Source of the DNA: a virus | Reading direction: 5' to 3' (one strand) | Virus record (IMG/VR): IMGVR_UViG_3300045988_060960 | DNA: 64,000 nt | Part shown: piece after piece, positions 1-64,000 of the stretch | Numbering within the stretch: position 1 is the stretch's first letter | How the letters are laid out: every line of letters begins with the position of its first letter | Translations under genes and position numbers: made by a program | Notes under the pieces: model-generated | Databases searched by the model: none | What the model was told of the DNA's origin: nothing | The model's input: the letters and a program-made list of their open reading frames with translations, nothing else

Positions 1-28
1 TCAAGATGGTTAGCTCTATTTGCCTATA

Positions 29-187
29 TTAGTCCGCCGCTTCAAACGCCTCGCACGGGGCGTTGTTGATTTCTCCGTAGAACCGGATGTCGTCGTCCTG
101 AGAAACCTCCAAGCCTTTTACTTTGCAGAGGCAATCGCCGTCGCAAACGTCGTTGGGAACGCAGTTCTTGCATTTGCCGCAGGTCAT
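29..187 (-). CDS. Small Cys-rich hypothetical protein (52 aa)
   Basis: Absent from the ORF track (under 60 aa). My minus-strand translation is MTCGKCKNCVPNDVCDGDCLCKVKGLEVSQDDDIRFYGEINNAPCEAFEAAD*. The ATG at 187-185 follows GGAAGGAGGAAATAAT and lies about 45 nt downstream of a consensus promoter. Confidence 0.5.
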   Translation of the reverse strand: MTCGKCKNCVPNDVCDGDCLCKVKGLEVSQDDDIRFYGEINNAPCEAFEAAD

Positions 188-231
188 ATTATTTCCTCCT
201 TCCGCGGGCTTCCGCTTTTCTTTCTATTCTC

Positions 232-260
232 ATTATAGCACTTTAAGTCGTTTTTGTCAA
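232..260 (-). promoter_or_regulatory. Sigma-70-type promoter TTGACA-17-TATAAT reading leftward
   Basis: On the minus strand, TTGACA is at 260-255, followed by a 17-nt spacer and TATAAT at 237-232. The promoter plus leader is nearly identical to the one at 18507-18560. Confidence 0.55.
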
Positions 261-262
261 TG

Positions 263-289
263 TTTTTCGGGAAAATTTTTCCCGAAAAA
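263..289. promoter_or_regulatory. Perfect 27-bp A/T-tract palindrome, candidate operator
   Basis: TTTTTCGGGAAAA-T-TTTTCCCGAAAAA (13+1+13) lies 2 nt upstream of the -35 box. Degenerate copies sit next to the promoters at 18477-18503 and 19395-19425. Confidence 0.5.
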
Positions 290-349
290 ATACTTAAAAG
301 AAAAAAGTGGCGCAGCGGGCTTACTGGCCTGCCGCGCCACTTTCTCGCG

Positions 350-832
350 TCAGTTGGATTTAATGAGACGGGTCAGGAGCGAATCGTACAGTTCCTGAAG
401 GATCTTGCACCGCGCCTCTGCTTCTGCAAGACGGGTGTCCAAATCGGGAATGGGGGGGGTCTCCTCACTTCGAGCTTCGGGCATCGAATCAGCACCGGCT
501 GCCGGAGCAAGACCGAGAGAAATCAGCATTGCCGTCTCGATGCTGCTCATCTCTGCATCCGTCACAGTACCACAGTAGCTTCCGATGCGCTCGGTGGCAA
601 CCGTGGTGATCTGCTCACAGATCGCAGTGCTGACACGGCTGGTACTGCGGATCGTGACGTGCGTGGGGAGATCGTGCTTGGGTGCGGTGGTGAGGTACAC
701 CATCTCCACGGTGCTGCTGTGCTTGTTGTTGGCGTCGTTGGACACGATGATGGCAGGGCGACCCGGGCGCTGCTCGCTACCTGTGCTGTACCCGCTCTCG
801 ACATACCAGATGCTTCCGCGAACAAAATCCAT
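350..832 (-). CDS. PemK/MazF-family endoribonuclease toxin-like protein with a C-terminal extension of about 50 aa
   Basis: The product MDFVRGSIWYVESGYSTGSEQRPGRPAIIVSND...VYLTTAPKHDLPTHVTI...QITTVATERIG matches the MazF/PemK pattern (G.IW.V...GSEQ.G.RPA.V.S...TT). Start moved to the ATG at 832, which follows GAGGAGG plus 8 nt. The ATG at 850 overlaps that ribosome-binding site. Confidence 0.8.
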   Translation of the reverse strand: MDFVRGSIWYVESGYSTGSEQRPGRPAIIVSNDANNKHSSTVEMVYLTTAPKHDLPTHVTIRSTSRVSTAICEQITTVATERIGSYCGTVTDAEMSSIETAMLISLGLAPAAGADSMPEARSEETPPIPDLDTRLAEAEARCKILQELYDSLLTRLIKSN

Positions 833-846
833 CGCTATGTACCTCC

Positions 847-1578
847 TCACAGGTTGAAATCAATATCGCTGTCTTCAAACTTCGTCCCGTAAGCGTCGTT
901 GTAACTCACGATACACTCACCGGGAATATAGCTCTCGCCATCGGGGCTAAATCGTCCGGAACGAAGCACACTACGCAACGTGAGCGTAGACCGGTGCTTG
1001 TCCTCTCCCATGATGGCTTCTGCCTCATCCGCCGTAATGTTCAGTGTCACACCGAGACGCATCCACAGCTTTTTTGCCGCTGCTTCTGCCGGCTTGTTAT
1101 GCCGACAGCTATCCGTATCCCGGCTGTAATCGCAGTCGCCTGTTCCGCTATGCTGGCACTCATCACACAGCATCAGCCGCTTGCCGCAGACGGGGCAAAA
1201 GGCTTTATAGCCGTGGGCGTCGGTATTCCACACCATCTCGATCTCGCTCCCGCAGTGCGGACAAGCCTCCGTGACGATGTATGTTCTCGGTTCATCCTTT
1301 TCCAGATACGCTTTACGCAGAAGCTCTGCGGCCTGAAATACCGTGTCATCGGAAGCGGGACAGCCATCGCAGGTGTTGCCGTTCGCCCAGTTTTCGAGAC
1401 GTTTGATAACGCTTTTCGGGTCGCTCGACATAACCTTTTCAGCGGTCATGTCCGTAATTTCCGAATCGAAGAAATCAATCTCCATTCCAGTAGCCTTGCT
1501 CTTTGCCTCCCGCTCAGACGAGGCTTCTACCTCTACTTCGCCGTGGCGGAGTTCACTCACTCTGACTTTGTACTTCAT
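847..1578 (-). CDS. Hypothetical protein with zinc-ribbon-like Cys pairs
   Basis: 243-aa ORF with CPHCG...CPVCG...CDECQ motifs. It has 4-nt overlaps with neighbours in the same operon. Confidence 0.7.
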   Translation of the reverse strand: MKYKVRVSELRHGEVEVEASSEREAKSKATGMEIDFFDSEITDMTAEKVMSSDPKSVIKRLENWANGNTCDGCPASDDTVFQAAELLRKAYLEKDEPRTYIVTEACPHCGSEIEMVWNTDAHGYKAFCPVCGKRLMLCDECQHSGTGDCDYSRDTDSCRHNKPAEAAAKKLWMRLGVTLNITADEAEAIMGEDKHRSTLTLRSVLRSGRFSPDGESYIPGECIVSYNDAYGTKFEDSDIDFNL

Positions 1579-1964
1579 CCAAATACTACCTCCCCAAATA
1601 ACGCATACTGTACGATGGTATCAGCACAATCGGCGTCCATGTCTGACATATCAACAGAACCATCTTCTGCATTGATTGTGATGGGCGCGCCATCTTCAAT
1701 CGCCTTAGTTAAGCCACGCAGAAATTTGTCCAGCGTCAGCTCCCACTTGTCACTGCTCTCGATGTCATAGAGCATGAGGGAGCCGCCCCGCGCGATCTGC
1801 TCGCTGGCATACTCACCAAGCCTTTTGCCGACCGGATTTGCCGCTCTGCACCAGTGCGTGATACCGCCCTCCAAAGCGGTACACATGATGTCGTCGATGT
1901 CCTGCGTTGACACGCGCACTTTCAGTTCAAGCTCCACCTCGAACTCGCGGGTTTCGTTTTTCAC
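1575..1964 (-). CDS. Hypothetical phage protein
   Basis: 129-aa ORF with start and stop overlaps to flanking genes. I recognised no motif. Confidence 0.65.
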   Translation of the reverse strand: MKNETREFEVELELKVRVSTQDIDDIMCTALEGGITHWCRAANPVGKRLGEYASEQIARGGSLMLYDIESSDKWELTLDKFLRGLTKAIEDGAPITINAEDGSVDMSDMDADCADTIVQYALFGEVVFG

Positions 1965-2164
1965 TTCGATACCTCCTCAAAACTTTCCCTGCTGGCTGAA
2001 GCCAGCACTTCGTTGCCGTACTCGGTGAGCATCTCTTTGAACCAGCGCTCATTCTTTTCCAGCCACTTCTCGGCTTGTGCCTCGGTGAGCGTGATACCGT
2101 TCTGCTCTGCGGCCGCGATCACGTCTTCGGCGCACCAACGTACAACGCCGTACCACCTTTCCAA
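1961..2164 (-). CDS. Hypothetical phage protein
   Basis: 67-aa ORF that overlaps the downstream gene by 4 nt. Confidence 0.55.
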   Translation of the reverse strand: MERWYGVVRWCAEDVIAAAEQNGITLTEAQAEKWLEKNERWFKEMLTEYGNEVLASASRESFEEVSK

Positions 2165-2178
2165 TCAGCATCCTCCTC

Positions 2179-2592
2179 TCACCAAGTCCGCCGCAAACCG
2201 GAAGCGGGGGTCAACGCAACGCCGATGCAGCCGAACTCAGAGCAGTCCGGCATATCGCGATTGTACACATAAGCGAGCTGCTGCCCGTCCTCGATGTCTG
2301 CGCGGTCTCGCCCCCACTCCTCGGGATAATCGCTGACGTACAGGTAGCTTTCCATCTCGCCGAGGGATGTGAAGCTGTGGATGACGTGGTAAACCAGTGC
2401 GTTATTCTTTTCCTCGAATTCACGCACCCGAGCGAGCTGCTCGCCCTCCAACCAGTAGCAGGCCCCGAGAGGCGGGGCGCTTTCAGATACGAGATCCTCT
2501 TTCTCGAACTGCTTGCGGATGCCGGGGAAAATACCCCACAGCTTCATCCGGGCAATCGCTTCGGCTTTCTTTGCTTCTCTCGTTACACTCAT
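2179..2592 (-). CDS. Hypothetical phage protein
   Basis: The ORF track starts this at a TTG (2610). The ATG at 2592 follows AAAGGAG plus 8 nt and gives MSVTREAKKAEAI... (137 aa). Confidence 0.65.
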   Translation of the reverse strand: MSVTREAKKAEAIARMKLWGIFPGIRKQFEKEDLVSESAPPLGACYWLEGEQLARVREFEEKNNALVYHVIHSFTSLGEMESYLYVSDYPEEWGRDRADIEDGQQLAYVYNRDMPDCSEFGCIGVALTPASGLRRTW

Positions 2593-2606
2593 CGTGAAAA
2601 CTCCTT

Positions 2607-2945
2607 TCAAACCAGATTTTTGCTCATAAAATCGTCGAACTCTTTGTAGTTCGACCAGCCATTCGCATTACCCGCTCGGTGCATTATGTTCCACAGGCCG
2701 AGCAGATCATCGTCGTACCCCATCGTGTCCACGACGAGGTTCTGGTGGAGACAGTACGCTGTCCACAGAGCCAGCAGCTGGGTGCGGTAGACATCCTCCG
2801 TAAAGTCTCCCTCGATAATGAACGCTTTCATGTACCCGAACTCTGCCGTACGGTTAAGCGTGGCGAACTGCCGTTCGATGTACTGCGCGGCGTCCAGATA
2901 CCCGCCGATTTTCAGTTCAGCGATGATTTTCTGCACATCCACCAT
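2607..2945 (-). CDS. Hypothetical phage protein
   Basis: 112-aa ORF in the operon. I recognised no motif. Confidence 0.65.
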   Translation of the reverse strand: MVDVQKIIAELKIGGYLDAAQYIERQFATLNRTAEFGYMKAFIIEGDFTEDVYRTQLLALWTAYCLHQNLVVDTMGYDDDLLGLWNIMHRAGNANGWSNYKEFDDFMSKNLV

Positions 2946-2948
2946 TAT

Positions 2949-3191
2949 TCACCACCATTCTACGTCGCGGATTATGCCCCGGACCACCTGGGAGAGAGAC
3001 CAGTAGATGAACGGCAGAAACAGGGCGAAAACCTCGCCGCCCACGGCGAAATACCCGCGCTGCTGGAAGGCATACGCAGCGCCGCAGCGATAAAGCCAGA
3101 TTCCTACCAGCGTGAGCAGGCCGTACTTGATGATCGTAACCCAGCGGGCGATGTGCTTCCTACGCCCTCGGACCGGATGTCTTTTGTTCAT
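2949..3191 (-). CDS. Small membrane protein (80 aa)
   Basis: The ATG at 3191 follows AAAAGGAGGA. The product MNKRHPVRGRRKHIARWVTIIKYGLLTLVGIWLY...FALFLPFIYW has two hydrophobic segments. Confidence 0.6.
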   Translation of the reverse strand: MNKRHPVRGRRKHIARWVTIIKYGLLTLVGIWLYRCGAAYAFQQRGYFAVGGEVFALFLPFIYWSLSQVVRGIIRDVEWW

Positions 3192-3196
3192 AGCCG

Positions 3197-3334
3197 TCAA
3201 TCCTCCTTTTCCCATTCCATTTGCGCCCGGAGCGTTCGGGCGTACTCGTTGTACGCCCGAACGCTTTCCAGGCTGGCCCAATCGACTTGCTTATGCCGCT
3301 CGGCAAGAGCCGCATAATACTCAGCCTGCGTCAC
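3197..3334 (-). CDS. Small hypothetical protein (45 aa), GTG start
   Basis: Absent from the ORF track. The GTG overlaps the peptidase stop (GTGA). My translation is VTQAEYYAALAERHKQVDWASLESVRAYNEYARTLRAQMEWEKED*. Confidence 0.4.
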   Translation of the reverse strand: MTQAEYYAALAERHKQVDWASLESVRAYNEYARTLRAQMEWEKED

Positions 3335-4371
3335 TGAGGAAGCACCTCCTCCTCATCGTAGCCGAACATCCCGTAGTAGTCCTCGCCGAACTCAGACTGG
3401 CAGAGCATCGTGATTGCCCCATCGCCCATCTCCTCGCGCATCGCATCGAGTTCCTCCGGCGTGTAGAAGTCCAGCAGCGCAAAGTATTCCTCGCGGATAC
3501 TGTCGGGGATATGGGAGAGGTCAGCTCCGTCGCAGTCCGGCTCCAACTCGATGACCTTGCCGCCCTTCGTAGGCGGAAGATCTTTGGGGCGCAGACACGC
3601 GGAGCCACGATCGTAATAGTAGTCGTTGCCCCAATGGCCCCAGCCTCTGCCGAACGACCGCGCTGCCTCGATGTACTCGAACCGGGGGAAGTTGGAGGTC
3701 GTGGATTCTTCAACAATCTCCAAGACCTTTTTTACCGTCTGGTTCAGGTGTTTTCTGTTGATATACTCGTGGAGGGTGTGGGCGTTGTAATACCCAGAGG
3801 AAAGATTTACGGCTGCAACACCGAGCGCGGGCGCCACGTAAGAGATGTCGCTAAACGAACCCCACTCGGTAGCGAAGCCTTTTCCAGTTATGTAACTCTC
3901 GAACTCCGGGTTCTCGCAATCGTAATACACTGCATCGTTGCGGCCCTTGCGGTCGATTTCAATGAGCAGCTTCAAGTTACTCAGTTCTTTCGGGAGGCGG
4001 CCTTTCCCATGCTTTTCACAGAACGCGCTTGCGCCTACGCCGCCGACTTCCTCATCGCAGGTGAACAGGAGCCACGGCTTCACTTTGGCCTGCTCATAAA
4101 CTGCGTTCAGAGCATAAACGCCACAGCGGTCGTCACCGCCGATCCCCTGCGGAGACATCAGGATATTCCCGTTGTCCGAGCGGCAGATAGTCTTGACCCG
4201 CTCCTTGTGTACCGTATCGAGGTGAGCCAGCAGCATAACGGGTGCTTCGCCCTTCACGAGAAGATATTTGCCTTTCAAAACAAAGGTGTCTGCGCAGGTG
4301 CGGTATTTCGTCCGCAACATATCAAAAAGCTCTTTCTGGGTCTGGGTCAGGTAATGCTCCAAGGGTTTCAT
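3331..4371 (-). CDS. M20/M28-type metallopeptidase-like protein with an acidic C-terminal extension
   Basis: The motifs MLLAHLDTVH, GIGGDDRCGV and FTCDEEVGGVGA resemble the metal-ligand motifs of M20/M28/M42 peptidases (family recalled from memory). Confidence 0.7.
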   Translation of the reverse strand: MKPLEHYLTQTQKELFDMLRTKYRTCADTFVLKGKYLLVKGEAPVMLLAHLDTVHKERVKTICRSDNGNILMSPQGIGGDDRCGVYALNAVYEQAKVKPWLLFTCDEEVGGVGASAFCEKHGKGRLPKELSNLKLLIEIDRKGRNDAVYYDCENPEFESYITGKGFATEWGSFSDISYVAPALGVAAVNLSSGYYNAHTLHEYINRKHLNQTVKKVLEIVEESTTSNFPRFEYIEAARSFGRGWGHWGNDYYYDRGSACLRPKDLPPTKGGKVIELEPDCDGADLSHIPDSIREEYFALLDFYTPEELDAMREEMGDGAITMLCQSEFGEDYYGMFGYDEEEVLPQ

Positions 4372-6056
4372 ACAGCTTCCTCCTTTTCATTCTCCTCGAC
4401 AACTGCTCCGCAAGCGGGGCAGGTGCCATCGTTCCGAGCCTCAATCAAATCGCCGCAGTGCGGACAGGTTTCATAGAGTCTCGCACAGTCATCGCAAACT
4501 GTCACGACATCTCCGTCGGCTTTGTGGAGGGTCTGGACATCATCGCCGTGATACAGCTCATCACACCTGTCGCAAATGTAATAATCATCCATGCAATCGT
4601 CGCAGACATAAACCTCACGACTGCCGTTGTGAGCCAGGTGCATATCCTCCCGGCGGTGATATTCGCCGCACTCCTCACACTCCTCGTAATACTCGGAGAG
4701 ACAGCTGTCACAAACATCTCGACCGTCGATGTAATTCACGCTATCATTCGCGTGATATTCGCCGCAGACATCGCAGTAGGTGTAGTTCTCATCGCGGCAA
4801 CGCTCGCAAACCCGAATCCACTCGCCGCGCGAGTTGCGAACATCGAACAGCTCCTCCTCGTATTCCTCGCAATCGTCACACATCTCCGTGTCCCTGTTTT
4901 CCGGGTCGCAATCCTCGCAGTAAACGCCGTGACTGGTTTCGCAGCCGCACATTACGCAAAGCCCCCAGGTTCCAACATCGAGCGGGTTCGCATTTTGGTC
5001 AAAATCAACTCGGGTGCTGATGTGTCCGTCAAAGTCCGGGTAGGCCCAGTCGTGATACCCGCCAAAGCCCTCTCCGACGCAAACCAAATCGCGCCGATCT
5101 CCGGTGGACGAGGTGGTTTTCCACAGGTTCGGGACATTTTCGAGGGCGGAGATTTCACGCTGAACCAGATCGCGGTACAGTTTGGAATCTTCCGCAGCTC
5201 CGTAAACGCCTCCCGACGTGTTGTACATCCGGCTCTGCAAAAGCAGTCCGCTGCCGGGGCGATACGCAAAAATCTGCCGCGTGGTCTTGCGGTTATTAAG
5301 CGTTTCTGCATCCGTCGGGTCTGCTACGGTGAAAACGATGAAGCTAACATCGTCCCGAGCATATCCGGTGCAGCCGTTGTTGTACTCATACTCGGTCGAG
5401 TTAAACGAGTGGCAGCTCGTGAGCGTGCTTCCGCGATCATCGCATTTCGGATTGCTCATCGTGATGAAATGCGCCGGGTTGATGCTGACGAACATCTTGA
5501 ACCCAATCTTCTTGGAGTTCAGCTCATCCGCGAACTGTGCGAATAGCCGCTGGAACTCGCTGCCGGCGGTTTCGTCCGCCACACCAAGTTCAACACACAG
5601 AGCCTTAAAAATACGGCTCGGTTTTCGAGCGGGGGCGTAGGCTTTAGGAGCCAGTCGTTTAATAGCCGCGATATACTGCTCGCGCATATAATCATCGGCG
5701 TTCGGCTCAGAAAAGAACCGGATTGCGTAAACGATGTTGTCCCGAAGGATTCGGTCCCCATTGTGCATGGGGTCGTACAGAATCTGGCGGGCAAGCCGTT
5801 CGATGCGATTATAGTCAGGGTTGTGGGTTCTGGTTCCGTTGATAACCAGCGCGTCCAACTTAGTGTTCCAGACCGGGGACTTGCTGAACAACTCGCGCAG
5901 CCCCTGCTTTGCGATGCTGCTGTCCTTCGCAAGGCGCTTGATGAATTTCTCCGATACATCATTCAGCACATCGCGCTGACGGGTGTGGCGTCCGTAGTCT
6001 TCCATTGCCGTTCTGATATTCTGTTCGGCCTGCTCGATGATTTCCTGCATTTCCAT
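4368..6056 (-). CDS. Large hypothetical protein; the C-terminal third is an array of CxxC zinc-ribbon-like units
   Basis: 562 aa. The C-terminal region runs CVMCGC..CEDCD..CDDCE..CERCR..CDVCG..CDSCL..CEECG..CDDCM..CDRCD..CDDCA..CPHCG..CPACG. The N-terminal two-thirds are unrecognised. Confidence 0.75.
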   Translation of the reverse strand: MEMQEIIEQAEQNIRTAMEDYGRHTRQRDVLNDVSEKFIKRLAKDSSIAKQGLRELFSKSPVWNTKLDALVINGTRTHNPDYNRIERLARQILYDPMHNGDRILRDNIVYAIRFFSEPNADDYMREQYIAAIKRLAPKAYAPARKPSRIFKALCVELGVADETAGSEFQRLFAQFADELNSKKIGFKMFVSINPAHFITMSNPKCDDRGSTLTSCHSFNSTEYEYNNGCTGYARDDVSFIVFTVADPTDAETLNNRKTTRQIFAYRPGSGLLLQSRMYNTSGGVYGAAEDSKLYRDLVQREISALENVPNLWKTTSSTGDRRDLVCVGEGFGGYHDWAYPDFDGHISTRVDFDQNANPLDVGTWGLCVMCGCETSHGVYCEDCDPENRDTEMCDDCEEYEEELFDVRNSRGEWIRVCERCRDENYTYCDVCGEYHANDSVNYIDGRDVCDSCLSEYYEECEECGEYHRREDMHLAHNGSREVYVCDDCMDDYYICDRCDELYHGDDVQTLHKADGDVVTVCDDCARLYETCPHCGDLIEARNDGTCPACGAVVEENEKEEAV

Positions 6057-6061
6057 AACTC

Positions 6062-6499
6062 TTACCTCCTGAGCATTCCATCGTTGATGTAGTTGGCGAA
6101 GATCCAGTTCCGACAGGTCTTCTGCCGGCGAGTGTAAATTCCCGGCGGATTGGGAACATAATCCTCAAAGTGAATGCGCCGCGCGTCCGTGATCTTCAAT
6201 CGGATGAGCCGGTTGTTCACCGTAACTGTTTCGCCGGGAGCGGGGATGAACGCGATGTGCGTATTCTGGTGGTAGTTGAATCCGGCGCTCAGTCCGCAGA
6301 GGTAATACGCGACTGCTTTCGGGTGCTCGATAACGTCGATGTCGATGAGCGCCTTGGGCTGGTGCAGAGTTCCGTAGTAAACCCGATTGTCTTTTCCACC
6401 GATGAAACATTCCGCACAGCATTTACTGATGTCAACTCTGCGGATATCCCGCAGCCAGAAAAACTCGTGATATTTTTTGACTTCAAGCGTGAGGTGCAT
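6062..6499 (-). CDS. Cys-containing 145-aa family protein, paralog 1 of 3 (function unknown)
   Basis: MHLTLEVKKYHEFFWLRDIR..CCAECFIG..AYYLCGLS..NTHIAFIP..TCRNWIFANY. It shares these blocks with 19896-20330 and 57538-58008. The ribosome-binding site is AAGGAGGTG. Confidence 0.8.
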   Translation of the reverse strand: MHLTLEVKKYHEFFWLRDIRRVDISKCCAECFIGGKDNRVYYGTLHQPKALIDIDVIEHPKAVAYYLCGLSAGFNYHQNTHIAFIPAPGETVTVNNRLIRLKITDARRIHFEDYVPNPPGIYTRRQKTCRNWIFANYINDGMLRR

Positions 6500-6966
6500 T
6501 ACTTCACCTCCTTCTGCTCGTCCGCGACCTCGGTCTTTTCGGGGGTCTTCTTCTTACGACCGCGCTTCTTGGGCGCGGTCTTTTTCTTTCCGGTCTCCTT
6601 CTTCGTGACCGGCTCGTCAACCGCCCAGCTCAGCTGAACTTTGAAGCTGCCATCGCACATCTTCTCGATCTCGCAGCTCCAACCCTCACCGCTCACCGAG
6701 ACGGAATCGTCATCGCGGTTCGCGCTGTCCGCAGCGGTCTGGATCTGGCTCATGGCGTCCTCCGCTACGATCTGAAGTGCCTCGGCAGCTTTGAGATACT
6801 CAGCCAGCCAGAAAGCGGCTTTCTTGTAACTGCGCACCGTGTAGGTCGCATCCGCCTGACAGCGGCCAGACCCGATCACGATGTCCATGACATTCTCGGT
6901 CTCCGAGAAGTTCGCCTGACCGGGTTCGTGAACCTTGACCCAACGTCCCTGTTTTAGTTCTGCCAT
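6499..6966 (-). CDS. Hypothetical protein with a Lys/Arg-rich C-terminal tail
   Basis: 155 aa. The tail KKETGKKKTAPKKRGRKKKTPEK suggests nucleic-acid binding (inference). Confidence 0.65.
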   Translation of the reverse strand: MAELKQGRWVKVHEPGQANFSETENVMDIVIGSGRCQADATYTVRSYKKAAFWLAEYLKAAEALQIVAEDAMSQIQTAADSANRDDDSVSVSGEGWSCEIEKMCDGSFKVQLSWAVDEPVTKKETGKKKTAPKKRGRKKKTPEKTEVADEQKEVK

Positions 6967-7057
6967 TTGTTTGTCCTCCTTAGCAGTAATTCCGACCTGC
7001 CATCATCAGCGCCGGGGAGGTCGGCCCCCGGCGGACGCCCTTTCGGGCGTTTCGGCT

Positions 7058-7207
7058 TCAAACTGCTGCTTTCAGGCTTTTTATGTACTTTCGCTCGGCT
7101 TCAATGTAGGCGATGTCCTCCTCGCTCGGACCGGTGTCAGACTGGATCAGGTCTTCGATGAATCCCATCAGCGCCGTCTCCAAAATCTCTATGAACTTCT
7201 TATCCAT
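7058..7207 (-). CDS. Small acidic hypothetical protein (49 aa), first gene of the leftward operon
   Basis: Absent from the ORF track. My translation is MDKKFIEILETALMGFIEDLIQSDTGPSEEDIAYIEAERKYIKSLKAAV*. The ribosome-binding site is AAAGGAG. Confidence 0.5.
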   Translation of the reverse strand: MDKKFIEILETALMGFIEDLIQSDTGPSEEDIAYIEAERKYIKSLKAAV

Positions 7208-7265
7208 CTGAAAGTCTCCTTTCTTGACTGCCGGTGTTTTTGCTCAACTCCGGCCAATTATTGAA

Positions 7266-7772
7266 ATGGCTAAATCCCCTAAAATTGCTCTCGCTCTTGC
7301 GGCGGCAACTACGCTGCTTTGTCTCGCTGCCTGCGGGCCGAAGAACACGTCTCTGCCAGAACCGGAGGTGGAAGTTCTGCCTTCGGAGCCATACATCACG
7401 TCTGAGGCGCCGCAGGGCGAGAGCACATATTCTCCCAATCCTTGGTCTGATGAAGACGTGAACGCTATGGCGCTTACCCTCGCTGGGGAGTGCTACGAGG
7501 ACAAGCAGGAAGATAAACGGCTTGTCTGCGAAGTAATCCTGAACAGAGTGAGCGACGGCGGATTCGGCGGAGAAACTGTGCTGAGCGTGGTTTCTGCACC
7601 GAACCAATTCGACGGATACTGGAACCAGTCAAGGCCCGTAAGTGAGAACGATTACGCTGTTGCTGAGCAGGCTTTGGAAGACTGGCACGAAAACGGCTGC
7701 GAGCCGCTTTCGGATTACCTGTACTTCAGCGCTGGACCTGATCGGGAGAATGTTTTCAGGACTGACTATTGA
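7266..7772 (+). CDS. SleB-like cell-wall hydrolase lipoprotein
   Basis: MAKSPKIALALAAATTLLCLAACGPK has a lipobox (LAAC). LTLAGECYED...VILNRV...VVSAPNQFDGYW resembles the SleB/Hydrolase_2 family. Confidence 0.75.
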   Translation: MAKSPKIALALAAATTLLCLAACGPKNTSLPEPEVEVLPSEPYITSEAPQGESTYSPNPWSDEDVNAMALTLAGECYEDKQEDKRLVCEVILNRVSDGGFGGETVLSVVSAPNQFDGYWNQSRPVSENDYAVAEQALEDWHENGCEPLSDYLYFSAGPDRENVFRTDY

Positions 7773-7794
7773 ACAACTACAAGGAGGACAAAAA

Positions 7795-8241
7795 ATGTTT
7801 GAGGTTCGCGTTTTAATCGAATCCCCGCAGCTTGCGGAGGCCATCAACAATCTTGCCGCTGCCATCGGCAGTGCGAAGCAGATTCAGCAGACTGCACCTT
7901 CGCAGATCCCGGCTCCTGTTCTCAAACCGGCGCCTACCGATGTTACTGTGACGGTAAACCCTCCCTTCGCGCAGCCGGGTGTGCCGGTTGCCCCGGCGCA
8001 ACCTGTCCCTTCTGCTCCTGCCCCTGGTAATGTTCCTGTTCCCAATGTTCCTCTGGCTGAACCCCCCAAGTACACAGTTGACCAGATCATGGCCGCCGGA
8101 GCCACGCTGATGGATGCCGGTAAGGTCAACGAACTCATCAACCTGCTTCATTCGTTTGGCGTTCAGGCCGTGATGGATCTGAAACCTGAGCAGCTGGGCG
8201 CGTTTGCCACCGCAATGAGAGAACTGGGGGCAAAGATATGA
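7795..8241 (+). CDS. Hypothetical protein with a Pro-rich linker
   Basis: The ATG at 7795 follows AAGGAGGA. 148 aa. Confidence 0.6.
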   Translation: MFEVRVLIESPQLAEAINNLAAAIGSAKQIQQTAPSQIPAPVLKPAPTDVTVTVNPPFAQPGVPVAPAQPVPSAPAPGNVPVPNVPLAEPPKYTVDQIMAAGATLMDAGKVNELINLLHSFGVQAVMDLKPEQLGAFATAMRELGAKI

Positions 8242-9407
8242 GCGATCACGCACTTCTCTCTCCATCGAGCGCCCACAGATGGCTGCACTGCACACTCGCA
8301 CCTCGTTTGGAGGCAACGCTTCCTGAGAAGACGAGCGAGTTCGCCAGAGAGGGTACCATCGCTCACAGCGTCTGCGAGATATCTGCCAAAAAGCGGTTCA
8401 AGATGGCAAAAGCCGCTGAATATAACCGCGTAATTAAGAAGCTGAAAGCTGACCCGAGCTGGAACGACGAAATGCTCCACACCGCTGAGTTGTACGTTGA
8501 CCATCTCGCGGAACGGGCTATGGAGTTTGCAAACGAACCCTACGTAGCGTTCGAGGTCAGAGTTGACATCTCCGAGTATGTTCCAGACGCTTTCGGACGG
8601 TGCGACAATGTGATGCTGGGCGGAGACACGCTCATCATTACCGATTACAAGCACGGCAAAGGCGTGAAGGTAGAGGCCGACAGAAATCCGCAGATGATGC
8701 TGTACGCTCTGGGTGCGGTGAAACTCTACCGGCCACTTTTCGGGGGGTCGTTGAAGAATGTGAAGTTCTACATCGACCAACCGCGCTTGAACGCATACGA
8801 AGGCTGGGGCTGCTCCATCGACGAACTTTTGGAATGGGGCGAAAGCGTAAAGCCCATCGCTCAGAAAGCCTTCATGGGATTCGGAGAATATGCTGCCGGC
8901 GAGTGGTGCCGATTTTGCCGTGCGAACGGGCTTTGCAAGGCGCAAGCAGAGCAGCAGGTCAGCGCATTGGATGATTTCGCCGGCGTTATTGGAAATCCCA
9001 GCGCACTTCTTACGCCGGAGCAGATGGGCGACGTCCTTACCCGTGGCAAAACGCTGGTTGACTGGTACGAGGCGGTCAAAGAAAACGCCTTGGCTGCCAT
9101 CCTCAACGGAACCAAAATCCCCGGATACAAGGCTGTGGAGGGACGCAGCAGTCGCATCTGGACCAGCCAAGATGCTGCCTTGGAAAAGCTGCAAGCGAGC
9201 GGGATTGACCGCGCTGTAATCTACGACAGCGTTCCGAAAACACTCGCTCAGCTCGAAAAGATGCTTGGCAAAGCCAAGTTCAACGAGCTGGTTGGTGAGT
9301 TCGTGACCAAACCACAGGGCAAGCCTGCCCTTGCAACTGCTGATGACAGCAGGGCTGAATTCAGCAGAGCCGCGTCTGACTTCGCGGGTGTTGCTTCGCA
9401 GAGTTAA
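8238..9407 (+). CDS. PD-(D/E)XK (Cas4/RecB-like) nuclease, DUF2800-like
   Basis: The N-terminus LLSPSSAHRWLHC, the core ITDYKHGKGV and the Cys cluster WCRFCRANGLCKA match, as does its position at the start of the DUF2800/DUF2815/PolA replication module. Confidence 0.8.
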   Translation: MSDHALLSPSSAHRWLHCTLAPRLEATLPEKTSEFAREGTIAHSVCEISAKKRFKMAKAAEYNRVIKKLKADPSWNDEMLHTAELYVDHLAERAMEFANEPYVAFEVRVDISEYVPDAFGRCDNVMLGGDTLIITDYKHGKGVKVEADRNPQMMLYALGAVKLYRPLFGGSLKNVKFYIDQPRLNAYEGWGCSIDELLEWGESVKPIAQKAFMGFGEYAAGEWCRFCRANGLCKAQAEQQVSALDDFAGVIGNPSALLTPEQMGDVLTRGKTLVDWYEAVKENALAAILNGTKIPGYKAVEGRSSRIWTSQDAALEKLQASGIDRAVIYDSVPKTLAQLEKMLGKAKFNELVGEFVTKPQGKPALATADDSRAEFSRAASDFAGVASQS

Positions 9408-9479
9408 AGAGTTATGAGTTTATTCGATAAAAGTGAATTTGACGCAGAGCAAATGTTCCAGTATGAAAGGAGAAAAAAT

Positions 9480-10190
9480 ATGTATAACAACATCCCCACC
9501 AAGGTCCTGACCGGTGAAGTTCGTCTGTCCTATGTGAACCTTGTCGCCCCCCGCGTGAATAACAATGACCCCACGGCCACCCCCAAGTATTCTGCGACCC
9601 TGCTCATTCCGAAAACTGACGTCGCGGTCAAGCAGAACATCGACGCCAGCATCGAGGCTGCCGCCAAGGATGCCCAGGCTAAAATCTGGGGCGGTGTCCG
9701 TCCTCCCGTGCTGCCCATCCCCATCCACGACGGTGACGGCGTTCGCGAGAACGGCACCCCCTACGGCCCTGAGTGCAAAGGCTGCTGGGTCGTGACTGCC
9801 AGCTCGAAGAACAAGCCGCAGGTTGTTTCCCAGAGCGATATCAACACCGAGCTGCTGCCGCAGGACATTTACAGCGGTATGTACGCCCGGGTGACGATCA
9901 ACTTCTTCGGCTACAATCGCGCCGGCAAGCGAGGTGTGGGCTGCGGTCTTGGCAACGTGATGAAGACCCGTGATGGCGAGGCTCTGGCTGGCGGCGCGTC
10001 TGCTGCGGCTGACTTCGCCGGTATTGGTCAGGAGATTGCAGCTCCTGCTACTCCGGGATTCGGCGCGGCGATGCCGGCGACTCCCGGCCAGATGAATTAT
10101 CAGGGCGTAGGAACCAGCGCCCCTGCCAATCCGATGGGCGTCCAGCCCGGTGCAATCAATCCCCTCACCGGCCAGCCGTATTTCGGTTAA
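9480..10190 (+). CDS. DUF2815-like phage ssDNA-binding protein
   Basis: The ATG at 9480 follows GAAAGGAG. The product begins MYNNIPTKVLTGEVRLSYVNLVAPR. Synteny places it between the nuclease and the polymerase. Confidence 0.75.
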   Translation: MYNNIPTKVLTGEVRLSYVNLVAPRVNNNDPTATPKYSATLLIPKTDVAVKQNIDASIEAAAKDAQAKIWGGVRPPVLPIPIHDGDGVRENGTPYGPECKGCWVVTASSKNKPQVVSQSDINTELLPQDIYSGMYARVTINFFGYNRAGKRGVGCGLGNVMKTRDGEALAGGASAAADFAGIGQEIAAPATPGFGAAMPATPGQMNYQGVGTSAPANPMGVQPGAINPLTGQPYFG

Positions 10191-10199
10191 GTAGCGAAA

Positions 10200-10243
10200 G
10201 ACACGCGGCCGCAGTGTAAGCGGTCGCGTGTCTTTTTTGTTTT
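10200..10243 (+). terminator. Rho-independent terminator
   Basis: The stem GACACGCGGCCGC / GCGGTCGCGTGTC (one mismatch) has loop AGTGTAA and is followed by TTTTTTGTTTT. Confidence 0.7.
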
Positions 10244-10258
10244 AAGGAGGACAGATTT

Positions 10259-10630
10259 ATGGTCGAAAAAGCAAGATTTCGGGTTGAATACCCGAGCGGC
10301 TATGTGGATGTGGTCGTTGGAGAATTCTTCGGCGCATCCGATAAGGCGAAAATAAAAAAGCTCCTCCGACTTGCCAAGCGGCATTGTGCGGAGGAGCAGC
10401 GGTTAAAGTTGCGCGACGATATTCTTGCCGAGCACCAGCTGTGTGTCACGGCTCTCGACAGACTGCACGAGCTGCGGTTGGAACAACAGAACCTGCTGTC
10501 AGATTTCTTCGGCGGGATTACATGGCGGCAGCCTGACGCAATTACGGGCGCCGAGCGGGCCATTATGCGCCGACGTGATAAATTGATGTGGAGTTCGGGC
10601 CAGCTCCATGATGTGAGGTGGTTTGGATGA
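10259..10630 (+). CDS. Hypothetical protein
   Basis: 123-aa ORF after AAGGAGGA. Confidence 0.6.
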   Translation: MVEKARFRVEYPSGYVDVVVGEFFGASDKAKIKKLLRLAKRHCAEEQRLKLRDDILAEHQLCVTALDRLHELRLEQQNLLSDFFGGITWRQPDAITGAERAIMRRRDKLMWSSGQLHDVRWFG

Positions 10631-12612
10631 AACACCATCTTTCGATTGACCTTGAAACTTTCAGCAGCGAGCCGATCGCAAAAACCGGCGCTTACAAATA
10701 CGTGCAAAGCCCGGATTTTGAGATCCTGCTGTTTGCATATTGCCTTGATGACGGCCCCGTAGAGATCGTTGATCTGGCGAATGGAGAGATCCTCCCGGAT
10801 TGGCTCTACGACGCCATCTCGAACCCTGATTACATTAAACACGCATATAACGCGGCGTTTGAATGGTATTGCCTGTCTAAGTTCTGCGGACGCTTACTTC
10901 CGGTGGATCAGTGGCGCGATACGATGCTGCACGGCTTGTATTGCGGGTTCACCGCCGGCTTGGATGCCACCGGCAAGGCTCTTGGCTTGCCGGCTGAAAA
11001 ACAGAAGCTGTCGGTAGGCAAGGCCCTGATCCGGTATTTCTGTGTCCCATGCGTAGCTACCCAGAGCAACGGAGGCAGGCACAGAAATCTTCCAAAGCAC
11101 GATCCTGAAAAATGGGAGCTGTTCAAGACCTACTGCTGCGGGGATGTCACGACGGAAATGGAAATCGAGCGACGGCTATCTGGATTTCCGGTTCCTGCCG
11201 ATGTTGAGAAGCAATGGCAGACCGATTTGCTGATTAACGCCCGCGGTGTTTCCGTTGACATGGGCATGGTTCGCGGGGCGCTTGAAATCGACGCTACGTC
11301 CAGAGATAAGCTCACTCAGGAAGCGATCTCGCTCACCGGGTTGGAGAACCCGAACAGCATCTCGCAGCTGGCAAAATGGTTGGAAAAAGCCACAAGCACT
11401 CCGGTGACTGACCTGCGCAAGGATACGGTTGCTGAAATGCTGGAAGCGGCTGCCCTTCCGGGATCTGCCCGAAGGATGCTCGAAATCCGGCAGGAGCTGG
11501 GCAAAACCAGCACGAAGAAGTATGTTGCCATAGAGGCTGCTGTTTGCAGAGACAGCCGCGTTCGCGGGCTGCTCCAATTCTACGGCGCGAACCGGACTGG
11601 TCGTTGGGCAGGCAGACTTGTTCAGGTCCAAAACCTCCCTCGAACATACATTGGTCAGCTCCCGCTGGCCCGTGAAGCTGTCAGAGGTAGGCAGGGTGAG
11701 AAGCTGCAACTCCTGTACGGTTCAGTTCCTGACACGCTCTCGCAGCTCATCAGAACCTCATTTGTGGCTTCTGACGGTTGCAAGCTGGTTGACGCCGATT
11801 TCAGCGCCATTGAAGCCCGCGTTATTTCCTGGCTGGCGGGTGAACAGTGGCGACTGGAAGTATTCAGAACCCACGGTAAGATCTACGAGGCTTCGGCCAG
11901 CCAGATGTTTGGAGTTCCTTTGGAGAGGATCAAGAAGGGGAACCCTGAATACGCGCTGCGCCAGAAGGGCAAGGTTGCTGAGCTGGCGCTTGGTTATCAA
12001 GGCAGCTCTGGCGCTCTGATCGCTATGGGAGCTTTGCGAATGGGCATTCCCGAAGAAGATTTGCCGGACATCGTTTCTCGCTGGCGGGATTCTAACAAGC
12101 GGATCGTTGACCTCTGGTACTCTCTTGAAACCGCTGCTGTTTCCGTCATTCAAACCGGACACACAGCGGGTGTCAGAGGGCTGATCCTCGCCAGAGAGTT
12201 CGACGTCGAAAACAATCTGGATTTTCTCACCATTACGCTGCCGAGCAAACGGAAGCTGTACTATGCGAATCCAGCGCTTGGTGAGAACCAGTGGAATCGG
12301 CCATCTATCCTCTACCGGGGCGTGAACCAGACAACAAAGCAGTGGTCGCAGCTTGAAACCTACGGCGGAAAACTCGTGGAGAATGTAGTTCAGGCTATCG
12401 CGCGTGATTGCCTCGCAACGGCTATCGAGAACCTTGAAGCAGCCGGCTTTCCGGTGGTCTTCCACGTCCACGACGAAGTTGTAATCGACTGCCCCTCCGG
12501 AAAAGCAAATCTTGATGAGGTGGTGCAGATTATGACACGCACAATTCCGTGGGCGCCCGATCTCCCCCTCAATGCCGATGGCTGGGTGGGCGACTTCTTC
12601 AGAAAGGACTGA
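10627..12612 (+). CDS. Family A DNA polymerase with an N-terminal 3'-5' exonuclease
   Basis: Motifs seen: the exonuclease motif SIDLETFS, motif A DADFSAIEARV, motif B KGKVAELALGYQGS and motif C VHDEVV. The ATG at 10627 follows GAGGTG. Confidence 0.9.
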   Translation: MKHHLSIDLETFSSEPIAKTGAYKYVQSPDFEILLFAYCLDDGPVEIVDLANGEILPDWLYDAISNPDYIKHAYNAAFEWYCLSKFCGRLLPVDQWRDTMLHGLYCGFTAGLDATGKALGLPAEKQKLSVGKALIRYFCVPCVATQSNGGRHRNLPKHDPEKWELFKTYCCGDVTTEMEIERRLSGFPVPADVEKQWQTDLLINARGVSVDMGMVRGALEIDATSRDKLTQEAISLTGLENPNSISQLAKWLEKATSTPVTDLRKDTVAEMLEAAALPGSARRMLEIRQELGKTSTKKYVAIEAAVCRDSRVRGLLQFYGANRTGRWAGRLVQVQNLPRTYIGQLPLAREAVRGRQGEKLQLLYGSVPDTLSQLIRTSFVASDGCKLVDADFSAIEARVISWLAGEQWRLEVFRTHGKIYEASASQMFGVPLERIKKGNPEYALRQKGKVAELALGYQGSSGALIAMGALRMGIPEEDLPDIVSRWRDSNKRIVDLWYSLETAAVSVIQTGHTAGVRGLILAREFDVENNLDFLTITLPSKRKLYYANPALGENQWNRPSILYRGVNQTTKQWSQLETYGGKLVENVVQAIARDCLATAIENLEAAGFPVVFHVHDEVVIDCPSGKANLDEVVQIMTRTIPWAPDLPLNADGWVGDFFRKD

Positions 12613-12617
12613 TTACT

Positions 12618-12917
12618 ATGACGCGAAAAGAGCGCGAAGAAAATCCGGGCGAATCTTTCGACGGCGGATACCACCTCTACGCGAAAGAGAAGCATGACGA
12701 GCGCGTTGCAAAGAATCCTGATCGGATTCAATACGCCATCGAGCAATTCCAGCGGAACAACATTGAGTTCTCCCTGAAAAACGCCCAGACCGGGCACTTC
12801 CACTGCCGGCGGCAGTCGGATGACAAGCTGTTCCAGTTCTGGGCCGGGACAGGAAAGATCCTGGGATACGACAATGTTCGCGGCATTCACGCGCTGATTA
12901 AGATTCTCACGAGGTAG
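12618..12917 (+). CDS. Hypothetical protein
   Basis: 99-aa ORF immediately after the polymerase. Confidence 0.55.
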   Translation: MTRKEREENPGESFDGGYHLYAKEKHDERVAKNPDRIQYAIEQFQRNNIEFSLKNAQTGHFHCRRQSDDKLFQFWAGTGKILGYDNVRGIHALIKILTR

Positions 12918-12922
12918 TAGAT

Positions 12923-13156
12923 ATGGCACACGACAACAAATCAAGTCTCTATGAAAATTCGGAGGGCTACCTTGACCCCACAGTAGGCGAGGCGATGAGC
13001 AACATTGCTGCCGAACAGCGTCGAAAAGAGGCCGACAGACTTGCCGCCATCAGCGCACTCATTCCGATCCTGCGGCAGACAGCGGAACTTGTGGGCTTCG
13101 AGATTGTAGGCAGGGTGGTTCTTCTGGATAAGGAATCGGGCAAGAAGTACAGATGA
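12923..13156 (+). CDS. Hypothetical protein
   Basis: 77-aa ORF in the operon. Confidence 0.55.
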   Translation: MAHDNKSSLYENSEGYLDPTVGEAMSNIAAEQRRKEADRLAAISALIPILRQTAELVGFEIVGRVVLLDKESGKKYR

Positions 13157-13178
13157 CGGAAGGAGGTCGGAGCCGAAT

Positions 13179-15596
13179 ATGAAAAACGACCGCCAAATCA
13201 CGATCACCGTCGGTAATAACCGAAAGAGTGTAAATTGGCAGCCGCAGACCATCATGCTTTCGGAATTCTACGAAAAGCTCCGAATTCCGAGCCGTTCGAC
13301 AGAGACGATGCAGGAATATCTGGCTCTGAAGAAATCAGAGCAGGATGACCGGAAAGACATCGGTGGATTCGTCGCAGGCAGCCTGTCCGGCCCCCGCAGA
13401 AAAGCGGGAGCCGTGACGGGACGTGATGTGATAACGCTGGATTTTGACAACATTCCTCCCGGCGGCACGGAGGAAATAGAAAAACGGGTCGAGGGCCTCG
13501 GGTGTGGGTACTGTATCTATTCCACTCGGAAACACGCACCGGCCAACCCTCGGCTGCGGATTCTACTGCCGCTCGATCGGACAGTGACTTCGGATGAATA
13601 CGAGCCTCTCGCCAGATACATGGCGACTTGTATCGGCATCGAGTTCGCTGATCCGACTACGTTTGAGGCCACCCGGCTCATGTATTGGCCGAGTTGCTGC
13701 GCAGACAGCGAGTACGTCTTCGTGTTCGGAGACAAGCAGATGCTCTATGCAGATGGCCTCCTGCAAGTCCTTAACGAGAAATACGGCGACTGGCGCGATG
13801 TGAGCAAGTGGCCGCAGGTTCCCGGAGCGGACAACGCATATAAAAAGATGGCGATGAAGCAGAGCGACCCGCTGAGCAAAAATGGCGTAGTGGGCGCGTT
13901 CTGCCGGACATACGACATATATGGCGCGATGGACACCTATCTCGACGGGATCTATGCACCGGTGGATAATTCCAGAGGCCGTTTCACTTATCTTGGCGGC
14001 AGCACGACCGGCGGCGCTGTGGTGTATGACAACGGTATGTTCCTCTATTCGCACCACTCCACTGACCCCTGCTGCGGGAAGCTGGTCAACGCCTTCGATA
14101 TGGTTCGGCTGCACAAGTTCGGAGACCGAGATGACGGTGCTGACCCCAATACTCCCACGAATAGACTTCCATCCTACACAGCGATGTGCCAGCTTGCCTT
14201 GGATGACCCCAAGGTCTCCCGGCAGCTGGCGAAGGAAAGAGCCGATTCTGCGGTGAACGATTTCGGCGGGCTGGCAGCGGCGGCCAAAGAGGGCGAGAAC
14301 CTCGACTGGACGATGGATCTGGAACTGAACCAAAACGGCATGGTCAAGGCCACCATCGACAACATCTGGCTTATCCTTGAAAACGACCCGAACCTCCGTG
14401 GCAAATTCGCTCTAAACGAGTTTGCGGGTCGTGGCGAGGTGTTGGGCGACTTACCGTGGAGTTCTTTCGACCAGCGCAGAGCTTGGGCAGACAATGACAA
14501 TCAGGGCCTCTACTGGTACTTCGAGAAGGTCTACAAGATCACCGGAAACGGGAAGATCGACGGCGCTCTATCCCTGCACAGCGAGAAGCATAAGTTCAAT
14601 GACGTGCGCAACTATCTGTCCAAGCTCAGCTGGGACGGCTATCCGCGTCTGGACACGCTGCTGATTGAGTACCTGGGCGCGATGGATCGACCCTATGTTC
14701 GGGCGGTCACGCGAAAGGCTTTCACAGCTGCTGTGGCTCGGGCCATGACCCCCGGCTGCAAATACGATACGATGCTCATTTTGGCAGGCGCCCAGGGCCT
14801 TGGCAAGTCCACCCTTCTCGACAAGATGAGCAGAGGCTGGTTCAACGACGGTATCCGCACATTTGAGGGAAAGGAAGCCAGCGAGCTGCTACAAGGCGTG
14901 TGGCTGGTCGAGATCGGCGAGCTGGACGCCTTCAGGCAGACAGATGTCGCTCGCATCAAGCAGTTCCTATCCCTGCGAGCAGACCGCTTTCGGGCGGCCT
15001 ACGGGCGCCACGTGAAGGATATCCCGAGATGCTGCGTGTTCTTCGGAACCACGAATACCGCCATGTTCCTGCGGGACCGCACCGGCAACCGCCGGTTCTG
15101 GCCGGTAGATGTGGGCCTGCAACCGCGCATCAAGACTGTGTGGGACGATTTGGATGACGACACCATTGACCAGATATGGGCCGAGGCTGTTATGCGCTGG
15201 CGTTTGGGCGAGAGCCTATTCCTGACGGGAGAGTTGGAAGACGAGGCCAAAAAGGAGCAGGAAGATCACCGGGAGATCAGCAGCAAGGAGGGCATCATCC
15301 TCGATTTTGTCGAGAGACAGGTGCCGGAGGATTGGCAAAAATGGTCGCTGGATAAACGCCGGCTGTTCTTAAACGGTACAGTCGAGGGCAACGTAACCTT
15401 GGTTCCACGCAACCGAATTTGTGCGCTGGAAATCTGGTGCGAAGCCTTCGGCGGGCAGCCGAGAGATTTCCGGTATTCTGAATCCTCGGAAATCAACGAC
15501 ATCCTCAGAGCGATGCCTGGATGGGAGAAAGCTCCCAACGGTTTGCGCTTCGGATATTGCGGGTATCAGAGGGGGTTCCTTCGGAGAAAGGAGTGA
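13179..15596 (+). CDS. Primase/helicase of the VirE (virulence-associated protein E) type
   Basis: 805 aa. It has a P-loop (LILAGAQGLGKSTLLDK), FFGTTN and RRFWPV blocks typical of VirE-family phage replication proteins, and a prim-pol-like N-terminus (ITLDFDN). Confidence 0.8.
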   Translation: MKNDRQITITVGNNRKSVNWQPQTIMLSEFYEKLRIPSRSTETMQEYLALKKSEQDDRKDIGGFVAGSLSGPRRKAGAVTGRDVITLDFDNIPPGGTEEIEKRVEGLGCGYCIYSTRKHAPANPRLRILLPLDRTVTSDEYEPLARYMATCIGIEFADPTTFEATRLMYWPSCCADSEYVFVFGDKQMLYADGLLQVLNEKYGDWRDVSKWPQVPGADNAYKKMAMKQSDPLSKNGVVGAFCRTYDIYGAMDTYLDGIYAPVDNSRGRFTYLGGSTTGGAVVYDNGMFLYSHHSTDPCCGKLVNAFDMVRLHKFGDRDDGADPNTPTNRLPSYTAMCQLALDDPKVSRQLAKERADSAVNDFGGLAAAAKEGENLDWTMDLELNQNGMVKATIDNIWLILENDPNLRGKFALNEFAGRGEVLGDLPWSSFDQRRAWADNDNQGLYWYFEKVYKITGNGKIDGALSLHSEKHKFNDVRNYLSKLSWDGYPRLDTLLIEYLGAMDRPYVRAVTRKAFTAAVARAMTPGCKYDTMLILAGAQGLGKSTLLDKMSRGWFNDGIRTFEGKEASELLQGVWLVEIGELDAFRQTDVARIKQFLSLRADRFRAAYGRHVKDIPRCCVFFGTTNTAMFLRDRTGNRRFWPVDVGLQPRIKTVWDDLDDDTIDQIWAEAVMRWRLGESLFLTGELEDEAKKEQEDHREISSKEGIILDFVERQVPEDWQKWSLDKRRLFLNGTVEGNVTLVPRNRICALEIWCEAFGGQPRDFRYSESSEINDILRAMPGWEKAPNGLRFGYCGYQRGFLRRKE

Positions 15597-15602
15597 CGCG
15601 GT

Positions 15603-15941
15603 ATGGTTGTGAAAAAGGCTGGCGGAAAAATATACGGGGCGGTCTTTACAGCCGCCGAGCGGAAGGCCATGAACATCGAGATCGAGAGACAGCTTGCGGA
15701 GTATACGCGCAAATACGAAGTAGAGCTGAACGCCAGAGTTTTGTACGTTCTTCGAGAGCAGTTGGGTTTCGGTGAGCAGCGTCTGCGGAGGTTCTTCGAT
15801 CGGTTTCAGATCGAGATAGATGATCTGGTCAAATACTACGAGATGGGCGACGAGGACGCCGCGTGGCTCTGTACGAGGAAGCTCAAAGAAGCCGGAATCG
15901 ACGTCGCCCAGTGGTGCAAAGAGGCTGAAACATTGGAATGA
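15603..15941 (+). CDS. Hypothetical protein
   Basis: 112-aa ORF. Its last 17 nt, including the TGA stop, lie inside the 313-bp element. Confidence 0.6.
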   Translation: MVVKKAGGKIYGAVFTAAERKAMNIEIERQLAEYTRKYEVELNARVLYVLREQLGFGEQRLRRFFDRFQIEIDDLVKYYEMGDEDAAWLCTRKLKEAGIDVAQWCKEAETLE

Positions 15942-16237
15942 AACATCTGAATTTAAGTCAAACATTAGACACGAAATTCAAACTTTAGGCGGGAAATTCA
16001 ACCCAATGTTTCAGGCCGTGAATGTTTCAATGTATCGCCAATGTTTCACCAATGTATCGGCCAAAACCCCAGTAAAATCAAGGGTTTCCGGCGTTTTGAA
16101 ACATTGAAACATTCATTTCTATAAATTATGAAAATAGAGAGATTAGAGAGATTAGAGAAAATATCGCACGTCTCTAATCTCTCTAATCCGCCTGATTTGC
16201 GCGTAGTACGCGCGCGCGAAACGGCTGAATGTTTCAG
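15925..16237 (+). repeat. 313-bp non-coding element, copy A, bounded by 10-bp terminal inverted repeats CTGAAACATT...AATGTTTCAG
   Basis: It aligns end to end with the reverse complement of 41902-42214, which is the same length. It contains 8 exact TGAAACAT/ATGTTTCA octamers (15926, 15939, 16097, 16105 forward; 16006, 16022, 16041, 16229 reverse), an AT-rich block and an 18-bp hairpin (16141-16158 / 16171-16188). Confidence 0.85.
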
Positions 16238-16247
16238 GAGGAAAAAC

Positions 16248-16535
16248 ATGAATGAAAGTCGAATTGAGAGGCACCTCGTAGACGGTGTAAAAAGGCTCGG
16301 AGGAATGTGCGTGAAGTTCGTAAGTCCGGGAACTCCCGGCGTTCCTGACCGCATTATTATCACCGCCACAGGCCGCATCATTTTTGTTGAACTGAAGACC
16401 GAGACCGGGCGTTTGTCTAAAATCCAGCGGTATACGATTGGAGAGATGATGAAGCGCGGCGCTGACGTGAGAACTGTCAAGGGTCTCGACGCGGTGAAGG
16501 AGCTTCTCGCTGAAATTGGAGGGATGCACGTATGA
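16248..16535 (+). CDS. VRR-NUC domain nuclease
   Basis: ERHLVDGVKRLGGMCVKFVSPGTPGVPDRIIITATGRIIFVELKTETGRLSKIQ matches the VRR-NUC PD-(D/E)XK core. The ATG at 16248 follows CAGGAGGAAAAAC. Confidence 0.85.
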   Translation: MNESRIERHLVDGVKRLGGMCVKFVSPGTPGVPDRIIITATGRIIFVELKTETGRLSKIQRYTIGEMMKRGADVRTVKGLDAVKELLAEIGGMHV

Positions 16536-17902
16536 TATTTAGTCCGTATCCGTATCAGCAGTATTGTATCGACAGCATCATCTACAATCGAGCGATAGGT
16601 CTGTTTTTGGATATGGGTCTCGGAAAAACAGTCATCACCCTGTCTGCGATCCACGACCTTCGGTACAATCGGTGGGAGGTATCCAAGCCACTCATCATCG
16701 CCCCAAAAACGGTAGCCGAGGCCACCTGGACTACGGAGGCAAAAAAGTGGGACCACTTGAAAATGATGCGGGTTGTTCCGGTTCTTGGTACGGTGCAGCA
16801 GCGGCTGCGGGCGCTGGCTACTCCGGCGGATGCTTATGTAATCAACCGCGAGAATGTGACTTGGTTGGTGGAGCATTTCAAAAATGCGTGGCCGTTCGAC
16901 ATGGTAGTGCTGGATGAAAGTTCCAGTTTCAAAAACGCATCCAGCAAGCGGTTCAAATCCATGAAGCTGGTTCGCAGTCGGATCAAGCGGATCGTGGAGC
17001 TGACCGGTACCCCGTCCAGCAACGGGCTGGAAGATCTGTGGGCGCAGATTTATCTCCTTGACGGCGGCGCCCGATTGGGCAAAACCTTGGGTGCCTACCG
17101 GGATCGGTATTTCGTTCCTGGCCGGAGAAACCGCACGACGATTTTCAATTACGCGCCGAAAGACGGCAGCTTTGAGATGATAAAACAGGCCATCAGCGAT
17201 ATTTGTATCAGCATGAAGGCCAGCGATTACCTGACCCTGCCAGACATGATTCCGCATGATATCCCGGTTGCCTTGGACAGCGCAGCGAAGAAAGCCTACG
17301 CGCAGTTGGAAACCGATCTGCTTTTGCAGGTTGACGAGAACACCATCACGGCGCAGAGTGCCGGCGTTCTCACGGGAAAGCTGCTTCAGCTCTGCAACGG
17401 TGCAATCTATGACGAGAATCGGAACGCCGTCAAAGTACATGACTGCAAAATCAATGCCTTTTTGGAGTTGATTGAGCAGCTGAACGGGCAACACGCCCTG
17501 GTGTTCTACAATTTCCAGCATGATCGTGACCGGCTTGTGGAGGCTTTGGCGAGTACGAAGCTGCGGGTTCGTGTATATTCACAGGCCAAAGATGAGGCCG
17601 ATTGGAACAACGGAGAGATCGACGTCCTGCTGGCCCATCCCGCGAGCTGCGGCTACGGACTGAACCTTCAGCGCGGCGGCTACAATGCGATTTGGTTCGG
17701 GCTGACTTGGAGCTTGGAGCAGTATGAGCAGGCCAACAAGCGGCTTCACCGGCAGGGGCAAGAGCATCCGGTTGTGATCCACCACCTGATTGTGCAGGGC
17801 GGTATGGACGAATCGGTGGTCGCAGCCCTTCAGAGCAAGGGCGATATGCAAAACGCGCTGATGGATGCGCTGCGCGTTCGCATCAACAAATTACGCAGTT
17901 AA
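16532..17902 (+). CDS. SNF2-family helicase
   Basis: Motif I is LDMGLGKT and motif II is VVLDESSSFKN. The C-terminal helicase lobe contains QANKRLHRQGQ. Confidence 0.9.
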   Translation: MIFSPYPYQQYCIDSIIYNRAIGLFLDMGLGKTVITLSAIHDLRYNRWEVSKPLIIAPKTVAEATWTTEAKKWDHLKMMRVVPVLGTVQQRLRALATPADAYVINRENVTWLVEHFKNAWPFDMVVLDESSSFKNASSKRFKSMKLVRSRIKRIVELTGTPSSNGLEDLWAQIYLLDGGARLGKTLGAYRDRYFVPGRRNRTTIFNYAPKDGSFEMIKQAISDICISMKASDYLTLPDMIPHDIPVALDSAAKKAYAQLETDLLLQVDENTITAQSAGVLTGKLLQLCNGAIYDENRNAVKVHDCKINAFLELIEQLNGQHALVFYNFQHDRDRLVEALASTKLRVRVYSQAKDEADWNNGEIDVLLAHPASCGYGLNLQRGGYNAIWFGLTWSLEQYEQANKRLHRQGQEHPVVIHHLIVQGGMDESVVAALQSKGDMQNALMDALRVRINKLRS

Positions 17903-17919
17903 AAAAGGAGGAGTTCACC

Positions 17920-18411
17920 ATGAACAGAGATGAGATCGCGGAAGTCACCCGCATTGCCGCAGCTGAAGTTCTTGCCCGAAAGGATGAGCTGCTTGATGAG
18001 GAATATGACGCTCGTTATCACGACGTTAATCTGCTTATGAAAAACTACCGGAAGCTGAAAGCGCATTACTCCCACGTCTCTCCCGAGGCTCTGGAAGTGA
18101 GTTCGATCTGCTCGATGCGCCGGAAGACTGGGCTGATGATGAGCCACGTAGATAAAATGCTGGTGGCCTACGAGGCCATGTGCAAGGAATCCGAGAACTC
18201 TGATGAGGCCCGGCGCTGGGAGGCGCTGTATCTGCGGTACATCCAGCCCACTCGCATGAGTGTGGACGATATCGCTGATGAGCTGTGTATTGATAAGCGG
18301 ACCTTCTATCGCGACATCAATCGCGCGATGGAAGACATGGCCGTTTTGCTGTTCGGAATTGAGGCCATCGGGTCGTGGAGGCACAAGCGTGCTGCCGACG
18401 TCAAAAGATAA
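17920..18411 (+). CDS. Putative late-gene transcriptional activator (ArpU/RinA/sigma-70 region 4-like)
   Basis: It has NYRKLKAHY and a C-terminal HTH-like block SVDDIADELCIDKRTFYRDINRAMEDMA. It is the last gene of the replication operon. The family assignment is from memory and not verified. Confidence 0.55.
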   Translation: MNRDEIAEVTRIAAAEVLARKDELLDEEYDARYHDVNLLMKNYRKLKAHYSHVSPEALEVSSICSMRRKTGLMMSHVDKMLVAYEAMCKESENSDEARRWEALYLRYIQPTRMSVDDIADELCIDKRTFYRDINRAMEDMAVLLFGIEAIGSWRHKRAADVKR

Positions 18412-18419
18412 AATCGGAA

Positions 18420-18450
18420 GGGTCTGCCGGTCTTCGGCAGGCTCTTTTTT
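18420..18450 (+). terminator. Rho-independent terminator
   Basis: A stem of about 10 bp (GGGTCTGCCG / CGGCAGGCTC, with G-U pairs) is followed by TTTTTT. Confidence 0.7.
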
Positions 18451-18466
18451 ATTCCTGTCCGTTCTC

Positions 18467-18535
18467 TTTTCAGAAAATTTTTCGGGAAAAAATTTTAGGA
18501 AAAACCTTGACAAAAATGACCAAAAGTCGTATAAT
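18467..18535 (+). promoter_or_regulatory. Degenerate A/T-tract operator copy plus a TTGACA-17-TATAAT promoter
   Basis: TTTTTCGGGAAAAAATTTTAGGAAAAA is at 18477-18503. TTGACA is at 18507-18512 and TATAAT at 18530-18535. The leader AGAATAGAAAGAAAA is shared with the promoter at 232-260. Confidence 0.6.
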
Positions 18536-18582
18536 AAGAATAGAAAGAAAAAGAAAGAGACCGTAAGAGGAGGCCGATAAAG

Positions 18583-18870
18583 ATGATGAACACAGAAGAT
18601 TGCATCAGAGCTGAAGTTGAATATCGAGAATGGCGCGAATGCCCGCTTTGGTATTGCGTCAAGACCAAGCTCGGAAGCGACGGTTCAGTCGAGAGTGAGA
18701 TCGTCAGTGATGAGAAAACCAAAGTTCCAATCGCCATTCAGAGCGCGGATAAACCGCTGGACGGCGTGTTTGAGGACGCGAGCGGAGTTACCTACTACAC
18801 CTACCACGCCGGGTACAAGGCAGCAGCCAAGCAGGTTGAGGCCGCCAAGAAAGTAGGCAAACTCAGCTGA
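18583..18870 (+). CDS. Hypothetical protein (95 aa) driven by a consensus promoter
   Basis: The ribosome-binding site is AGAGGAGG. The product begins MMNTEDCIRAEVEYREWRECPLWYC. I recognised no family. Confidence 0.6.
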   Translation: MMNTEDCIRAEVEYREWRECPLWYCVKTKLGSDGSVESEIVSDEKTKVPIAIQSADKPLDGVFEDASGVTYYTYHAGYKAAAKQVEAAKKVGKLS

Positions 18871-18892
18871 CCATTTCAGTCATTTGTATCAC

Positions 18893-19108
18893 CTACTTTC
18901 CGACCGCTTCTCGGCGGCTTTTTCTTTGCCTGAAATCGAACTGATACAGATGTGTTTCAACGCCCAGTGCAGTTTCTCGGTAAAAAATACCGTCTGAAAT
19001 CCACTCTCGGACGATCCGCTCTCCGCCGTTCAACTCAGGCATACTGGCTTTTGCCAGATCTGCAAGCTCTGCCGCAACCGCAAGCAGAACTGAGATGGCC
19101 GTAATCAC
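18893..19108 (-). CDS. Possible small protein downstream of the cro-like gene (GTG start overlapping the TGA stop)
   Basis: There is a GTGA overlap with the stop of 19105-19311. However, the 3' end overlaps a plus-strand terminator-like hairpin, so this may be spurious. Confidence 0.3.
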   Translation of the reverse strand: MITAISVLLAVAAELADLAKASMPELNGGERIVREWISDGIFYRETALGVETHLYQFDFRQRKSRREAVGK

Positions 19109-19311
19109 TGGCCCTGATTTACGTCGTCGGCCAGAAGCTCCTCGATGGTGCAACCGTAGAGCTTCGCAAGCAAGGGCAGCTTATCCGCTCGCGGCTTAGA
19201 AAGCCCACGCTCCCACTTGCTTACGGCGGATTCCTTCACGCCAACGGCCTTTGCGACCTCACGCTGCGTAGGGATGGCTCCGCGAAGCCTCCGCTCTCTC
19301 ATTACGTTCAT
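19105..19311 (-). CDS. XRE-family HTH protein, Cro-like
   Basis: LRGAIPTQREVAKAVGVKESAVSKWERGLSKPRADKLPLLAKLYGCTIEELL is a canonical XRE helix-turn-helix. It is divergent from the second XRE gene. Confidence 0.8.
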   Translation of the reverse strand: MNVMRERRLRGAIPTQREVAKAVGVKESAVSKWERGLSKPRADKLPLLAKLYGCTIEELLADDVNQGQ

Positions 19312-19360
19312 CCTTTCACCTCCTGAACTACTTTGCGGTGGGTTTCTTAACTTACGGTTT

Positions 19361-19455
19361 CATTATAGCACTTATAGTCCTCAATGTCAACTCCCATTCT
19401 CTTTTTTCTCGAAAAATTTTCTGGTGTTGACAACTTGACTTAAAAGACATATAAT
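19361..19455. promoter_or_regulatory. Divergent lysogeny-switch promoters with an A/T palindrome between them
   Basis: Minus strand: TTGACA at 19390-19385, 18-nt spacer, TATAAT at 19366-19361. Plus strand: TTGACA at 19427-19432, 17-nt spacer, TATAAT at 19450-19455. Between them lies TTTTTTCTCGAAAAATTTTCTGG. Confidence 0.65.
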
Positions 19456-19482
19456 TGACTTTAAGGAAAGGTGGTGACACTT

Positions 19483-19899
19483 ATGGACGGATTCGGTGAT
19501 AGACTGAGAAGGCTCAGAAAAGACCGGGACATCACGCAAGGGCAGCTCGCTGAAGTGATCGGGGTTGTTCCATCTGCCGTGGGCAAATATGAAAGGATTC
19601 CGCAGTCTTACCCGAGTGTGGACGCTCTTATAAAGATTGCGGACTTCTTTGACGTCAGCATAGACTATTTGCTTCGCGGAACTCAGCCATCTCAAACTGT
19701 CGAAAATAACTTGAACGGGCAGATGCTCAACAGCTCTTTCGTGCAGGCCAACCACGGGGGAATCGTGTACAACGGAGACGGAGGTAATAATTTCTCCCCA
19801 GAGGCGTTGGAACTGCTGCGCATTTATGAGACCTTGAATGGCCGGGAACGCTTGAAGCTGCTGAACTTCGCTGTGGAATTGGACGGTGATACGAAATGA
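19483..19899 (+). CDS. XRE-family repressor, CI-like
   Basis: LRRLRKDRDITQGQLAEVIGVVPSAVGKYERIPQSYPSVDALIKIADFFDVSIDYLL. The ATG at 19483 follows AAAGGTGGTG. It is the first gene of an operon ending in the integrase. Confidence 0.8.
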   Translation: MDGFGDRLRRLRKDRDITQGQLAEVIGVVPSAVGKYERIPQSYPSVDALIKIADFFDVSIDYLLRGTQPSQTVENNLNGQMLNSSFVQANHGGIVYNGDGGNNFSPEALELLRIYETLNGRERLKLLNFAVELDGDTK

Positions 19900-20330
19900 G
19901 AGTGACGTTGGATATAAAAAAGCAGTGCTCTTTCTTCTGGCTGAGAGCTATCCGAAGCGCCCGTATAGACCGGTGCTGCGCCAAGTGTTTCATCGGGGAT
20001 GCCTACCACGAGGTCTATGAAGGAACCCGATTCAAAGATAAGGCGCACGTGGATCTGGAAATCACTCCTGATCCGCGTGTCAAGGCGTATTACCTTTGCG
20101 GTCTCAGCCGTGGATTCCGGTACAAGGATAATACTCACATCGCTTTCGTCCCCTGCGAGGGGCAAGACATTGAAGTGGAAAACGACAAGATTCGGCTCAT
20201 AATTACTGGCGCTCGCCAGATTGATTTCCAGAATTACAAGCCGAACCCGGAAGGCGAATATACCCACGAACAGCGTACCTGCCGAAACTGGATCTTCGCC
20301 AACTATTTGCTGGACGGGATGCCGCTTTGA
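19896..20330 (+). CDS. Cys-containing 145-aa family protein, paralog 2 of 3
   Basis: FFWLRAIR..CCAKCFIG..AYYLCGLS..NTHIAFVP..TCRNWIFANY. Its start overlaps the repressor stop (ATGA), and its stop overlaps the integrase start (TTGA). Confidence 0.8.
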   Translation: MRVTLDIKKQCSFFWLRAIRSARIDRCCAKCFIGDAYHEVYEGTRFKDKAHVDLEITPDPRVKAYYLCGLSRGFRYKDNTHIAFVPCEGQDIEVENDKIRLIITGARQIDFQNYKPNPEGEYTHEQRTCRNWIFANYLLDGMPL

Positions 20331-21727
20331 ACCGCGCAGCCCTCTACATCCGCGTCTCTACGCTTGAACAGGCGCAGGAGGGCTATTCCGTAGGCGAGCA
20401 GAAGGAACGCCTGATTGCGTACTGCAAAGCCAAAGACTGGATCATCGCAGACATCTATGTGGATGGCGGATATACCGGCAGCAATCTGAATCGCCCCGGT
20501 ATCCAGAAGCTCATCTCAGAAACGGATAAGTTTGATCTCGTGCTGGTCTACAAGCTGGACCGCCTCTCACGGTCTCAGCGGGACACGCTGTACCTCATCG
20601 AAGAAATATTCCGGCCCAAGGGCGTAGACTTTATCTCCATGCAGGAGAGCTTCGACACCTCTACGCCCTTCGGAAAAGCAATGATCGGCCTGCTGGCAGT
20701 ATTTGCCCAGCTTGAACGCGAGCAGATCAAGGAGCGAACGTGGATGGGCCGCGTTGCCCGAGCCAAAACCGGCCTCCATCACGGTGGCGGGTACATCCCT
20801 ATCGGCTACGAGTATGAGGACGGGCATCTCGTCATCAATCCGTATGAGGCAGAGCAGGTTCGGAAGATCTACGAATGGTATCTCGCCGGCGCTTCCCTGA
20901 AGACAATAACTGACCGGCTGCAAGAGGCGGGGTACACCAATAAATACAGCAGCTATACCTCGTGGTCAAGTGTTCGGAACATTCTCGGCAATGAGACCTA
21001 CACTGGGAGGCTGCACTTCGGAGATGTGGTCGTGGATCACGCACACGAAGCAATTATCAGTACAGAACAGTTCAACGCTGCACAGGTTCTGCGAGGTAAG
21101 AAGCAGGAACAATACGGCACGGCTTTCCAGTCGAAGCACCTCCTGACTGGGCTTATCTTTTGTGGACATTGCGGAGGACGGTATTACCTTCGCAACACCG
21201 GCAAGTACACCTACTATGCCTGCTACTCCCGCACCAAGCAGATAAAGAGCATGGTCAAGGACCCGAACTGCAAAAACAAGATCTGGAAAGGCTCTGAGCT
21301 GGAACCCATCATTGATGCCAAGATCCGGGAACTGCTGTCCTCCCCGCAGATGGCAGCCGAGATTGCGGCAGCTCGAAAGCCAAAGCCAGCCACCGGCAGC
21401 AGAAATACCGAAGTGGAAAAGCGGCTCCGGGAAATCGACAAACAAATTGGTAAGCTCATGGAGCTGTACCAGCACGACGATATACCGCCCGAGCTTCTGG
21501 GCGAGCGCATCAACAAGCTCTACAACGAGCGCACCGCGTTGGAATCCACCCTTGCCCCGGTGGTCGAGGATGAGGCCATGCCGTTCGATTTGGTGGAGGC
21601 CCTCATCTCGGACGCCGCGCAGGTCTGGGACTTCGCGGACGAGAGCCAGAAACGCCGCATCCTGCAAAGCCTCGTGTCCCGCATTGTGCTCACCGATGAT
21701 GACGTCAAGATTGAGTGGGCCTTCTGA
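20327..21727 (+). CDS. Large serine recombinase (phage integrase)
   Basis: AALYIRVSTLEQ carries the catalytic Ser motif. LVYKLDRLSRS is present, followed by recombinase and zinc-ribbon regions (CGHCGG..YYAC) and a coiled-coil tail. It uses a TTG start. Confidence 0.9.
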   Translation: MNRAALYIRVSTLEQAQEGYSVGEQKERLIAYCKAKDWIIADIYVDGGYTGSNLNRPGIQKLISETDKFDLVLVYKLDRLSRSQRDTLYLIEEIFRPKGVDFISMQESFDTSTPFGKAMIGLLAVFAQLEREQIKERTWMGRVARAKTGLHHGGGYIPIGYEYEDGHLVINPYEAEQVRKIYEWYLAGASLKTITDRLQEAGYTNKYSSYTSWSSVRNILGNETYTGRLHFGDVVVDHAHEAIISTEQFNAAQVLRGKKQEQYGTAFQSKHLLTGLIFCGHCGGRYYLRNTGKYTYYACYSRTKQIKSMVKDPNCKNKIWKGSELEPIIDAKIRELLSSPQMAAEIAAARKPKPATGSRNTEVEKRLREIDKQIGKLMELYQHDDIPPELLGERINKLYNERTALESTLAPVVEDEAMPFDLVEALISDAAQVWDFADESQKRRILQSLVSRIVLTDDDVKIEWAF

Positions 21728-21740
21728 TGGCAAACAAAAA

Positions 21741-21773
21741 AAAGCCCTACCGCTGCGTGAGCGGTAGGGCTTT
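21741..21773. terminator. Bidirectional terminator hairpin between the convergent integrase and lysis operons
   Basis: The 13-bp perfect stem AAAGCCCTACCGC / GCGGTAGGGCTTT has loop TGCGTGA and is flanked by an A-run and a T-run. Confidence 0.7.
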
Positions 21774-21777
21774 CTTG

Positions 21778-22290
21778 TTACTTCTCTGAAGACTGCGCGA
21801 TTGCGTTCTGCACAACGGCGGCTGCGGTCGCAGCAGCAGTGCTGGCGGCAACCGATGTAGCATTCGCAGAGCTGGCGCTTTCCAGTGCCGCAGTAGCGGC
21901 GGGCAGCACCTTCTGCTTGCGTACCTCGGCCTCAATGTAGGTGGTGAGGTACTCGGTCAGATCGCCATAGGTTTCCTCGATAAAGGCTTTGGTTGCGGGG
22001 CTGATCGCCTTGATACAGGCGGCAAGCGCCATAGCAAGGGCCTGCTTCTGAGCCTCCGCGTCAAAGCTGCCGGCCTTCTTCAGTTCATCGACATAGGTCT
22101 GCGAAACGGCAAACACAGCGATACTGACGATACCGGTTACTTCCTCGATGACGTTCCCCAGCAGAATGCTGTTGGTCTGCGCTGCGGCCTCCTCACCTTT
22201 CTTCTTGACGAAGGCGGCGACATAAGCGGAGAGCGCGGTCACTGCGGCGGTGACAACCGCCATCAGCAGGTTAAAGACAGCTTCATTCAT
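21778..22290 (-). CDS. Holin, LL-H-like
   Basis: It has an N-terminal TM segment (FNLLMAVVTAAVTALSAYVAAFV) followed by KKKG and a long helical region. The architecture and its position next to the endolysin fit the LL-H holin family (from memory). Confidence 0.65.
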   Translation of the reverse strand: MNEAVFNLLMAVVTAAVTALSAYVAAFVKKKGEEAAAQTNSILLGNVIEEVTGIVSIAVFAVSQTYVDELKKAGSFDAEAQKQALAMALAACIKAISPATKAFIEETYGDLTEYLTTYIEAEVRKQKVLPAATAALESASSANATSVAASTAAATAAAVVQNAIAQSSEK

Positions 22291-22302
22291 CAGTCGTACT
22301 CC

Positions 22303-23829
22303 TTACATTTTGGTGCAGTAGTCAAGGCTGACCCAGCCAGCGCCGGATTTCAGCTTGCCCCACTTGCTTGCGCCGGCCCCTGCGGATTCCTCCACAATCG
22401 TGTAGACACCGGGTTTGATGAATCCCTTGCGGGCGTAGCCGGTGCCGGGGCCAGACCGGATGTTGAGGTCGGTGGCGGTGATTCTCACCGTGTAGTTCAC
22501 GGCTGCGGAGCCGCCGGCCACCGAGATAGCGTTGGCGTCCACCCAGCCGTACACGTTGCTGGTGGCGTCCGTGTGGATGACGTGGTACGGATGCTTGGCG
22601 TTGGCAGAGATAGCCGTAATCTTGGCTGGCCCAGCCTTGGCCGCAGAGCCGCTGGCGGCGTTGGCGCTGGTGTAGTGCTTGCCACCAGCGAAGTTGACCA
22701 CCGTGCCGATGTCCAGCCCCGCAGCAGGGGTGCTGGGGGTCGAGGGCGCGGAAGGCTGCGCGGTGGAGCCACCGAGCTGCGCCGTGACCTTGCTTGCGAG
22801 GTCGCCCATACGGGCGTACATCCAGTCGCCGGGGCAGCTCTTGTTGGCGAACCATCTGTGGACGGTCAAGACCATCTCGTCAGACTTGGGGGAGTAGTTG
22901 AGGGTCTTGTTCTTGTCGCCCAGCCAGAGCAGCTTCTTCTTGCCGTTGCGCTTGCAGATGTCCACGCAGAGCGTGATGAGCTTCTGGTACACGACATCCT
23001 TGAAGGCATACGGCGCGGTGGTGTCGGACGCGCACTCGATGGTCACGGCTCGCTGGTCGTTGGCGTTGGAGGACGTACACCAAGAACGATTGCCCTCATC
23101 CACGCACAGCAGCACCCGGCCATCCACACCGATACCGTAGTTGCAGGACGCCTGACGGGACGTAGGCGCGAACACGTTGCCCAGCGTCTCCACAGAACAC
23201 TGGCCTACCACGCAATGCGGGGTGATGCAGTCGATGGCGTGGGTACGCTTGCCGGAATGATTCGGGCTGAGTTTCGTATAGTTTACGAGCGAACTGTTGC
23301 TCATGCTATTACCTCCATTCGCGGGCGCTGCGTACTTGTCGTAGTAGGTCTGACCGTACCCTGCCCGCTTGATTTTGACTGCCTCGCTTTGGTCAGCCGG
23401 ACGTTCAAAGTCCAGCAGCACACTGTCGCTGGCAGTCCGAACGGCAGTGGCGGTTTTCAGGGTGGACAGCACGGACCTGTAGCCGGTGGAAATCTCCTCA
23501 AACAAAAAATCGAGCTGCATTTCCAAGTCACCAATGGACTTGCCTGCGGCCCGAGCGAAGTTCAGCATATTCTGTTTTCGGCTCCAATACGTCCACTGAG
23601 CGAGGCCGTAGCCCGCGCTGTCGTGGACAAAGTTCTGGTACTTCCCGCTGTCTACGGCGGCGGTGTACGCCGCGTCTGTGTAGCCCAGCTTCTTCTCGTA
23701 GGTGTTCTGTAGGTTCTGCGGATTCAGGCCGCTCTCAGCGTAGAGGTTTCCCATGAGGCCGGCAGCGCCAGCCGGGGAAAGCCCCTTGCCAGTGAGGTAG
23801 TCCCAAATCCTTTTCTCGTTGGTGCTCAT
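22303..23829 (-). CDS. Multidomain endolysin: lysozyme-like N-terminus, amidase_2/PGRP-like middle, SH3b-like C-terminus
   Basis: N-terminus: GLSPAGAAGLMGNLYAESGLNPQN. Middle: ITPHCVVGQ...SNANDQRAVTIEC...HRWFANKSCPG. C-terminal repeats end in WGKLKSGAGWVSLDY. Confidence 0.85.
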   Translation of the reverse strand: MSTNEKRIWDYLTGKGLSPAGAAGLMGNLYAESGLNPQNLQNTYEKKLGYTDAAYTAAVDSGKYQNFVHDSAGYGLAQWTYWSRKQNMLNFARAAGKSIGDLEMQLDFLFEEISTGYRSVLSTLKTATAVRTASDSVLLDFERPADQSEAVKIKRAGYGQTYYDKYAAPANGGNSMSNSSLVNYTKLSPNHSGKRTHAIDCITPHCVVGQCSVETLGNVFAPTSRQASCNYGIGVDGRVLLCVDEGNRSWCTSSNANDQRAVTIECASDTTAPYAFKDVVYQKLITLCVDICKRNGKKKLLWLGDKNKTLNYSPKSDEMVLTVHRWFANKSCPGDWMYARMGDLASKVTAQLGGSTAQPSAPSTPSTPAAGLDIGTVVNFAGGKHYTSANAASGSAAKAGPAKITAISANAKHPYHVIHTDATSNVYGWVDANAISVAGGSAAVNYTVRITATDLNIRSGPGTGYARKGFIKPGVYTIVEESAGAGASKWGKLKSGAGWVSLDYCTKM

Positions 23830-23846
23830 CGCGCCTCAGTCCTTTC

Positions 23847-24281
23847 TTAGCCCACGCCCGTAGTCCCGTCCCCTGAAGCGTCAGAAATGACGTCTGCGGT
23901 GTCCGTAGGCAGCGTGGTGGGCTTGTCCGGCCAGTGATTGTTTTTGCTCAGGTTCTCGATGGCAGATTTGAGGCCGTACACAAGGACCACGCCGATAATC
24001 TGCGTGACGGCCACCTGTGATAAGCTCTCGGCAATCTGCATCTTGTCGAGGAAGGCGAGGACATAGCTGCACCATACCCATGCAAACCCGTTGGCAAGGC
24101 AGACCCACACGACCATCTTCATGGTCTCGTGCTTTTTCTTCTTCACCGCAGAATTGCCGGCCCGCGACTTCTTGCGCGAGCCAGCGCTTATGCTGCGGAT
24201 GACGAGATAGCCGAGGAAGACGACGCTCATAACGCCTACGCTGGCGAGAATGGCGATGAGGATATTCCAGCCAGTTCCCAT
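23847..24281 (-). CDS. Membrane protein with three hydrophobic segments, holin-like
   Basis: Segments WNILIAILASVGVMSVVFLGYLVI, MVVWVCLANGFAWVWCSYVLAFL and VAVTQIIGVVLVYGL. The start is uncertain (24281, 24287 or 24311). Confidence 0.55.
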   Translation of the reverse strand: MGTGWNILIAILASVGVMSVVFLGYLVIRSISAGSRKKSRAGNSAVKKKKHETMKMVVWVCLANGFAWVWCSYVLAFLDKMQIAESLSQVAVTQIIGVVLVYGLKSAIENLSKNNHWPDKPTTLPTDTADVISDASGDGTTGVG

Positions 24282-24314
24282 ACTCATACCTCCCTGTGGC
24301 GATAATGACATCGA

Positions 24315-24896
24315 CTACTGGACCTTATCCCCGCCGCTGCCGGGCCGGGTCCGTCCGGGGATAGGCTCATCGATGTTCACGATTTTCAGCTTGTTCATGG
24401 CCGGCTGAACGACGGAGTGAATGTACCCATCCCCACCGACATCCTCGTAGTCGCTGAACATCTCCCAAAACGCCTCGGCCTCCATCGTATTCCATGCGCC
24501 CGTAGGATTGCAGGACGGGTCGGTGTAGTACCGATAGCTCTGAAGCAGACGGTCTCTGAGCCGATTCCGCTCTCGGCGGGTCGTATCGTCCTCCATCTTC
24601 TTCAGCCGCGACGTCTGCTCGTTCTGGGCAGAGCGGAGCGCCTCAATCTCTGTCTGCAATTCCTTTTGGGTGCGGATACTCTGTGCGCGGTACTCAGGGT
24701 ACTTGCTTACGGCGTCAAGGGCGGTTTTGAGTTGCTCGTCCTTTTTCTTGCTGGCCTCGTACCTGCCAATCAGGTACTTTGACACTTTCTGATAAATCAG
24801 ATAGCAGAAAAGGATAGCGAGCGCAAATTCGACAACATTGAGTACCGTGATGCTGCCGAACATCTCCTTGAACTCATCTAAACCAGTCAACGGCAT
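24315..24896 (-). CDS. N-terminally anchored coiled-coil protein, hypothetical
   Basis: 193 aa. One TM segment (VVEFALAILFCYLIY) is followed by a charged helical region. Confidence 0.6.
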   Translation of the reverse strand: MPLTGLDEFKEMFGSITVLNVVEFALAILFCYLIYQKVSKYLIGRYEASKKKDEQLKTALDAVSKYPEYRAQSIRTQKELQTEIEALRSAQNEQTSRLKKMEDDTTRRERNRLRDRLLQSYRYYTDPSCNPTGAWNTMEAEAFWEMFSDYEDVGGDGYIHSVVQPAMNKLKIVNIDEPIPGRTRPGSGGDKVQ

Positions 24897-24935
24897 TACC
24901 TCCCACCCGTTTTTAGTCTGAAAAAGCCGGCGGCC

Positions 24936-25121
24936 TTATTCGGGCCGCCGGTATTCAGCCGTATTTACGTCGCCGACCAACGCTTGTAAACGGGCGGAAA
25001 GTGCCTCGTCTTCCACAGCCTGCGCCCCGAGCTGTTCCAGCACAAAAGCCTGGGCTTTTATGATCTCAGCCTGTCGAACGCAGATGTCGGCCAGTTTTTC
25101 GATCACTTCCGCGCTGCTCAC
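24936..25121 (-). CDS. Small hypothetical protein, GTG start
   Basis: 61 aa. There is a GTGA overlap with the stop of the XkdX-like gene. Confidence 0.5.
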   Translation of the reverse strand: MSSAEVIEKLADICVRQAEIIKAQAFVLEQLGAQAVEDEALSARLQALVGDVNTAEYRRPE

Positions 25122-25294
25122 TTTGCAGCGACAGGATACTTCTCGCCGGTAATCTCCTCGTAGCGGTCAGCGTTGATTTCGCCGTCCTCCACGCGGGACG
25201 CCAGCTCGGTCTTAACACTGTTCTTGCGGTAGTCGGGAACAGAATCCCAAACCTGCGTACCGGCAATCAGCCGGTTGGCCCAAATCTTATTCAT
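25118..25294 (-). CDS. XkdX-family small phage protein (58 aa)
   Basis: Absent from the ORF track. My translation is MNKIWANRLIAGTQVWDSVPDYRKNSVKTELASRVEDGEINADRYEEITGEKYPVAAK*. The W...I...YEEITGE pattern and its position after the fibres resemble XkdX. Confidence 0.6.
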   Translation of the reverse strand: MNKIWANRLIAGTQVWDSVPDYRKNSVKTELASRVEDGEINADRYEEITGEKYPVAAK

Positions 25295-25737
25295 CAGTTT
25301 GTACCTCCTTCAGAAATGGCAAGAGTGCTGACAAGGGAATCCAGCTCGCATACGGCGTCCTCAATGGCGCTCATACGCTCATCATTCATCTCGTCCTGCT
25401 CACACATGGCGTCCTCGATCTCGCTCATCCGGGTGCCGGTCAGCTCGTCCTGCTCACACAGGGCGTCTTCCAGCGCGGCAGTGCTCTCGTTGACCTGCTG
25501 GATAACAGGCCCGGTCTTATCGACGGCACGGTAATGCCGGTCGATCTCGTACCAGTCGTAGCAGTTGCCCTCCACGTCCTCGGCGCTCTCGATTTTCCGC
25601 ACGACGCGGAAGTTATCGGTGATGGTCTGGTCGGGGAATGTCTGCTCGATCTGGTGGAACCCGGTCAGGTCGGTGTGGGAATCGCCCTTTGTTTTGAGGA
25701 CTTCGATTTCGCCCTGCGTTCCAAATACGTATTCCAA
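25294..25737 (-). CDS. Hypothetical protein in the XkdW position, with EDAxCEQDE repeats
   Basis: A TTG start follows AAAGGAGGA. The repeats are EDALCEQDE, EDAMCEQDE and EDAVCELD. Confidence 0.6.
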   Translation of the reverse strand: MEYVFGTQGEIEVLKTKGDSHTDLTGFHQIEQTFPDQTITDNFRVVRKIESAEDVEGNCYDWYEIDRHYRAVDKTGPVIQQVNESTAALEDALCEQDELTGTRMSEIEDAMCEQDEMNDERMSAIEDAVCELDSLVSTLAISEGGTN

Positions 25738-26861
25738 GTGAGTTCCTCCTTTCGCTGCTTCTGCCGGATGATGCGCTTCAGCTCACGCATGAGACGTTCA
25801 CCTTGGAACAGCATCCGATAGATGTTGTGATTATTGCAGTGTTTCAACTGCCCGAGGCGGGAGAGCAGACTGGCCGCCGCTCCTGCCAAAATGCGCTTTT
25901 TCAAGCGTCTCCGCTTTCGATAACGAGCGATAGCCCGTTTAATGCGGAGAAGATTGTGTTTACGCGGGATGGTGTAACCGCGCCCATAGCGATAGCCTAC
26001 TGCATCAGGCATACGCTCTTTCGGCCTCTCATACCCGCGTCTTGGAGGGTTTAACGGGACGCGTGGATTCCTCCTCACTGTCGGGAATATCTGCCAATCG
26101 GCTTTGAGCCGGAGCTGATGGGCATTCAGCCATGTCTCCACGAGCACACGCAGCTTCTTCAGCTTGCGTTTGTTCGAGCCAAAAATGGTAAGGTTATCCA
26201 TGTAGCGGACGTAGTGCTTGCACAGCCCGCTCTCCCGGATAAGCATGTCCAGCGGCTGCAAGACCGTGTTGGCAAACCACTGAGAGGTATAGGCCCCAAT
26301 CAAAACGCCATCCTTGATGACGCGCCAAATGAGGTCGAGAACGCGATAGTCTTTGATGAGCTGGCGCATACGGTCCATCACGACCTCCGGCTTCAGGCTG
26401 TCGTAGAAGTGGTGGATGTCACCGCAGAACTCATACTTCGTCCCGCGAGGGTCTTTGTCCATCCAGATCTCGATGGCTTTCCGGGCGTGATGCGGGCCTC
26501 TGTCACGGATGCTCCCGCAGCAGTAGTAATCCATCCCGCGCATGAACACAGGCTGCAACACCTGAATCAGAGCGTGGTGGACGTACTGGTCGGGCCACTG
26601 GACCGGCTCGCTGACCGTGCGCCATTTCCGGGCGCTGGCGTCCCATCGCTGAGACACGTGAGGTTTCTTCTGCTCGAAACCGTCGATGATGATTTGCCGC
26701 AGCTCCTTGACGCGCTCCTCCTTTGTTTCCTCCACCCATGCGGTGCAAGAGTTCGGACGATGATGCGTTCGCCAGTGGTGAGTGCGGTTCACCTCGTCGA
26801 TGGCAAGCAGCAGGTTGTCATCAGATACGAGCTTCTCAAAGAGATTCTTTGCTCGCTTCAC
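25665..26861 (-). CDS. DGR-type reverse transcriptase
   Basis: It has NLFEKLVSDDNLLLAIDEV, HHALIQVLQPVF, the DGR hallmark IGAYTSQWFANTVL, and the catalytic box YVRYMDNLTIFG. The GTG start at 26861 follows AAAAGGAGGA plus 9 nt. The upstream in-frame part of the ORF is the TR. Confidence 0.9.
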   Translation of the reverse strand: MKRAKNLFEKLVSDDNLLLAIDEVNRTHHWRTHHRPNSCTAWVEETKEERVKELRQIIIDGFEQKKPHVSQRWDASARKWRTVSEPVQWPDQYVHHALIQVLQPVFMRGMDYYCCGSIRDRGPHHARKAIEIWMDKDPRGTKYEFCGDIHHFYDSLKPEVVMDRMRQLIKDYRVLDLIWRVIKDGVLIGAYTSQWFANTVLQPLDMLIRESGLCKHYVRYMDNLTIFGSNKRKLKKLRVLVETWLNAHQLRLKADWQIFPTVRRNPRVPLNPPRRGYERPKERMPDAVGYRYGRGYTIPRKHNLLRIKRAIARYRKRRRLKKRILAGAAASLLSRLGQLKHCNNHNIYRMLFQGERLMRELKRIIRQKQRKEELTWNTYLERRAKSKSSKQRAIPTPT

Positions 26862-27004
26862 AGGGATGTTCCTCCTTTTAGCTGTACGGGCTTTCCAGCG
26901 CCTCCGCAGAGGTGTACTAACCCGCTCCCCAAATTTGCTTATCTTCACCAAGGGGTGCGCGACTACCTGTGCCGTGAAATGGAGGATTAAGCAAAGCACA
27001 AAAA

Positions 27005-27147
27005 GGATGCGGCAGCCGATGTTCGCGTTCGAGTTCGAGACGTCGTTGTAGTTGACGTAGAACAGGCCGTGGTTGGTGTTCTGGTTGTAGTTGCCACCAA
27101 CGTAGAGGCACGGGTTCGACGAGTTGAAGTTCCAGTTATCGCACGTA
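27005..27147 (-). repeat. DGR template repeat (TR)
   Basis: 143 bp aligned to 27265-27407 (offset 260). It is rich in AAC codons on the minus strand (translates as CDNWNFNSSNPCLYVGGNYNQNTNHGLFYVNYNDVSNSNANIGCR). Confidence 0.9.
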
Positions 27148-27189
27148 ACCCAGAACGATGACATCGGCACTGCACAGGTAGCCCCGGTT

Positions 27190-27259
27190 GGTCCCCGCGC
27201 CTACGGCGCGGGTCCCTTATGAGGGGGCTTCGCCCCCTCAAACTCCCCCATTAGGGGAG
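27190..27259 (-). promoter_or_regulatory. Three consecutive GC-rich hairpins between VR and TR
   Basis: Hairpins: CTCCCC/GGGGAG (27243-27259, including the stop codon), GAGGGGGC-TTC-GCCCCCTC (27221-27239), and CCCGCGCC-TAC-GGCGCGGG (about 27193-27213). Confidence 0.6.
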
Positions 27260-29350
27260 TTCTTGGAGGCGGCAGCCGATGTTCGCGTACGAGTACGAGA
27301 CGCCGTTGAAGTAGACGAAGAACAGGCCGCGGTAGGTGCTCTGGACGTAGTAGCCACCAACGCAGAGGCACGGGTACGACGAGTTGAAGTACCAGTAATC
27401 GCACGAATACGTAGAATCGCTGCCACTGGACGCAGACGGCGCGAACACCGGGAACCCAGCCTGAGTTCTCACTGTGAACTTAGAAGGATAACCGCTCGTT
27501 AGCGTACCCACGTTCACGCCGTTGGCGCTGTCGCTGAACTGGTTGGGATTCTTGATGACGTTCAGGCCGCTGCCGTTGTAATAGCAACCGTCCATCCAGT
27601 CGTACACGTTATCCCACAAGCCCTCGATGTTGCGGTACTGGGTACCGCAGCCGTAGGTGGTGCGGGAGTTCTTCGTGGTGCCGGTATGGTAGGGCATACT
27701 GTCGGTGTACCCCATATTCTCGGTGTTGCTGTCGTTACCGCAGCCATACCCGATTTTCGCCTGAGAGTTCCAATCGGCGAACTCCACAATGTAGAGCAGC
27801 CAGATGGTGAAACGCATCAGGAAGTCCATCTGCCAGATGTTCGCGCCGAGGCCATGAATGGTGGAACGAGCACTGGACCGGGTGATGTTCGCCTTGGGGC
27901 GCTGGCCGCTGGTGGACTTGTTGCTGGACGTGCCGCAGTGATAACGACCGATGTACACGACATCGCGCTCGCCCTTGCCGTCGCCCCTGTCCATGTGGGC
28001 GGGGGAAACAGAAAAGCCGCTCTGCGCTCTGTCGGCGATCTGGATTTTCAGGCCGTTGCCGTTCTGGGTCAGCTTGTACCAGAACTTCGGGATGGCGACC
28101 ATCGTACCGCCGGTGCGCTCGCTCTTGACCATGCCCGCCCACGGCTGCAAATCGTCGAAGGGAGAGCTGTACTTACTTGCGCCCTGCACATACGGCACGG
28201 GGTCAGTGAAGCCCGCCGCCTCATCGGTGCGGGTCCACTTGGTCGTGCTGCTGCCATCCCAGCTCGCGCCGTAGATGTGGACCATGTTGGTCACGTTGAC
28301 CGTAAAGGTCTTGTTGGCGGGAGCGTTGTGGTTCGTGCCAGCCGCGACCTTTACGGTTACAGTCACGTTGCCCTCATCGAGCGCGGTGACGTTTACCTTG
28401 TTGCCGCTGACCGACACGCTGACGACATCGGGGTCGCCGGACGTGGCGGTAATCGCACCGTCGCCCGCACGGGTCACAGTGACGGAGCCGGTAGGCGAAT
28501 CGCCGTTCAGCGACAGCGAAGTCGGATTGAGGCTCAGAGAGCCAGCAGCCTTGGCAATGCTCCACGCCACGGTCTTGGCGGTGGTCGTGCCGTCGCTCCA
28601 CTGGTAGCCGGGCTTCGGAGTGAAGCTGGCATTGTAGCTGCCGGCGTTGGTGCCGCTGGTCGTGCCGCCCAGTGTCAGCTCGGCGCTGTTGTAATCGTCG
28701 AACGTGGGGGTCTGCGCCTGACCGGTGTAGGTCAAGCTCTCGCCCTGAGACGGGATGGCCGCAATGGGGATTTTGACGGTGGCGGTGTAGTTCTCGTCGG
28801 CCTCCGTCACGTTGACCTCTACGGACGCAGAGGTCTTGCCGGAAATTGTGGCGCTTACCGTGTATTTGCCGGCCTTCTTGACCGAGATCGCAGCCACGCC
28901 GCTGCCGTTGGCGGTTGCGGTGTAGGCGCTGCCACCGAGGACAGCCTTTGCCTCCGCGTTGGGGGCAGTCGTGACCGTAATGGTCGCGGTGAACACGGCC
29001 AGCGTGACTTCATACTGGCCGAAGTACGCGCCGGTGGTCACGGTTGCGGAATACTGCTCGCCAGACGCTGTGCTCGCGCTGACGGTGTACTCCGTGTTGC
29101 AGTTCTTGACGCTGACGGAATCCACAAGACCCTCCGGCACGGTGCCGGTCTTGGTGTCCCCCGCGCCGTCAGTAACCGTGTACTGCTGGCCGGCAAAGTC
29201 AGCGTCGAACGTGATTTTCAGGACGCACCCGGAACCGCCGCCCCCTTCAAGCGCCTCGTTCGCCTTCTCCAACGCGCTGTTGGCAAGGGCGCGAACCGCT
29301 TCAAGCTCGGGACCGCTCACGCCGGGTACGTTTACACTTCCATAGCCCAT
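27251..29350 (-). CDS. DGR target: receptor-binding tail-fibre protein with Ig-like repeats and a C-terminal FGE-sulfatase/C-type-lectin-like VR domain
   Basis: 699 aa. The central region has T/S/V-rich beta repeats. The C-terminus ...YIGRYHCG...GLWDNVYDWMDG...CDYWYFNSSYPCLCVGGYYVQSTYRGLFFVYFNGVSYSYANIGCRLQELP carries the VR. Confidence 0.85.
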   Translation of the reverse strand: MGYGSVNVPGVSGPELEAVRALANSALEKANEALEGGGGSGCVLKITFDADFAGQQYTVTDGAGDTKTGTVPEGLVDSVSVKNCNTEYTVSASTASGEQYSATVTTGAYFGQYEVTLAVFTATITVTTAPNAEAKAVLGGSAYTATANGSGVAAISVKKAGKYTVSATISGKTSASVEVNVTEADENYTATVKIPIAAIPSQGESLTYTGQAQTPTFDDYNSAELTLGGTTSGTNAGSYNASFTPKPGYQWSDGTTTAKTVAWSIAKAAGSLSLNPTSLSLNGDSPTGSVTVTRAGDGAITATSGDPDVVSVSVSGNKVNVTALDEGNVTVTVKVAAGTNHNAPANKTFTVNVTNMVHIYGASWDGSSTTKWTRTDEAAGFTDPVPYVQGASKYSSPFDDLQPWAGMVKSERTGGTMVAIPKFWYKLTQNGNGLKIQIADRAQSGFSVSPAHMDRGDGKGERDVVYIGRYHCGTSSNKSTSGQRPKANITRSSARSTIHGLGANIWQMDFLMRFTIWLLYIVEFADWNSQAKIGYGCGNDSNTENMGYTDSMPYHTGTTKNSRTTYGCGTQYRNIEGLWDNVYDWMDGCYYNGSGLNVIKNPNQFSDSANGVNVGTLTSGYPSKFTVRTQAGFPVFAPSASSGSDSTYSCDYWYFNSSYPCLCVGGYYVQSTYRGLFFVYFNGVSYSYANIGCRLQELP
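27265..27407 (-). repeat. DGR variable repeat (VR) at the 3' end of the target gene
   Basis: By my manual alignment there are 18 mismatches to the TR. Every one is at a position where the TR coding (minus) strand has A. The first non-A mismatch (27148/27408) marks the repeat boundary. Confidence 0.9.
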
Positions 29351-29354
29351 AGGC

Positions 29355-29744
29355 TTACTCCTTTCCTTCCTGAATCCGATACTTCACAGAGATGGCCGAC
29401 GCCGGGACCTGCAAAGCGCGGAACCGGAGCTTGCCGTCCTGCGTCTCCACAGTCGGGCAGAGGCCGCAAGCAACAGCAGCACTGACAGAGGCAGGATCGA
29501 GGAAGACCCTCACGTCATCAGCCGCCGTAACGCCCGCTGCGGTGAAGTCGTAGTATTGCGGGTAAGCATTGGTATCAGCAGACCACCCTGTCGCTGGAAT
29601 CGTTGCCGACACCTCCTGCGACTTGTCCGGCTTCTGAGCATCCATTTCCTCCAAAGCCTCCGCAGCGGCGCTCGCTACTTCGGCAATTTCGGACTTCGCT
29701 TGCAGAGCCAAAGACTTCAGATGGTCAAGGGTTACAACTGCCAA
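29355..29744 (-). CDS. Hypothetical tail-fibre-associated protein
   Basis: 129 aa. A TTG start follows AGGAGG. Confidence 0.6.
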   Translation of the reverse strand: MAVVTLDHLKSLALQAKSEIAEVASAAAEALEEMDAQKPDKSQEVSATIPATGWSADTNAYPQYYDFTAAGVTAADDVRVFLDPASVSAAVACGLCPTVETQDGKLRFRALQVPASAISVKYRIQEGKE

Positions 29745-29824
29745 TGTGAATCACCTCCTAATTTTTCTGAGAACGGACCAGCCCTCCACAACCCGCCCAT
29801 CGGTCCGCTCGTCAGGTCTCTATC

Positions 29825-30742
29825 TTAGGCGGTGGGGAAAATCTCGGCCAGCATTTCCGTGACCTCCTCATCGGTGGCGATAGTCACCACGGGGGTCTCG
29901 GAACCGTTAATCTTGATGTTGCCGGGAGTGGTGCTGGCCTCGACCTTAGTCGCGCCAGCGGCGACGTCCTCGACCTTGGCGAAGTGCTCCTTGGACATCA
30001 GACCGTCGGCCTCAGCAGTGGCCTTCTGGTAGGTGGTGTCCTGACCGGGGATGCCCAGACCGGTGATGTCCTCCTTGGTGACAGCCTCAGCGTCAGACAC
30101 ATGACCCTGAGCGTCCACAGTTACCTTGTACAGCCCGCTCTCGTGAGCAGTGTGGGCAGGGTGGGTGTAGTTGTTTGCGCCCTCTGCGATGCCGTCCAGC
30201 TTGGCCTTGTCAGCGGCGGACATAGCGCCGGCGGTGCTGGCGGTAGCCACATCCAGCTTGAAGCCGGCAGCGGTCACGCCGAGGCCGTTGGCATTGGCGG
30301 TGTCAATCCTTGCAGAAATCAGGTTCTGGGCGCTGACCTCGATGCCGTTGCCGCCGGTGTAGGCGTCCACCAGCTCATTGACGGGCAGGTAGACGTGGGA
30401 GGCGGTGTCATCGGCGCTCTTGCTGTTGATAACAAAGTCGATGTACAGGTCGCCCACCTGAGCACCCTCGTAGGGGGTATCAGCGGTTTCGACGGTCTTG
30501 ATGTCAGCACTGTTGACGAGGAAGTCCTTGGGAATGTTAATCTTCTCGCCCACCTGGGCACCATCCTTGGTCAGATAGTAGGTGGACAGGAAGCCGGTCT
30601 CAGCAGTAGCCTGCTTGGCCACGCTGTACTCGGGGACCTTGATGGCGGCCAGCTCCGCTTTGGTGGCGTAATCAGACTTGATCTTGTTCGCCAGAGACTT
30701 CAGGTGGCCGAGCTTGGTGAGCTTGTTGACATCGTAACTCAT
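29825..30742 (-). CDS. Tail-fibre component
   Basis: 305 aa. It starts MSYD..K and ends with the shared tag IATDEEVTEMLAEIFPTA. Confidence 0.65.
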   Translation of the reverse strand: MSYDVNKLTKLGHLKSLANKIKSDYATKAELAAIKVPEYSVAKQATAETGFLSTYYLTKDGAQVGEKINIPKDFLVNSADIKTVETADTPYEGAQVGDLYIDFVINSKSADDTASHVYLPVNELVDAYTGGNGIEVSAQNLISARIDTANANGLGVTAAGFKLDVATASTAGAMSAADKAKLDGIAEGANNYTHPAHTAHESGLYKVTVDAQGHVSDAEAVTKEDITGLGIPGQDTTYQKATAEADGLMSKEHFAKVEDVAAGATKVEASTTPGNIKINGSETPVVTIATDEEVTEMLAEIFPTA

Positions 30743-30775
30743 GATAAAATCCTCCTAATAAGTTTTGGTATTATC

Positions 30776-31126
30776 TCAGGCTTCGGGGTCTTCCGAGCCA
30801 AAGATTTCGGAAATCATCTCAGCGACTTCGCCGTCAGTGGCGATACGGTCATCCACGATGGCGTCCACGTCGCCTTCGAGGTCTCCGGTGCCGAGAGCTT
30901 CCAGCTCGCCGGCGGCGTTCTTAATCTGGTAGACGGTGGAGACGCCTTCCTCCACCACAGCGATGACCTGACCGACATAGGCGGTCGGGTTGGTCTGTGC
31001 GTAGGTTTGCGCGTCGGACATAGAGTAGAACACCGAGTTTTTGTCCAGCGGGAAAGCATCCTGCCGGGACATACTCAGCGGGAACTCCATAAAGGCAAAA
31101 CTCTTGTCAGAACCGTTGATAGCCAT
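30776..31126 (-). CDS. Small tail-fibre-associated protein
   Basis: 116 aa. It ends with IATDGEVAEMISEIFGSEDPEA. Confidence 0.6.
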   Translation of the reverse strand: MAINGSDKSFAFMEFPLSMSRQDAFPLDKNSVFYSMSDAQTYAQTNPTAYVGQVIAVVEEGVSTVYQIKNAAGELEALGTGDLEGDVDAIVDDRIATDGEVAEMISEIFGSEDPEA

Positions 31127-31142
31127 ACTTCATTCCCTCCTC

Positions 31143-32585
31143 TCAGCCCAGCGTGACCTTCAGGGTCGCGGCGTTCTCGTAAGGCACAGCAGGCTCAAAC
31201 ACCCACACGTTGTACGCAACGGCGGTGTAGCCCTCAGCGCCCTCGACATTGACGGAAGACTGCGTAAAGGTGCCGGTCACGTCGGCGTTCATCGCGGTCT
31301 CGTTGATGACCTTGGTCACGCCGGTCTTGCCAGCGATGCAGGCGATGACCACACGCTGCGCCCCGGCAGGGACGTTGATAGTCAGCGTACCGGCGGCATA
31401 CGCCTTGTTGCTCTTGGTCAGACCCCGGATGTAGGCACTGTCAACGGTGGGCTTCTCTGTGGTGGCCCCGTAGAAGTAGTTCCGGTAGGGCGTGTAGGCC
31501 CCGGTGGTCTTCTCCTTCGTACCGGAAGCGATGTTCACGGCAGGGTCAGAGGCGCTGCCGAGGTTGTCGTTGGCAGTCACACCAGCGCCGTGAGTGGCGA
31601 TGGCCTTGTACTTCAGGGACGCCACGACGTTCTCGCCGCCCTGGTCTCCGATGATAAAGCCATCGCCGCCATTGTTATCGGAACCGGCGCTCAGGCTGGC
31701 AGCGTCCACGCTGGCAATCTGCTCAGTGCCGCCGTCAGTGATACGCTGCACCACCCAGTTGGAGGCGGTGACACCGGTCTCCGGGCCGTACTGGTAGCTG
31801 CCGGGGTTCAGATTGCCTGCCGTATACGCAGCAGACGCCAGAGAGGTGCCGGCCTCCACAGCCTTCGCACCGGACAGGTTGAACCCGCTGATGCTGGGCT
31901 GGGCGGTGATAGTGGGCTGAAGGCGTTTGCTCAGGATTTCGGTGAACACGTCCAGCACACTCTTGCCCTTAGAGCTGAGAGTGGCGGTGCCGTCCGCGTT
32001 CTTGGTCAGGTTGCCGAACTGGGTGTAGTTGCCGGCCAGCGTGATGTTCTCCGGCATAATCACCTTGTCGGCATCCACATTACCGGTGATGCTCACCCAG
32101 TCCTCGCCGTCGAAACGGTAGGCGGTCATCTCATAGGTGATGCTGTCCACCACAGTGACCACAGCAAACATATCTCCGGCCTTCGGGGTAATGTCGCTGT
32201 GCTCAGTGAAGTACGCCTCGATGACCGAAGCGTCGGTCGCTTCAAGGTCGGTCTTGGTGCCGGTGTACACCGCACCGCCGCCCACGCCGTTGAGCGCCTC
32301 AGCCAGATCATCGTCGGTTACGTAGCCGTCCAGACTGACGGTGGTATCGTCGAGCAGCTCGACCACACCATCAATCAGGGCGTACACGTCGTAATGGCCG
32401 GTCTCATCGTTGTGGACGAGGTACAGCACGTTTTCCTCAGCCGTGCCAGCGTCAGGCACGGTATCGGACTTCTGGAAGCGGGCGTGGCCCGCTTTGGAAA
32501 TCGCGGCGAGATATTCCGTCTTAATGCGGGTCGCCGTGTCCTTCAGGGCTTTTACGTTTACGACCTTGGTCTCGTCATAAGCCAT
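31143..32585 (-). CDS. Tail-fibre / structural protein
   Basis: 480 aa. It starts MAYD..K, similar to 29825-30742. The composition is beta-rich. Confidence 0.65.
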   Translation of the reverse strand: MAYDETKVVNVKALKDTATRIKTEYLAAISKAGHARFQKSDTVPDAGTAEENVLYLVHNDETGHYDVYALIDGVVELLDDTTVSLDGYVTDDDLAEALNGVGGGAVYTGTKTDLEATDASVIEAYFTEHSDITPKAGDMFAVVTVVDSITYEMTAYRFDGEDWVSITGNVDADKVIMPENITLAGNYTQFGNLTKNADGTATLSSKGKSVLDVFTEILSKRLQPTITAQPSISGFNLSGAKAVEAGTSLASAAYTAGNLNPGSYQYGPETGVTASNWVVQRITDGGTEQIASVDAASLSAGSDNNGGDGFIIGDQGGENVVASLKYKAIATHGAGVTANDNLGSASDPAVNIASGTKEKTTGAYTPYRNYFYGATTEKPTVDSAYIRGLTKSNKAYAAGTLTINVPAGAQRVVIACIAGKTGVTKVINETAMNADVTGTFTQSSVNVEGAEGYTAVAYNVWVFEPAVPYENAATLKVTLG

Positions 32586-32606
32586 ATTTCGGTCTCCTCC
32601 TATTTC

Positions 32607-33653
32607 TTAGTTTTGCGGTTCGTTTTCCTCGGGCGGGAACACCTCGTCAAGCATCTGCTCCGTGTCGCCGGTGGTCACGATGGCCTCGTCGGGAAGGCCG
32701 GAGCCTTCATACGAGAGTGTGCCATCGGGCGTGGTGGAGAATCCGTCGCCGAGTTTTACGCCGCCCAAGCGGTCCTTAGTTGCTACTGGCAATACATAGG
32801 TGCCACCCCCTCCACTGATGCCGCCGTCGGCAGACAGCAACACGAGGGTAGCCGCCATGTCCTCCGTCGGCGCTTGCTGCACCCAGAACCGCACAGCGCC
32901 GTCAAGCACACGGGAAGATGTGCTCATGCCGGCTGCCTTTGCGATATTCTGGGCGGCTTTATGCAACATGACCTGCGGAATCAAGCCCTCAACAGCCTCC
33001 TCAACGGGGAGGTCCAGATAAAGCTCTCCTTCCACAATGTCTTCTGCATCTTCCAAATCCGCGCTGCTGGCCCAGCCGGCGGCGGGAATCGTGATTTCGA
33101 CCTCGGCCACATCGCCACCGCCGCCCAGACTGCCGCCGTGGGCGTTGGGGTCTGAGTTGTGGTCGGCAATCATCTGCTGCACCTGAGAAACGGTGGCGAT
33201 GGCCTCCGGGTCGATGATCGCAGTGACGGCATCTACGTCACCAACTGCGGCGATGAGGTCAAACGTGGCGAGCTTGCCAACGATGGAGCTGGCAGGCCGA
33301 ATCCACTCCGGTTCGTTTTCAAGGGACAGATAGGTGAACGGGACTTCGCCCTCATCCGGGTCCTCGGCGAACAGCACGATGTTCGTCAGGTAGAAACCCG
33401 CCGCCACGTTGTCGCTTTTGATTTGCACCGTGACTTGGCACTCGCCGTCCACGGGATTGGTGACTGCGGCAATCATCGCATCCATGACGTAGCCAGCAGG
33501 CTCCATCATGGTCTTGGGCGTCAAACCCTCTGGAATCTGGCCGCTGCCTGCTGCCGCCCTCGTGTATTTCATCGAGCATCTACCCGCGAGGACTTTTCCA
33601 ATCAGGCTCACGCCGGTGAGGGAACCGTAGCTCCCGTCTTCAAACTTGGACAT
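32607..33653 (-). CDS. Tail-fibre / baseplate-proximal fibre protein
   Basis: 348 aa. It ends with IVTTGDTEQMLDEVFPPEENEPQN. Confidence 0.65.
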   Translation of the reverse strand: MSKFEDGSYGSLTGVSLIGKVLAGRCSMKYTRAAAGSGQIPEGLTPKTMMEPAGYVMDAMIAAVTNPVDGECQVTVQIKSDNVAAGFYLTNIVLFAEDPDEGEVPFTYLSLENEPEWIRPASSIVGKLATFDLIAAVGDVDAVTAIIDPEAIATVSQVQQMIADHNSDPNAHGGSLGGGGDVAEVEITIPAAGWASSADLEDAEDIVEGELYLDLPVEEAVEGLIPQVMLHKAAQNIAKAAGMSTSSRVLDGAVRFWVQQAPTEDMAATLVLLSADGGISGGGGTYVLPVATKDRLGGVKLGDGFSTTPDGTLSYEGSGLPDEAIVTTGDTEQMLDEVFPPEENEPQN

Positions 33654-33668
33654 AATCGCTCCTCCTTC

Positions 33669-34511
33669 TTAATCAATTCTTTTGGCCTTGATTCGCGTGT
33701 GATAGACAGCCCCTCCTGCGCCGTCCTGGCGGCCTCTGTGCGCCCTCCTTTCTGGGGGCGGGGTAGATGTCACGGTAGGTGTCTGAACGGCTCCACGCAA
33801 GAGCTGGACGGGCATCTGGGCGGTTCTATCAGCACTGAACGGAGGAGGCTCGAATTTCGCCCCCGCAAACCCGCCGAAGTGGACGCCCAGCACGTCTGTG
33901 CTTTCTCTGTCTTGGCTCACCGGCACAGCGGACACATCGGCGTCCACAAACCCGCAGTGCAGCAAAGTCAGGTCATAGCGGTAGGTGCGGTAGGTGCGAA
34001 GATAAAGCCGCATCCCGACACCGGCCACCAGAATACGCTTGATGGCATAGGCTATCGGCTCGATCAGTTCCTCCCGATCGGGAGAAAGCAGAGCCATATC
34101 CACGTACAGAGCAATCTTGGCTGGGAATACATCATCCAGTTCAACATCGCTCTGCTCTACATCAAGCAGCATAGCTGCCGCCCGAATTACCGTATCTGTG
34201 TCGCCGCCCGAAAGCTGCGCCATGATTTTCACTTTGATTGCGAGGCGGTAAAACCTATCATCAGAGCTGACCCGCTTGACGCCAAAATTCGCGCCGTAGC
34301 GGTCAAGCACAGAGCCGCAGGCATAGTCGAGGTCATCCCACAGCTTTACCAGCGCAGCCTGCTCCTCGACAGTTTCGAGGCCCCACGCCAGAATCGAAAA
34401 TAGCTTTCCGATAACGGTTTCCAGCGGTAGGCCCAGCTTCACATTGTCGTAGTCTTTTCTGCTGTACGCACTGGTCAGCGCATACAGCATTTTGGAAAGG
34501 AACTTATTCAT
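33669..34511 (-). CDS. Baseplate wedge partner (XkdU position, DUF2313-like)
   Basis: 280 aa. It has a 4-nt overlap with the baseplate J-like gene. The assignment rests on PBSX-like synteny. Confidence 0.55.
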   Translation of the reverse strand: MNKFLSKMLYALTSAYSRKDYDNVKLGLPLETVIGKLFSILAWGLETVEEQAALVKLWDDLDYACGSVLDRYGANFGVKRVSSDDRFYRLAIKVKIMAQLSGGDTDTVIRAAAMLLDVEQSDVELDDVFPAKIALYVDMALLSPDREELIEPIAYAIKRILVAGVGMRLYLRTYRTYRYDLTLLHCGFVDADVSAVPVSQDRESTDVLGVHFGGFAGAKFEPPPFSADRTAQMPVQLLRGAVQTPTVTSTPPPERRAHRGRQDGAGGAVYHTRIKAKRID

Positions 34512-35686
34512 GCGACCACCACCATGCTCTCATCCGTTACCGCTTTCTCGCGGGCGGCGATGGTGATGTTTTTCCAGCTAAAAGTCTCTCCGTCCGAGCT
34601 GATTTGCAGGTCGAAGTCTACGACACCTTGGACCTTGAAAACCTCGGTGGGCAGGGCCACGCACACGACGTTTTGGCCGATGTTCAGGCCGCCGCGCGTG
34701 TCGGAACCGATGTACTCGGTAAGCCGCTGCTTGATTTGCTCCACGCCGTCCAACGGAAAGGTGTTGTCAGTTTGGAGGTTGAACACCTTGATCCACACGT
34801 TCACCGGAGTGGGCCGGCTGAAGTTGATGGCCTTGATCCGCCCGGAGGCGTCCACGACCGGCACAGATACGTTTCCGTAGGTCTGGATGCCGGCACCTTT
34901 CCGGCGGTGGATAGTGGTGGCGATGGATTCATCCAGCCCTCCGTACACCACCAGCTCTATGGAATGGGGCGGCAAGCCGCTGGCGTTTATTTCGTCGGTA
35001 TCATTTTCCTCTCCGGTTACAGCTATGACGGCTTCTACGTTCTCGTAGATCGCCGCGATAATCGCGTCAATGTTGACGCCGCCGGCAAAATCCGTAGAGA
35101 TGTAATACCGGGCGCGGAACTCAGCATCAGTCTCTGTGTTCCGCCCGCCCTCGAACGGAGCAGCGTTTGACACGGCGGAGATACCGTTCTTCGGGTTGGT
35201 GATAACTGTAATCGTCCCCGCTTCTGTATTGCCATCGGGGCCAGCTACGACTGCGGAAGCCGGAAGCGTAATGCTCCCATCCAAAATCACGCCAGACTGA
35301 AGCGTTATATATTGCTGGCCCGCGATAGTCTCGGCAAGGTAGCCTTCCGGGACCTCCGCGCCTATCTCGCCTGTAAAGGTGAGGTAGCCCACGGCTTTCT
35401 GCGCCCCCAGCAGCCGCAGCCCAATCGCTCGACCGAGGTTGTACAGGCTGTGGCCGACTGCGGTATCAACGAACCGGCTATTGTAGACATCTTCTAGGGT
35501 CGAGAACAGGAGGTTGAGCATCCATGCAAAAATCCGCAGGAAGATACCGAGCGGAGAGCGCACGGTAAGGTTTGCTTTTGAACCGAACAGCTCTCTGGCC
35601 TTGTATTCGAGCGCGTCCAGTAGTTCAGCGTAAGTGGGGCGTCTAAAACCGGCGTCAGTCAAGCCCCAGTCCGTTGTTTTTGCCAT
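34508..35686 (-). CDS. Baseplate J/gp47-like protein (XkdT position)
   Basis: 392 aa. Size and position between the gp25/W-like and XkdU-like genes support the call. Confidence 0.7.
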   Translation of the reverse strand: MAKTTDWGLTDAGFRRPTYAELLDALEYKARELFGSKANLTVRSPLGIFLRIFAWMLNLLFSTLEDVYNSRFVDTAVGHSLYNLGRAIGLRLLGAQKAVGYLTFTGEIGAEVPEGYLAETIAGQQYITLQSGVILDGSITLPASAVVAGPDGNTEAGTITVITNPKNGISAVSNAAPFEGGRNTETDAEFRARYYISTDFAGGVNIDAIIAAIYENVEAVIAVTGEENDTDEINASGLPPHSIELVVYGGLDESIATTIHRRKGAGIQTYGNVSVPVVDASGRIKAINFSRPTPVNVWIKVFNLQTDNTFPLDGVEQIKQRLTEYIGSDTRGGLNIGQNVVCVALPTEVFKVQGVVDFDLQISSDGETFSWKNITIAAREKAVTDESMVVVA

Positions 35687-36057
35687 TATGCTGTCACCTC
35701 CAATGTGATAGTTTCGCCGTTCACCAACGTAGCTGAGAAAGCCACGGAGACCTCTCTGCGCTCACAGGATACGGACATCGAATCAATGCGGGATACATCT
35801 GGCTCTTGGAAAATAGCCTCCCGCATGATCTCTTTGATCTCCTCCTCATCCACGTCGTTCTGATTTACACCGAGAATCCGTTCATAGTCCGTGCCGTGCG
35901 TTTCGTCGGCAAAGAACTCGGCTTTCCACGTCAGGAGAGCGTGACGGACATTTTGAACCGTAGTGTCCCGGTCAAAAATCTTCTGGAAGTGACCATCCTC
36001 GTCCAGAACAAGGTCTCGAGTTTCTGGGTCAATCAGCAGTGTCATGTTGTCTCCCAC
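35686..36057 (-). CDS. Baseplate protein, gp25/W-like (XkdS position)
   Basis: A GTG at 36057 follows AGGGAGG plus 8 nt. The ORF could extend to the ATG at 36084. Confidence 0.55.
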   Translation of the reverse strand: MGDNMTLLIDPETRDLVLDEDGHFQKIFDRDTTVQNVRHALLTWKAEFFADETHGTDYERILGVNQNDVDEEEIKEIMREAIFQEPDVSRIDSMSVSCERREVSVAFSATLVNGETITLEVTA

Positions 36058-36070
36058 GTGAATCACCTCC

Positions 36071-36673
36071 CTACATAGGTTCACCGGTTACGCCGCCGGA
36101 ATCGCCAAGGTGTTTGTGGTGCGCCCCGCTGACGCGCTCCTCAGAAACGACGTCTTTTGAAGCTGTGATTTTCCCTTCCACATGGACGTCGCCCAAGATT
36201 TGCACCCCGGCCTTCGTGACTGCAACATAAACACTACCGTCGTCCGTTGCGAGAACGAGGCTCTCGCCGGGAAGACCCCGCACCGCGTAGTCACCCGCCA
36301 CGATTCCGCCGATGAAAACAGCGTCCGTGGTTGCGTGGTTTCGTTCGGTGAGCGGTTGAGCTTCTTTGCCTCCGCTCACCGTACTGTCCATATCGTGATC
36401 GAGATAGACCACCACTCCCACGTCGCCCGCTTTTATCCAAGGGCGTATGATAAACCCGCCGCTCCGAGTGCAAGCGACGGGTATGCTCAGAATGGGAGGT
36501 TGGCTTTCATACTTCCCGTTCTGCAAATGTTTCGACAGGGGCTGTACATCCACCGTCATCTTGGCTGGGTCGAATGACTTGACCGACACGACTGCCGCCA
36601 CGCAAATGGATTCAGCCAGCTTCCGGTCGTGAATTTGCTGGTAGTTATATGGCTTTACGTTTGCCACCGGCAC
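36071..36673 (-). CDS. Baseplate central spike / gpV-gp45-like (XkdR position)
   Basis: 200 aa with an OB-fold-like N-terminus (AAVVSVKSFDPAKMTVDVQP). The call is positional. Confidence 0.55.
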   Translation of the reverse strand: MPVANVKPYNYQQIHDRKLAESICVAAVVSVKSFDPAKMTVDVQPLSKHLQNGKYESQPPILSIPVACTRSGGFIIRPWIKAGDVGVVVYLDHDMDSTVSGGKEAQPLTERNHATTDAVFIGGIVAGDYAVRGLPGESLVLATDDGSVYVAVTKAGVQILGDVHVEGKITASKDVVSEERVSGAHHKHLGDSGGVTGEPM

Positions 36674-36679
36674 ACCTCC

Positions 36680-37522
36680 TCAGTACGGTCGCAGCTCCAT
36701 CGAAGTCTCCCAGTCACTTGTCCTGCCGCCGCTATGCTTGCCTTCCACGACAATAAAGCGGCCATTCAGGTCAGCAGACTGAATTTTGATGACCTCTGCG
36801 GTTGCCACACGATAGTTGAGCAGGCAGGAGCGGGAAATAGTGTCTTCCTCCCGGTCCTCCCCAGTTGTCTGCGAGTTCAGGTCGGTTTCAACGGGAATCT
36901 GAACCTTTTCCTCATCTGCTCTGAGCAGCCCGTTCGAGGGCGTCAAGGTCAATCCGTTGTCGATTCCGTCATCGGACTTGGTGATGTAGATTTGCCCCGT
37001 AGTCCGTATGATGAAACGGCTCTTGCACTCATTCACCACGATCTCCGTCAGAACCTGCTTCAGATTTCCCCGGCATACCCGCCCACGCGGATAACTCACG
37101 TCGGTGGTCAGCTCGCATTTTGAGACCTCGACGCCGAAGATGTTCAGCAGGTCTTTCACAATGGCTGACGCCTTAGAGTTCTGCACGTAGGTCTTGTTGA
37201 TGAGCTTGCCGAGGATTTCATCGGCACAAGGCTGTATCGTCAGCGTGGAGGTCCAGTCCACATTGGACTGCTTGTGCTTCAGGCCGACTACTTTCCCAAT
37301 CAGGATGCAGCCGACATCGCCTTCGTATCCCGCATTGAGGATGACGGGGTCCTTTTTCTTGATGCCGGCGCGAGTATTGGCGGAGAGGTTCGTCACCGTC
37401 ACCGTAGCCACCGGCGGCTCATCGCTGTCATCAAACGGGATGCTGAACTTGAAATCCAGATCCGCAAGTGAATATTTCTTGTTCCCGATAACCAGCGTGG
37501 CTTCCCGAATCCAAAACGCCAT
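36680..37522 (-). CDS. Baseplate hub, XkdQ/gpD-like
   Basis: 280 aa in the synteny position after the tape-measure-proximal genes. Confidence 0.5.
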   Translation of the reverse strand: MAFWIREATLVIGNKKYSLADLDFKFSIPFDDSDEPPVATVTVTNLSANTRAGIKKKDPVILNAGYEGDVGCILIGKVVGLKHKQSNVDWTSTLTIQPCADEILGKLINKTYVQNSKASAIVKDLLNIFGVEVSKCELTTDVSYPRGRVCRGNLKQVLTEIVVNECKSRFIIRTTGQIYITKSDDGIDNGLTLTPSNGLLRADEEKVQIPVETDLNSQTTGEDREEDTISRSCLLNYRVATAEVIKIQSADLNGRFIVVEGKHSGGRTSDWETSMELRPY

Positions 37523-37523
37523 A

Positions 37524-37880
37524 TCACTCCACCTTCCTTTCGTAGAGGTAGAGCTTGACTTCTTTTCCGAAGTTCTCCGGCGTTACCTCCGAGATTTCCT
37601 CGCCGGTTATGCAGACGGGGATGATGACAGGCAGCGGAAACCGCTCGTCTTCTACCACGTTGAACAGCGCCCTGCCGTAGCGAATAACCTCGCCAAATAC
37701 CAAAACGTCGCCGTTCAGGTCCAGCAGGTCAACGGTGAAGAACTTGCCGATCTCGTTGTACTTGACAGTGAACGTGTATGTCTTATCCGTCAGCTTGACA
37801 GAGAATGAGTACGGCACTTTCGACACATCAATGTTGATGTACTCAATGTCCTCGTTCAGGTCAATCAGTTGCAGCGCCAC
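37524..37880 (-). CDS. Hypothetical tail protein
   Basis: 118-aa ORF in the tail operon. Confidence 0.55.
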   Translation of the reverse strand: MALQLIDLNEDIEYINIDVSKVPYSFSVKLTDKTYTFTVKYNEIGKFFTVDLLDLNGDVLVFGEVIRYGRALFNVVEDERFPLPVIIPVCITGEEISEVTPENFGKEVKLYLYERKVE

Positions 37881-37895
37881 ACTCTATCACCTCCG

Positions 37896-38492
37896 TCAGT
37901 TGGCTTCCAGACCGTCATAGCCGCCCGTGCTCCGCGTAAGCGGAGCCGAGCTGCTCGGCGTATCATAGGCTTCTCTGTACCGCTCTGCGCTTGCGGAGCT
38001 GACCGATTGCAGAGAAACCGTTGTCATTCCCACACTGGCTGTTTGCGCCAGCTGCTGGTTATCTGTTTTGCCGGCGTCCTGACTGGACATCAGCACTTCC
38101 GAATCCATCGGCACGAATTCAGAAGAAACCAGCCGTACTTGTTTCAGCGTGGCCGAGAAGGACGCGCCGTTTCTGTTCTTATAGCTGCGGTCAAATTTCA
38201 GACTGGTAAAGACGAGGTTTGCCATGCGGGTCACGCCGGTGTACGTGATGATATCCCGCGAATCCCGCATGGCTTTCAGTGCGTTGATCGCGCTGTCCCC
38301 GCCCACGATGGTGCCTGAAATAGTCAGCTGCCCCGCAGCGTTGTTCACGTGGTCGTTGATATCAGCCCCGCTCTCCACGGGGTTCGAGGTGACAGAGCTG
38401 CTGTAACTCTCACTCTCTTTCTCGACCACACCGTTCTCGAAAGGTACGAAACGAACTGTCCCGCCCTTTCTACCGGTGAGCGTATACGCCAT
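37896..38492 (-). CDS. Hypothetical tail protein (XkdP position)
   Basis: 198-aa ORF immediately after the tape measure gene. Confidence 0.55.
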   Translation of the reverse strand: MAYTLTGRKGGTVRFVPFENGVVEKESESYSSSVTSNPVESGADINDHVNNAAGQLTISGTIVGGDSAINALKAMRDSRDIITYTGVTRMANLVFTSLKFDRSYKNRNGASFSATLKQVRLVSSEFVPMDSEVLMSSQDAGKTDNQQLAQTASVGMTTVSLQSVSSASAERYREAYDTPSSSAPLTRSTGGYDGLEAN

Positions 38493-38506
38493 TCCGACAC
38501 CTCCTA

Positions 38507-41422
38507 TCAGAACGAATACTGGTTCTTCAAGGACATCTGCTGCAATTCCTCCTCGCGGAACTCGTCGTAAAGCTCACGAACAGTGTCACGCAGAGAATCA
38601 CGCATATTGTCCACGGTTTCCTCGGAAACTTCCCCATACACGTGAACTACGATGCTCGGGGAGAATACCGGAGCTGGACTGGCAGGGAAATCGCCATCAG
38701 GCGATACATCCCCTGGCGGCGGCCCTACTTTTGGCTTGTCCCCATCGTCATCCGATCCTTCGGTGTTAGGACCGTTTACCTCGTCCGCAGGCTTCTGATC
38801 CGCCAAAAAGCGAATAAGCTCAGGGCTTACCATGATGACTTGCATAGCCTGCCCACCGAGATCAACGGGGTTGAAATCTCCAACAACCGGATTGACCTTG
38901 TACGAAACATCCGAAACAGGAGGAGTGTTGACGTCGGCCACAACAGGCATCACGCTATACGACACGTCAGACGATACTTTTGTCGGCAAATCAAACTCGG
39001 TAGGAAGGGCATTCTCCATGTCTTTCTTGACACCGCCCATCGACTTATCGAAGCCTTCTCCAACACCGAGCGCCATGTTCTTACCAACTTGGTCGGCAAA
39101 AACAGTGGACGGGCTGTGGATGCCCAGAAGACCTTTGACACCATCAACGATGCCGCCAAAGAATCCGGCCACTTTGTCTTTAATCCAACCTGCCATCGCA
39201 GAAATACCGTTCCAGATACCCTGAACGATATTCTTGCCGATGTCCACGATACCACCCATCAAGGCGCTCATGCCGCTCACGATTGCAGAAATGATCTGCG
39301 GGAGCTGTGCCACCAGTTGAGGAATGGCCTGAATGATGCCGCTCGCCAGCTGAAGCAGAAGCTGCACACCGGTTTCAAGGATCAGCGGCATATTCTCTGC
39401 TATCGTCCCAGTAATCGAGGTGATGATGGATGGCAGCTGTTCCAGCAGAATGGGGATAGCCTGAATGATGCCAAACGCCAGATTGGTGAGAATCTGGATG
39501 CCCTGTTCCATGATGATCGGCATATTCTCCGTGAAGAAAGTGATGAGCGATTCAATGATGACCGGCAGCTGTTCCAACAGCAGAGGCACCGTGTCAACTA
39601 TACCCTGTACGAGATTCATAATGATCGCTGCGCCCTGTTCCAGAATCAGCGGCAGGCTCTCTGTGAGCGCCACAATGATGCCGTCGATGATAAGCGGGAG
39701 TTGCTCAATCAGCATCGGGAGAGCGGTCATAATACCCTCTGCCAGCCCGCTCAGGAGCTGCATACCCGCCTCTATGAGCATCGGGACATTCTCAATCAGA
39801 GATGTTGCCACGGACACGATAGCGTTTACGAACTCCGGTATGAGCGTCGGCAGCATTTGCCCGACCGATGTAATCAGGCTGTCCACCAACTGAATGGCGG
39901 CATCTGCGATGACCGGCACATTCTCTACAAGGGTCTGCGCAATCATCAACACCGCATCAACCGCAACCGGAGCCAGCTCAGGCAGCAGCCCGATCAGAGA
40001 GCTGAGCACCTCGTCGAAGATGCCGGCAGCCGCCTCCACAATGGGCGGAAGCAACCCGCTGATTGCAGGGACTGCCTGCCCCAGCGCCTCCGGGAGAGCA
40101 GCGGCAAGGTTTTCTACGACCGGCGTGACATTCTTCACGACATTTCCGAAGTTGGCCGTGACGTCGTTCACCAGCTTGCCAATGTCAGCATTTTCATTAC
40201 CGAGGCCGGCAAACAGGTTTTCCACGGCAGCTTTTGTGCTGGCCCATGAGCCGCTGATCGTCTCAGCGGCTTCTTTCGCGGTGGTGCCGGTAATGCCCAT
40301 CTCCGTCTGAATGACGTGGATGGCCTCGGTGATGTCCGCAAAGGAGTTGATGTCGAACTTCGTACCAGCCAACTTACCCGCATCATCCAGCAGTCGCTGC
40401 ATTTCGTCCTGAGTGCCACTGTAACCGAGCTTCAGGTTGTCCAACATGGTGTAGTTCTGCATGGAGAATCCGCGATAGGCGTTTTGAATATCCTCCAAGC
40501 TCGTACCCATTTTATTGGAGTTGTCGGCCATGTCTGTGATTGCCAGGTCAACCTGCTTAGCAGCCGCTGCGGTATCGCCGCCGAGGGAGCTTATCATACT
40601 CGCCGAGAAACTCGTAGCGAGATTCATGTAGTTATTCGCCGACATACCAGCGGTCTGGAAAGCGTTTGAAGCGTACTGCTGCACCGTACCAGACGCGCTC
40701 TTGAACAGCGTGTCTACACCGCCTACGAGCTGCTCATAGTCGGCATAGGCAGACACGACCTGTTTGCCGATGGCAATGGCCCCGGCCACCGCAGCGGCGC
40801 TCACGGCTCCGATTGCAGCACCGGCTCCTTTCAGAACACCGCCAAGCCTGCTGAACTTGTCGTTCGTAGAATCAGCAGCGGCGCCCAGCCCATCAACATC
40901 TCTGCGGGCGGCGCCCGCCGAATTTCCGAGATCATCTGTCTGGGTGGCTGCTTGTTGCGCACTTCTCGCCATATCAATCAGGCGAGACCTGGCGTTCTGT
41001 ACGGCGTTGCCAAAGCCGTCTCGGATGGTACTGATGGGGTGAGCAAACTTCGATCCGATACTGGCGATATTGGACGCCGTATTATTCGCAAAATCACGCA
41101 CCTTGCCAGTGACATAATCGAAAGCCCCGCCGACGCCCTGCCGCACAGACGATGAGAAGCTGTCTCCGCTGTCGATACCCCGGAGGAATGATGCGCGGAA
41201 CGCATTCCCGACAGAATTAGCCTGCGTCTGGACACCGCCGAGGCTGCTTGTTACACCTCGGATGCCTGATTCAGCGCCGGATGTGTCAGCGTCCACAGTG
41301 ATGCGGCTGCCGGCACCATTCAGTCCGCCAAGGCCGCTGGTCAGATTGCGAATACTGCTCTCTGCCCGCGAGGTATTGGCCTCGACATTTATGCTGTATG
41401 TTAAGCTGCGAGCCTCATCCAC
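38507..41422 (-). CDS. Tail tape measure protein
   Basis: 971 aa, Ala/Gly/Ile-rich and helical. It has tandem units of about 40 aa (LPxLIEQLPxII...) and follows the chaperone genes. Confidence 0.9.
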   Translation of the reverse strand: MDEARSLTYSINVEANTSRAESSIRNLTSGLGGLNGAGSRITVDADTSGAESGIRGVTSSLGGVQTQANSVGNAFRASFLRGIDSGDSFSSSVRQGVGGAFDYVTGKVRDFANNTASNIASIGSKFAHPISTIRDGFGNAVQNARSRLIDMARSAQQAATQTDDLGNSAGAARRDVDGLGAAADSTNDKFSRLGGVLKGAGAAIGAVSAAAVAGAIAIGKQVVSAYADYEQLVGGVDTLFKSASGTVQQYASNAFQTAGMSANNYMNLATSFSASMISSLGGDTAAAAKQVDLAITDMADNSNKMGTSLEDIQNAYRGFSMQNYTMLDNLKLGYSGTQDEMQRLLDDAGKLAGTKFDINSFADITEAIHVIQTEMGITGTTAKEAAETISGSWASTKAAVENLFAGLGNENADIGKLVNDVTANFGNVVKNVTPVVENLAAALPEALGQAVPAISGLLPPIVEAAAGIFDEVLSSLIGLLPELAPVAVDAVLMIAQTLVENVPVIADAAIQLVDSLITSVGQMLPTLIPEFVNAIVSVATSLIENVPMLIEAGMQLLSGLAEGIMTALPMLIEQLPLIIDGIIVALTESLPLILEQGAAIIMNLVQGIVDTVPLLLEQLPVIIESLITFFTENMPIIMEQGIQILTNLAFGIIQAIPILLEQLPSIITSITGTIAENMPLILETGVQLLLQLASGIIQAIPQLVAQLPQIISAIVSGMSALMGGIVDIGKNIVQGIWNGISAMAGWIKDKVAGFFGGIVDGVKGLLGIHSPSTVFADQVGKNMALGVGEGFDKSMGGVKKDMENALPTEFDLPTKVSSDVSYSVMPVVADVNTPPVSDVSYKVNPVVGDFNPVDLGGQAMQVIMVSPELIRFLADQKPADEVNGPNTEGSDDDGDKPKVGPPPGDVSPDGDFPASPAPVFSPSIVVHVYGEVSEETVDNMRDSLRDTVRELYDEFREEELQQMSLKNQYSF

Positions 41423-41441
41423 ACATCATCCCTCCTTTCCA

Positions 41442-41675
41442 TCAGGATTTTTTATTCCACTCATTTTGCCACAGGAGGCGGGCCTGCTCAGCTTCTGTAA
41501 ACTCAAACAGATCCATTTCTTTCAGCTCTGTATAGCTGATTCCCCCCATGCAGAATGTCATCCGCCAAAAGCGTTCATTCCTGCGCGCTCGTTTCTCGGC
41601 GGCTTTAGGATTTTGCTCGCTCCGCAAGAAAGTTTTCGATCTCGCGTACCAGCTCACCCGGCGTTGCGAGATCAT
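41442..41675 (-). CDS. Tail assembly chaperone extension ORF (possible frameshift product or a small separate gene)
   Basis: It overlaps the 3' end of 41605-41886 by 71 nt in the +1 frame. An internal ATG at 41561 is an alternative independent start. Confidence 0.4.
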   Translation of the reverse strand: MISQRRVSWYARSKTFLRSEQNPKAAEKRARRNERFWRMTFCMGGISYTELKEMDLFEFTEAEQARLLWQNEWNKKS

Positions 41676-41886
41676 CCTGATCGTCGAAGTAACGGATTCC
41701 GCCCTTCGAGACTTCCACGGGCGCAGTTACGCAGCCCTTGATGAGTGCGTCCGCGTATTTCGCGGTATTCTTTCTTCCATTGGCGGGGTTGATGTAGAGG
41801 TCAGTCAGGTTCGAGTACCACGAAAAGGTGACACTCTGAAGCTGGTAATCCACGCCACCGACGGTGACTGTTTTAGTACGGGCCAT
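41605..41886 (-). CDS. Tail assembly chaperone (XkdN position)
   Basis: 93 aa, between the tube and tape measure genes. The ribosome-binding site is GAAGGAG. Confidence 0.65.
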   Translation of the reverse strand: MARTKTVTVGGVDYQLQSVTFSWYSNLTDLYINPANGRKNTAKYADALIKGCVTAPVEVSKGGIRYFDDQDDLATPGELVREIENFLAERAKS

Positions 41887-41901
41887 AGGTCAACACTCCT
41901 T

Positions 41902-42214
41902 CTGAAACATTCAGCCGTTTCGCGCGCGCGTACTATGCACGAATTAGGCGTATTAGAGAGAATAGGCGTATACGTGCTGCACACGAATACGCCTAAATAC
42001 TCTATTTTAGATATTATTAGGAATAAATGTTTCAATGTTTCAAAACGGTCAAAACCCCAGTAAATACGGGGATTTTGGGTGAAACATTGCCGATACATTG
42101 GCGAAACTTTGAAACATTCGGGGGCTGAAACATTGGGTTGAATTTCCCGCCTAAACTTCGACTTTCGTGTCTAATGTTAGACTTTAATTCAGATGTATCA
42201 CCCCAATGTTTCAG
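41902..42214 (-). repeat. 313-bp non-coding element, copy B (inverted relative to copy A)
   Basis: It has the same 10-bp termini and the same length. It contains 7 exact TGAAACAT/ATGTTTCA octamers (41903, 42080, 42110, 42126; 42027, 42035, 42206) and a hairpin TAGGCGTAT/ATACGCCTA (41963-41971 / 41987-41995) at the position homologous to the hairpin in copy A. Confidence 0.85.
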
Positions 42215-42606
42215 TTTTGCAGCGTCAGATCCGGGATGATAAAGATGATGGAAACGTCCGCAGCTTCCTTCGCACGGGAGCGGTCGGGCAGCTTGGACAC
42301 CATCACATTCCGGGCAAAAATCACAGTGCCGTTGTCATTGGCATCCGTGACAGCCAGATTGCCCATTGTGTTCTGCTCGGCGCACCGCTCGATGAACGAG
42401 ATGTCCGGAGAATCGGGCTGAAGCGTGATGGTCAGCTTAGCAGCCTTGTTGGCGTTCAGGATGTAGGTCCCGTCGCCCTTCACGCCTTTCTTCAGCGTCA
42501 CGTTATCCTCGTCTCTTGCAAGGGTGAACAAGCTGTCACCGAACATACGGAGCTGATGATTGTTGAAGGTCACGTTTACCTTCTGGGGATCGTAGGTCTG
42601 TAACAT
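42211..42606 (-). CDS. Tail tube protein (XkdM position)
   Basis: 131 aa, immediately after the sheath gene. Its TGA stop lies inside the terminal repeat of the element. Confidence 0.7.
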   Translation of the reverse strand: MLQTYDPQKVNVTFNNHQLRMFGDSLFTLARDEDNVTLKKGVKGDGTYILNANKAAKLTITLQPDSPDISFIERCAEQNTMGNLAVTDANDNGTVIFARNVMVSKLPDRSRAKEAADVSIIFIIPDLTLQN

Positions 42607-42625
42607 AGTTTCTCACACTCCTTCT

Positions 42626-44107
42626 TTACAGAGAAACGCGGAGGACGCCCTTGGTTTTAACCTGATGCACGGCGCCAGAGAGCTGCGCTTCCCAGTAGAT
42701 GTCGGGCATAACGCGATTCCGGCGCTGATCGTCCGTGGCGTCTGCAAACTTGGGGATAGTGACGGTGTACAGCCCGGCGCGGCTTTTCTGGTCAACGGCA
42801 ACGATTTTGTGGTCGTCGTCAGCGGCCTCGGCGAGAGTCTGCAAGACGGCAGATGCAATCAGCCCGAAGCCGGCATCATCGTAGTCGATGTTGGCGTTTT
42901 CGAGCATGATGTCGTAGAGCAGGTCACGCATACGTTTTGCGATCCAGTCTCCGCCGAGAACAACGTCGATGAACTCGCCGTTGAGGCACACGCCCTCCTT
43001 CACATACTGGCGTTTGTACTCCTCCGTGAGGAAGTTCACGTGGTTTTCCAGAAGCTGCTCCCGCTCGGCGTCGGTCAGACGCGGGAGCGAGATGAGTTTC
43101 TCACCCTCGCTGGTGTTGGCGTTGCCGTCTTGGGGGCGCTTGAATTTCCAAGTGACCGCCTTCGGATAAAAGGGACCCACATTTCCGGTGTAAGAGGCGT
43201 CCGGTTCCTCGTTCAGATACTCCTCATCCGTGTAGATTACAGCGGCCCGAGCGGTGGAGCTGACGAGCTGCTTATTGCTGGTCTGCCCCATGTAGAACTT
43301 TCGGTGGTCTTCAACACCAGCACCAAGCTCTGCCTCAGTAGGTTCACTGGCCTCCGCAAACTTCGCGAGGGCAATGACGTATTCGTCGTCGTCCTTGTCG
43401 GTCAGCAGGTAGTACCAGTCATTCGTTACCTCCGTCTGAAATTGCTTGATGGCGTTTACGAGATTATCAGCAGCGCTGATCTCGTCCGAGCCGTTTACAA
43501 ACTCCGCAGTCAGTTCGGCGGCGAAGGGAGTGGTCATGCCTTCGTCCTCGAAGATTTCAACCCGCTCGGGGATGGAATCTGCTTCACCGGAAACGGTAGC
43601 CGTGTAGAGGACGGTATCACCCACAGCCGCGCCGGAGTAAGTTTTCCCGCCAATCTCAAAGCTGGTTCCATCAAACAACGCGGCAAACTGTGCTGCGGTA
43701 GTTACGGCTGATTTGGCGGTCACTTTCACAAGGGCCTTGCCGTCTCCGCCAATTCTCGCCCACAGCTCCTTGCTTGCGTCCACACTCTGCGGTTCCGCGA
43801 ATGTTACAGCGAAGGTTGCGGTCACGGCAGGAGATGCGCTGGGAGGCTCAAAGCCTACGATTTTGAACTTGCTGATAAGGGTGTCCGCGAGGGTCGTTTT
43901 ACCCTGATTTAGCAAGGTTGTCACCTTGCGAACGATTTTGGAGTTGGGGCAAGGCCCGTCGGGGCCAAACACGGCCTCAACACTCGCCAGATCCCGGTAC
44001 GTGTTCACCGGATATTCGCCGGTGGTGGACACGAGAAGGATGTCGAGGCTCTCCTTTTCAGTGGGCAGCGCGTCTCGCTGCACCACGACGATGATGTCTT
44101 TTGCCAT
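42626..44107 (-). CDS. Contractile tail sheath protein (XkdK position)
   Basis: 493 aa. The call rests on size and synteny with the tube, chaperone and tape measure genes. Confidence 0.7.
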   Translation of the reverse strand: MAKDIIVVVQRDALPTEKESLDILLVSTTGEYPVNTYRDLASVEAVFGPDGPCPNSKIVRKVTTLLNQGKTTLADTLISKFKIVGFEPPSASPAVTATFAVTFAEPQSVDASKELWARIGGDGKALVKVTAKSAVTTAAQFAALFDGTSFEIGGKTYSGAAVGDTVLYTATVSGEADSIPERVEIFEDEGMTTPFAAELTAEFVNGSDEISAADNLVNAIKQFQTEVTNDWYYLLTDKDDDEYVIALAKFAEASEPTEAELGAGVEDHRKFYMGQTSNKQLVSSTARAAVIYTDEEYLNEEPDASYTGNVGPFYPKAVTWKFKRPQDGNANTSEGEKLISLPRLTDAEREQLLENHVNFLTEEYKRQYVKEGVCLNGEFIDVVLGGDWIAKRMRDLLYDIMLENANIDYDDAGFGLIASAVLQTLAEAADDDHKIVAVDQKSRAGLYTVTIPKFADATDDQRRNRVMPDIYWEAQLSGAVHQVKTKGVLRVSL

Positions 44108-44122
44108 AAGGCTTCCTCCTTC

Positions 44123-44653
44123 TTATGAATGAGCATTTCCCGAAGGATCGTTTACTCGCTCGACTGTTACTGTCGGCATCTCATCGGTTCTGACAAACGA
44201 GATGCGGATGTCGAATCCATACCGGCGAACGGAATCCTCTACGAGAAAGCTGGTGCGGTTTGCGGCGGCGCCCACATTATTCACAACAACATCGCCAAAT
44301 TCGGTTCTGATGTTGTGTCCGTTCAGCAAGAAAAAGCCTAAGCCTTTTTCACAAAGGGCGAGGGCTTCATCCTCTCCGTACACAAAACCATTTTCAGTTT
44401 CACGGTTCATGCTGCAAAAAGTGAAGGACATTGTAGCCATCACAGGTTCTGACCTGCGACGGATGAACTCTCCGTCTTTCTCGATCAGCTCTTGCAAGCC
44501 GAAAGCGTGTTCTGAAATTCGCGGAGCAAGAATGCTGTAATAGCAATACGGATAATCTGGCATATCTTCGATCTGCTCAGATAGCCGAACCGGTCGTCCG
44601 ATGTGGGCTTCCAGTCCTGCAACGATTGCGTTGCGAGCTTGTTCCAGCGTCAT
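44123..44653 (-). CDS. Tail completion / neck protein
   Basis: 176 aa. The call is positional. Confidence 0.5.
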   Translation of the reverse strand: MTLEQARNAIVAGLEAHIGRPVRLSEQIEDMPDYPYCYYSILAPRISEHAFGLQELIEKDGEFIRRRSEPVMATMSFTFCSMNRETENGFVYGEDEALALCEKGLGFFLLNGHNIRTEFGDVVVNNVGAAANRTSFLVEDSVRRYGFDIRISFVRTDEMPTVTVERVNDPSGNAHS

Positions 44654-45000
44654 TTCTTTACCACCCCTTCCACCAAAAAGCGGAGCATGGGGTGAATAGA
44701 GTTGTGCGACAGTTTTTGCGTGACGGTGTACTGCTGACCGTCGTAGGTGTCTCGGATAATCTGTCCGGGAGAAATGTCGATCGGGTCATCGGTGTACAGC
44801 TTCTGAGAGTTTTGTGTGTAGGTTCCTTCAGGAAGCATCTTCCAATCCAAGTTGGAAAGGGGGAGCACTACGCCCCAGAAGCTCTTTACCGGTTTTTCCA
44901 CGGGCCTCGACTGCCCGCCGGGGCCGCGCTCGAATGTGCGGTCTGTCACGGTCAGAATGTGTAAAAGCGCTCGTGGAAGTCTTGGTGTTGCACGAAGCAT
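44650..45000 (-). CDS. Head-tail adaptor / head closure-like protein
   Basis: 116 aa. The call is positional. Confidence 0.5.
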   Translation of the reverse strand: MLRATPRLPRALLHILTVTDRTFERGPGGQSRPVEKPVKSFWGVVLPLSNLDWKMLPEGTYTQNSQKLYTDDPIDISPGQIIRDTYDGQQYTVTQKLSHNSIHPMLRFLVEGVVKK

Positions 45001-45003
45001 AGA

Positions 45004-45432
45004 TTACTCCTCCACTTTGTACGCGATGCGGTCTCTGATGTGAGTACCTGTTTCATACAGCGTCGTGTGCTGCGTTTTCTTTGAGAAATCAGATTGCGGC
45101 TTGACACGGTTATCGTCGATGAAGTTCTGCACGAGTTGAGCAGCCTGCGCCCCAATGGCGTTCGCTGCGGAACTTGCGGATGTTTCACCTGTCAGAACCT
45201 TGTCTACCTGCTTTGTAACAATGCCGCTGAGCTTTTCTTGGTCGGCATCGAAACTCGCTCGTATGAACGAGCGTTCTGGCAGCTTATCAGTACCGTACTC
45301 ATGCGCGTGGGCAATCGCGATAACTTCCGAATCTGCCTCGCCCACAATCCCGACAATGATTTTCTTGCCCGCCATCTCACGGCAGGCGGATTTCAGGCGC
45401 TCAAAGTCGCTGAGTATCGCATTGGTGTCCAC
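45004..45432 (-). CDS. HK97 gp10-like head-tail joining protein
   Basis: AIAHAHEYGTDKLPERSFIRASF resembles the gp10-family core. The GTG at 45432 follows GGAGG plus 8 nt. Confidence 0.6.
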   Translation of the reverse strand: MDTNAILSDFERLKSACREMAGKKIIVGIVGEADSEVIAIAHAHEYGTDKLPERSFIRASFDADQEKLSGIVTKQVDKVLTGETSASSAANAIGAQAAQLVQNFIDDNRVKPQSDFSKKTQHTTLYETGTHIRDRIAYKVEE

Positions 45433-45434
45433 GA

Positions 45435-46058
45435 TCAATACCTCCGATACATATTGATAATCTGGGACCAAGATTCAGGCTGAGACTTGTCGAAATTCCA
45501 TGTCACGTCAGAGATAGAGAAAGACGACAGCCCCTGAGAACCATTTTGCAGATTGGTATACGCCTGAGAGACGATATCCCAAATCAGCCCTTCAAGATCC
45601 GCAGGCAGGGTCTGAGGGTCATCGGCAGTGGCATCCTTTGGTAAAACATATCCCGCCGTGTAGCTCACTTCGATGGCCCTCTTGGGCGCTACAATGTCGT
45701 AGGCCAGACCTCTGCGGTATCCTGCTTTCAGCCAGCCCTCGTCCCGGTAAATCACCCCGATCTGTCCGTCCTGCGAGAAGTCATAGGTTTTCGGGTCAAC
45801 TACTTTGCCGTCTTCCTTGACATACTCCACACTGATGATGGGGTATTCCAGAGTGACGAGTTCCTGCTGTCCGTCGGCATCGTATTTTTGCCGGTAAGAC
45901 CGGCGGCCCAAATGCCTGCCGATCTGGCGCTCGATCCACGAGGACGCCCGGTTAATCAGGAGCGTGATGACCTCATCAGTTTGAGCATCCTCTACTCCTG
46001 CCAACCCCAGCATCAGCTTCATTCTGTCGAGGGTTGTGAGCGCATTGTCTGCAAGCAT
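45435..46058 (-). CDS. gp6-like head-tail connector
   Basis: The N-terminus LTTLDRMKLMLGLAGVEDAQTDEVITLLINRASSWIE is typical of the Phage_connect_1-type family. Confidence 0.65.
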   Translation of the reverse strand: MLADNALTTLDRMKLMLGLAGVEDAQTDEVITLLINRASSWIERQIGRHLGRRSYRQKYDADGQQELVTLEYPIISVEYVKEDGKVVDPKTYDFSQDGQIGVIYRDEGWLKAGYRRGLAYDIVAPKRAIEVSYTAGYVLPKDATADDPQTLPADLEGLIWDIVSQAYTNLQNGSQGLSSFSISDVTWNFDKSQPESWSQIINMYRRY

Positions 46059-46087
46059 ATAGACCTCCTAAATGAGAGGCGGCAAGA

Positions 46088-46234
46088 TTATTTCTCGCCG
46101 CCAGCGTCTTTCTTTTTGTCGTCGGGCTTTACGCCCCCGGCGGGTGCGGGTGCCGCCGAGCCGGGAGCCTTGTTGCTGCTGGGGCCAGTTGCCTTGTTGG
46201 CGGAAGGCCCGACAGGTTTGTAGATTCTCGGCAT
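46088..46234 (-). CDS. Small low-complexity basic protein (48 aa)
   Basis: Absent from the ORF track. My translation is MPRIYKPVGPSANKATGPSSNKAPGSAAPAPAGGVKPDDKKKDAGGEK*. The ribosome-binding site is GGAGGG plus 7 nt. Confidence 0.4.
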   Translation of the reverse strand: MPRIYKPVGPSANKATGPSSNKAPGSAAPAPAGGVKPDDKKKDAGGEK

Positions 46235-46248
46235 GGTCATTCCCTCCG

Positions 46249-46617
46249 TTACACGGGCTGGGTGTGCTTGTCGCCGAGAGCGATGGACAGGGCAGTGCCG
46301 GTAGCGGCAGCGCCGGAGGCGGTAATCTTCACAAAGTCCTTCAGACCCAGCAGGTCGATGTCGATGTTCACGACATCATCTTTTGCCAGCTCCTCAGTGG
46401 TGAAGGTACCGCCCTCGGTCTGCTTCTCAGGAAACACCTGAACATCGGTTACGGGGACGAAATCGGAATTGTCATCACTGTGGGTGACGGTCAGGGTCAG
46501 CGCACCGGCGGTCCCGATCTTGGCGCCAATCACGCCGGACAGGAAACCGGACCGGTCAATGGCCTCCCCAGAGGTGTAGGGCAGAACTTTGACGTTCTGA
46601 AGCAGTTCTCTTTTCAT
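46249..46617 (-). CDS. Hypothetical head-module protein
   Basis: 122 aa, directly after the major capsid gene. Confidence 0.6.
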   Translation of the reverse strand: MKRELLQNVKVLPYTSGEAIDRSGFLSGVIGAKIGTAGALTLTVTHSDDNSDFVPVTDVQVFPEKQTEGGTFTTEELAKDDVVNIDIDLLGLKDFVKITASGAAATGTALSIALGDKHTQPV

Positions 46618-46633
46618 TGCTGTTTACCTCCTA

Positions 46634-48256
46634 TTACACGGGGACAGAAACCTTGGAGGCCACGGCGAAACTCTCGTCATGGCGCAGGCCGGTGTCCACA
46701 TTGTTGATGGCGCGAACCAGCGTCTGGTCGTTCTCGAAAGCGGAGATCAGGTTGCCGGCGTCATCGGTCCAAGAGCCTTCACGGCTGGTCTCGATTTCCA
46801 GAGCGCCCTGCTCGCCGATAACCAGATCGTTCCAGTTGCCGAAGATGATCTGGGTTTTACCGCCCACAGTTTCCAGCAGGTTGGTGGTCTTGTAGGGGTA
46901 GCCAACCAGAGTGCCGTTCTTGTTCATCTCGTCAGCGAAGATGAAGCCGCCAACATTGTCGCGAAGGGACTTGAAGAACTGTTCCACGCTGGTGTTGAAC
47001 ACGAAGCCCAGACCGTCGGCATAGACGTTGTTCTTCAGGACGGAAGCCACGAGGTAGTTGGGGAAGGCGGCGGTCAGGACGCCGGCAGTGCTGGCGTATT
47101 CAGTGCCGAGGCTGGTCACGTCCAGATTCAGGACGTTCTTGTTGCGGGTGATACCGAGAGGCTGGAACTCACCGCCGGAACCCAGAAGCGCGCCGAAGTC
47201 AACGCCGAGGGCCATCTGCTTGGTGACATCCTGACCAACGATGACGTCGTTGTCGAAGTTGGTAGAGCGCAGCAGATCGTTACTCATGGGGATGAGGGCG
47301 GTCAGCTTCTTGGCAGACAGCTTCAGGTTGCCGAACTTGGGAGCGGACTTGGGCAGAGAACGGCTCTCACCAGTAAACAGAGCACGGGAACCGGTCTTGA
47401 TCTTGGGGATGTTCAGGTTGCCATTATTCATGCCGAGCCGGCGGGCGCCCAGGCTATAAATAACGGTGGAGGGGTACAGCAGCTCGATGATCTCGTTGGC
47501 GTACACCTCGGGAACCAGATAACCACCGTCGGAAGGAGAGGTCACAGACAGGGCCTTAAACTCATGCGCCATCTCAGTGTCGCCGAATTTACGCTCCGCA
47601 GTGAAAGCGGCCTTCTCGGCGTCGCCGCCGGATGCGTGGATGCACTTCACAGCACGGCCAAACATACCGTAGGCAGCTTTGCGGCGCTCGGGGCCGGACA
47701 TGGATTCCATACGAGCCTTGAAGCCGGTAGTCCGCACACTGTCACGAGAAGCGCCGGTAGAGAGGAACAGGCTTGCGTACTTGCGCTGGGGAGCGCCCAC
47801 ACGCTCACCAGAGCGGGCCGCCTTGGTCTCAGTGACACCGGCGGTACCCTTTGTCTCAGAGGCGGGAGCGGCGCTCTTGGCGCCCTCAGAAGCGCCCATA
47901 GCACCCAGAGCGGCGATCACCTTGGCGATCAGCTCGGGAGACACGGCAGCGCCCATGTCTTCGCCTTCGCCCTTCTCAGCGACGACGCCAGCAGCGGGAG
48001 CGGCAAAAGCGAGCGGGTCGGTAACAGCGAGCGGGTCGGTAACAGCAGCTGCGGCAACACCGTCGCCTTCGCTCTCACCAGAGCCAAAGCCTTCGTCACC
48101 CAGCGCGCCGAGGATGTTGTTTACCTCGGAGATAATATCATCGGTGGAGAAGCCGCCGGGGGCACCTTCGCCCTCCTTGCAAGCCTTGCGACGCTCGTCG
48201 AGATTGGAAAACACCTTCGCAATCAGTTCGGCGAGCTGTTCCTGAGTAAGTTTCAT
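46634..48256 (-). CDS. Major capsid protein, HK97 fold, with a long N-terminal low-complexity/scaffold-like region
   Basis: 540 aa. The C-terminal ~350 aa include KLSAKKLTALIPMSNDLLRSTNFD. It follows the prohead protease. Confidence 0.85.
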   Translation of the reverse strand: MKLTQEQLAELIAKVFSNLDERRKACKEGEGAPGGFSTDDIISEVNNILGALGDEGFGSGESEGDGVAAAAVTDPLAVTDPLAFAAPAAGVVAEKGEGEDMGAAVSPELIAKVIAALGAMGASEGAKSAAPASETKGTAGVTETKAARSGERVGAPQRKYASLFLSTGASRDSVRTTGFKARMESMSGPERRKAAYGMFGRAVKCIHASGGDAEKAAFTAERKFGDTEMAHEFKALSVTSPSDGGYLVPEVYANEIIELLYPSTVIYSLGARRLGMNNGNLNIPKIKTGSRALFTGESRSLPKSAPKFGNLKLSAKKLTALIPMSNDLLRSTNFDNDVIVGQDVTKQMALGVDFGALLGSGGEFQPLGITRNKNVLNLDVTSLGTEYASTAGVLTAAFPNYLVASVLKNNVYADGLGFVFNTSVEQFFKSLRDNVGGFIFADEMNKNGTLVGYPYKTTNLLETVGGKTQIIFGNWNDLVIGEQGALEIETSREGSWTDDAGNLISAFENDQTLVRAINNVDTGLRHDESFAVASKVSVPV

Positions 48257-48261
48257 TTTCG

Positions 48262-49014
48262 TTACCTCCTGTTAGGTGAGGGGACAATCTCGAAGACAAT
48301 CCCCGATGTTTTGGTCTGCTCAGGTTTCTGCGCAGATTTTTGGATGTTGTTCTGGGTCTGAGTTTCCTCCGGCGGCGCCGGTTCAAGGAACGGGCCGAGG
48401 ATTTCAGCAAGTTCCCGGACAACTGCGATAAAGGGTTTCAGAGCGTCAAGCCGTGCGCGGGTAATTTTGCCAGCCTTGATCTCAGAACGGAGATCTTCGG
48501 CGAGCGATTTTACCTCGTTGATCTTGGCCTGGTCATTCATAGCCCAGGTCACAATGGAAACTTCCCACAGCCTGATTTCTTTCAGATGCCGAACGCCATC
48601 ATCTTTGTCGAAGTCGAAAGATACTGCATCGTAGCCGATAGACAGTTCTGTCAGTACGCCGTCTCTGAGCAGCGTTTTGATGTCGCGGCCCATAGAGGTG
48701 TCACTGATTTTGCCCCGGATGAAAAGACCTCTCTCATCCTCACGCAGTTCCAATGGTCTGCCGACAGGAAGCCAGCAATCGTTGTGCAGCGCGAGGATCT
48801 TGATTCGGTCAAAATCCTCTCTGATGGTCTTGGAGAACGCGCCTTTCTCGATGATGTCATCGCCGCTGTCCCTGTTTCCAAACACAGCCGCGTACCCAGA
48901 GAACTCGCCACTCTCATCAGAGTTTTCCAGTTCAAACTTGAACGCCTTGTACTCACAAGTAGAGGCTTTCGGCTCCGGCGTAGCACCGGCAGCTCGTTTT
49001 CCCTTAATAGCCAT
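48262..49014 (-). CDS. HK97-family prohead protease
   Basis: FSGYAAVFGNRDSGDDIIEKGAFSKTI and LHNDCWLPVGR match the prohead protease family. Confidence 0.85.
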   Translation of the reverse strand: MAIKGKRAAGATPEPKASTCEYKAFKFELENSDESGEFSGYAAVFGNRDSGDDIIEKGAFSKTIREDFDRIKILALHNDCWLPVGRPLELREDERGLFIRGKISDTSMGRDIKTLLRDGVLTELSIGYDAVSFDFDKDDGVRHLKEIRLWEVSIVTWAMNDQAKINEVKSLAEDLRSEIKAGKITRARLDALKPFIAVVRELAEILGPFLEPAPPEETQTQNNIQKSAQKPEQTKTSGIVFEIVPSPNRR

Positions 49015-49050
49015 ACGGTTTACCTCCTTTCCTCAGAGATTAGGGCAATC

Positions 49051-51171
49051 TTAAAAACCGCCGTATGTCAGGTAACAACGGCAGTTGATAAGCTCTTCCG
49101 GGCGAGGGTCCTGCGGATCACGCGGATAGCGCAAACCGTTAGAGAACCTGCCATCAATCGGCACGGTCTCGCCATTTAGGATTACATGGTTAGGTCCATT
49201 CGACCCGTCCCTCGGGTTTTTCTGTGGCCTGTGATGCCATGTTTTAGTTTTCGCGCCGGCAGATTTCATCATGTCAAACTGCCCTGTGGCCAGTGTCGTC
49301 ATGGTTTCTTGCCGCGCAATGGTTTTCACGCGGGCAGCAGACGCAAAATTCATCTCGTCCTTGATGTACTGTCGCAAGGTGGCTTGGCTCGAACCCTCCG
49401 CCACTCCGCGCGATATGATTTCCGCAATCTTACGCTTGGTGGCTTGTTCAATACCGACGATCCTTTGCCCGCCGTTCACCTTGGCGTGGGTTACGAATTC
49501 AGGCCGGTCCACTTCAGTGAGGTTGTAGATTTCCTCACTGATTTTTACGCCATCGGAGTAGGTTTTCCGCCAGATCGGGTTAAAAAGTTGAATCAACTTC
49601 TCGGCTTCAGCGTTCCAATCCAGCAGCCCATCGGCAATGGCCTCGGTGATCCGGCGCTGCTCATCTTCTGGCAGAGCGTCCCACAGGTCAGGGTCGAACA
49701 TACCGTCGTCTGTGAGGAACCGGGACAGTGCCTCGAATACGTCGTCTGCGACGGCCTTGCTCGTGAGGCCGAGAGCCTCTGACACAGCGTCGATCTGGTC
49801 GCGGAAGTGTTTGGTCACGGCAGCCTCGAAAAGCCGCACGTCGGCCCGCTCGGCCTCAGCTTCGCGGCGGACGAGAGCTTCGGGGTTTACTCTGGCCCTC
49901 TTTTTCTCTCCCCATCCCCAGGACTGCTGCAACGCAAGATCATCTTGGAGCATGGATTGAGAAACGTCAGCCATGCTGTCTGTTTCATTCAAGAACAGGT
50001 CGTTGATGGAAACTTTGAATACATTCCCACCTTCGATGTCGGGCATATCCAGAAGTCTCCGAGCCTCGTTCTGCATGAGCAGGCCGGAGTTCCAGCCGTC
50101 GAGAGCCTTTGCCTTATCGAACTCCTTATCGTAGGGAATCACAGGGTCAAATCGCCAGATAAGTCCGTCTCCGAACAGGGGGAGCAGCTGCTTGTTGATG
50201 GCTTCCTCACGCATTTTGATGCGCGGGGCGAGTACATTCTTGGCGTAGATATACTGCGCAGCGTCGGCAGTTGCGCGGTTGCTGTTCTCGGTGATGCCCA
50301 TGATCTCGCGCGGAACACCAAAGTGTTCCAGAACAGCATCTCGAATTGCGATGCGGCTTTCCACGAAGCTCAGGTTCTTTCCGTTGCTGCTCCCCAGTTC
50401 TTTCACATCTACACGGCCCGAAAAGGCAGCTGCTAGGTGGCTGTTCTCCACTCCGCGATGCTTCTGGTTCCAGCGGGCCAGAAAGGCATCCCGCTGGTCA
50501 TCCGTGGCATCCGGCATGAGGAATACCACCGGGGGCGTGGCGTCGTTGTAGAAGAAGCGCTTTTGGAACCTTGCGGCGTACTCGTCAATTTCGACCTCAT
50601 CAGCTATGCTCTCGGCAATACCGAGGCCGCGCAAGAACGGGTCGAGCGGGTTAAGCTGCTTCATCACGAACATATCATCGACGGGGACCTGCATTGTCAG
50701 CCCTCCGGGGGAGACAATGGTATAGGTTGGGCTGCCGAGATACGGCGTCATCTTTACCCAATGCGGGGGGACATTCCACAGCTCAACGGGACGATTCCGT
50801 TCATCCCGCTCGATAAGGAAAAAGCTCTCACCGACGAGCATCAGATAAATCTCATGTAGTCGCCAGATGGCGGAGCTGGTCATCTCGTACAGAGGGTTGG
50901 GCTGCTCCATGAAATCGAGAAAACGATGGCTCGTAATCTCAGTTTCTGTTCCGTCCTCCTCCACTTTCAACAGCTTCCCGCTGATGGTGGCAAGGTCGCT
51001 CGCAATACGGTCCACCACAGCAAGTCGAGGGCTTTTGGAGAACATATCCAGCCACTGCGCCGTGTTCAAAGAGGGCGGTCTCGCCCAGCGCGAAACGAAG
51101 TTATCCTTGGCGGTTTTCATATACTCGTCCCGGACACTTCGGCGCGTGATTTCAAGATTAAAGATTCTCAT
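49051..51171 (-). CDS. Portal protein fused to a MuF/SPP1 gp7-like head morphogenesis domain
   Basis: 706 aa. The N-terminal ~400 aa are portal-like. The C-terminus ARQETMTTLATGQFD...NGPNHVILNGETVPIDGRF...INCRCYLTY is MuF-like. Confidence 0.85.
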   Translation of the reverse strand: MRIFNLEITRRSVRDEYMKTAKDNFVSRWARPPSLNTAQWLDMFSKSPRLAVVDRIASDLATISGKLLKVEEDGTETEITSHRFLDFMEQPNPLYEMTSSAIWRLHEIYLMLVGESFFLIERDERNRPVELWNVPPHWVKMTPYLGSPTYTIVSPGGLTMQVPVDDMFVMKQLNPLDPFLRGLGIAESIADEVEIDEYAARFQKRFFYNDATPPVVFLMPDATDDQRDAFLARWNQKHRGVENSHLAAAFSGRVDVKELGSSNGKNLSFVESRIAIRDAVLEHFGVPREIMGITENSNRATADAAQYIYAKNVLAPRIKMREEAINKQLLPLFGDGLIWRFDPVIPYDKEFDKAKALDGWNSGLLMQNEARRLLDMPDIEGGNVFKVSINDLFLNETDSMADVSQSMLQDDLALQQSWGWGEKKRARVNPEALVRREAEAERADVRLFEAAVTKHFRDQIDAVSEALGLTSKAVADDVFEALSRFLTDDGMFDPDLWDALPEDEQRRITEAIADGLLDWNAEAEKLIQLFNPIWRKTYSDGVKISEEIYNLTEVDRPEFVTHAKVNGGQRIVGIEQATKRKIAEIISRGVAEGSSQATLRQYIKDEMNFASAARVKTIARQETMTTLATGQFDMMKSAGAKTKTWHHRPQKNPRDGSNGPNHVILNGETVPIDGRFSNGLRYPRDPQDPRPEELINCRCYLTYGGF

Positions 51172-51183
51172 ATTTCACCTCGA

Positions 51184-52644
51184 TTAGAAATTGAAAGAGA
51201 AGCCGAACGGCTGCTTTTCTTCCAGTTCAAGGTAGGCGTTTGCTGACGCATCCACCATATCTTTCAGTTTCCCTACGGGGAAGTTTTCAAGCTGCCTGAA
51301 ATACTCGTCATTCCACTCTGCGAGTTTTACATCGACATTTCCGGCAAGCCACTGAGAGGAAAATGGTTCTGCTCTTGTTACCTTGTCTCCGCTTTCAAGC
51401 GAGGTGGTAACAGTGAAGCCTCCCAGCATTCTCACAAAGCTCTGGGCCTGATCCTTTCCAGCTTGTCCGGGGTCCTGCGGAAGTCGGATAGTCACATTTC
51501 CGTAGAGCGCATTGTCGCTCTGGGCAGTGTTCAGAATGAGTTGTCGCACATCAGCGCCGTTTTCGCGGACATTTATGACGTCCGCGACAAAGATCCGGCC
51601 ATTCTTTCTCTTTCCGAGAAGAACGCCTGCTGTATAAGCGCTGCTGTCGCTACGACTGTTTTTACGTAGAGCCTGCGGCAGTCCGTCAAGTTCGTCCACT
51701 TCACCGGGCGCCGTAGCGGCAAGGTCCCAAGCACGAACCCACCGAACAACGTCGGTAGGCACCGCATGGAACATCTGCCCGACTTTGGAGCGTTTGAAGT
51801 AATGCCCGGCGGATCTTCGGATTTTCCAGTTGCCGTTCAGCAGCTGTTCCTGGTCGAACTCAGACATCGCTCTCAGAGCGCCCATGTATCCAGGGTCGTG
51901 TTTCATCATGGCGGCGTTGTCCGTCAGCTTGGCGCTGATGAAGGATACGGACTTTACGTCTTCTTGCTCCTCCGGGGAATACAGACGGAAAGTTTCGTAC
52001 AGTTCCTGCGGAGTATCGGCCCAGTGGATGATGTTATTTCGCCGGACGAAGTATCGCAGCTTTCCGCATTTACTTTCGTCAGCGTACCCGGTTTCCGGGT
52101 CGATCCACCAGTCGATGAACTTCGCCACCCAGCTCTCGCCGTCAGGGTTGCAAGTGGCGCGGATATGCGGCTTTACGCCGCAGGTTGAGCGGTTACGAGA
52201 GAACATATAGAAAAACTGGCTCTCCGTGAAATGCACGAGTTCGTCGAACATCAGGAGCGGGATCTGAGAACCCTGCCAGTTGTATTTCTCTTTCTCGTAG
52301 AACATATGAGCGAACGTCACTTTGGCGCCAGACTGAAATCGCCACTGCACATTTGGCGTCAAAACGCTTGTCGCACCAAGATACGGATAGATCTCTTGGC
52401 TTGTGGCGTACAGACCGCCAGCGCTCATAATCTGCGGTCTGGACTGGCGGAATATTACGGCCTCGAACAGTTTGTTATCTACGTGCCGCAGACATTCAAG
52501 CAGCAGCGCAAAGGTCTTTCCGCCGCCCGCTGCGCCGCCATAAATACAAATGTCAGCCGGGGACCGCAGAAACATTTCCTGCTTTCCCTTTTGCGGGCGA
52601 ATAATTACCGGGCAGCTGCCGGAATCAGTCTTTCTTTTTGCCAT
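51184..52644 (-). CDS. terL: Terminase large subunit
   Basis: It has a Walker A motif (IYGGAAGGGKTFALL), LLMFDELVHF, and a C-terminal nuclease region. The ATG at 52644 follows GGAGG. Confidence 0.9.
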   Translation of the reverse strand: MAKRKTDSGSCPVIIRPQKGKQEMFLRSPADICIYGGAAGGGKTFALLLECLRHVDNKLFEAVIFRQSRPQIMSAGGLYATSQEIYPYLGATSVLTPNVQWRFQSGAKVTFAHMFYEKEKYNWQGSQIPLLMFDELVHFTESQFFYMFSRNRSTCGVKPHIRATCNPDGESWVAKFIDWWIDPETGYADESKCGKLRYFVRRNNIIHWADTPQELYETFRLYSPEEQEDVKSVSFISAKLTDNAAMMKHDPGYMGALRAMSEFDQEQLLNGNWKIRRSAGHYFKRSKVGQMFHAVPTDVVRWVRAWDLAATAPGEVDELDGLPQALRKNSRSDSSAYTAGVLLGKRKNGRIFVADVINVRENGADVRQLILNTAQSDNALYGNVTIRLPQDPGQAGKDQAQSFVRMLGGFTVTTSLESGDKVTRAEPFSSQWLAGNVDVKLAEWNDEYFRQLENFPVGKLKDMVDASANAYLELEEKQPFGFSFNF

Positions 52645-53059
52645 TCTCACCAACCTCCGAATCTCTCTCAGGCAGGTAAATCTGGACCTGCGGCTGGACA
52701 GAAAGGGGAGTTCCAGTGATCTTGGCCTCCACAGCTTTCCGGTCGTTGAAGAAGTCGCCGCCGTACACCTTCAAGGCATAAATTATGGCGGTCGTATCTC
52801 CACTCGACACGCGCTCCATCAATTTGTTCTGGCACATAGCCACAACGGCAAGACGGCCATTCTTGATGGCTTTCTCCAAAGCAGCGTGTTCTTTTTGGAG
52901 GTTTTGCAAGGTTCGTCTGGTGATGTCGAACACTTTCGCGATCTCATCCATCGACTTACCCTGCATGGCGAGGGACTGCACAATGGCGAGGTTGTTTTCA
53001 ACCTCGCCAGATTCTATCCACTGCTCGAACAGGTCCTTTCTCTTTTTCTCATTAGCCAT
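52625..53059 (-). CDS. terS: Terminase small subunit
   Basis: 144 aa. It has an HTH (GKSMDEIAKVFDITRRTLQNLQKEH) and sits immediately upstream of terL. Confidence 0.75.
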   Translation of the reverse strand: MANEKKRKDLFEQWIESGEVENNLAIVQSLAMQGKSMDEIAKVFDITRRTLQNLQKEHAALEKAIKNGRLAVVAMCQNKLMERVSSGDTTAIIYALKVYGGDFFNDRKAVEAKITGTPLSVQPQVQIYLPERDSEVGENGKKKD

Positions 53060-54455
53060 ACCTCTCCGCTACCTTTTCGATTAGGGCAGTCATAAGACCT
53101 ACGTGCTTGTTGTGCTTGAAGCCGCCGGGGTACTCGATGTTCAGCTCCTTTTCCAGATAAGTCTCATAGACTTCGTCGGGAAGCTGCTTGGGCTTCATGC
53201 AGGCGCAGTAGATATACCCAGCATTGCAGGCCAGAACGCCGACCTCATCGAAATAGTTTTCGAGGAGCGCAACATAGCTCTCACGGGTGTGGAACTTCTG
53301 CTTAAACACGATGCCGTTGGTGACGCCAAGCGTGTAGTTCTTGTCATCAAGATACCACAGGCAGTCACCCGCTCCGGCGGACAGCTTGGTTTTGTCGTAT
53401 GCCTTCTCAACATACGCAAGGTTTCTGGTGCAGGTAATCAGAACGCCGCTGGCTTTCAGAACGGCATTACAGGCGGTGAGAACCGCCTTCTCGAACTCAT
53501 CGTCCACGACAGAGTTGATTACGGCTTCCAGAACGCAGTAATCGAACAATCCGTCTGTGCGGACGTGCCGCTCGGCGCTCAGAATGTTGGCGATGATGCC
53601 CTTCATGTCCAGCTTGTTCGCGCCCTTCACCATAAGGGACGGCTCATACGCATGAATGTCGTAGCCCTTGGATTTCAGCAGCTTCACATAGGCCATGCGC
53701 CCCGCCCCGATGTCGATGATACTGTCCGACCGCTGCAAGCGTGGAATCAGGTACTTCTCATACAGGACAGAAGAATTGGACTGCCGGCCATCCGTACTCA
53801 GGCGCTTGGGCTGCGCAAGGAACTGGTGGTAGGTCTGAACACCGAGATTGTCGAAGTTGTACTTGCCGTACTCGACGCCCATACATTCGAGGAACTCGGC
53901 AACATCCTCGTTTTGGATGGCGTAGCACAGAACGCCGTAGCCCAGCTTCTTGGAGCAGTAGGCATACTCGGAGTTGAGGATGACATTGCCATCCCCATCC
54001 GTAACAACACTGCCCCACTCGCCGTAGCGGGACATCAGCTTGGTGATCTCCGAGCACACGAGAACATTCTGCGGCTCGCTCTCGATCTTGATTTTGTCCG
54101 AGGGGCAATAGTGGTAGCCGCCCACCGTGAACTCCTCGATGCGAACCGTGGTTTTGCTGGTCTCAATCGAGTTGTGCATCAGGTTGAACAGAATCTCGTC
54201 CTGAAGATTGGGGCTTTTGATTCTGATACAAGGCAGGTACTCCAAGCCGATGGCAGTGGCCGCCTTCTTTCTCTGGTGGCCGGCGGTGATGACATTGTTG
54301 GTGGAGTTGACAATCAGGGGCTTAACCATGCCAAACCGACGGATGCTGTGCTGAAGGGCTTCCAGCGCCTCTGGCGTGATGGAGCGGGGGTTGTACTCTG
54401 ATCCGGTTACTTCGTCGATCGGAACCTTCTCCACGAAATCAATCACGGTTTTCAA
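53052..54455 (-). CDS. ParB-N (ParB/Srx-like) domain fused to a class I SAM-dependent methyltransferase
   Basis: N-terminus: EYNPRSITPEALEALQHSIRRFGMVKPLIVN..ITAGHQRKKAA. C-terminus: motif I IIDIGAGRMAY, acidic post-I HAYEPS, motif II FDYCVLEAVINSV. I saw no [DNS]PP[YFW] tetrad anywhere in the 467 aa. Confidence 0.8.
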   Translation of the reverse strand: MKTVIDFVEKVPIDEVTGSEYNPRSITPEALEALQHSIRRFGMVKPLIVNSTNNVITAGHQRKKAATAIGLEYLPCIRIKSPNLQDEILFNLMHNSIETSKTTVRIEEFTVGGYHYCPSDKIKIESEPQNVLVCSEITKLMSRYGEWGSVVTDGDGNVILNSEYAYCSKKLGYGVLCYAIQNEDVAEFLECMGVEYGKYNFDNLGVQTYHQFLAQPKRLSTDGRQSNSSVLYEKYLIPRLQRSDSIIDIGAGRMAYVKLLKSKGYDIHAYEPSLMVKGANKLDMKGIIANILSAERHVRTDGLFDYCVLEAVINSVVDDEFEKAVLTACNAVLKASGVLITCTRNLAYVEKAYDKTKLSAGAGDCLWYLDDKNYTLGVTNGIVFKQKFHTRESYVALLENYFDEVGVLACNAGYIYCACMKPKQLPDEVYETYLEKELNIEYPGGFKHNKHVGLMTALIEKVAERYG

Positions 54456-55296
54456 CCCCCTTCAGAAGATAATTCGCAAAGCTCTCCGCCAGAATTGCGC
54501 CAGAGTCGATGTACTCCTTGTACTTCTCGTTCAGCCGGTCCATCTCCACCTGGGAGATGAAGAACGACACATCGCCGAACCGGAACTGACAGAACGGAAG
54601 AGCTGCTTTGGATTCCTTTTTCTGAGGCTCGTCATCGGCTTCGGGGGCCTCATAGGACGCTGCGTTTTCGGCTGCGGGAACGGAAGCGGCGGGCACATCA
54701 GGCTGGGACGCCAGCGTGGGATAGGAAACCTCCGGCGTCGGGGCCGTATCAACTTCATCATACCCGCCCGCAACTGCATCATTTTCTGCGTTGATGATGG
54801 AATTGCTGTCAACGGTGTGGACGGTGGGCTTCTTGGCCTTGGGCTTGTCGTTTACGCCCATGAAGTTGAAAGCCGGAATCTTGATCTCAGCCTGCTCCGG
54901 CTCGATGTCAAACACCTCGGTGCTCAGCTCGAAGCGATCCAACAGCAGCTGGTTCTTGTCAAGCGTGAGGTCAACGAGGGACAGTTCTTCTTTCAGCTTC
55001 TCAAAGTCCCAGTCGCTGTACTCGCTGGTTTTGTTGTCAACCAGTCGGAACAGATTGATCTGCTCCTCAGACAGCTCATCTGCGACGATGCAGGGAACAG
55101 TCTGGATTCCCATTTCACGGCAGGCCCGCACACGGGTGTGACCGCACACGATTGTGTAATTCATGTCGATAACAACCGGGAACAAGAAGCCGAACCGCTC
55201 GATGCTGTATTTCACCTTCTCTACGGCAAGGTCGTTGTTTCGCGGGTTGTTCTCATATTCCCGCAGACGGGATACGGAAACTTCTCTGATGTTCAT
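54439..55296 (-). CDS. ParB-N domain protein (285 aa)
   Basis: LREYENNPRNNDLAVEKVKYSIERFGFLFPVVID..IVCGHTRVRACREMG. The C-terminal motif FRFGDVSFF...RLNEKYKEYI is shared with the next gene. Confidence 0.8.
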   Translation of the reverse strand: MNIREVSVSRLREYENNPRNNDLAVEKVKYSIERFGFLFPVVIDMNYTIVCGHTRVRACREMGIQTVPCIVADELSEEQINLFRLVDNKTSEYSDWDFEKLKEELSLVDLTLDKNQLLLDRFELSTEVFDIEPEQAEIKIPAFNFMGVNDKPKAKKPTVHTVDSNSIINAENDAVAGGYDEVDTAPTPEVSYPTLASQPDVPAASVPAAENAASYEAPEADDEPQKKESKAALPFCQFRFGDVSFFISQVEMDRLNEKYKEYIDSGAILAESFANYLLKGVENRD

Positions 55297-55820
55297 TCTG
55301 CATTACCTCCCGTCAGATACAGGACAAAACCAAGGTAGGTCTTGTTCTTTTCGATATACGCGTCGTATACGGCCTTCAGGCGGGCGTATTCTTCTTCGGA
55401 CAGCGGAAGTTCTGTGCTGCCGAAAATGAGGCATTTGTGCTCAGTGAAGAACTTTCTGTCCCTGTTCGGCGTGAAGAAGGTGGTCTTGAAATCCATGCCG
55501 ATGCCGCTCAGCTCTTTGTGCAGCTTACCGACATCCCACGTGGAATACTCGTGGCTCTTGTTGTCGATGATCCGGGCCAACTTGGCATCTTCCTCAGACA
55601 TTTCCTGAACAATGCAGGGAACCTCGGTCATTCCAAGCCGTTTCGCGGCCTTCAATCTGGTGTGGCCGGAGATGATGACATTATTCGCGTCGATAGTGAT
55701 AGGGTTGAGGAATCCGAACTCGCGGATGCTTTCTGCAACCTTCGCGACACCGCCATCATTCCGGCGGGCATTTCCCTCGTATTCAACGAGTTCATCTACC
55801 CGCTTGTAAACAATTTCCAT
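55293..55820 (-). CDS. ParB-N domain protein (175 aa)
   Basis: LVEYEGNARRNDGGVAKVAESIREFGFLNPITID..IISGHTRLKAAKRLG. The C-terminal motif is LIFGSTELP...RLKAVYDAYI. Confidence 0.8.
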   Translation of the reverse strand: MEIVYKRVDELVEYEGNARRNDGGVAKVAESIREFGFLNPITIDANNVIISGHTRLKAAKRLGMTEVPCIVQEMSEEDAKLARIIDNKSHEYSTWDVGKLHKELSGIGMDFKTTFFTPNRDRKFFTEHKCLIFGSTELPLSEEEYARLKAVYDAYIEKNKTYLGFVLYLTGGNAE

Positions 55821-55840
55821 GTCGTGTCCTCCTTGTGTGT

Positions 55841-55880
55841 GAGCATAAAAAATGGGAGCCTTTCAGAACGGAAGGCTCCC
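55841..55880 (-). terminator. Rho-independent terminator after the SAM synthetase gene
   Basis: On the minus strand, the 9-bp stem GGGAGCCTT / AAGGCTCCC has a 9-nt loop and is followed by ATTTTTT. Confidence 0.7.
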
Positions 55881-55905
55881 AAATTTATCAGGTATTCAGT
55901 TTCCG

Positions 55906-56700
55906 TTAAAACAGGCCCCACTCAGCGAACTTTTCAAAACCGCCGCAGTTCTTGATAAACTCTCTGGCGATCTCAACGATTTCGCTGTAAGGCTTCCCGT
56001 CAACCTCGTCGTCGCCGATGGCGCAGAACAGCTTGACCGGCTTGCCGGTATGCTGCGCTTTGAGGAAAGCGTAAATATTGACGGACACATCCGCCTTGGA
56101 CAGGTCCTTTCCGTGCAGCCCGCCGCCCGTGACAGAATCAGCCATGTCAGAGCCGAGCTTTCGGTTAGTTGCTCCGGTATCAACATCCGTTCCGCCAGTC
56201 CAGTCGCCGAGCGGGTTGATCTCGGCGGTGGGGTACATCTTTTCGAGGTCTGCCTTCGCAGCGTTGCTCTGGCAGATAATGAGCTGATCTTCGCTCTTGA
56301 TATACTTGCCGTCAAACGGATAGGCTGCATAGATGTCGTGGGCAATCGCGGAGAGCGTCTTCTGCTCCTCCGTGAGCGGCATCCCTTTGAAGATACCGTT
56401 GTCGCCGCAGTGAACACCCCGCTCCTGATTTCCTGCGAGGTGTACATCCTGCGGGACGATAACGAGGTCGATCTGCACGAAGCCAGCGATGCGGCGGATC
56501 GCGTTGTGGATTGCAACGACAACTTCGGGCATAAGAAGCGGCGCCGAAGTCTCGACAACCGCATGGCATACGCCGTGGCCCACCAGAACCTCAACCGCGA
56601 TTTTGGGGTCGGGCTGTACCTGATAGGCAATGTCTACGATCGCGCCGGCAATCCGGTCTGCGATTTTGTCCGGGTGGGACGGATTTACTTTCTCAATCAT
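55906..56700 (-). CDS. Miniature S-adenosylmethionine synthetase (MAT/MetK-like, 264 aa)
   Basis: SHPDKIADRIAGAIVD (compare GHPDKICDQISDA), CGDNGIFKG (compare GDQGLMFGY), and TGATNRKLGSD...GGGLHGKDLSKADVSVN (compare TGRK...GGGAFSGKDPSKVDRSA). Confidence 0.8.
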   Translation of the reverse strand: MIEKVNPSHPDKIADRIAGAIVDIAYQVQPDPKIAVEVLVGHGVCHAVVETSAPLLMPEVVVAIHNAIRRIAGFVQIDLVIVPQDVHLAGNQERGVHCGDNGIFKGMPLTEEQKTLSAIAHDIYAAYPFDGKYIKSEDQLIICQSNAAKADLEKMYPTAEINPLGDWTGGTDVDTGATNRKLGSDMADSVTGGGLHGKDLSKADVSVNIYAFLKAQHTGKPVKLFCAIGDDEVDGKPYSEIVEIAREFIKNCGGFEKFAEWGLF

Positions 56701-56704
56701 GGTC

Positions 56705-57541
56705 TCAGTTCCTTTGCTTTATTTTTTCGTTCCCGTTGAGAGGCGGCCCGAGGAGGTCGCAATCCACGTCAGGAGCGGGCTGAACATAGCCGTAGTGGTT
56801 TGCATAACAGTAGGCGCAGCCGTTGCTGCAAGTGCTGTACGCACCGATATCGACGCTCTCAACGCATTGGCAAAGGCCGCGCTGGTTGCGGTCCTTTGGC
56901 TTGTCAACGCCAAACATTTTTCCATCGACGCAGCAAGAATGGGGTATTCCCAAATCCTCTGCGCAGGAACTTAAAACGATCCCGTGCTGCCGTGCAATCT
57001 CGAAAAGTTCCTGCGCAAATTCGCGCTGCTGCTCCGGCGACAAGGGCTGTATTTTGAGCGGTCGGAGGTCTACGCTTCGGTAGGAATCGACGAAGCTCAT
57101 CACCGCCTTATACGTGTGGCCTTCGAGCGCCTCCGCGATTTTGGTAAAAGCCCTGACGTGATAATCCCAGGTGTATTTCTCATTCAGAAAGACGGGATCG
57201 TAACGCCAGATGGCCTTATCCGCCCCGATCTTTTTGAACGCCGGAATAACAATCTCGTTCTTATCGGGAATATTCCGCTCCACATCCCGGCCATACGGGG
57301 TGATGGTGTACTGGAAATAATATTTGAACGCATCCAGCTCGTGAATTCTATCGAGCATGGGGGCTGCGTTTTTGGTCCAAAAAACAAACCCATCTACTTT
57401 GTCGGGCGTGAGGGATACACGCCCGACTTGTAGAGGGTTGTATGGGTTTCTAAGGAGGACAAATCCCTTACCCACGCGGTTGTAAAACCACTCGGAGAAC
57501 AAAGCCGGGATGTCCGTCCGTCTACTTGCGCTCACGATCAT
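56705..57541 (-). CDS. DUF1848-like protein with a C-terminal Cys cluster (putative Fe-S, radical-SAM-like)
   Basis: The N-terminus is MIVSASRRTDIPALFSEWFYNRV and the C-terminus is GLCQCVESVDIGAYSTCSNGCAYCYANH. Start set at 57541 (ATGA overlap with the upstream gene). The track ORF extends further by read-through. Confidence 0.8.
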   Translation of the reverse strand: MIVSASRRTDIPALFSEWFYNRVGKGFVLLRNPYNPLQVGRVSLTPDKVDGFVFWTKNAAPMLDRIHELDAFKYYFQYTITPYGRDVERNIPDKNEIVIPAFKKIGADKAIWRYDPVFLNEKYTWDYHVRAFTKIAEALEGHTYKAVMSFVDSYRSVDLRPLKIQPLSPEQQREFAQELFEIARQHGIVLSSCAEDLGIPHSCCVDGKMFGVDKPKDRNQRGLCQCVESVDIGAYSTCSNGCAYCYANHYGYVQPAPDVDCDLLGPPLNGNEKIKQRN

Positions 57542-58008
57542 AATGGCATCCCATCCTTCAAGTAATTCGCAAATATCCAGTTTCGGCAGGTCCGCTGAGA
57601 CTTTGTATAAACTCCGGGCGGATTCGGAACATAGTCCCAGAAGTGAATTCTGCGGGCGTTTGTGATGTCGAGCTTGATTCTGTCGTTTTCGATGTGAACT
57701 TCCGAATTGCTGTCCGGCACAAACGCGACGTGCGTATTCAACTCCCACACAAAACCATCGCTCAGCCCGCAAAGATAATACGCTTTCGCTCGCGGGCTTT
57801 GCCCCACCATGATGTCAACAACGGCCTGCGATTTGTGCAGTGTTCCGTAGTAGACCCGGTTGTCCTTCTCGCCGATAAAACACTTGGCGCAGCATTGCGA
57901 GATGTCAACGTCCCGAATGTCTCGGAGCCAGAAGAAATTGCATTTCTTCCGAATCTCCAATCGCAGGTGCATCGGCGCGTGTGTAACTATGAAATCCGAT
58001 GGTATCAT
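57538..58008 (-). CDS. Cys-containing 145-aa family protein, paralog 3 of 3
   Basis: MHLRLEIRKKCNFFWLRDIR..CCAKCFIG..AYYLCGLS..NTHVAFVP..TCRNWIFANY. The likely true start is the ATG at 57972, because the ATG at 58008 lies inside the -10 box. Confidence 0.8.
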   Translation of the reverse strand: MIPSDFIVTHAPMHLRLEIRKKCNFFWLRDIRDVDISQCCAKCFIGEKDNRVYYGTLHKSQAVVDIMVGQSPRAKAYYLCGLSDGFVWELNTHVAFVPDSNSEVHIENDRIKLDITNARRIHFWDYVPNPPGVYTKSQRTCRNWIFANYLKDGMPL

Positions 58009-58036
58009 TATAGCACCCCCTTAAATGACAGGTCAA
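58007..58036 (-). promoter_or_regulatory. Candidate promoter TTGACC-18-TATAAT for the three-gene SAM cassette
   Basis: On the minus strand, TTGACC is at 58036-58031 and TATAAT at 58012-58007. Confidence 0.45.
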
Positions 58037-58440
58037 TGACAGCTTTGTGACACGACGGAGACCCCTTGAATTTCAGGGTTCTGCGCCATGATCCAGTTCC
58101 CGAACTCGGTCAGGATCACCTCGCAGGGGCAAGAAAGCGCCGGCAAGAACTCCACGCCGGTCTCACTCATCGCACTGCGAACCGCAATGAACTCGCGGTC
58201 ATACCCGCTCACACGAGTTCTGGAAACCTTGGCTCGGTCGCCGTGGTCAGTGAAGCTCTCGAACAATGCGTGAGCGAGCGGATTTCCGGCGCTCAGCGAT
58301 TCACCCACAGTGAGCCGAGCTAAAACAACTTTGTAGCCTCCCGGAACAGTACCGACGAGGGTGTATTCACTGACGTTGCTCACGTAGTTCGGGAGAGGAT
58401 TGCCGCCCTCAAAGGGCTGCGGAATAAAATTCTTAATCAT
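58033..58440 (-). CDS. Hypothetical protein
   Basis: 135-aa ORF that overlaps its neighbours. Confidence 0.6.
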   Translation of the reverse strand: MIKNFIPQPFEGGNPLPNYVSNVSEYTLVGTVPGGYKVVLARLTVGESLSAGNPLAHALFESFTDHGDRAKVSRTRVSGYDREFIAVRSAMSETGVEFLPALSCPCEVILTEFGNWIMAQNPEIQGVSVVSQSCH

Positions 58441-58681
58441 CGTTGTCTACAACCTCCACAAAAGTATTTTCATCTTCGCAGTCCAGAGCGAGCATCAGGT
58501 CTGTATAGCTGGCGTTCTGAATTTCGATGGAACGCGAATTGGTGAGATCGCGTACCGTGATTTTCCGAGTGGGATGAAGGGCAGATACGAGATCAACCAG
58601 GTATTTCAAAACGCAGCAAACCAGAACCGTAAAACCGAGCCAGATCCAGAAGCTCGAAAAGATAAACTTAATAAATTCCAT
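58433..58681 (-). CDS. Small membrane protein (82 aa)
   Basis: The ATG overlaps the upstream stop. The product begins MEFIKFIFSSFWIWLGFTVLVCCVL. Confidence 0.55.
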   Translation of the reverse strand: MEFIKFIFSSFWIWLGFTVLVCCVLKYLVDLVSALHPTRKITVRDLTNSRSIEIQNASYTDLMLALDCEDENTFVEVVDNDD

Positions 58682-59223
58682 CACACGTTTCCTCCTCCAA
58701 CTGTTGAATCGTGCCACTGCAAACCGCGCTTTTTGTAAAGCGGAATCCAATGTTCGGCGTAGAAATCATAACCGGCTCCGTCGATTCCGAAGAAGTACCC
58801 CCACTCATCGTGGTGATAAATTCGGAATCCGCAGTCCGACATCGCACGAATGCCATCCTCATTTTCGAGCCAGTAATCATCGCAGGAATCTCCGAAGCTC
58901 CACATCGTTCCCCACATGGGGAGCGGATCATCGTTTGCCAATTCCAGATTATCCGGTTCTACGAGGATGGAAGGTCCTCCATCCAGATCCACACGGTACT
59001 TGTCGATCTCCGCGGAATACGCGACGACCTCGCCGAGATGTTCCAGCGTGTCACAATTTTCGGGCAGATCGAATACGTAAACCCGCCTGCCGGCACTGGG
59101 AAACGTCAGCTCCTCCCACTCCTCGCACTTAGACTGCATGAGCCGCTCAATCATACCCTGCGGAATGGCATTGAACTCGCGGACCCATTTTTGAGTGGCG
59201 TCATTTATAGATAAGCCTTTCAT
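58681..59223 (-). CDS. Hypothetical conserved phage protein
   Basis: 180 aa. It has a PMWGTMWSF...GIDGAGYDFYAEHWIPLYKKRGLQWH block. I recall the pattern from phage proteins of unknown function. Confidence 0.65.
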   Translation of the reverse strand: MKGLSINDATQKWVREFNAIPQGMIERLMQSKCEEWEELTFPSAGRRVYVFDLPENCDTLEHLGEVVAYSAEIDKYRVDLDGGPSILVEPDNLELANDDPLPMWGTMWSFGDSCDDYWLENEDGIRAMSDCGFRIYHHDEWGYFFGIDGAGYDFYAEHWIPLYKKRGLQWHDSTVGGGNV

Positions 59224-59238
59224 GTCCTTTTCACCTCC

Positions 59239-59940
59239 TTACAGTTCATACTCTTTGGGTCGCCCAGCCTTTCCCTTGTACCGAACGCTGGGACGCACCC
59301 ACACAGTTTTGCCGGACTTGTAATGCCGCAAGTGGCCTCTGATATTGACCTCGTGCTCAGGCTTGGTATACTTGCGCTTGGCGCCTTCCGGCTTCGGCAA
59401 ATCCTCCGGCTGGAAATCGCCGAGCGTGTAGATGCGTCGGATGAGGGGCTGCGGTCGCCGTATGTGGCGGCCTTTTTTCTTGGACTTCGCAGGTCGATGC
59501 TCCGTTCGCTGCTCGACCTTGACCACCTCCCGGTAGTGGGTCATAAACAGCATCAGCGCGTGATACTTCTGCGCCTCTTTCCGGCACATATTGTCCGACA
59601 TGACGAGCACATTGAGCAGCTCCAAATCCACCGCAGTCTGACTACCTGCCGGAGCCACCCGGCGGTTTCGGATTTCGGTGGTCTCCGGGTCATAGTCGAA
59701 CGCCACGATGGGCGGGAGGTTCGGCTTCGTTGTGACATACACAACGATCTCCGCGAAGCTGCCCTTGCTCTCGAACGTGAACTCGACCTGCTCCTCGCAA
59801 AGTTCCACAACACCGGATTCCATAGGGGCCAGAAATTTCTCGCGGTCGAGCCAGTTGAAGTTCTCGAAGTACCAATCGAGAACCAGCTGCATACGAGCGT
59901 TGCTCTTAACAATGATGCGATCAGCCGAGTTCCTGTTCAC
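59239..59940 (-). CDS. Hypothetical protein with a basic C-terminus
   Basis: 233 aa. A GTG start follows GGAGGG. Confidence 0.65.
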   Translation of the reverse strand: MNRNSADRIIVKSNARMQLVLDWYFENFNWLDREKFLAPMESGVVELCEEQVEFTFESKGSFAEIVVYVTTKPNLPPIVAFDYDPETTEIRNRRVAPAGSQTAVDLELLNVLVMSDNMCRKEAQKYHALMLFMTHYREVVKVEQRTEHRPAKSKKKGRHIRRPQPLIRRIYTLGDFQPEDLPKPEGAKRKYTKPEHEVNIRGHLRHYKSGKTVWVRPSVRYKGKAGRPKEYEL

Positions 59941-59943
59941 AGG

Positions 59944-60561
59944 TCAACCCTCCAATCTGGTGCTCCACCGAGCAGCTTTTTCGCGGATGAACCGCTCAAC
60001 TTCATCCTGGTCCAATCCCAAAGCTGCCGCGCACACAACCACATCGGCGAACTCCTCATTCAAAGCGCGGGACGCCTCACTCGTACTGACCGGGGTGCGG
60101 TTGCGCTTGTCAATAGTTCTGCGCAACTTCAGTGCGGCCTGAGACAATTCAGCGGCTTCCTCTGCCAGCCCTGCCAGAAGCTCACAGCAGCCAAGCAAAG
60201 TGTGTACTTCCGCAAGCTCACGGCCCCAGTCTTCGAGAGCCTTTTCGATACTTACCTCCGGGCGAATTACCTCGCGGATAATCTCTACCCGAAGGCAGCC
60301 CTCGATATCCTCCGATTCGTCGGCATGGTCATAATCAGCGAGCTTAACTTTCAGAGCCAGATCCCGAGACGGGATGAAAGCATCCACAATGGAGGGGATG
60401 CAGCTGAACCCGTTGTCGGTGTTCCAGCAGACTGCGAAGTCCTTCCCGCTTTGCCGCAGAACGTAGCACAGCTCGTTCAGCGAGCGAGGGTTGCTCTTGG
60501 CGAGGAGCGGGTGCTTTGCAAACTCCTCGTCAAGCCAGGTCTTGAATTGCTCAATATTCAT
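59944..60561 (-). CDS. MazG-like nucleotide pyrophosphohydrolase domain protein
   Basis: The C-terminal half LLAGLAEEAAELSQAALKLRR...LNEEFADVVVCAAALGLD matches the MazG EExxE/helical pattern. The ATG at 60561 follows AAAAGGAGGA. Confidence 0.65.
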   Translation of the reverse strand: MNIEQFKTWLDEEFAKHPLLAKSNPRSLNELCYVLRQSGKDFAVCWNTDNGFSCIPSIVDAFIPSRDLALKVKLADYDHADESEDIEGCLRVEIIREVIRPEVSIEKALEDWGRELAEVHTLLGCCELLAGLAEEAAELSQAALKLRRTIDKRNRTPVSTSEASRALNEEFADVVVCAAALGLDQDEVERFIREKAARWSTRLEG

Positions 60562-60585
60562 CTCATGTCCTCCTTTTTTGGGCAA

Positions 60586-60615
60586 TAGAAAAAGGCCCGC
60601 CGGTTTGGCGGGCCT
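60586..60615 (-). terminator. Rho-independent terminator (minus strand), mirrored at 60868-60897
   Basis: The 9-bp stem AGGCCCGCC / GGCGGGCCT is followed by a T-run on the minus strand. Confidence 0.6.
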
Positions 60616-60921
60616 CTCGGTATAGGCAAATTCAGCTATCTATCAAGGTGGAAACTATACCAAAAAGTCTTTTGGACTTCAATGTATCACCGCCTATTCG
60701 CAATCTTTATGTCACAGAACAGCCATTAGTCACACGGGGTATACCCCGTGTGACTAATGGCTGTTCTGTGACATAAAGATTGCGAATAGGCGGTGATACA
60801 TTGAAGTCCAAAAGACTTTTTGGTATAGTTTCCACCTTGATAGATAGCTGAATTTGCCTATACCGAGAGGCCCGCCAAACCGGCGGGCCTTTTTCTATTG
60901 CCCAAAAAAGGAGGACATGAG

Positions 60922-61539
60922 ATGAATATTGAGCAATTCAAGACCTGGCTTGACGAGGAGTTTGCAAAGCACCCGCTCCTCGCCAAGAGCAACCCTCGCT
61001 CGCTGAACGAGCTGTGCTACGTTCTGCGGCAAAGCGGGAAGGACTTCGCAGTCTGCTGGAACACCGACAACGGGTTCAGCTGCATCCCCTCCATTGTGGA
61101 TGCTTTCATCCCGTCTCGGGATCTGGCTCTGAAAGTTAAGCTCGCTGATTATGACCATGCCGACGAATCGGAGGATATCGAGGGCTGCCTTCGGGTAGAG
61201 ATTATCCGCGAGGTAATTCGCCCGGAGGTAAGTATCGAAAAGGCTCTCGAAGACTGGGGCCGTGAGCTTGCGGAAGTACACACTTTGCTTGGCTGCTGTG
61301 AGCTTCTGGCAGGGCTGGCAGAGGAAGCCGCTGAATTGTCTCAGGCCGCACTGAAGTTGCGCAGAACTATTGACAAGCGCAACCGCACCCCGGTCAGTAC
61401 GAGTGAGGCGTCCCGCGCTTTGAATGAGGAGTTCGCCGATGTGGTTGTGTGCGCGGCAGCTTTGGGATTGGACCAGGATGAAGTTGAGCGGTTCATCCGC
61501 GAAAAAGCTGCTCGGTGGAGCACCAGATTGGAGGGTTGA
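60922..61539 (+). CDS. Mirror copy of the MazG-like gene
   Basis: Its translation is identical to 59944-60561. Confidence 0.5.
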   Translation: MNIEQFKTWLDEEFAKHPLLAKSNPRSLNELCYVLRQSGKDFAVCWNTDNGFSCIPSIVDAFIPSRDLALKVKLADYDHADESEDIEGCLRVEIIREVIRPEVSIEKALEDWGRELAEVHTLLGCCELLAGLAEEAAELSQAALKLRRTIDKRNRTPVSTSEASRALNEEFADVVVCAAALGLDQDEVERFIREKAARWSTRLEG

Positions 61540-61542
61540 CCT

Positions 61543-62244
61543 GTGAACAGGAACTCGGCTGATCGCATCATTGTTAAGAGCAACGCTCGTATGCAGCTGG
61601 TTCTCGATTGGTACTTCGAGAACTTCAACTGGCTCGACCGCGAGAAATTTCTGGCCCCTATGGAATCCGGTGTTGTGGAACTTTGCGAGGAGCAGGTCGA
61701 GTTCACGTTCGAGAGCAAGGGCAGCTTCGCGGAGATCGTTGTGTATGTCACAACGAAGCCGAACCTCCCGCCCATCGTGGCGTTCGACTATGACCCGGAG
61801 ACCACCGAAATCCGAAACCGCCGGGTGGCTCCGGCAGGTAGTCAGACTGCGGTGGATTTGGAGCTGCTCAATGTGCTCGTCATGTCGGACAATATGTGCC
61901 GGAAAGAGGCGCAGAAGTATCACGCGCTGATGCTGTTTATGACCCACTACCGGGAGGTGGTCAAGGTCGAGCAGCGAACGGAGCATCGACCTGCGAAGTC
62001 CAAGAAAAAAGGCCGCCACATACGGCGACCGCAGCCCCTCATCCGACGCATCTACACGCTCGGCGATTTCCAGCCGGAGGATTTGCCGAAGCCGGAAGGC
62101 GCCAAGCGCAAGTATACCAAGCCTGAGCACGAGGTCAATATCAGAGGCCACTTGCGGCATTACAAGTCCGGCAAAACTGTGTGGGTGCGTCCCAGCGTTC
62201 GGTACAAGGGAAAGGCTGGGCGACCCAAAGAGTATGAACTGTAA
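61543..62244 (+). CDS. Mirror copy of the 233-aa hypothetical protein
   Basis: Its translation is identical to 59239-59940. Confidence 0.5.
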   Translation: MNRNSADRIIVKSNARMQLVLDWYFENFNWLDREKFLAPMESGVVELCEEQVEFTFESKGSFAEIVVYVTTKPNLPPIVAFDYDPETTEIRNRRVAPAGSQTAVDLELLNVLVMSDNMCRKEAQKYHALMLFMTHYREVVKVEQRTEHRPAKSKKKGRHIRRPQPLIRRIYTLGDFQPEDLPKPEGAKRKYTKPEHEVNIRGHLRHYKSGKTVWVRPSVRYKGKAGRPKEYEL

Positions 62245-62259
62245 GGAGGTGAAAAGGAC

Positions 62260-62802
62260 ATGAAAGGCTTATCTATAAATGACGCCACTCAAAAATGGGT
62301 CCGCGAGTTCAATGCCATTCCGCAGGGTATGATTGAGCGGCTCATGCAGTCTAAGTGCGAGGAGTGGGAGGAGCTGACGTTTCCCAGTGCCGGCAGGCGG
62401 GTTTACGTATTCGATCTGCCCGAAAATTGTGACACGCTGGAACATCTCGGCGAGGTCGTCGCGTATTCCGCGGAGATCGACAAGTACCGTGTGGATCTGG
62501 ATGGAGGACCTTCCATCCTCGTAGAACCGGATAATCTGGAATTGGCAAACGATGATCCGCTCCCCATGTGGGGAACGATGTGGAGCTTCGGAGATTCCTG
62601 CGATGATTACTGGCTCGAAAATGAGGATGGCATTCGTGCGATGTCGGACTGCGGATTCCGAATTTATCACCACGATGAGTGGGGGTACTTCTTCGGAATC
62701 GACGGAGCCGGTTATGATTTCTACGCCGAACATTGGATTCCGCTTTACAAAAAGCGCGGTTTGCAGTGGCACGATTCAACAGTTGGAGGAGGAAACGTGT
62801 GA
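62260..62802 (+). CDS. Mirror copy of the 180-aa hypothetical protein
   Basis: Its translation is identical to 58681-59223. Confidence 0.5.
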   Translation: MKGLSINDATQKWVREFNAIPQGMIERLMQSKCEEWEELTFPSAGRRVYVFDLPENCDTLEHLGEVVAYSAEIDKYRVDLDGGPSILVEPDNLELANDDPLPMWGTMWSFGDSCDDYWLENEDGIRAMSDCGFRIYHHDEWGYFFGIDGAGYDFYAEHWIPLYKKRGLQWHDSTVGGGNV

Positions 62803-63050
62803 TGGAATTTATTAAGTTTATCTTTTCGAGCTTCTGGATCTGGCTCGGTTTTACGGTTCTGGTTTGCTGCGTTTTGAAATACCTGGTTGATCTCGTATCT
62901 GCCCTTCATCCCACTCGGAAAATCACGGTACGCGATCTCACCAATTCGCGTTCCATCGAAATTCAGAACGCCAGCTATACAGACCTGATGCTCGCTCTGG
63001 ACTGCGAAGATGAAAATACTTTTGTGGAGGTTGTAGACAACGATGATTAA
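62802..63050 (+). CDS. Mirror copy of the small membrane protein
   Basis: Its translation is identical to 58433-58681. Confidence 0.45.
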   Translation: MEFIKFIFSSFWIWLGFTVLVCCVLKYLVDLVSALHPTRKITVRDLTNSRSIEIQNASYTDLMLALDCEDENTFVEVVDNDD

Positions 63051-63450
63051 GAATTTTATTCCGCAGCCCTTTGAGGGCGGCAATCCTCTCCCGAACTACG
63101 TGAGCAACGTCAGTGAATACACCCTCGTCGGTACTGTTCCGGGAGGCTACAAAGTTGTTTTAGCTCGGCTCACTGTGGGTGAATCGCTGAGCGCCGGAAA
63201 TCCGCTCGCTCACGCATTGTTCGAGAGCTTCACTGACCACGGCGACCGAGCCAAGGTTTCCAGAACTCGTGTGAGCGGGTATGACCGCGAGTTCATTGCG
63301 GTTCGCAGTGCGATGAGTGAGACCGGCGTGGAGTTCTTGCCGGCGCTTTCTTGCCCCTGCGAGGTGATCCTGACCGAGTTCGGGAACTGGATCATGGCGC
63401 AGAACCCTGAAATTCAAGGGGTCTCCGTCGTGTCACAAAGCTGTCATTGA
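63043..63450 (+). CDS. Mirror copy of the 135-aa hypothetical protein
   Basis: Its translation is identical to 58033-58440. Confidence 0.5.
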   Translation: MIKNFIPQPFEGGNPLPNYVSNVSEYTLVGTVPGGYKVVLARLTVGESLSAGNPLAHALFESFTDHGDRAKVSRTRVSGYDREFIAVRSAMSETGVEFLPALSCPCEVILTEFGNWIMAQNPEIQGVSVVSQSCH

Positions 63451-63474
63451 CCTGTCATTTAAGGGGGTGCTATA

Positions 63475-63945
63475 ATGATACCATCGGATTTCATAGTTAC
63501 ACACGCGCCGATGCACCTGCGATTGGAGATTCGGAAGAAATGCAATTTCTTCTGGCTCCGAGACATTCGGGACGTTGACATCTCGCAATGCTGCGCCAAG
63601 TGTTTTATCGGCGAGAAGGACAACCGGGTCTACTACGGAACACTGCACAAATCGCAGGCCGTTGTTGACATCATGGTGGGGCAAAGCCCGCGAGCGAAAG
63701 CGTATTATCTTTGCGGGCTGAGCGATGGTTTTGTGTGGGAGTTGAATACGCACGTCGCGTTTGTGCCGGACAGCAATTCGGAAGTTCACATCGAAAACGA
63801 CAGAATCAAGCTCGACATCACAAACGCCCGCAGAATTCACTTCTGGGACTATGTTCCGAATCCGCCCGGAGTTTATACAAAGTCTCAGCGGACCTGCCGA
63901 AACTGGATATTTGCGAATTACTTGAAGGATGGGATGCCATTATGA
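63475..63945 (+). CDS. Mirror copy of the Cys-containing family protein (paralog 3)
   Basis: Its translation is identical to 57538-58008. Confidence 0.5.
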   Translation: MIPSDFIVTHAPMHLRLEIRKKCNFFWLRDIRDVDISQCCAKCFIGEKDNRVYYGTLHKSQAVVDIMVGQSPRAKAYYLCGLSDGFVWELNTHVAFVPDSNSEVHIENDRIKLDITNARRIHFWDYVPNPPGVYTKSQRTCRNWIFANYLKDGMPL

Positions 63946-64000
63946 TCGTGAGCGCAAGTAGACGGACGGACATCCCGGCTTTGTTCTCCGAGTGGTTTTA
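63942..64000 (+). CDS. Mirror copy of the DUF1848-like gene, 5' fragment truncated by the window end
   Basis: It begins ATGATCGTGAGCGCAAGTAGACGG = MIVSASRR. Confidence 0.5.
   Translation, partial: MIVSASRRTDIPALFSEWF

Follow-up and report, generated by a model that had tools for sequence, protein, structure and literature searches.

A Contig-Scale Palindrome in a Gut Phage Record Is Very Probably a Technical Fold-Back Seeded by a Short Natural Palindrome

Introduction

Long perfect palindromes without a spacer are unstable in bacterial replication, where they cause SbcCD-dependent inviability, and work in yeast and in E. coli sbcCD mutants has established an inverted-dimer mechanism for long palindromes. 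Hairpin telomeres of the protelomerase type are known from N15, PY54, phiKO2 and Borrelia, with TelN, TelK and ResT as the enzymes.

Mirrored sequences are also produced by technical routes. Library preparation yields chimeric reads at inverted repeats and palindromes (PDSM model, PMC10908179), and fold-backs from amplification and from long reads have been documented (Pacasus, PMC6218980; PMC12870357). The assemblers SPAdes and MEGAHIT emit a palindromic unitig in full, and unsafe unitigs arise when coverage is low (Rahman and Medvedev 2022, PMC9528984); exactly mirrored contigs have been discarded as artefacts from single-cell assemblies (bioRxiv 10.1101/2023.06.06.543983). Multi-targeting large serine recombinases (LSRs; Durrant et al. 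2022, PMC10083194) provide a comparison for the phage described here, not for its palindrome. The window analysed below is a 64,000-nucleotide stretch of the IMG/VR record IMGVR_UViG_3300045988_060960.

Results

Extent and content of the mirror

Positions 57483-60741 are the perfect reverse complement of 60742-64000: base-by-base comparison of the 3259 positions gave 0 mismatches and no N, and a separate repeat search returned the same inverted repeat (I1; arms 57483-60741 and 60742-64000, 3259 nt, 100% complementary, spacer 0 nt). Mirrored positions add up to 121483, the centre reads ...AGTCACACGGGGTA followed directly by TACCCCGTGTGACT..., and the right arm is bounded solely by the window edge, complementarity running to 64000. 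The preliminary description had reported the zero-spacer mirror, its coordinate sum and its open right end, all of which both checks reproduce; the identical translation of mirrored ORFs, which it also listed, holds as a trivial consequence of the mirror. A chance origin is excluded, because the longest zero-spacer palindrome elsewhere in 1-60700 has 7-nt arms, and those of shuffled sequence have 6-10.

The genuine copy of the mirrored segment (57483-60727, minus strand) contains the 5' part of a DUF1848 gene, six small genes (156, 135, 82/105, 180, 233 and 205 aa), the phage att arm and 81 nt of flank, and the same gene order is called in contigs L102-L111. Its reverse complement, which we regard as artefactual, occupies 60756-64000. 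Since the natural site is a 28-bp palindrome in its own right, the 14 nt that immediately follow the centre (60742-60755) still belong to the natural sequence; the departure starts at 60756. The mirror was absent from the other contigs of this phage that were read (about 45, from 277 blocks indexed for the 233-aa protein), and a database search found no record of a product of the mirrored ORF that crosses the centre.

The phage and its attachment sites

The phage unit extends from att core to att core (3-60646, ~60.6 kb), and related contigs of ~61 kb match it at 97-100% identity. Its gene map, based on Pfam and PHROGs matches, includes a DUF2800 nuclease, PolA, VapE, an SNF2 helicase, a serine integrase, a lysin, baseplate J, tape measure, a sheath-like DUF3383 protein, capsid, portal, TerL and ParB-methyltransferases, a gene set of contractile-tail type that predicts a temperate tailed phage. 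Pfam confirmed the two genes named in the preliminary description, a terminase (51184-52653) and a large serine recombinase of 466 aa (20327-21727, plus strand). The latter matches Resolvase (2.2e-38), Recombinase (1.3e-16) and Zn_ribbon_recom (2.7e-12), and no DUF4368 domain was found in it by Pfam. The phage also carries a canonical diversity-generating retroelement (DGR) on a tail gene, with an RVT_1 reverse transcriptase (25665-27170, Pfam) and the repeats TR (27005-27145) and VR (27265-27405), between which 17/17 mismatches are TR-A to VR-N.

At the left end of the phage unit lies the att core TCAA (1-4), with the crossover dinucleotide AA at 3-4 (TT on the other strand). The reverse complement of window positions 1-28 reads ...TATAGGCAAATAGAGCTAACCATCTTGA and matches exactly the P arm at the circular attP junctions that this phage shows in L103 and L113; nine contigs diverge past ...AACCATCTT. 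The right phage/flank junction has its crossover dinucleotide AA (again TT on the other strand) at 60645-60646. All 13 junctions compared read N-TT-GATAGATAGC, the flank being different in at least 11 of them; near-identical elements thus sit in at least 11 different flanks, every join is N-TT-N, and two attB sites were rebuilt exactly by pairing flanks. These junctions point to a multi-target serine-integrase element with a TT core, whose activity is predicted. The window starts exactly inside the att core, and for a phage with many insertion sites and a circular form this core is a branch point of the assembly graph; the same-strain contigs L125 and L126 run on beyond it into ordinary flank. 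Just inside the right phage end, upstream of the 205-aa gene, a GC-rich hairpin with a T-run (GGCCCGCC-AAACC-GGCGGGCC-TTTTT; 60590-60621, minus strand, read by eye) looks like a candidate terminator; a terminator scan did not list it, and Rfam gave only a weak ctRNA-like match (E 0.09).

The flank and its natural palindrome

By comparison with other contigs, 60647-60755 is not phage DNA; it is the flank of an unrelated 42-48% GC element (the L-family) into which the phage integrated. Positions 60647-60727 show 98-99% identity to 22 gut contigs; only 60636-60741 matches L-family contigs, with no tblastx similarity elsewhere in the window. When the window's right flank is joined to the left-hand flank of L125, a contig of 100% identity, an exact, uninterrupted L-family sequence results, and this rebuilt empty site matches L016 and L013 exactly. 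A promoter-like site (TTGAAG-17-TATAGT) lies inside this flank at 60682-60654 on the minus strand.

The genuine flank within the window ends in a natural perfect palindrome, P1 (60728-60755, 28 bp), which is identical in L001-L022 and consists of AGTCACACGGGGTA and its partner arm TACCCCGTGTGACT. Its arm is 14 nt in every L001-L022 copy flanked as in the window; a tandem P1-P2 copy in L021 reads 31 nt. P1 lies outside the phage, its dyad 95 nt beyond the att core at 60645-60646, and is internal in 22/22 L-family contigs. In these independent human-gut contigs it leads into ordinary, non-mirrored sequence (22/22) and never folds back (0/22): after P1 all 22 read TGCATATGCAAGTCACA..., which is a second palindrome, P2, and then the L-family right flank. 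By this comparison, the natural sequence from 60756 would begin TGCATATGCAAGTCACA..., and the sequence hidden by the mirror would be ...TGTGACT TGCATATGCA AGTCACA..., followed by the flank of the L-family element. The same phage at 99.9% identity was also found integrated ~1 kb away, beside a normally traversed P1-P2 (contig k141_118470, L115). A 641-aa neighbour of P1 in the L-family is ApeA-like.

As single-stranded DNA, P1 is computed to fold into a hairpin of -14.6 kcal/mol (z = -5). It is by far the longest palindrome available, the runner-up in 60.7 kb having 7-nt arms, and a random breakpoint would fall on its dyad with a probability of ~1 in 60,000. Comparison with the other contigs indicates that P1 is almost certainly the seed of the fold-back and itself wholly genuine sequence. 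The earlier suggestion that 60741 might mark a physical genome end does not stand, the phage ending at its att core; the accompanying suspicion that the true right-hand sequence is missing was well founded, and that sequence can now be named.

Fold-back words in a second assembly and in a toy graph

Contig k119_67851 (L108), a MEGAHIT product of another assembly, is 100% identical to the window over 11,503 nt, has the same endpoint and terminates in a 30-nt stub of the same fold-back, with 16 fold-back-specific bases. All fold-back words of up to 29 nt are found in the natural duplex; those missing from it number 1, 2, 4, 26 and 30 at lengths of 30, 31, 33, 55 and 59. With k≤29 and every word that leads out of P1 to the right left out, a toy doubled de Bruijn graph gave X+rc(X), a sequence followed by its own reverse complement, as its maximal unitig; with k≥31 no fold-back was obtained.

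Discussion

Origin of the mirror

We conclude that the giant palindrome is almost certainly not a real feature of the phage and that the mirror almost certainly belongs to the structure of neither phage nor host. Judged from the sequence, it very probably arose as a technical fold-back, with a natural hairpin-forming palindrome as its seed. The true molecule would be a lysogen in which the L-family left flank, TT, the 60.6-kb phage, TT, 95 nt of L-family sequence, P1, P2 and the L-family right flank follow one another.

In the mechanism that we propose, the left arm would have become linked to its own reverse complement at the P1 dyad. In a physical form of this step, a strand ending in P1 would snap back (-14.6 kcal/mol) and be copied in end repair or amplification, with few such molecules formed; in a form confined to the graph, the turn-round would be a legal walk at small k, because each fold-back word of up to 29 nt is also a natural-duplex word. 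The natural exit from P1 would then have been lost from the graph, where it may be thinly covered, or branched by the overlapping P2 and alternative right flanks, and the assembler would have taken the sole path left. Since rc(X) is already in the graph, X+rc(X) would be emitted, and its mirror would contain no errors and match X in length; on this account the parent contig probably measures 121,482 nt, from att core to att core. We lean slightly towards an origin in reads over one in the graph only, because the same-strain MEGAHIT contig has its 16 fold-back-specific bases; a graph-only origin needs a stage with k≤29 and a lost natural exit from P1. There are two counterpoints. Same-strain contigs reach 1.0-1.6 kb into the left flank, and flank coverage is therefore not negligible; and the first bases of the window are TCAAG, as against TATCAAG, such that a simple two-way branch falls short of a full explanation.

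The same sequence would be expected if the snap-back took place in the cell. Cruciform cutting at P1, or snap-back of the nascent strand while the prophage is replicated in situ, would leave a hairpin-capped break or a template switch there, and its replication would give an inverted dimer centred on the P1 dyad. The L-family might even use P1 (with P2) as a site of in-vivo DNA ends or hairpin-capped breaks, for processing, nicking or resolution, in which case a replicating capped end would give inverted dimers carrying the neighbouring prophage; this specific role seems quite unlikely to us. The mirror is centred on a strong hairpin former and its fold-back-specific bases recur in L108, whose stub is equally compatible with real in-vivo molecules, but P1 is merely 28 bp and 22/22 other assemblies pass through it normally. 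Moreover, a perfect palindrome of at least 6.5 kb is not heritable in bacteria, and per-cell events are rare and so would not dominate a metagenomic assembly. Production of the molecules in the cell is thus unlikely. If a protelomerase-type resolvase made a covalently closed hairpin telomere out of P1, reading round that end would likewise give a zero-spacer perfect palindrome centred on the target dyad, and the unprocessed site would resemble the P1 of the 22 contigs. A telomere of this kind is highly improbable: the dyad is in foreign DNA, 95 nt past the end of the phage, which forms a circular attP junction and uses a serine integrase to integrate. The earlier doubt about a hairpin terminus is strengthened by those circular junctions (L103, L113) and by the other contig end, which is an att core and no telomere. 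As first suspected, no protelomerase-like gene was found: neither a protelomerase nor a tyrosine recombinase was detected among the 21 window ORFs of at least 300 aa (Pfam; unassigned ORFs also PHROGs), a 562-aa orphan matched no solved structure (PDB) and hence no deposited protelomerase or telomere resolvase, and the L-family genes sampled around P1 included no protelomerase. A protelomerase hairpin-telomere replicon was thus largely refuted, being without a resolvase and a second telomere, with P1 not a replicon end.

The phage end and its flank might instead be truly duplicated in inverted, stably inherited form; this reading has in its favour the recorded sequence itself and nothing else. 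We regard it as extremely improbable, given the 0 mismatches in 3259 nt and 0 spacer, the instability of long perfect palindromes, the lack of any such form in ~45 contigs read of this very common phage and the absence from databases of the product of the ORF mirrored across the centre. Fold-back reads are common in long-read data (PMC12870357), and a random chimera, from a missed SMRTbell/hairpin adapter or from nanopore template-to-complement read-through, with the turn at an arbitrary fragment end, would make the position at P1 a coincidence. This is very unlikely as well: the centre coincides to the base with the dyad of the sole long palindrome in 60.7 kb, it holds no adapter remnant and no spacer, and the same junction occurs in a second, short-read assembly. 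The turn-round on the natural dyad argues against a missed adapter, which the preliminary description had offered as one version of its favoured reading, and for a palindrome-seeded fold-back. That reading as a whole, a technical fold-back chimera, is the best supported, the turn point being a natural palindrome that is non-mirrored in 22 contigs.

Consequences for the record

The real sequence almost certainly stops at 60755, and 60756-64000 is to be discarded. A repaired record would keep 1-60755, with 3-60646 annotated as phage and 60647-60755 as flank, and drop everything from 60756 onwards. This result matters mainly for data hygiene: a reader who accepts the record as it stands would count genes twice, could wrongly conclude that there is a hairpin telomere, would miss the true host junction and would probably take a 60.6-kb phage for one of ~121 kb. 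As a general diagnostic, a self-complementary contig may be recognised by a centre on a short natural palindrome that other assemblies cross normally. For the multi-target serine integrase, the analysis has also mapped attP and, exactly, several attB sites; it has further identified a canonical DGR on a tail gene and found the phage to be very common in the human gut.

Comparison with known systems

The phage itself resembles the multi-targeting LSRs in that close copies of one LSR element occur in many unrelated targets sharing little beyond a central TT, and its integrase carries the Resolvase, Recombinase and Zn ribbon set; it differs in that no DUF4368, which is typical of the clade and not strictly defining, was detected in the 466-aa protein. 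With the hairpin telomeres of TelN, TelK and ResT, the mirror shares the zero-spacer palindrome centred on a palindromic site that end read-through gives; unlike in those systems, no resolvase gene was found, the site is not part of the phage, which itself circularises and integrates, and the other end is not a telomere. The likeness to library and amplification chimeras (PMC10908179, PMC6218980, PMC12870357) lies in a junction at an inverted repeat or palindrome, from which the read goes on along the complementary strand; those are usually low-frequency reads, whereas in this record the link has grown into a mirror on the scale of a contig, 3.26 kb or longer. Finally, palindromic unitigs and mirrored single-cell contigs have the same exact X+rc(X) form, with no spacer and no mismatch, and palindromic unitigs likewise turn round where a word is its own reverse complement. 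Unlike in those unitigs, the seed can be named here: it is P1, whose 28 bp were verified as a natural palindrome in 22 other assemblies.

Results

The mirror and its centre

We compared the right end of the window base by base about its centre (60741-k against 60742+k) and found 0 mismatches in 3259 of 3259 positions, which bears out the perfect zero-spacer palindrome claimed in the preliminary description: 57483-60741 is followed by its exact reverse complement at 60742-64000, where the right arm is cut by the window edge. A repeat search independently recovered the mirrored pair, fully complementary (100%) and without a spacer, and the window contains no N. Elsewhere in 1-60700, zero-spacer palindromes have arms of 7 nt at most, and shuffles gave 6-10 nt; a 3259-nt mirror is therefore far beyond chance. 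Only sub-threshold noise was detected with Rfam over 59500-62000, and no tRNA was found in the window.

The centre of the mirror (≥6.5 kb) is the dyad of the only strong natural palindrome in reach, a 28-bp sequence at 60728-60755 (P1), which as single-stranded DNA folds with -14.6 kcal/mol (z = -5). The odds that a random breakpoint falls on this dyad are about 1 in 60,000. Thus a random chimera is ruled out and a palindrome-seeded fold-back is indicated.

The natural P1 locus

Searches of phage and plasmid collections gave a single match, 106 bp (60636-60741, 98% identity) of the human-faecal scaffold MT837738, which ends exactly at the mirror centre, and no fold-back copy. Scanning metagenome contigs with the 22-nt centre core revealed 21 further human-gut contigs, and 22 of 22 loci read ...CCATT AGTCACA CGGGGTA/TACCCCG TGTGACT TGCATATGCA AGTCACA... 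(slash, dyad): a perfect 28-bp P1, an overlapping perfect 24-bp palindrome (P2), then ordinary sequence. A fold-back at P1 was present at 0 of the 22 loci. Searches for the parent contig or further fold-back copies gave 0 matches in IMG/VR with the 26-nt P1 sequence, as did a search of GTDB genomes for fold-back copies with the 22-nt core. No record was found of the exact 213-aa ORF, the gene being called as a 205-aa form instead, or of a 42-aa ORF across the centre, which only fold-backs of at least 35 nt would encode.

The 22 loci are relatives of one another (the L-family, 42-48% GC) that encode sigma-like/HTH_16, DUF4367, ECF sigma factor, DnaN, helicase and CHAP proteins, and beyond the 106 bp they share no similarity with the window, protein level included. 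These sampled genes did not assign the L-family to phage, ICE or chromosome. Their P1-P2 site, AGTCACA-N14-TGTGACT-N10-AGTCACA, consists of three heptamers with palindromic spacers; it is invariant in the 22 gut contigs, is tandemly duplicated in L021, and has its left part at 60728-60755 in the window. A 117-aa gene lies on one side and the sigma-like/HTH_16 gene on the other, with sharp mosaic boundaries at -550, -989, +31 and +853 from the dyad and two alternative right-hand cassettes. An operator, a recombination site and an origin are possible roles. One contig (L009) also has, at ~1.8-3.7 kb from P1 (8304-10229, minus strand), the gene of a 641-aa protein without Pfam or PHROG match that resembles E. 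coli ApeA, an antiviral defence protein (PDB 9hxb, E 3e-16); this gene occurs in some L-family variants only, suggesting variable defence cargo beside the site. We also considered whether the 106 bp might be a gene for an RNA or one end of a transposon, and dropped both ideas for want of supporting evidence.

Gene content of the phage

Judged by a codon-usage-guided gene call combined with Pfam and PHROGs scans, the window contains a single temperate tailed phage. Its replication module comprises a DUF2800/PD-(D/E)XK nuclease, a Gp2.5-like SSB, PolA, VapE and an SNF2 helicase. A long minus-strand block carries lysin, DGR, tail fibre, baseplate J, tape measure, sheath-like DUF3383, capsid, portal and TerL, together with three ParB_N proteins, DUF1848 and, up to 60561, six small genes. 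The terminase and serine integrase named earlier were both located by Pfam/PHROGs, as TerL (51184-52653; best identity 52%, no close cultured relative found) and a 466-aa large serine recombinase (20327-21727). The claim that there is no protelomerase-like gene also held: 21 of 21 ORFs of ≥300 aa gave no protelomerase or tyrosine recombinase match. The sole large orphan (562 aa) matched no solved structure; this protein and the 641-aa L-family protein were rejected as candidate protelomerases, the former being without any match and the latter ApeA-like. A GTDB host search with a 233-aa protein gave no useful match.

The DGR (25665-29350, minus strand) is canonical, with its reverse transcriptase at 25665-27170, TR at 27005-27145 and VR at 27265-27405, all on the minus strand; VR lies at the 3' end of the gene for a 699-aa tail protein (phrog_5302), and each of the 17 mismatches between TR and VR is TR-A to VR-N.

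Several other features were observed. Upstream of the terminase, a minus-strand run (53052-57772) contains the three ParB_N-domain genes, one a methyltransferase fusion, with a SAM-synthetase N-domain gene and the DUF1848 gene, and may be a DNA-modification module. At the opposite, left end a MazF/PemK-like toxin gene (350-850) adjoins the att site. Inverted repeats link the replication and tail modules (15925-16242 and 41897-42214, ~320 nt, 81-90% identity) and 216-289 with 18478-18551 (74 nt, 85%); the ~320-nt pair encodes no shared in-frame protein (8 residues align), and both pairs may be repeated regulatory regions.

Phage ends and integration sites

Exact-protein look-ups placed the same phage on many ~61-kb contigs, with 97-100% identity to the window. 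In two of them (L103 and L113) the left-end genes are joined to the 205-aa gene in a circular junction, where attP reads ...TATAGGCAAATAGAGCTAACCATC-TT-GATAGATAGCTGAATTTGCCTATA..., or ...AGAGCTAACCATC-TT-GATAGATAGCTGA..., with 11-nt inverted arms TATAGGCAAAT/ATTTGCCTATA. In thirteen other contigs the outside sequence varies beyond N-TT-GATAGATAGC or AACCATC-TT-N, and at least 11 unrelated flanks among loci L102-L131 have only the central TT in common; one is a 162-kb bacterial contig (L102) with housekeeping genes of 57-59% GC. By this comparison, the phage unit extends from the att core at 1-4, exactly where the window's first bases fall, to the TT/AA at 60645-60646. Judged by these junctions, the integrase appears to behave like the multi-targeting large serine recombinases.

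Pairing of flanks gave exact reconstructions of two attB sites. Joined through TT, the window's right flank and the left flank of a 100%-identical contig (L125) give exactly the uninterrupted L-family sequence (-137 to -55 from the P1 dyad). A second lysogen, k141_118470, carries a 99.9% identical phage inserted ~1 kb away on the opposite side of P1. Here, too, attB was restored exactly, and P1-P2 is crossed normally within the contig. Together with the MT837738 and 22-locus matches, the rebuilt attB therefore identifies 60647-60755 as flanking DNA whose natural continuation after 60755 is TGCATATGCA..., and only 60756-64000 are unnatural bases. Sequence to the right of the centre is indeed missing from the record, as had been supposed; the suggestion that 60741 might be a physical genome end must be abandoned, the phage stopping at the att core 60645-60646. 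We rejected a de Bruijn chimera of phage and L-family, since microhomology at the join amounts to only ~7 nt and an intact attB is restored when the two flanks are put together. The missing right half-site does not lie at the left end of the window.

At the end of the chromosomal prophage in L102 (9203-9380, 98% identity), the att arm at the junction beside the 205-aa gene is ~24 nt shorter than usual (…TTTTGATAGAGGCCCGCC…), and this may be a decayed or locked-in end. The flank of the window contains a promoter-like TTGAAG-17-TATAGT (60654-60682, minus strand), directed toward the HTH_16/sigma-like gene in the empty site and into the prophage in the lysogen. A GC hairpin followed by a T-run (60590-60621, minus strand), immediately within the end of the phage, could insulate the 205-aa operon from flank-promoter read-through.

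Fold-back words at P1

All fold-back words of ≤29 nt also occur in the natural duplex. A toy doubled de Bruijn graph with k ≤29 and no rightward word out of P1 gives X+rc(X) as its maximal unitig, where X is the left-hand half; at k ≥31 it does not. L108 (MEGAHIT k119_67851), a contig of the same phage, matches the window at 100% identity for 11,503 nt and breaks off at the same point, where it ends in 30 nt of this fold-back, 16 of them past P1. Fold-back words as long as this stub are absent from the natural duplex, an indication that fold-back reads, at least a few of them, were present in the L108 data set.

Discussion

The mirror is very probably not a real biological feature. SPAdes and MEGAHIT output palindromic unitigs whole, and imperfect coverage produces unsafe unitigs (Rahman and Medvedev, PMC9528984); chimeric reads at palindromes or inverted repeats are documented in sonicated, enzymatic, amplified and long-read libraries (PMC10908179, PMC6218980, PMC12870357). 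Two routes could provide a rare fold-back link at P1: a small-k turn-round spelled from natural-duplex words, or a strand ending in P1 that snaps back and is filled in to yield fold-back molecules. Of the two, we give somewhat more weight to reads than to a graph-only origin. This link would then be taken by the assembler where the natural exit from P1 is thin or tangled; the tangle includes the P2 overlap, the alternative L-family right flanks from +31 and the L021 duplication. Since the graph already contains rc(X), the mirror would be perfect and equal to X in length. X would be limited on its left by the att core, a branch point between the circular form and the many insertion sites of the phage; a parent contig of 121,482 nt is predicted.

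The technical fold-back chimera favoured in the preliminary description is therefore strongly supported: every testable feature of a fold-back artefact is present, while a missed adapter at a random end is very improbable, given the centring on the P1 dyad and the absence of any spacer. A protelomerase-type hairpin telomere, with the mirror read through a covalently closed terminus, is also highly unlikely: there is no resolvase among the 21 ORFs of ≥300 aa, P1 lies outside the phage and is internal in 22 of 22 L-family contigs, its sampled neighbours include the ApeA-like protein and no resolvase, and the phage circularises, integrates and has an att core as its other end. Formation of the fold-back in vivo at P1 is compatible with L108 and deserves somewhat more credit, but we still regard it as unlikely: all 22 assemblies cross P1, palindromes of 28 bp are normally stable, and, to our knowledge, long perfect palindromes are not inherited in bacteria. 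To a genuine, stable inverted duplication we give practically no credence.

The record can be repaired by retaining 1-60755, and the mirror serves as a clean worked example of this kind of artefact; mirrored contigs were filtered out as artefacts in another study (bioRxiv 10.1101/2023.06.06.543983). Like the multi-targeting large serine recombinases described in PMC10083194, which use many unrelated targets, the window phage appears to enter many unrelated targets through its TT core, although no DUF4368 domain was detected in the 466-aa integrase. The mirror lacks three defining features of a protelomerase system, and agrees on every testable point with the class of palindromic, fold-back assembly artefacts.
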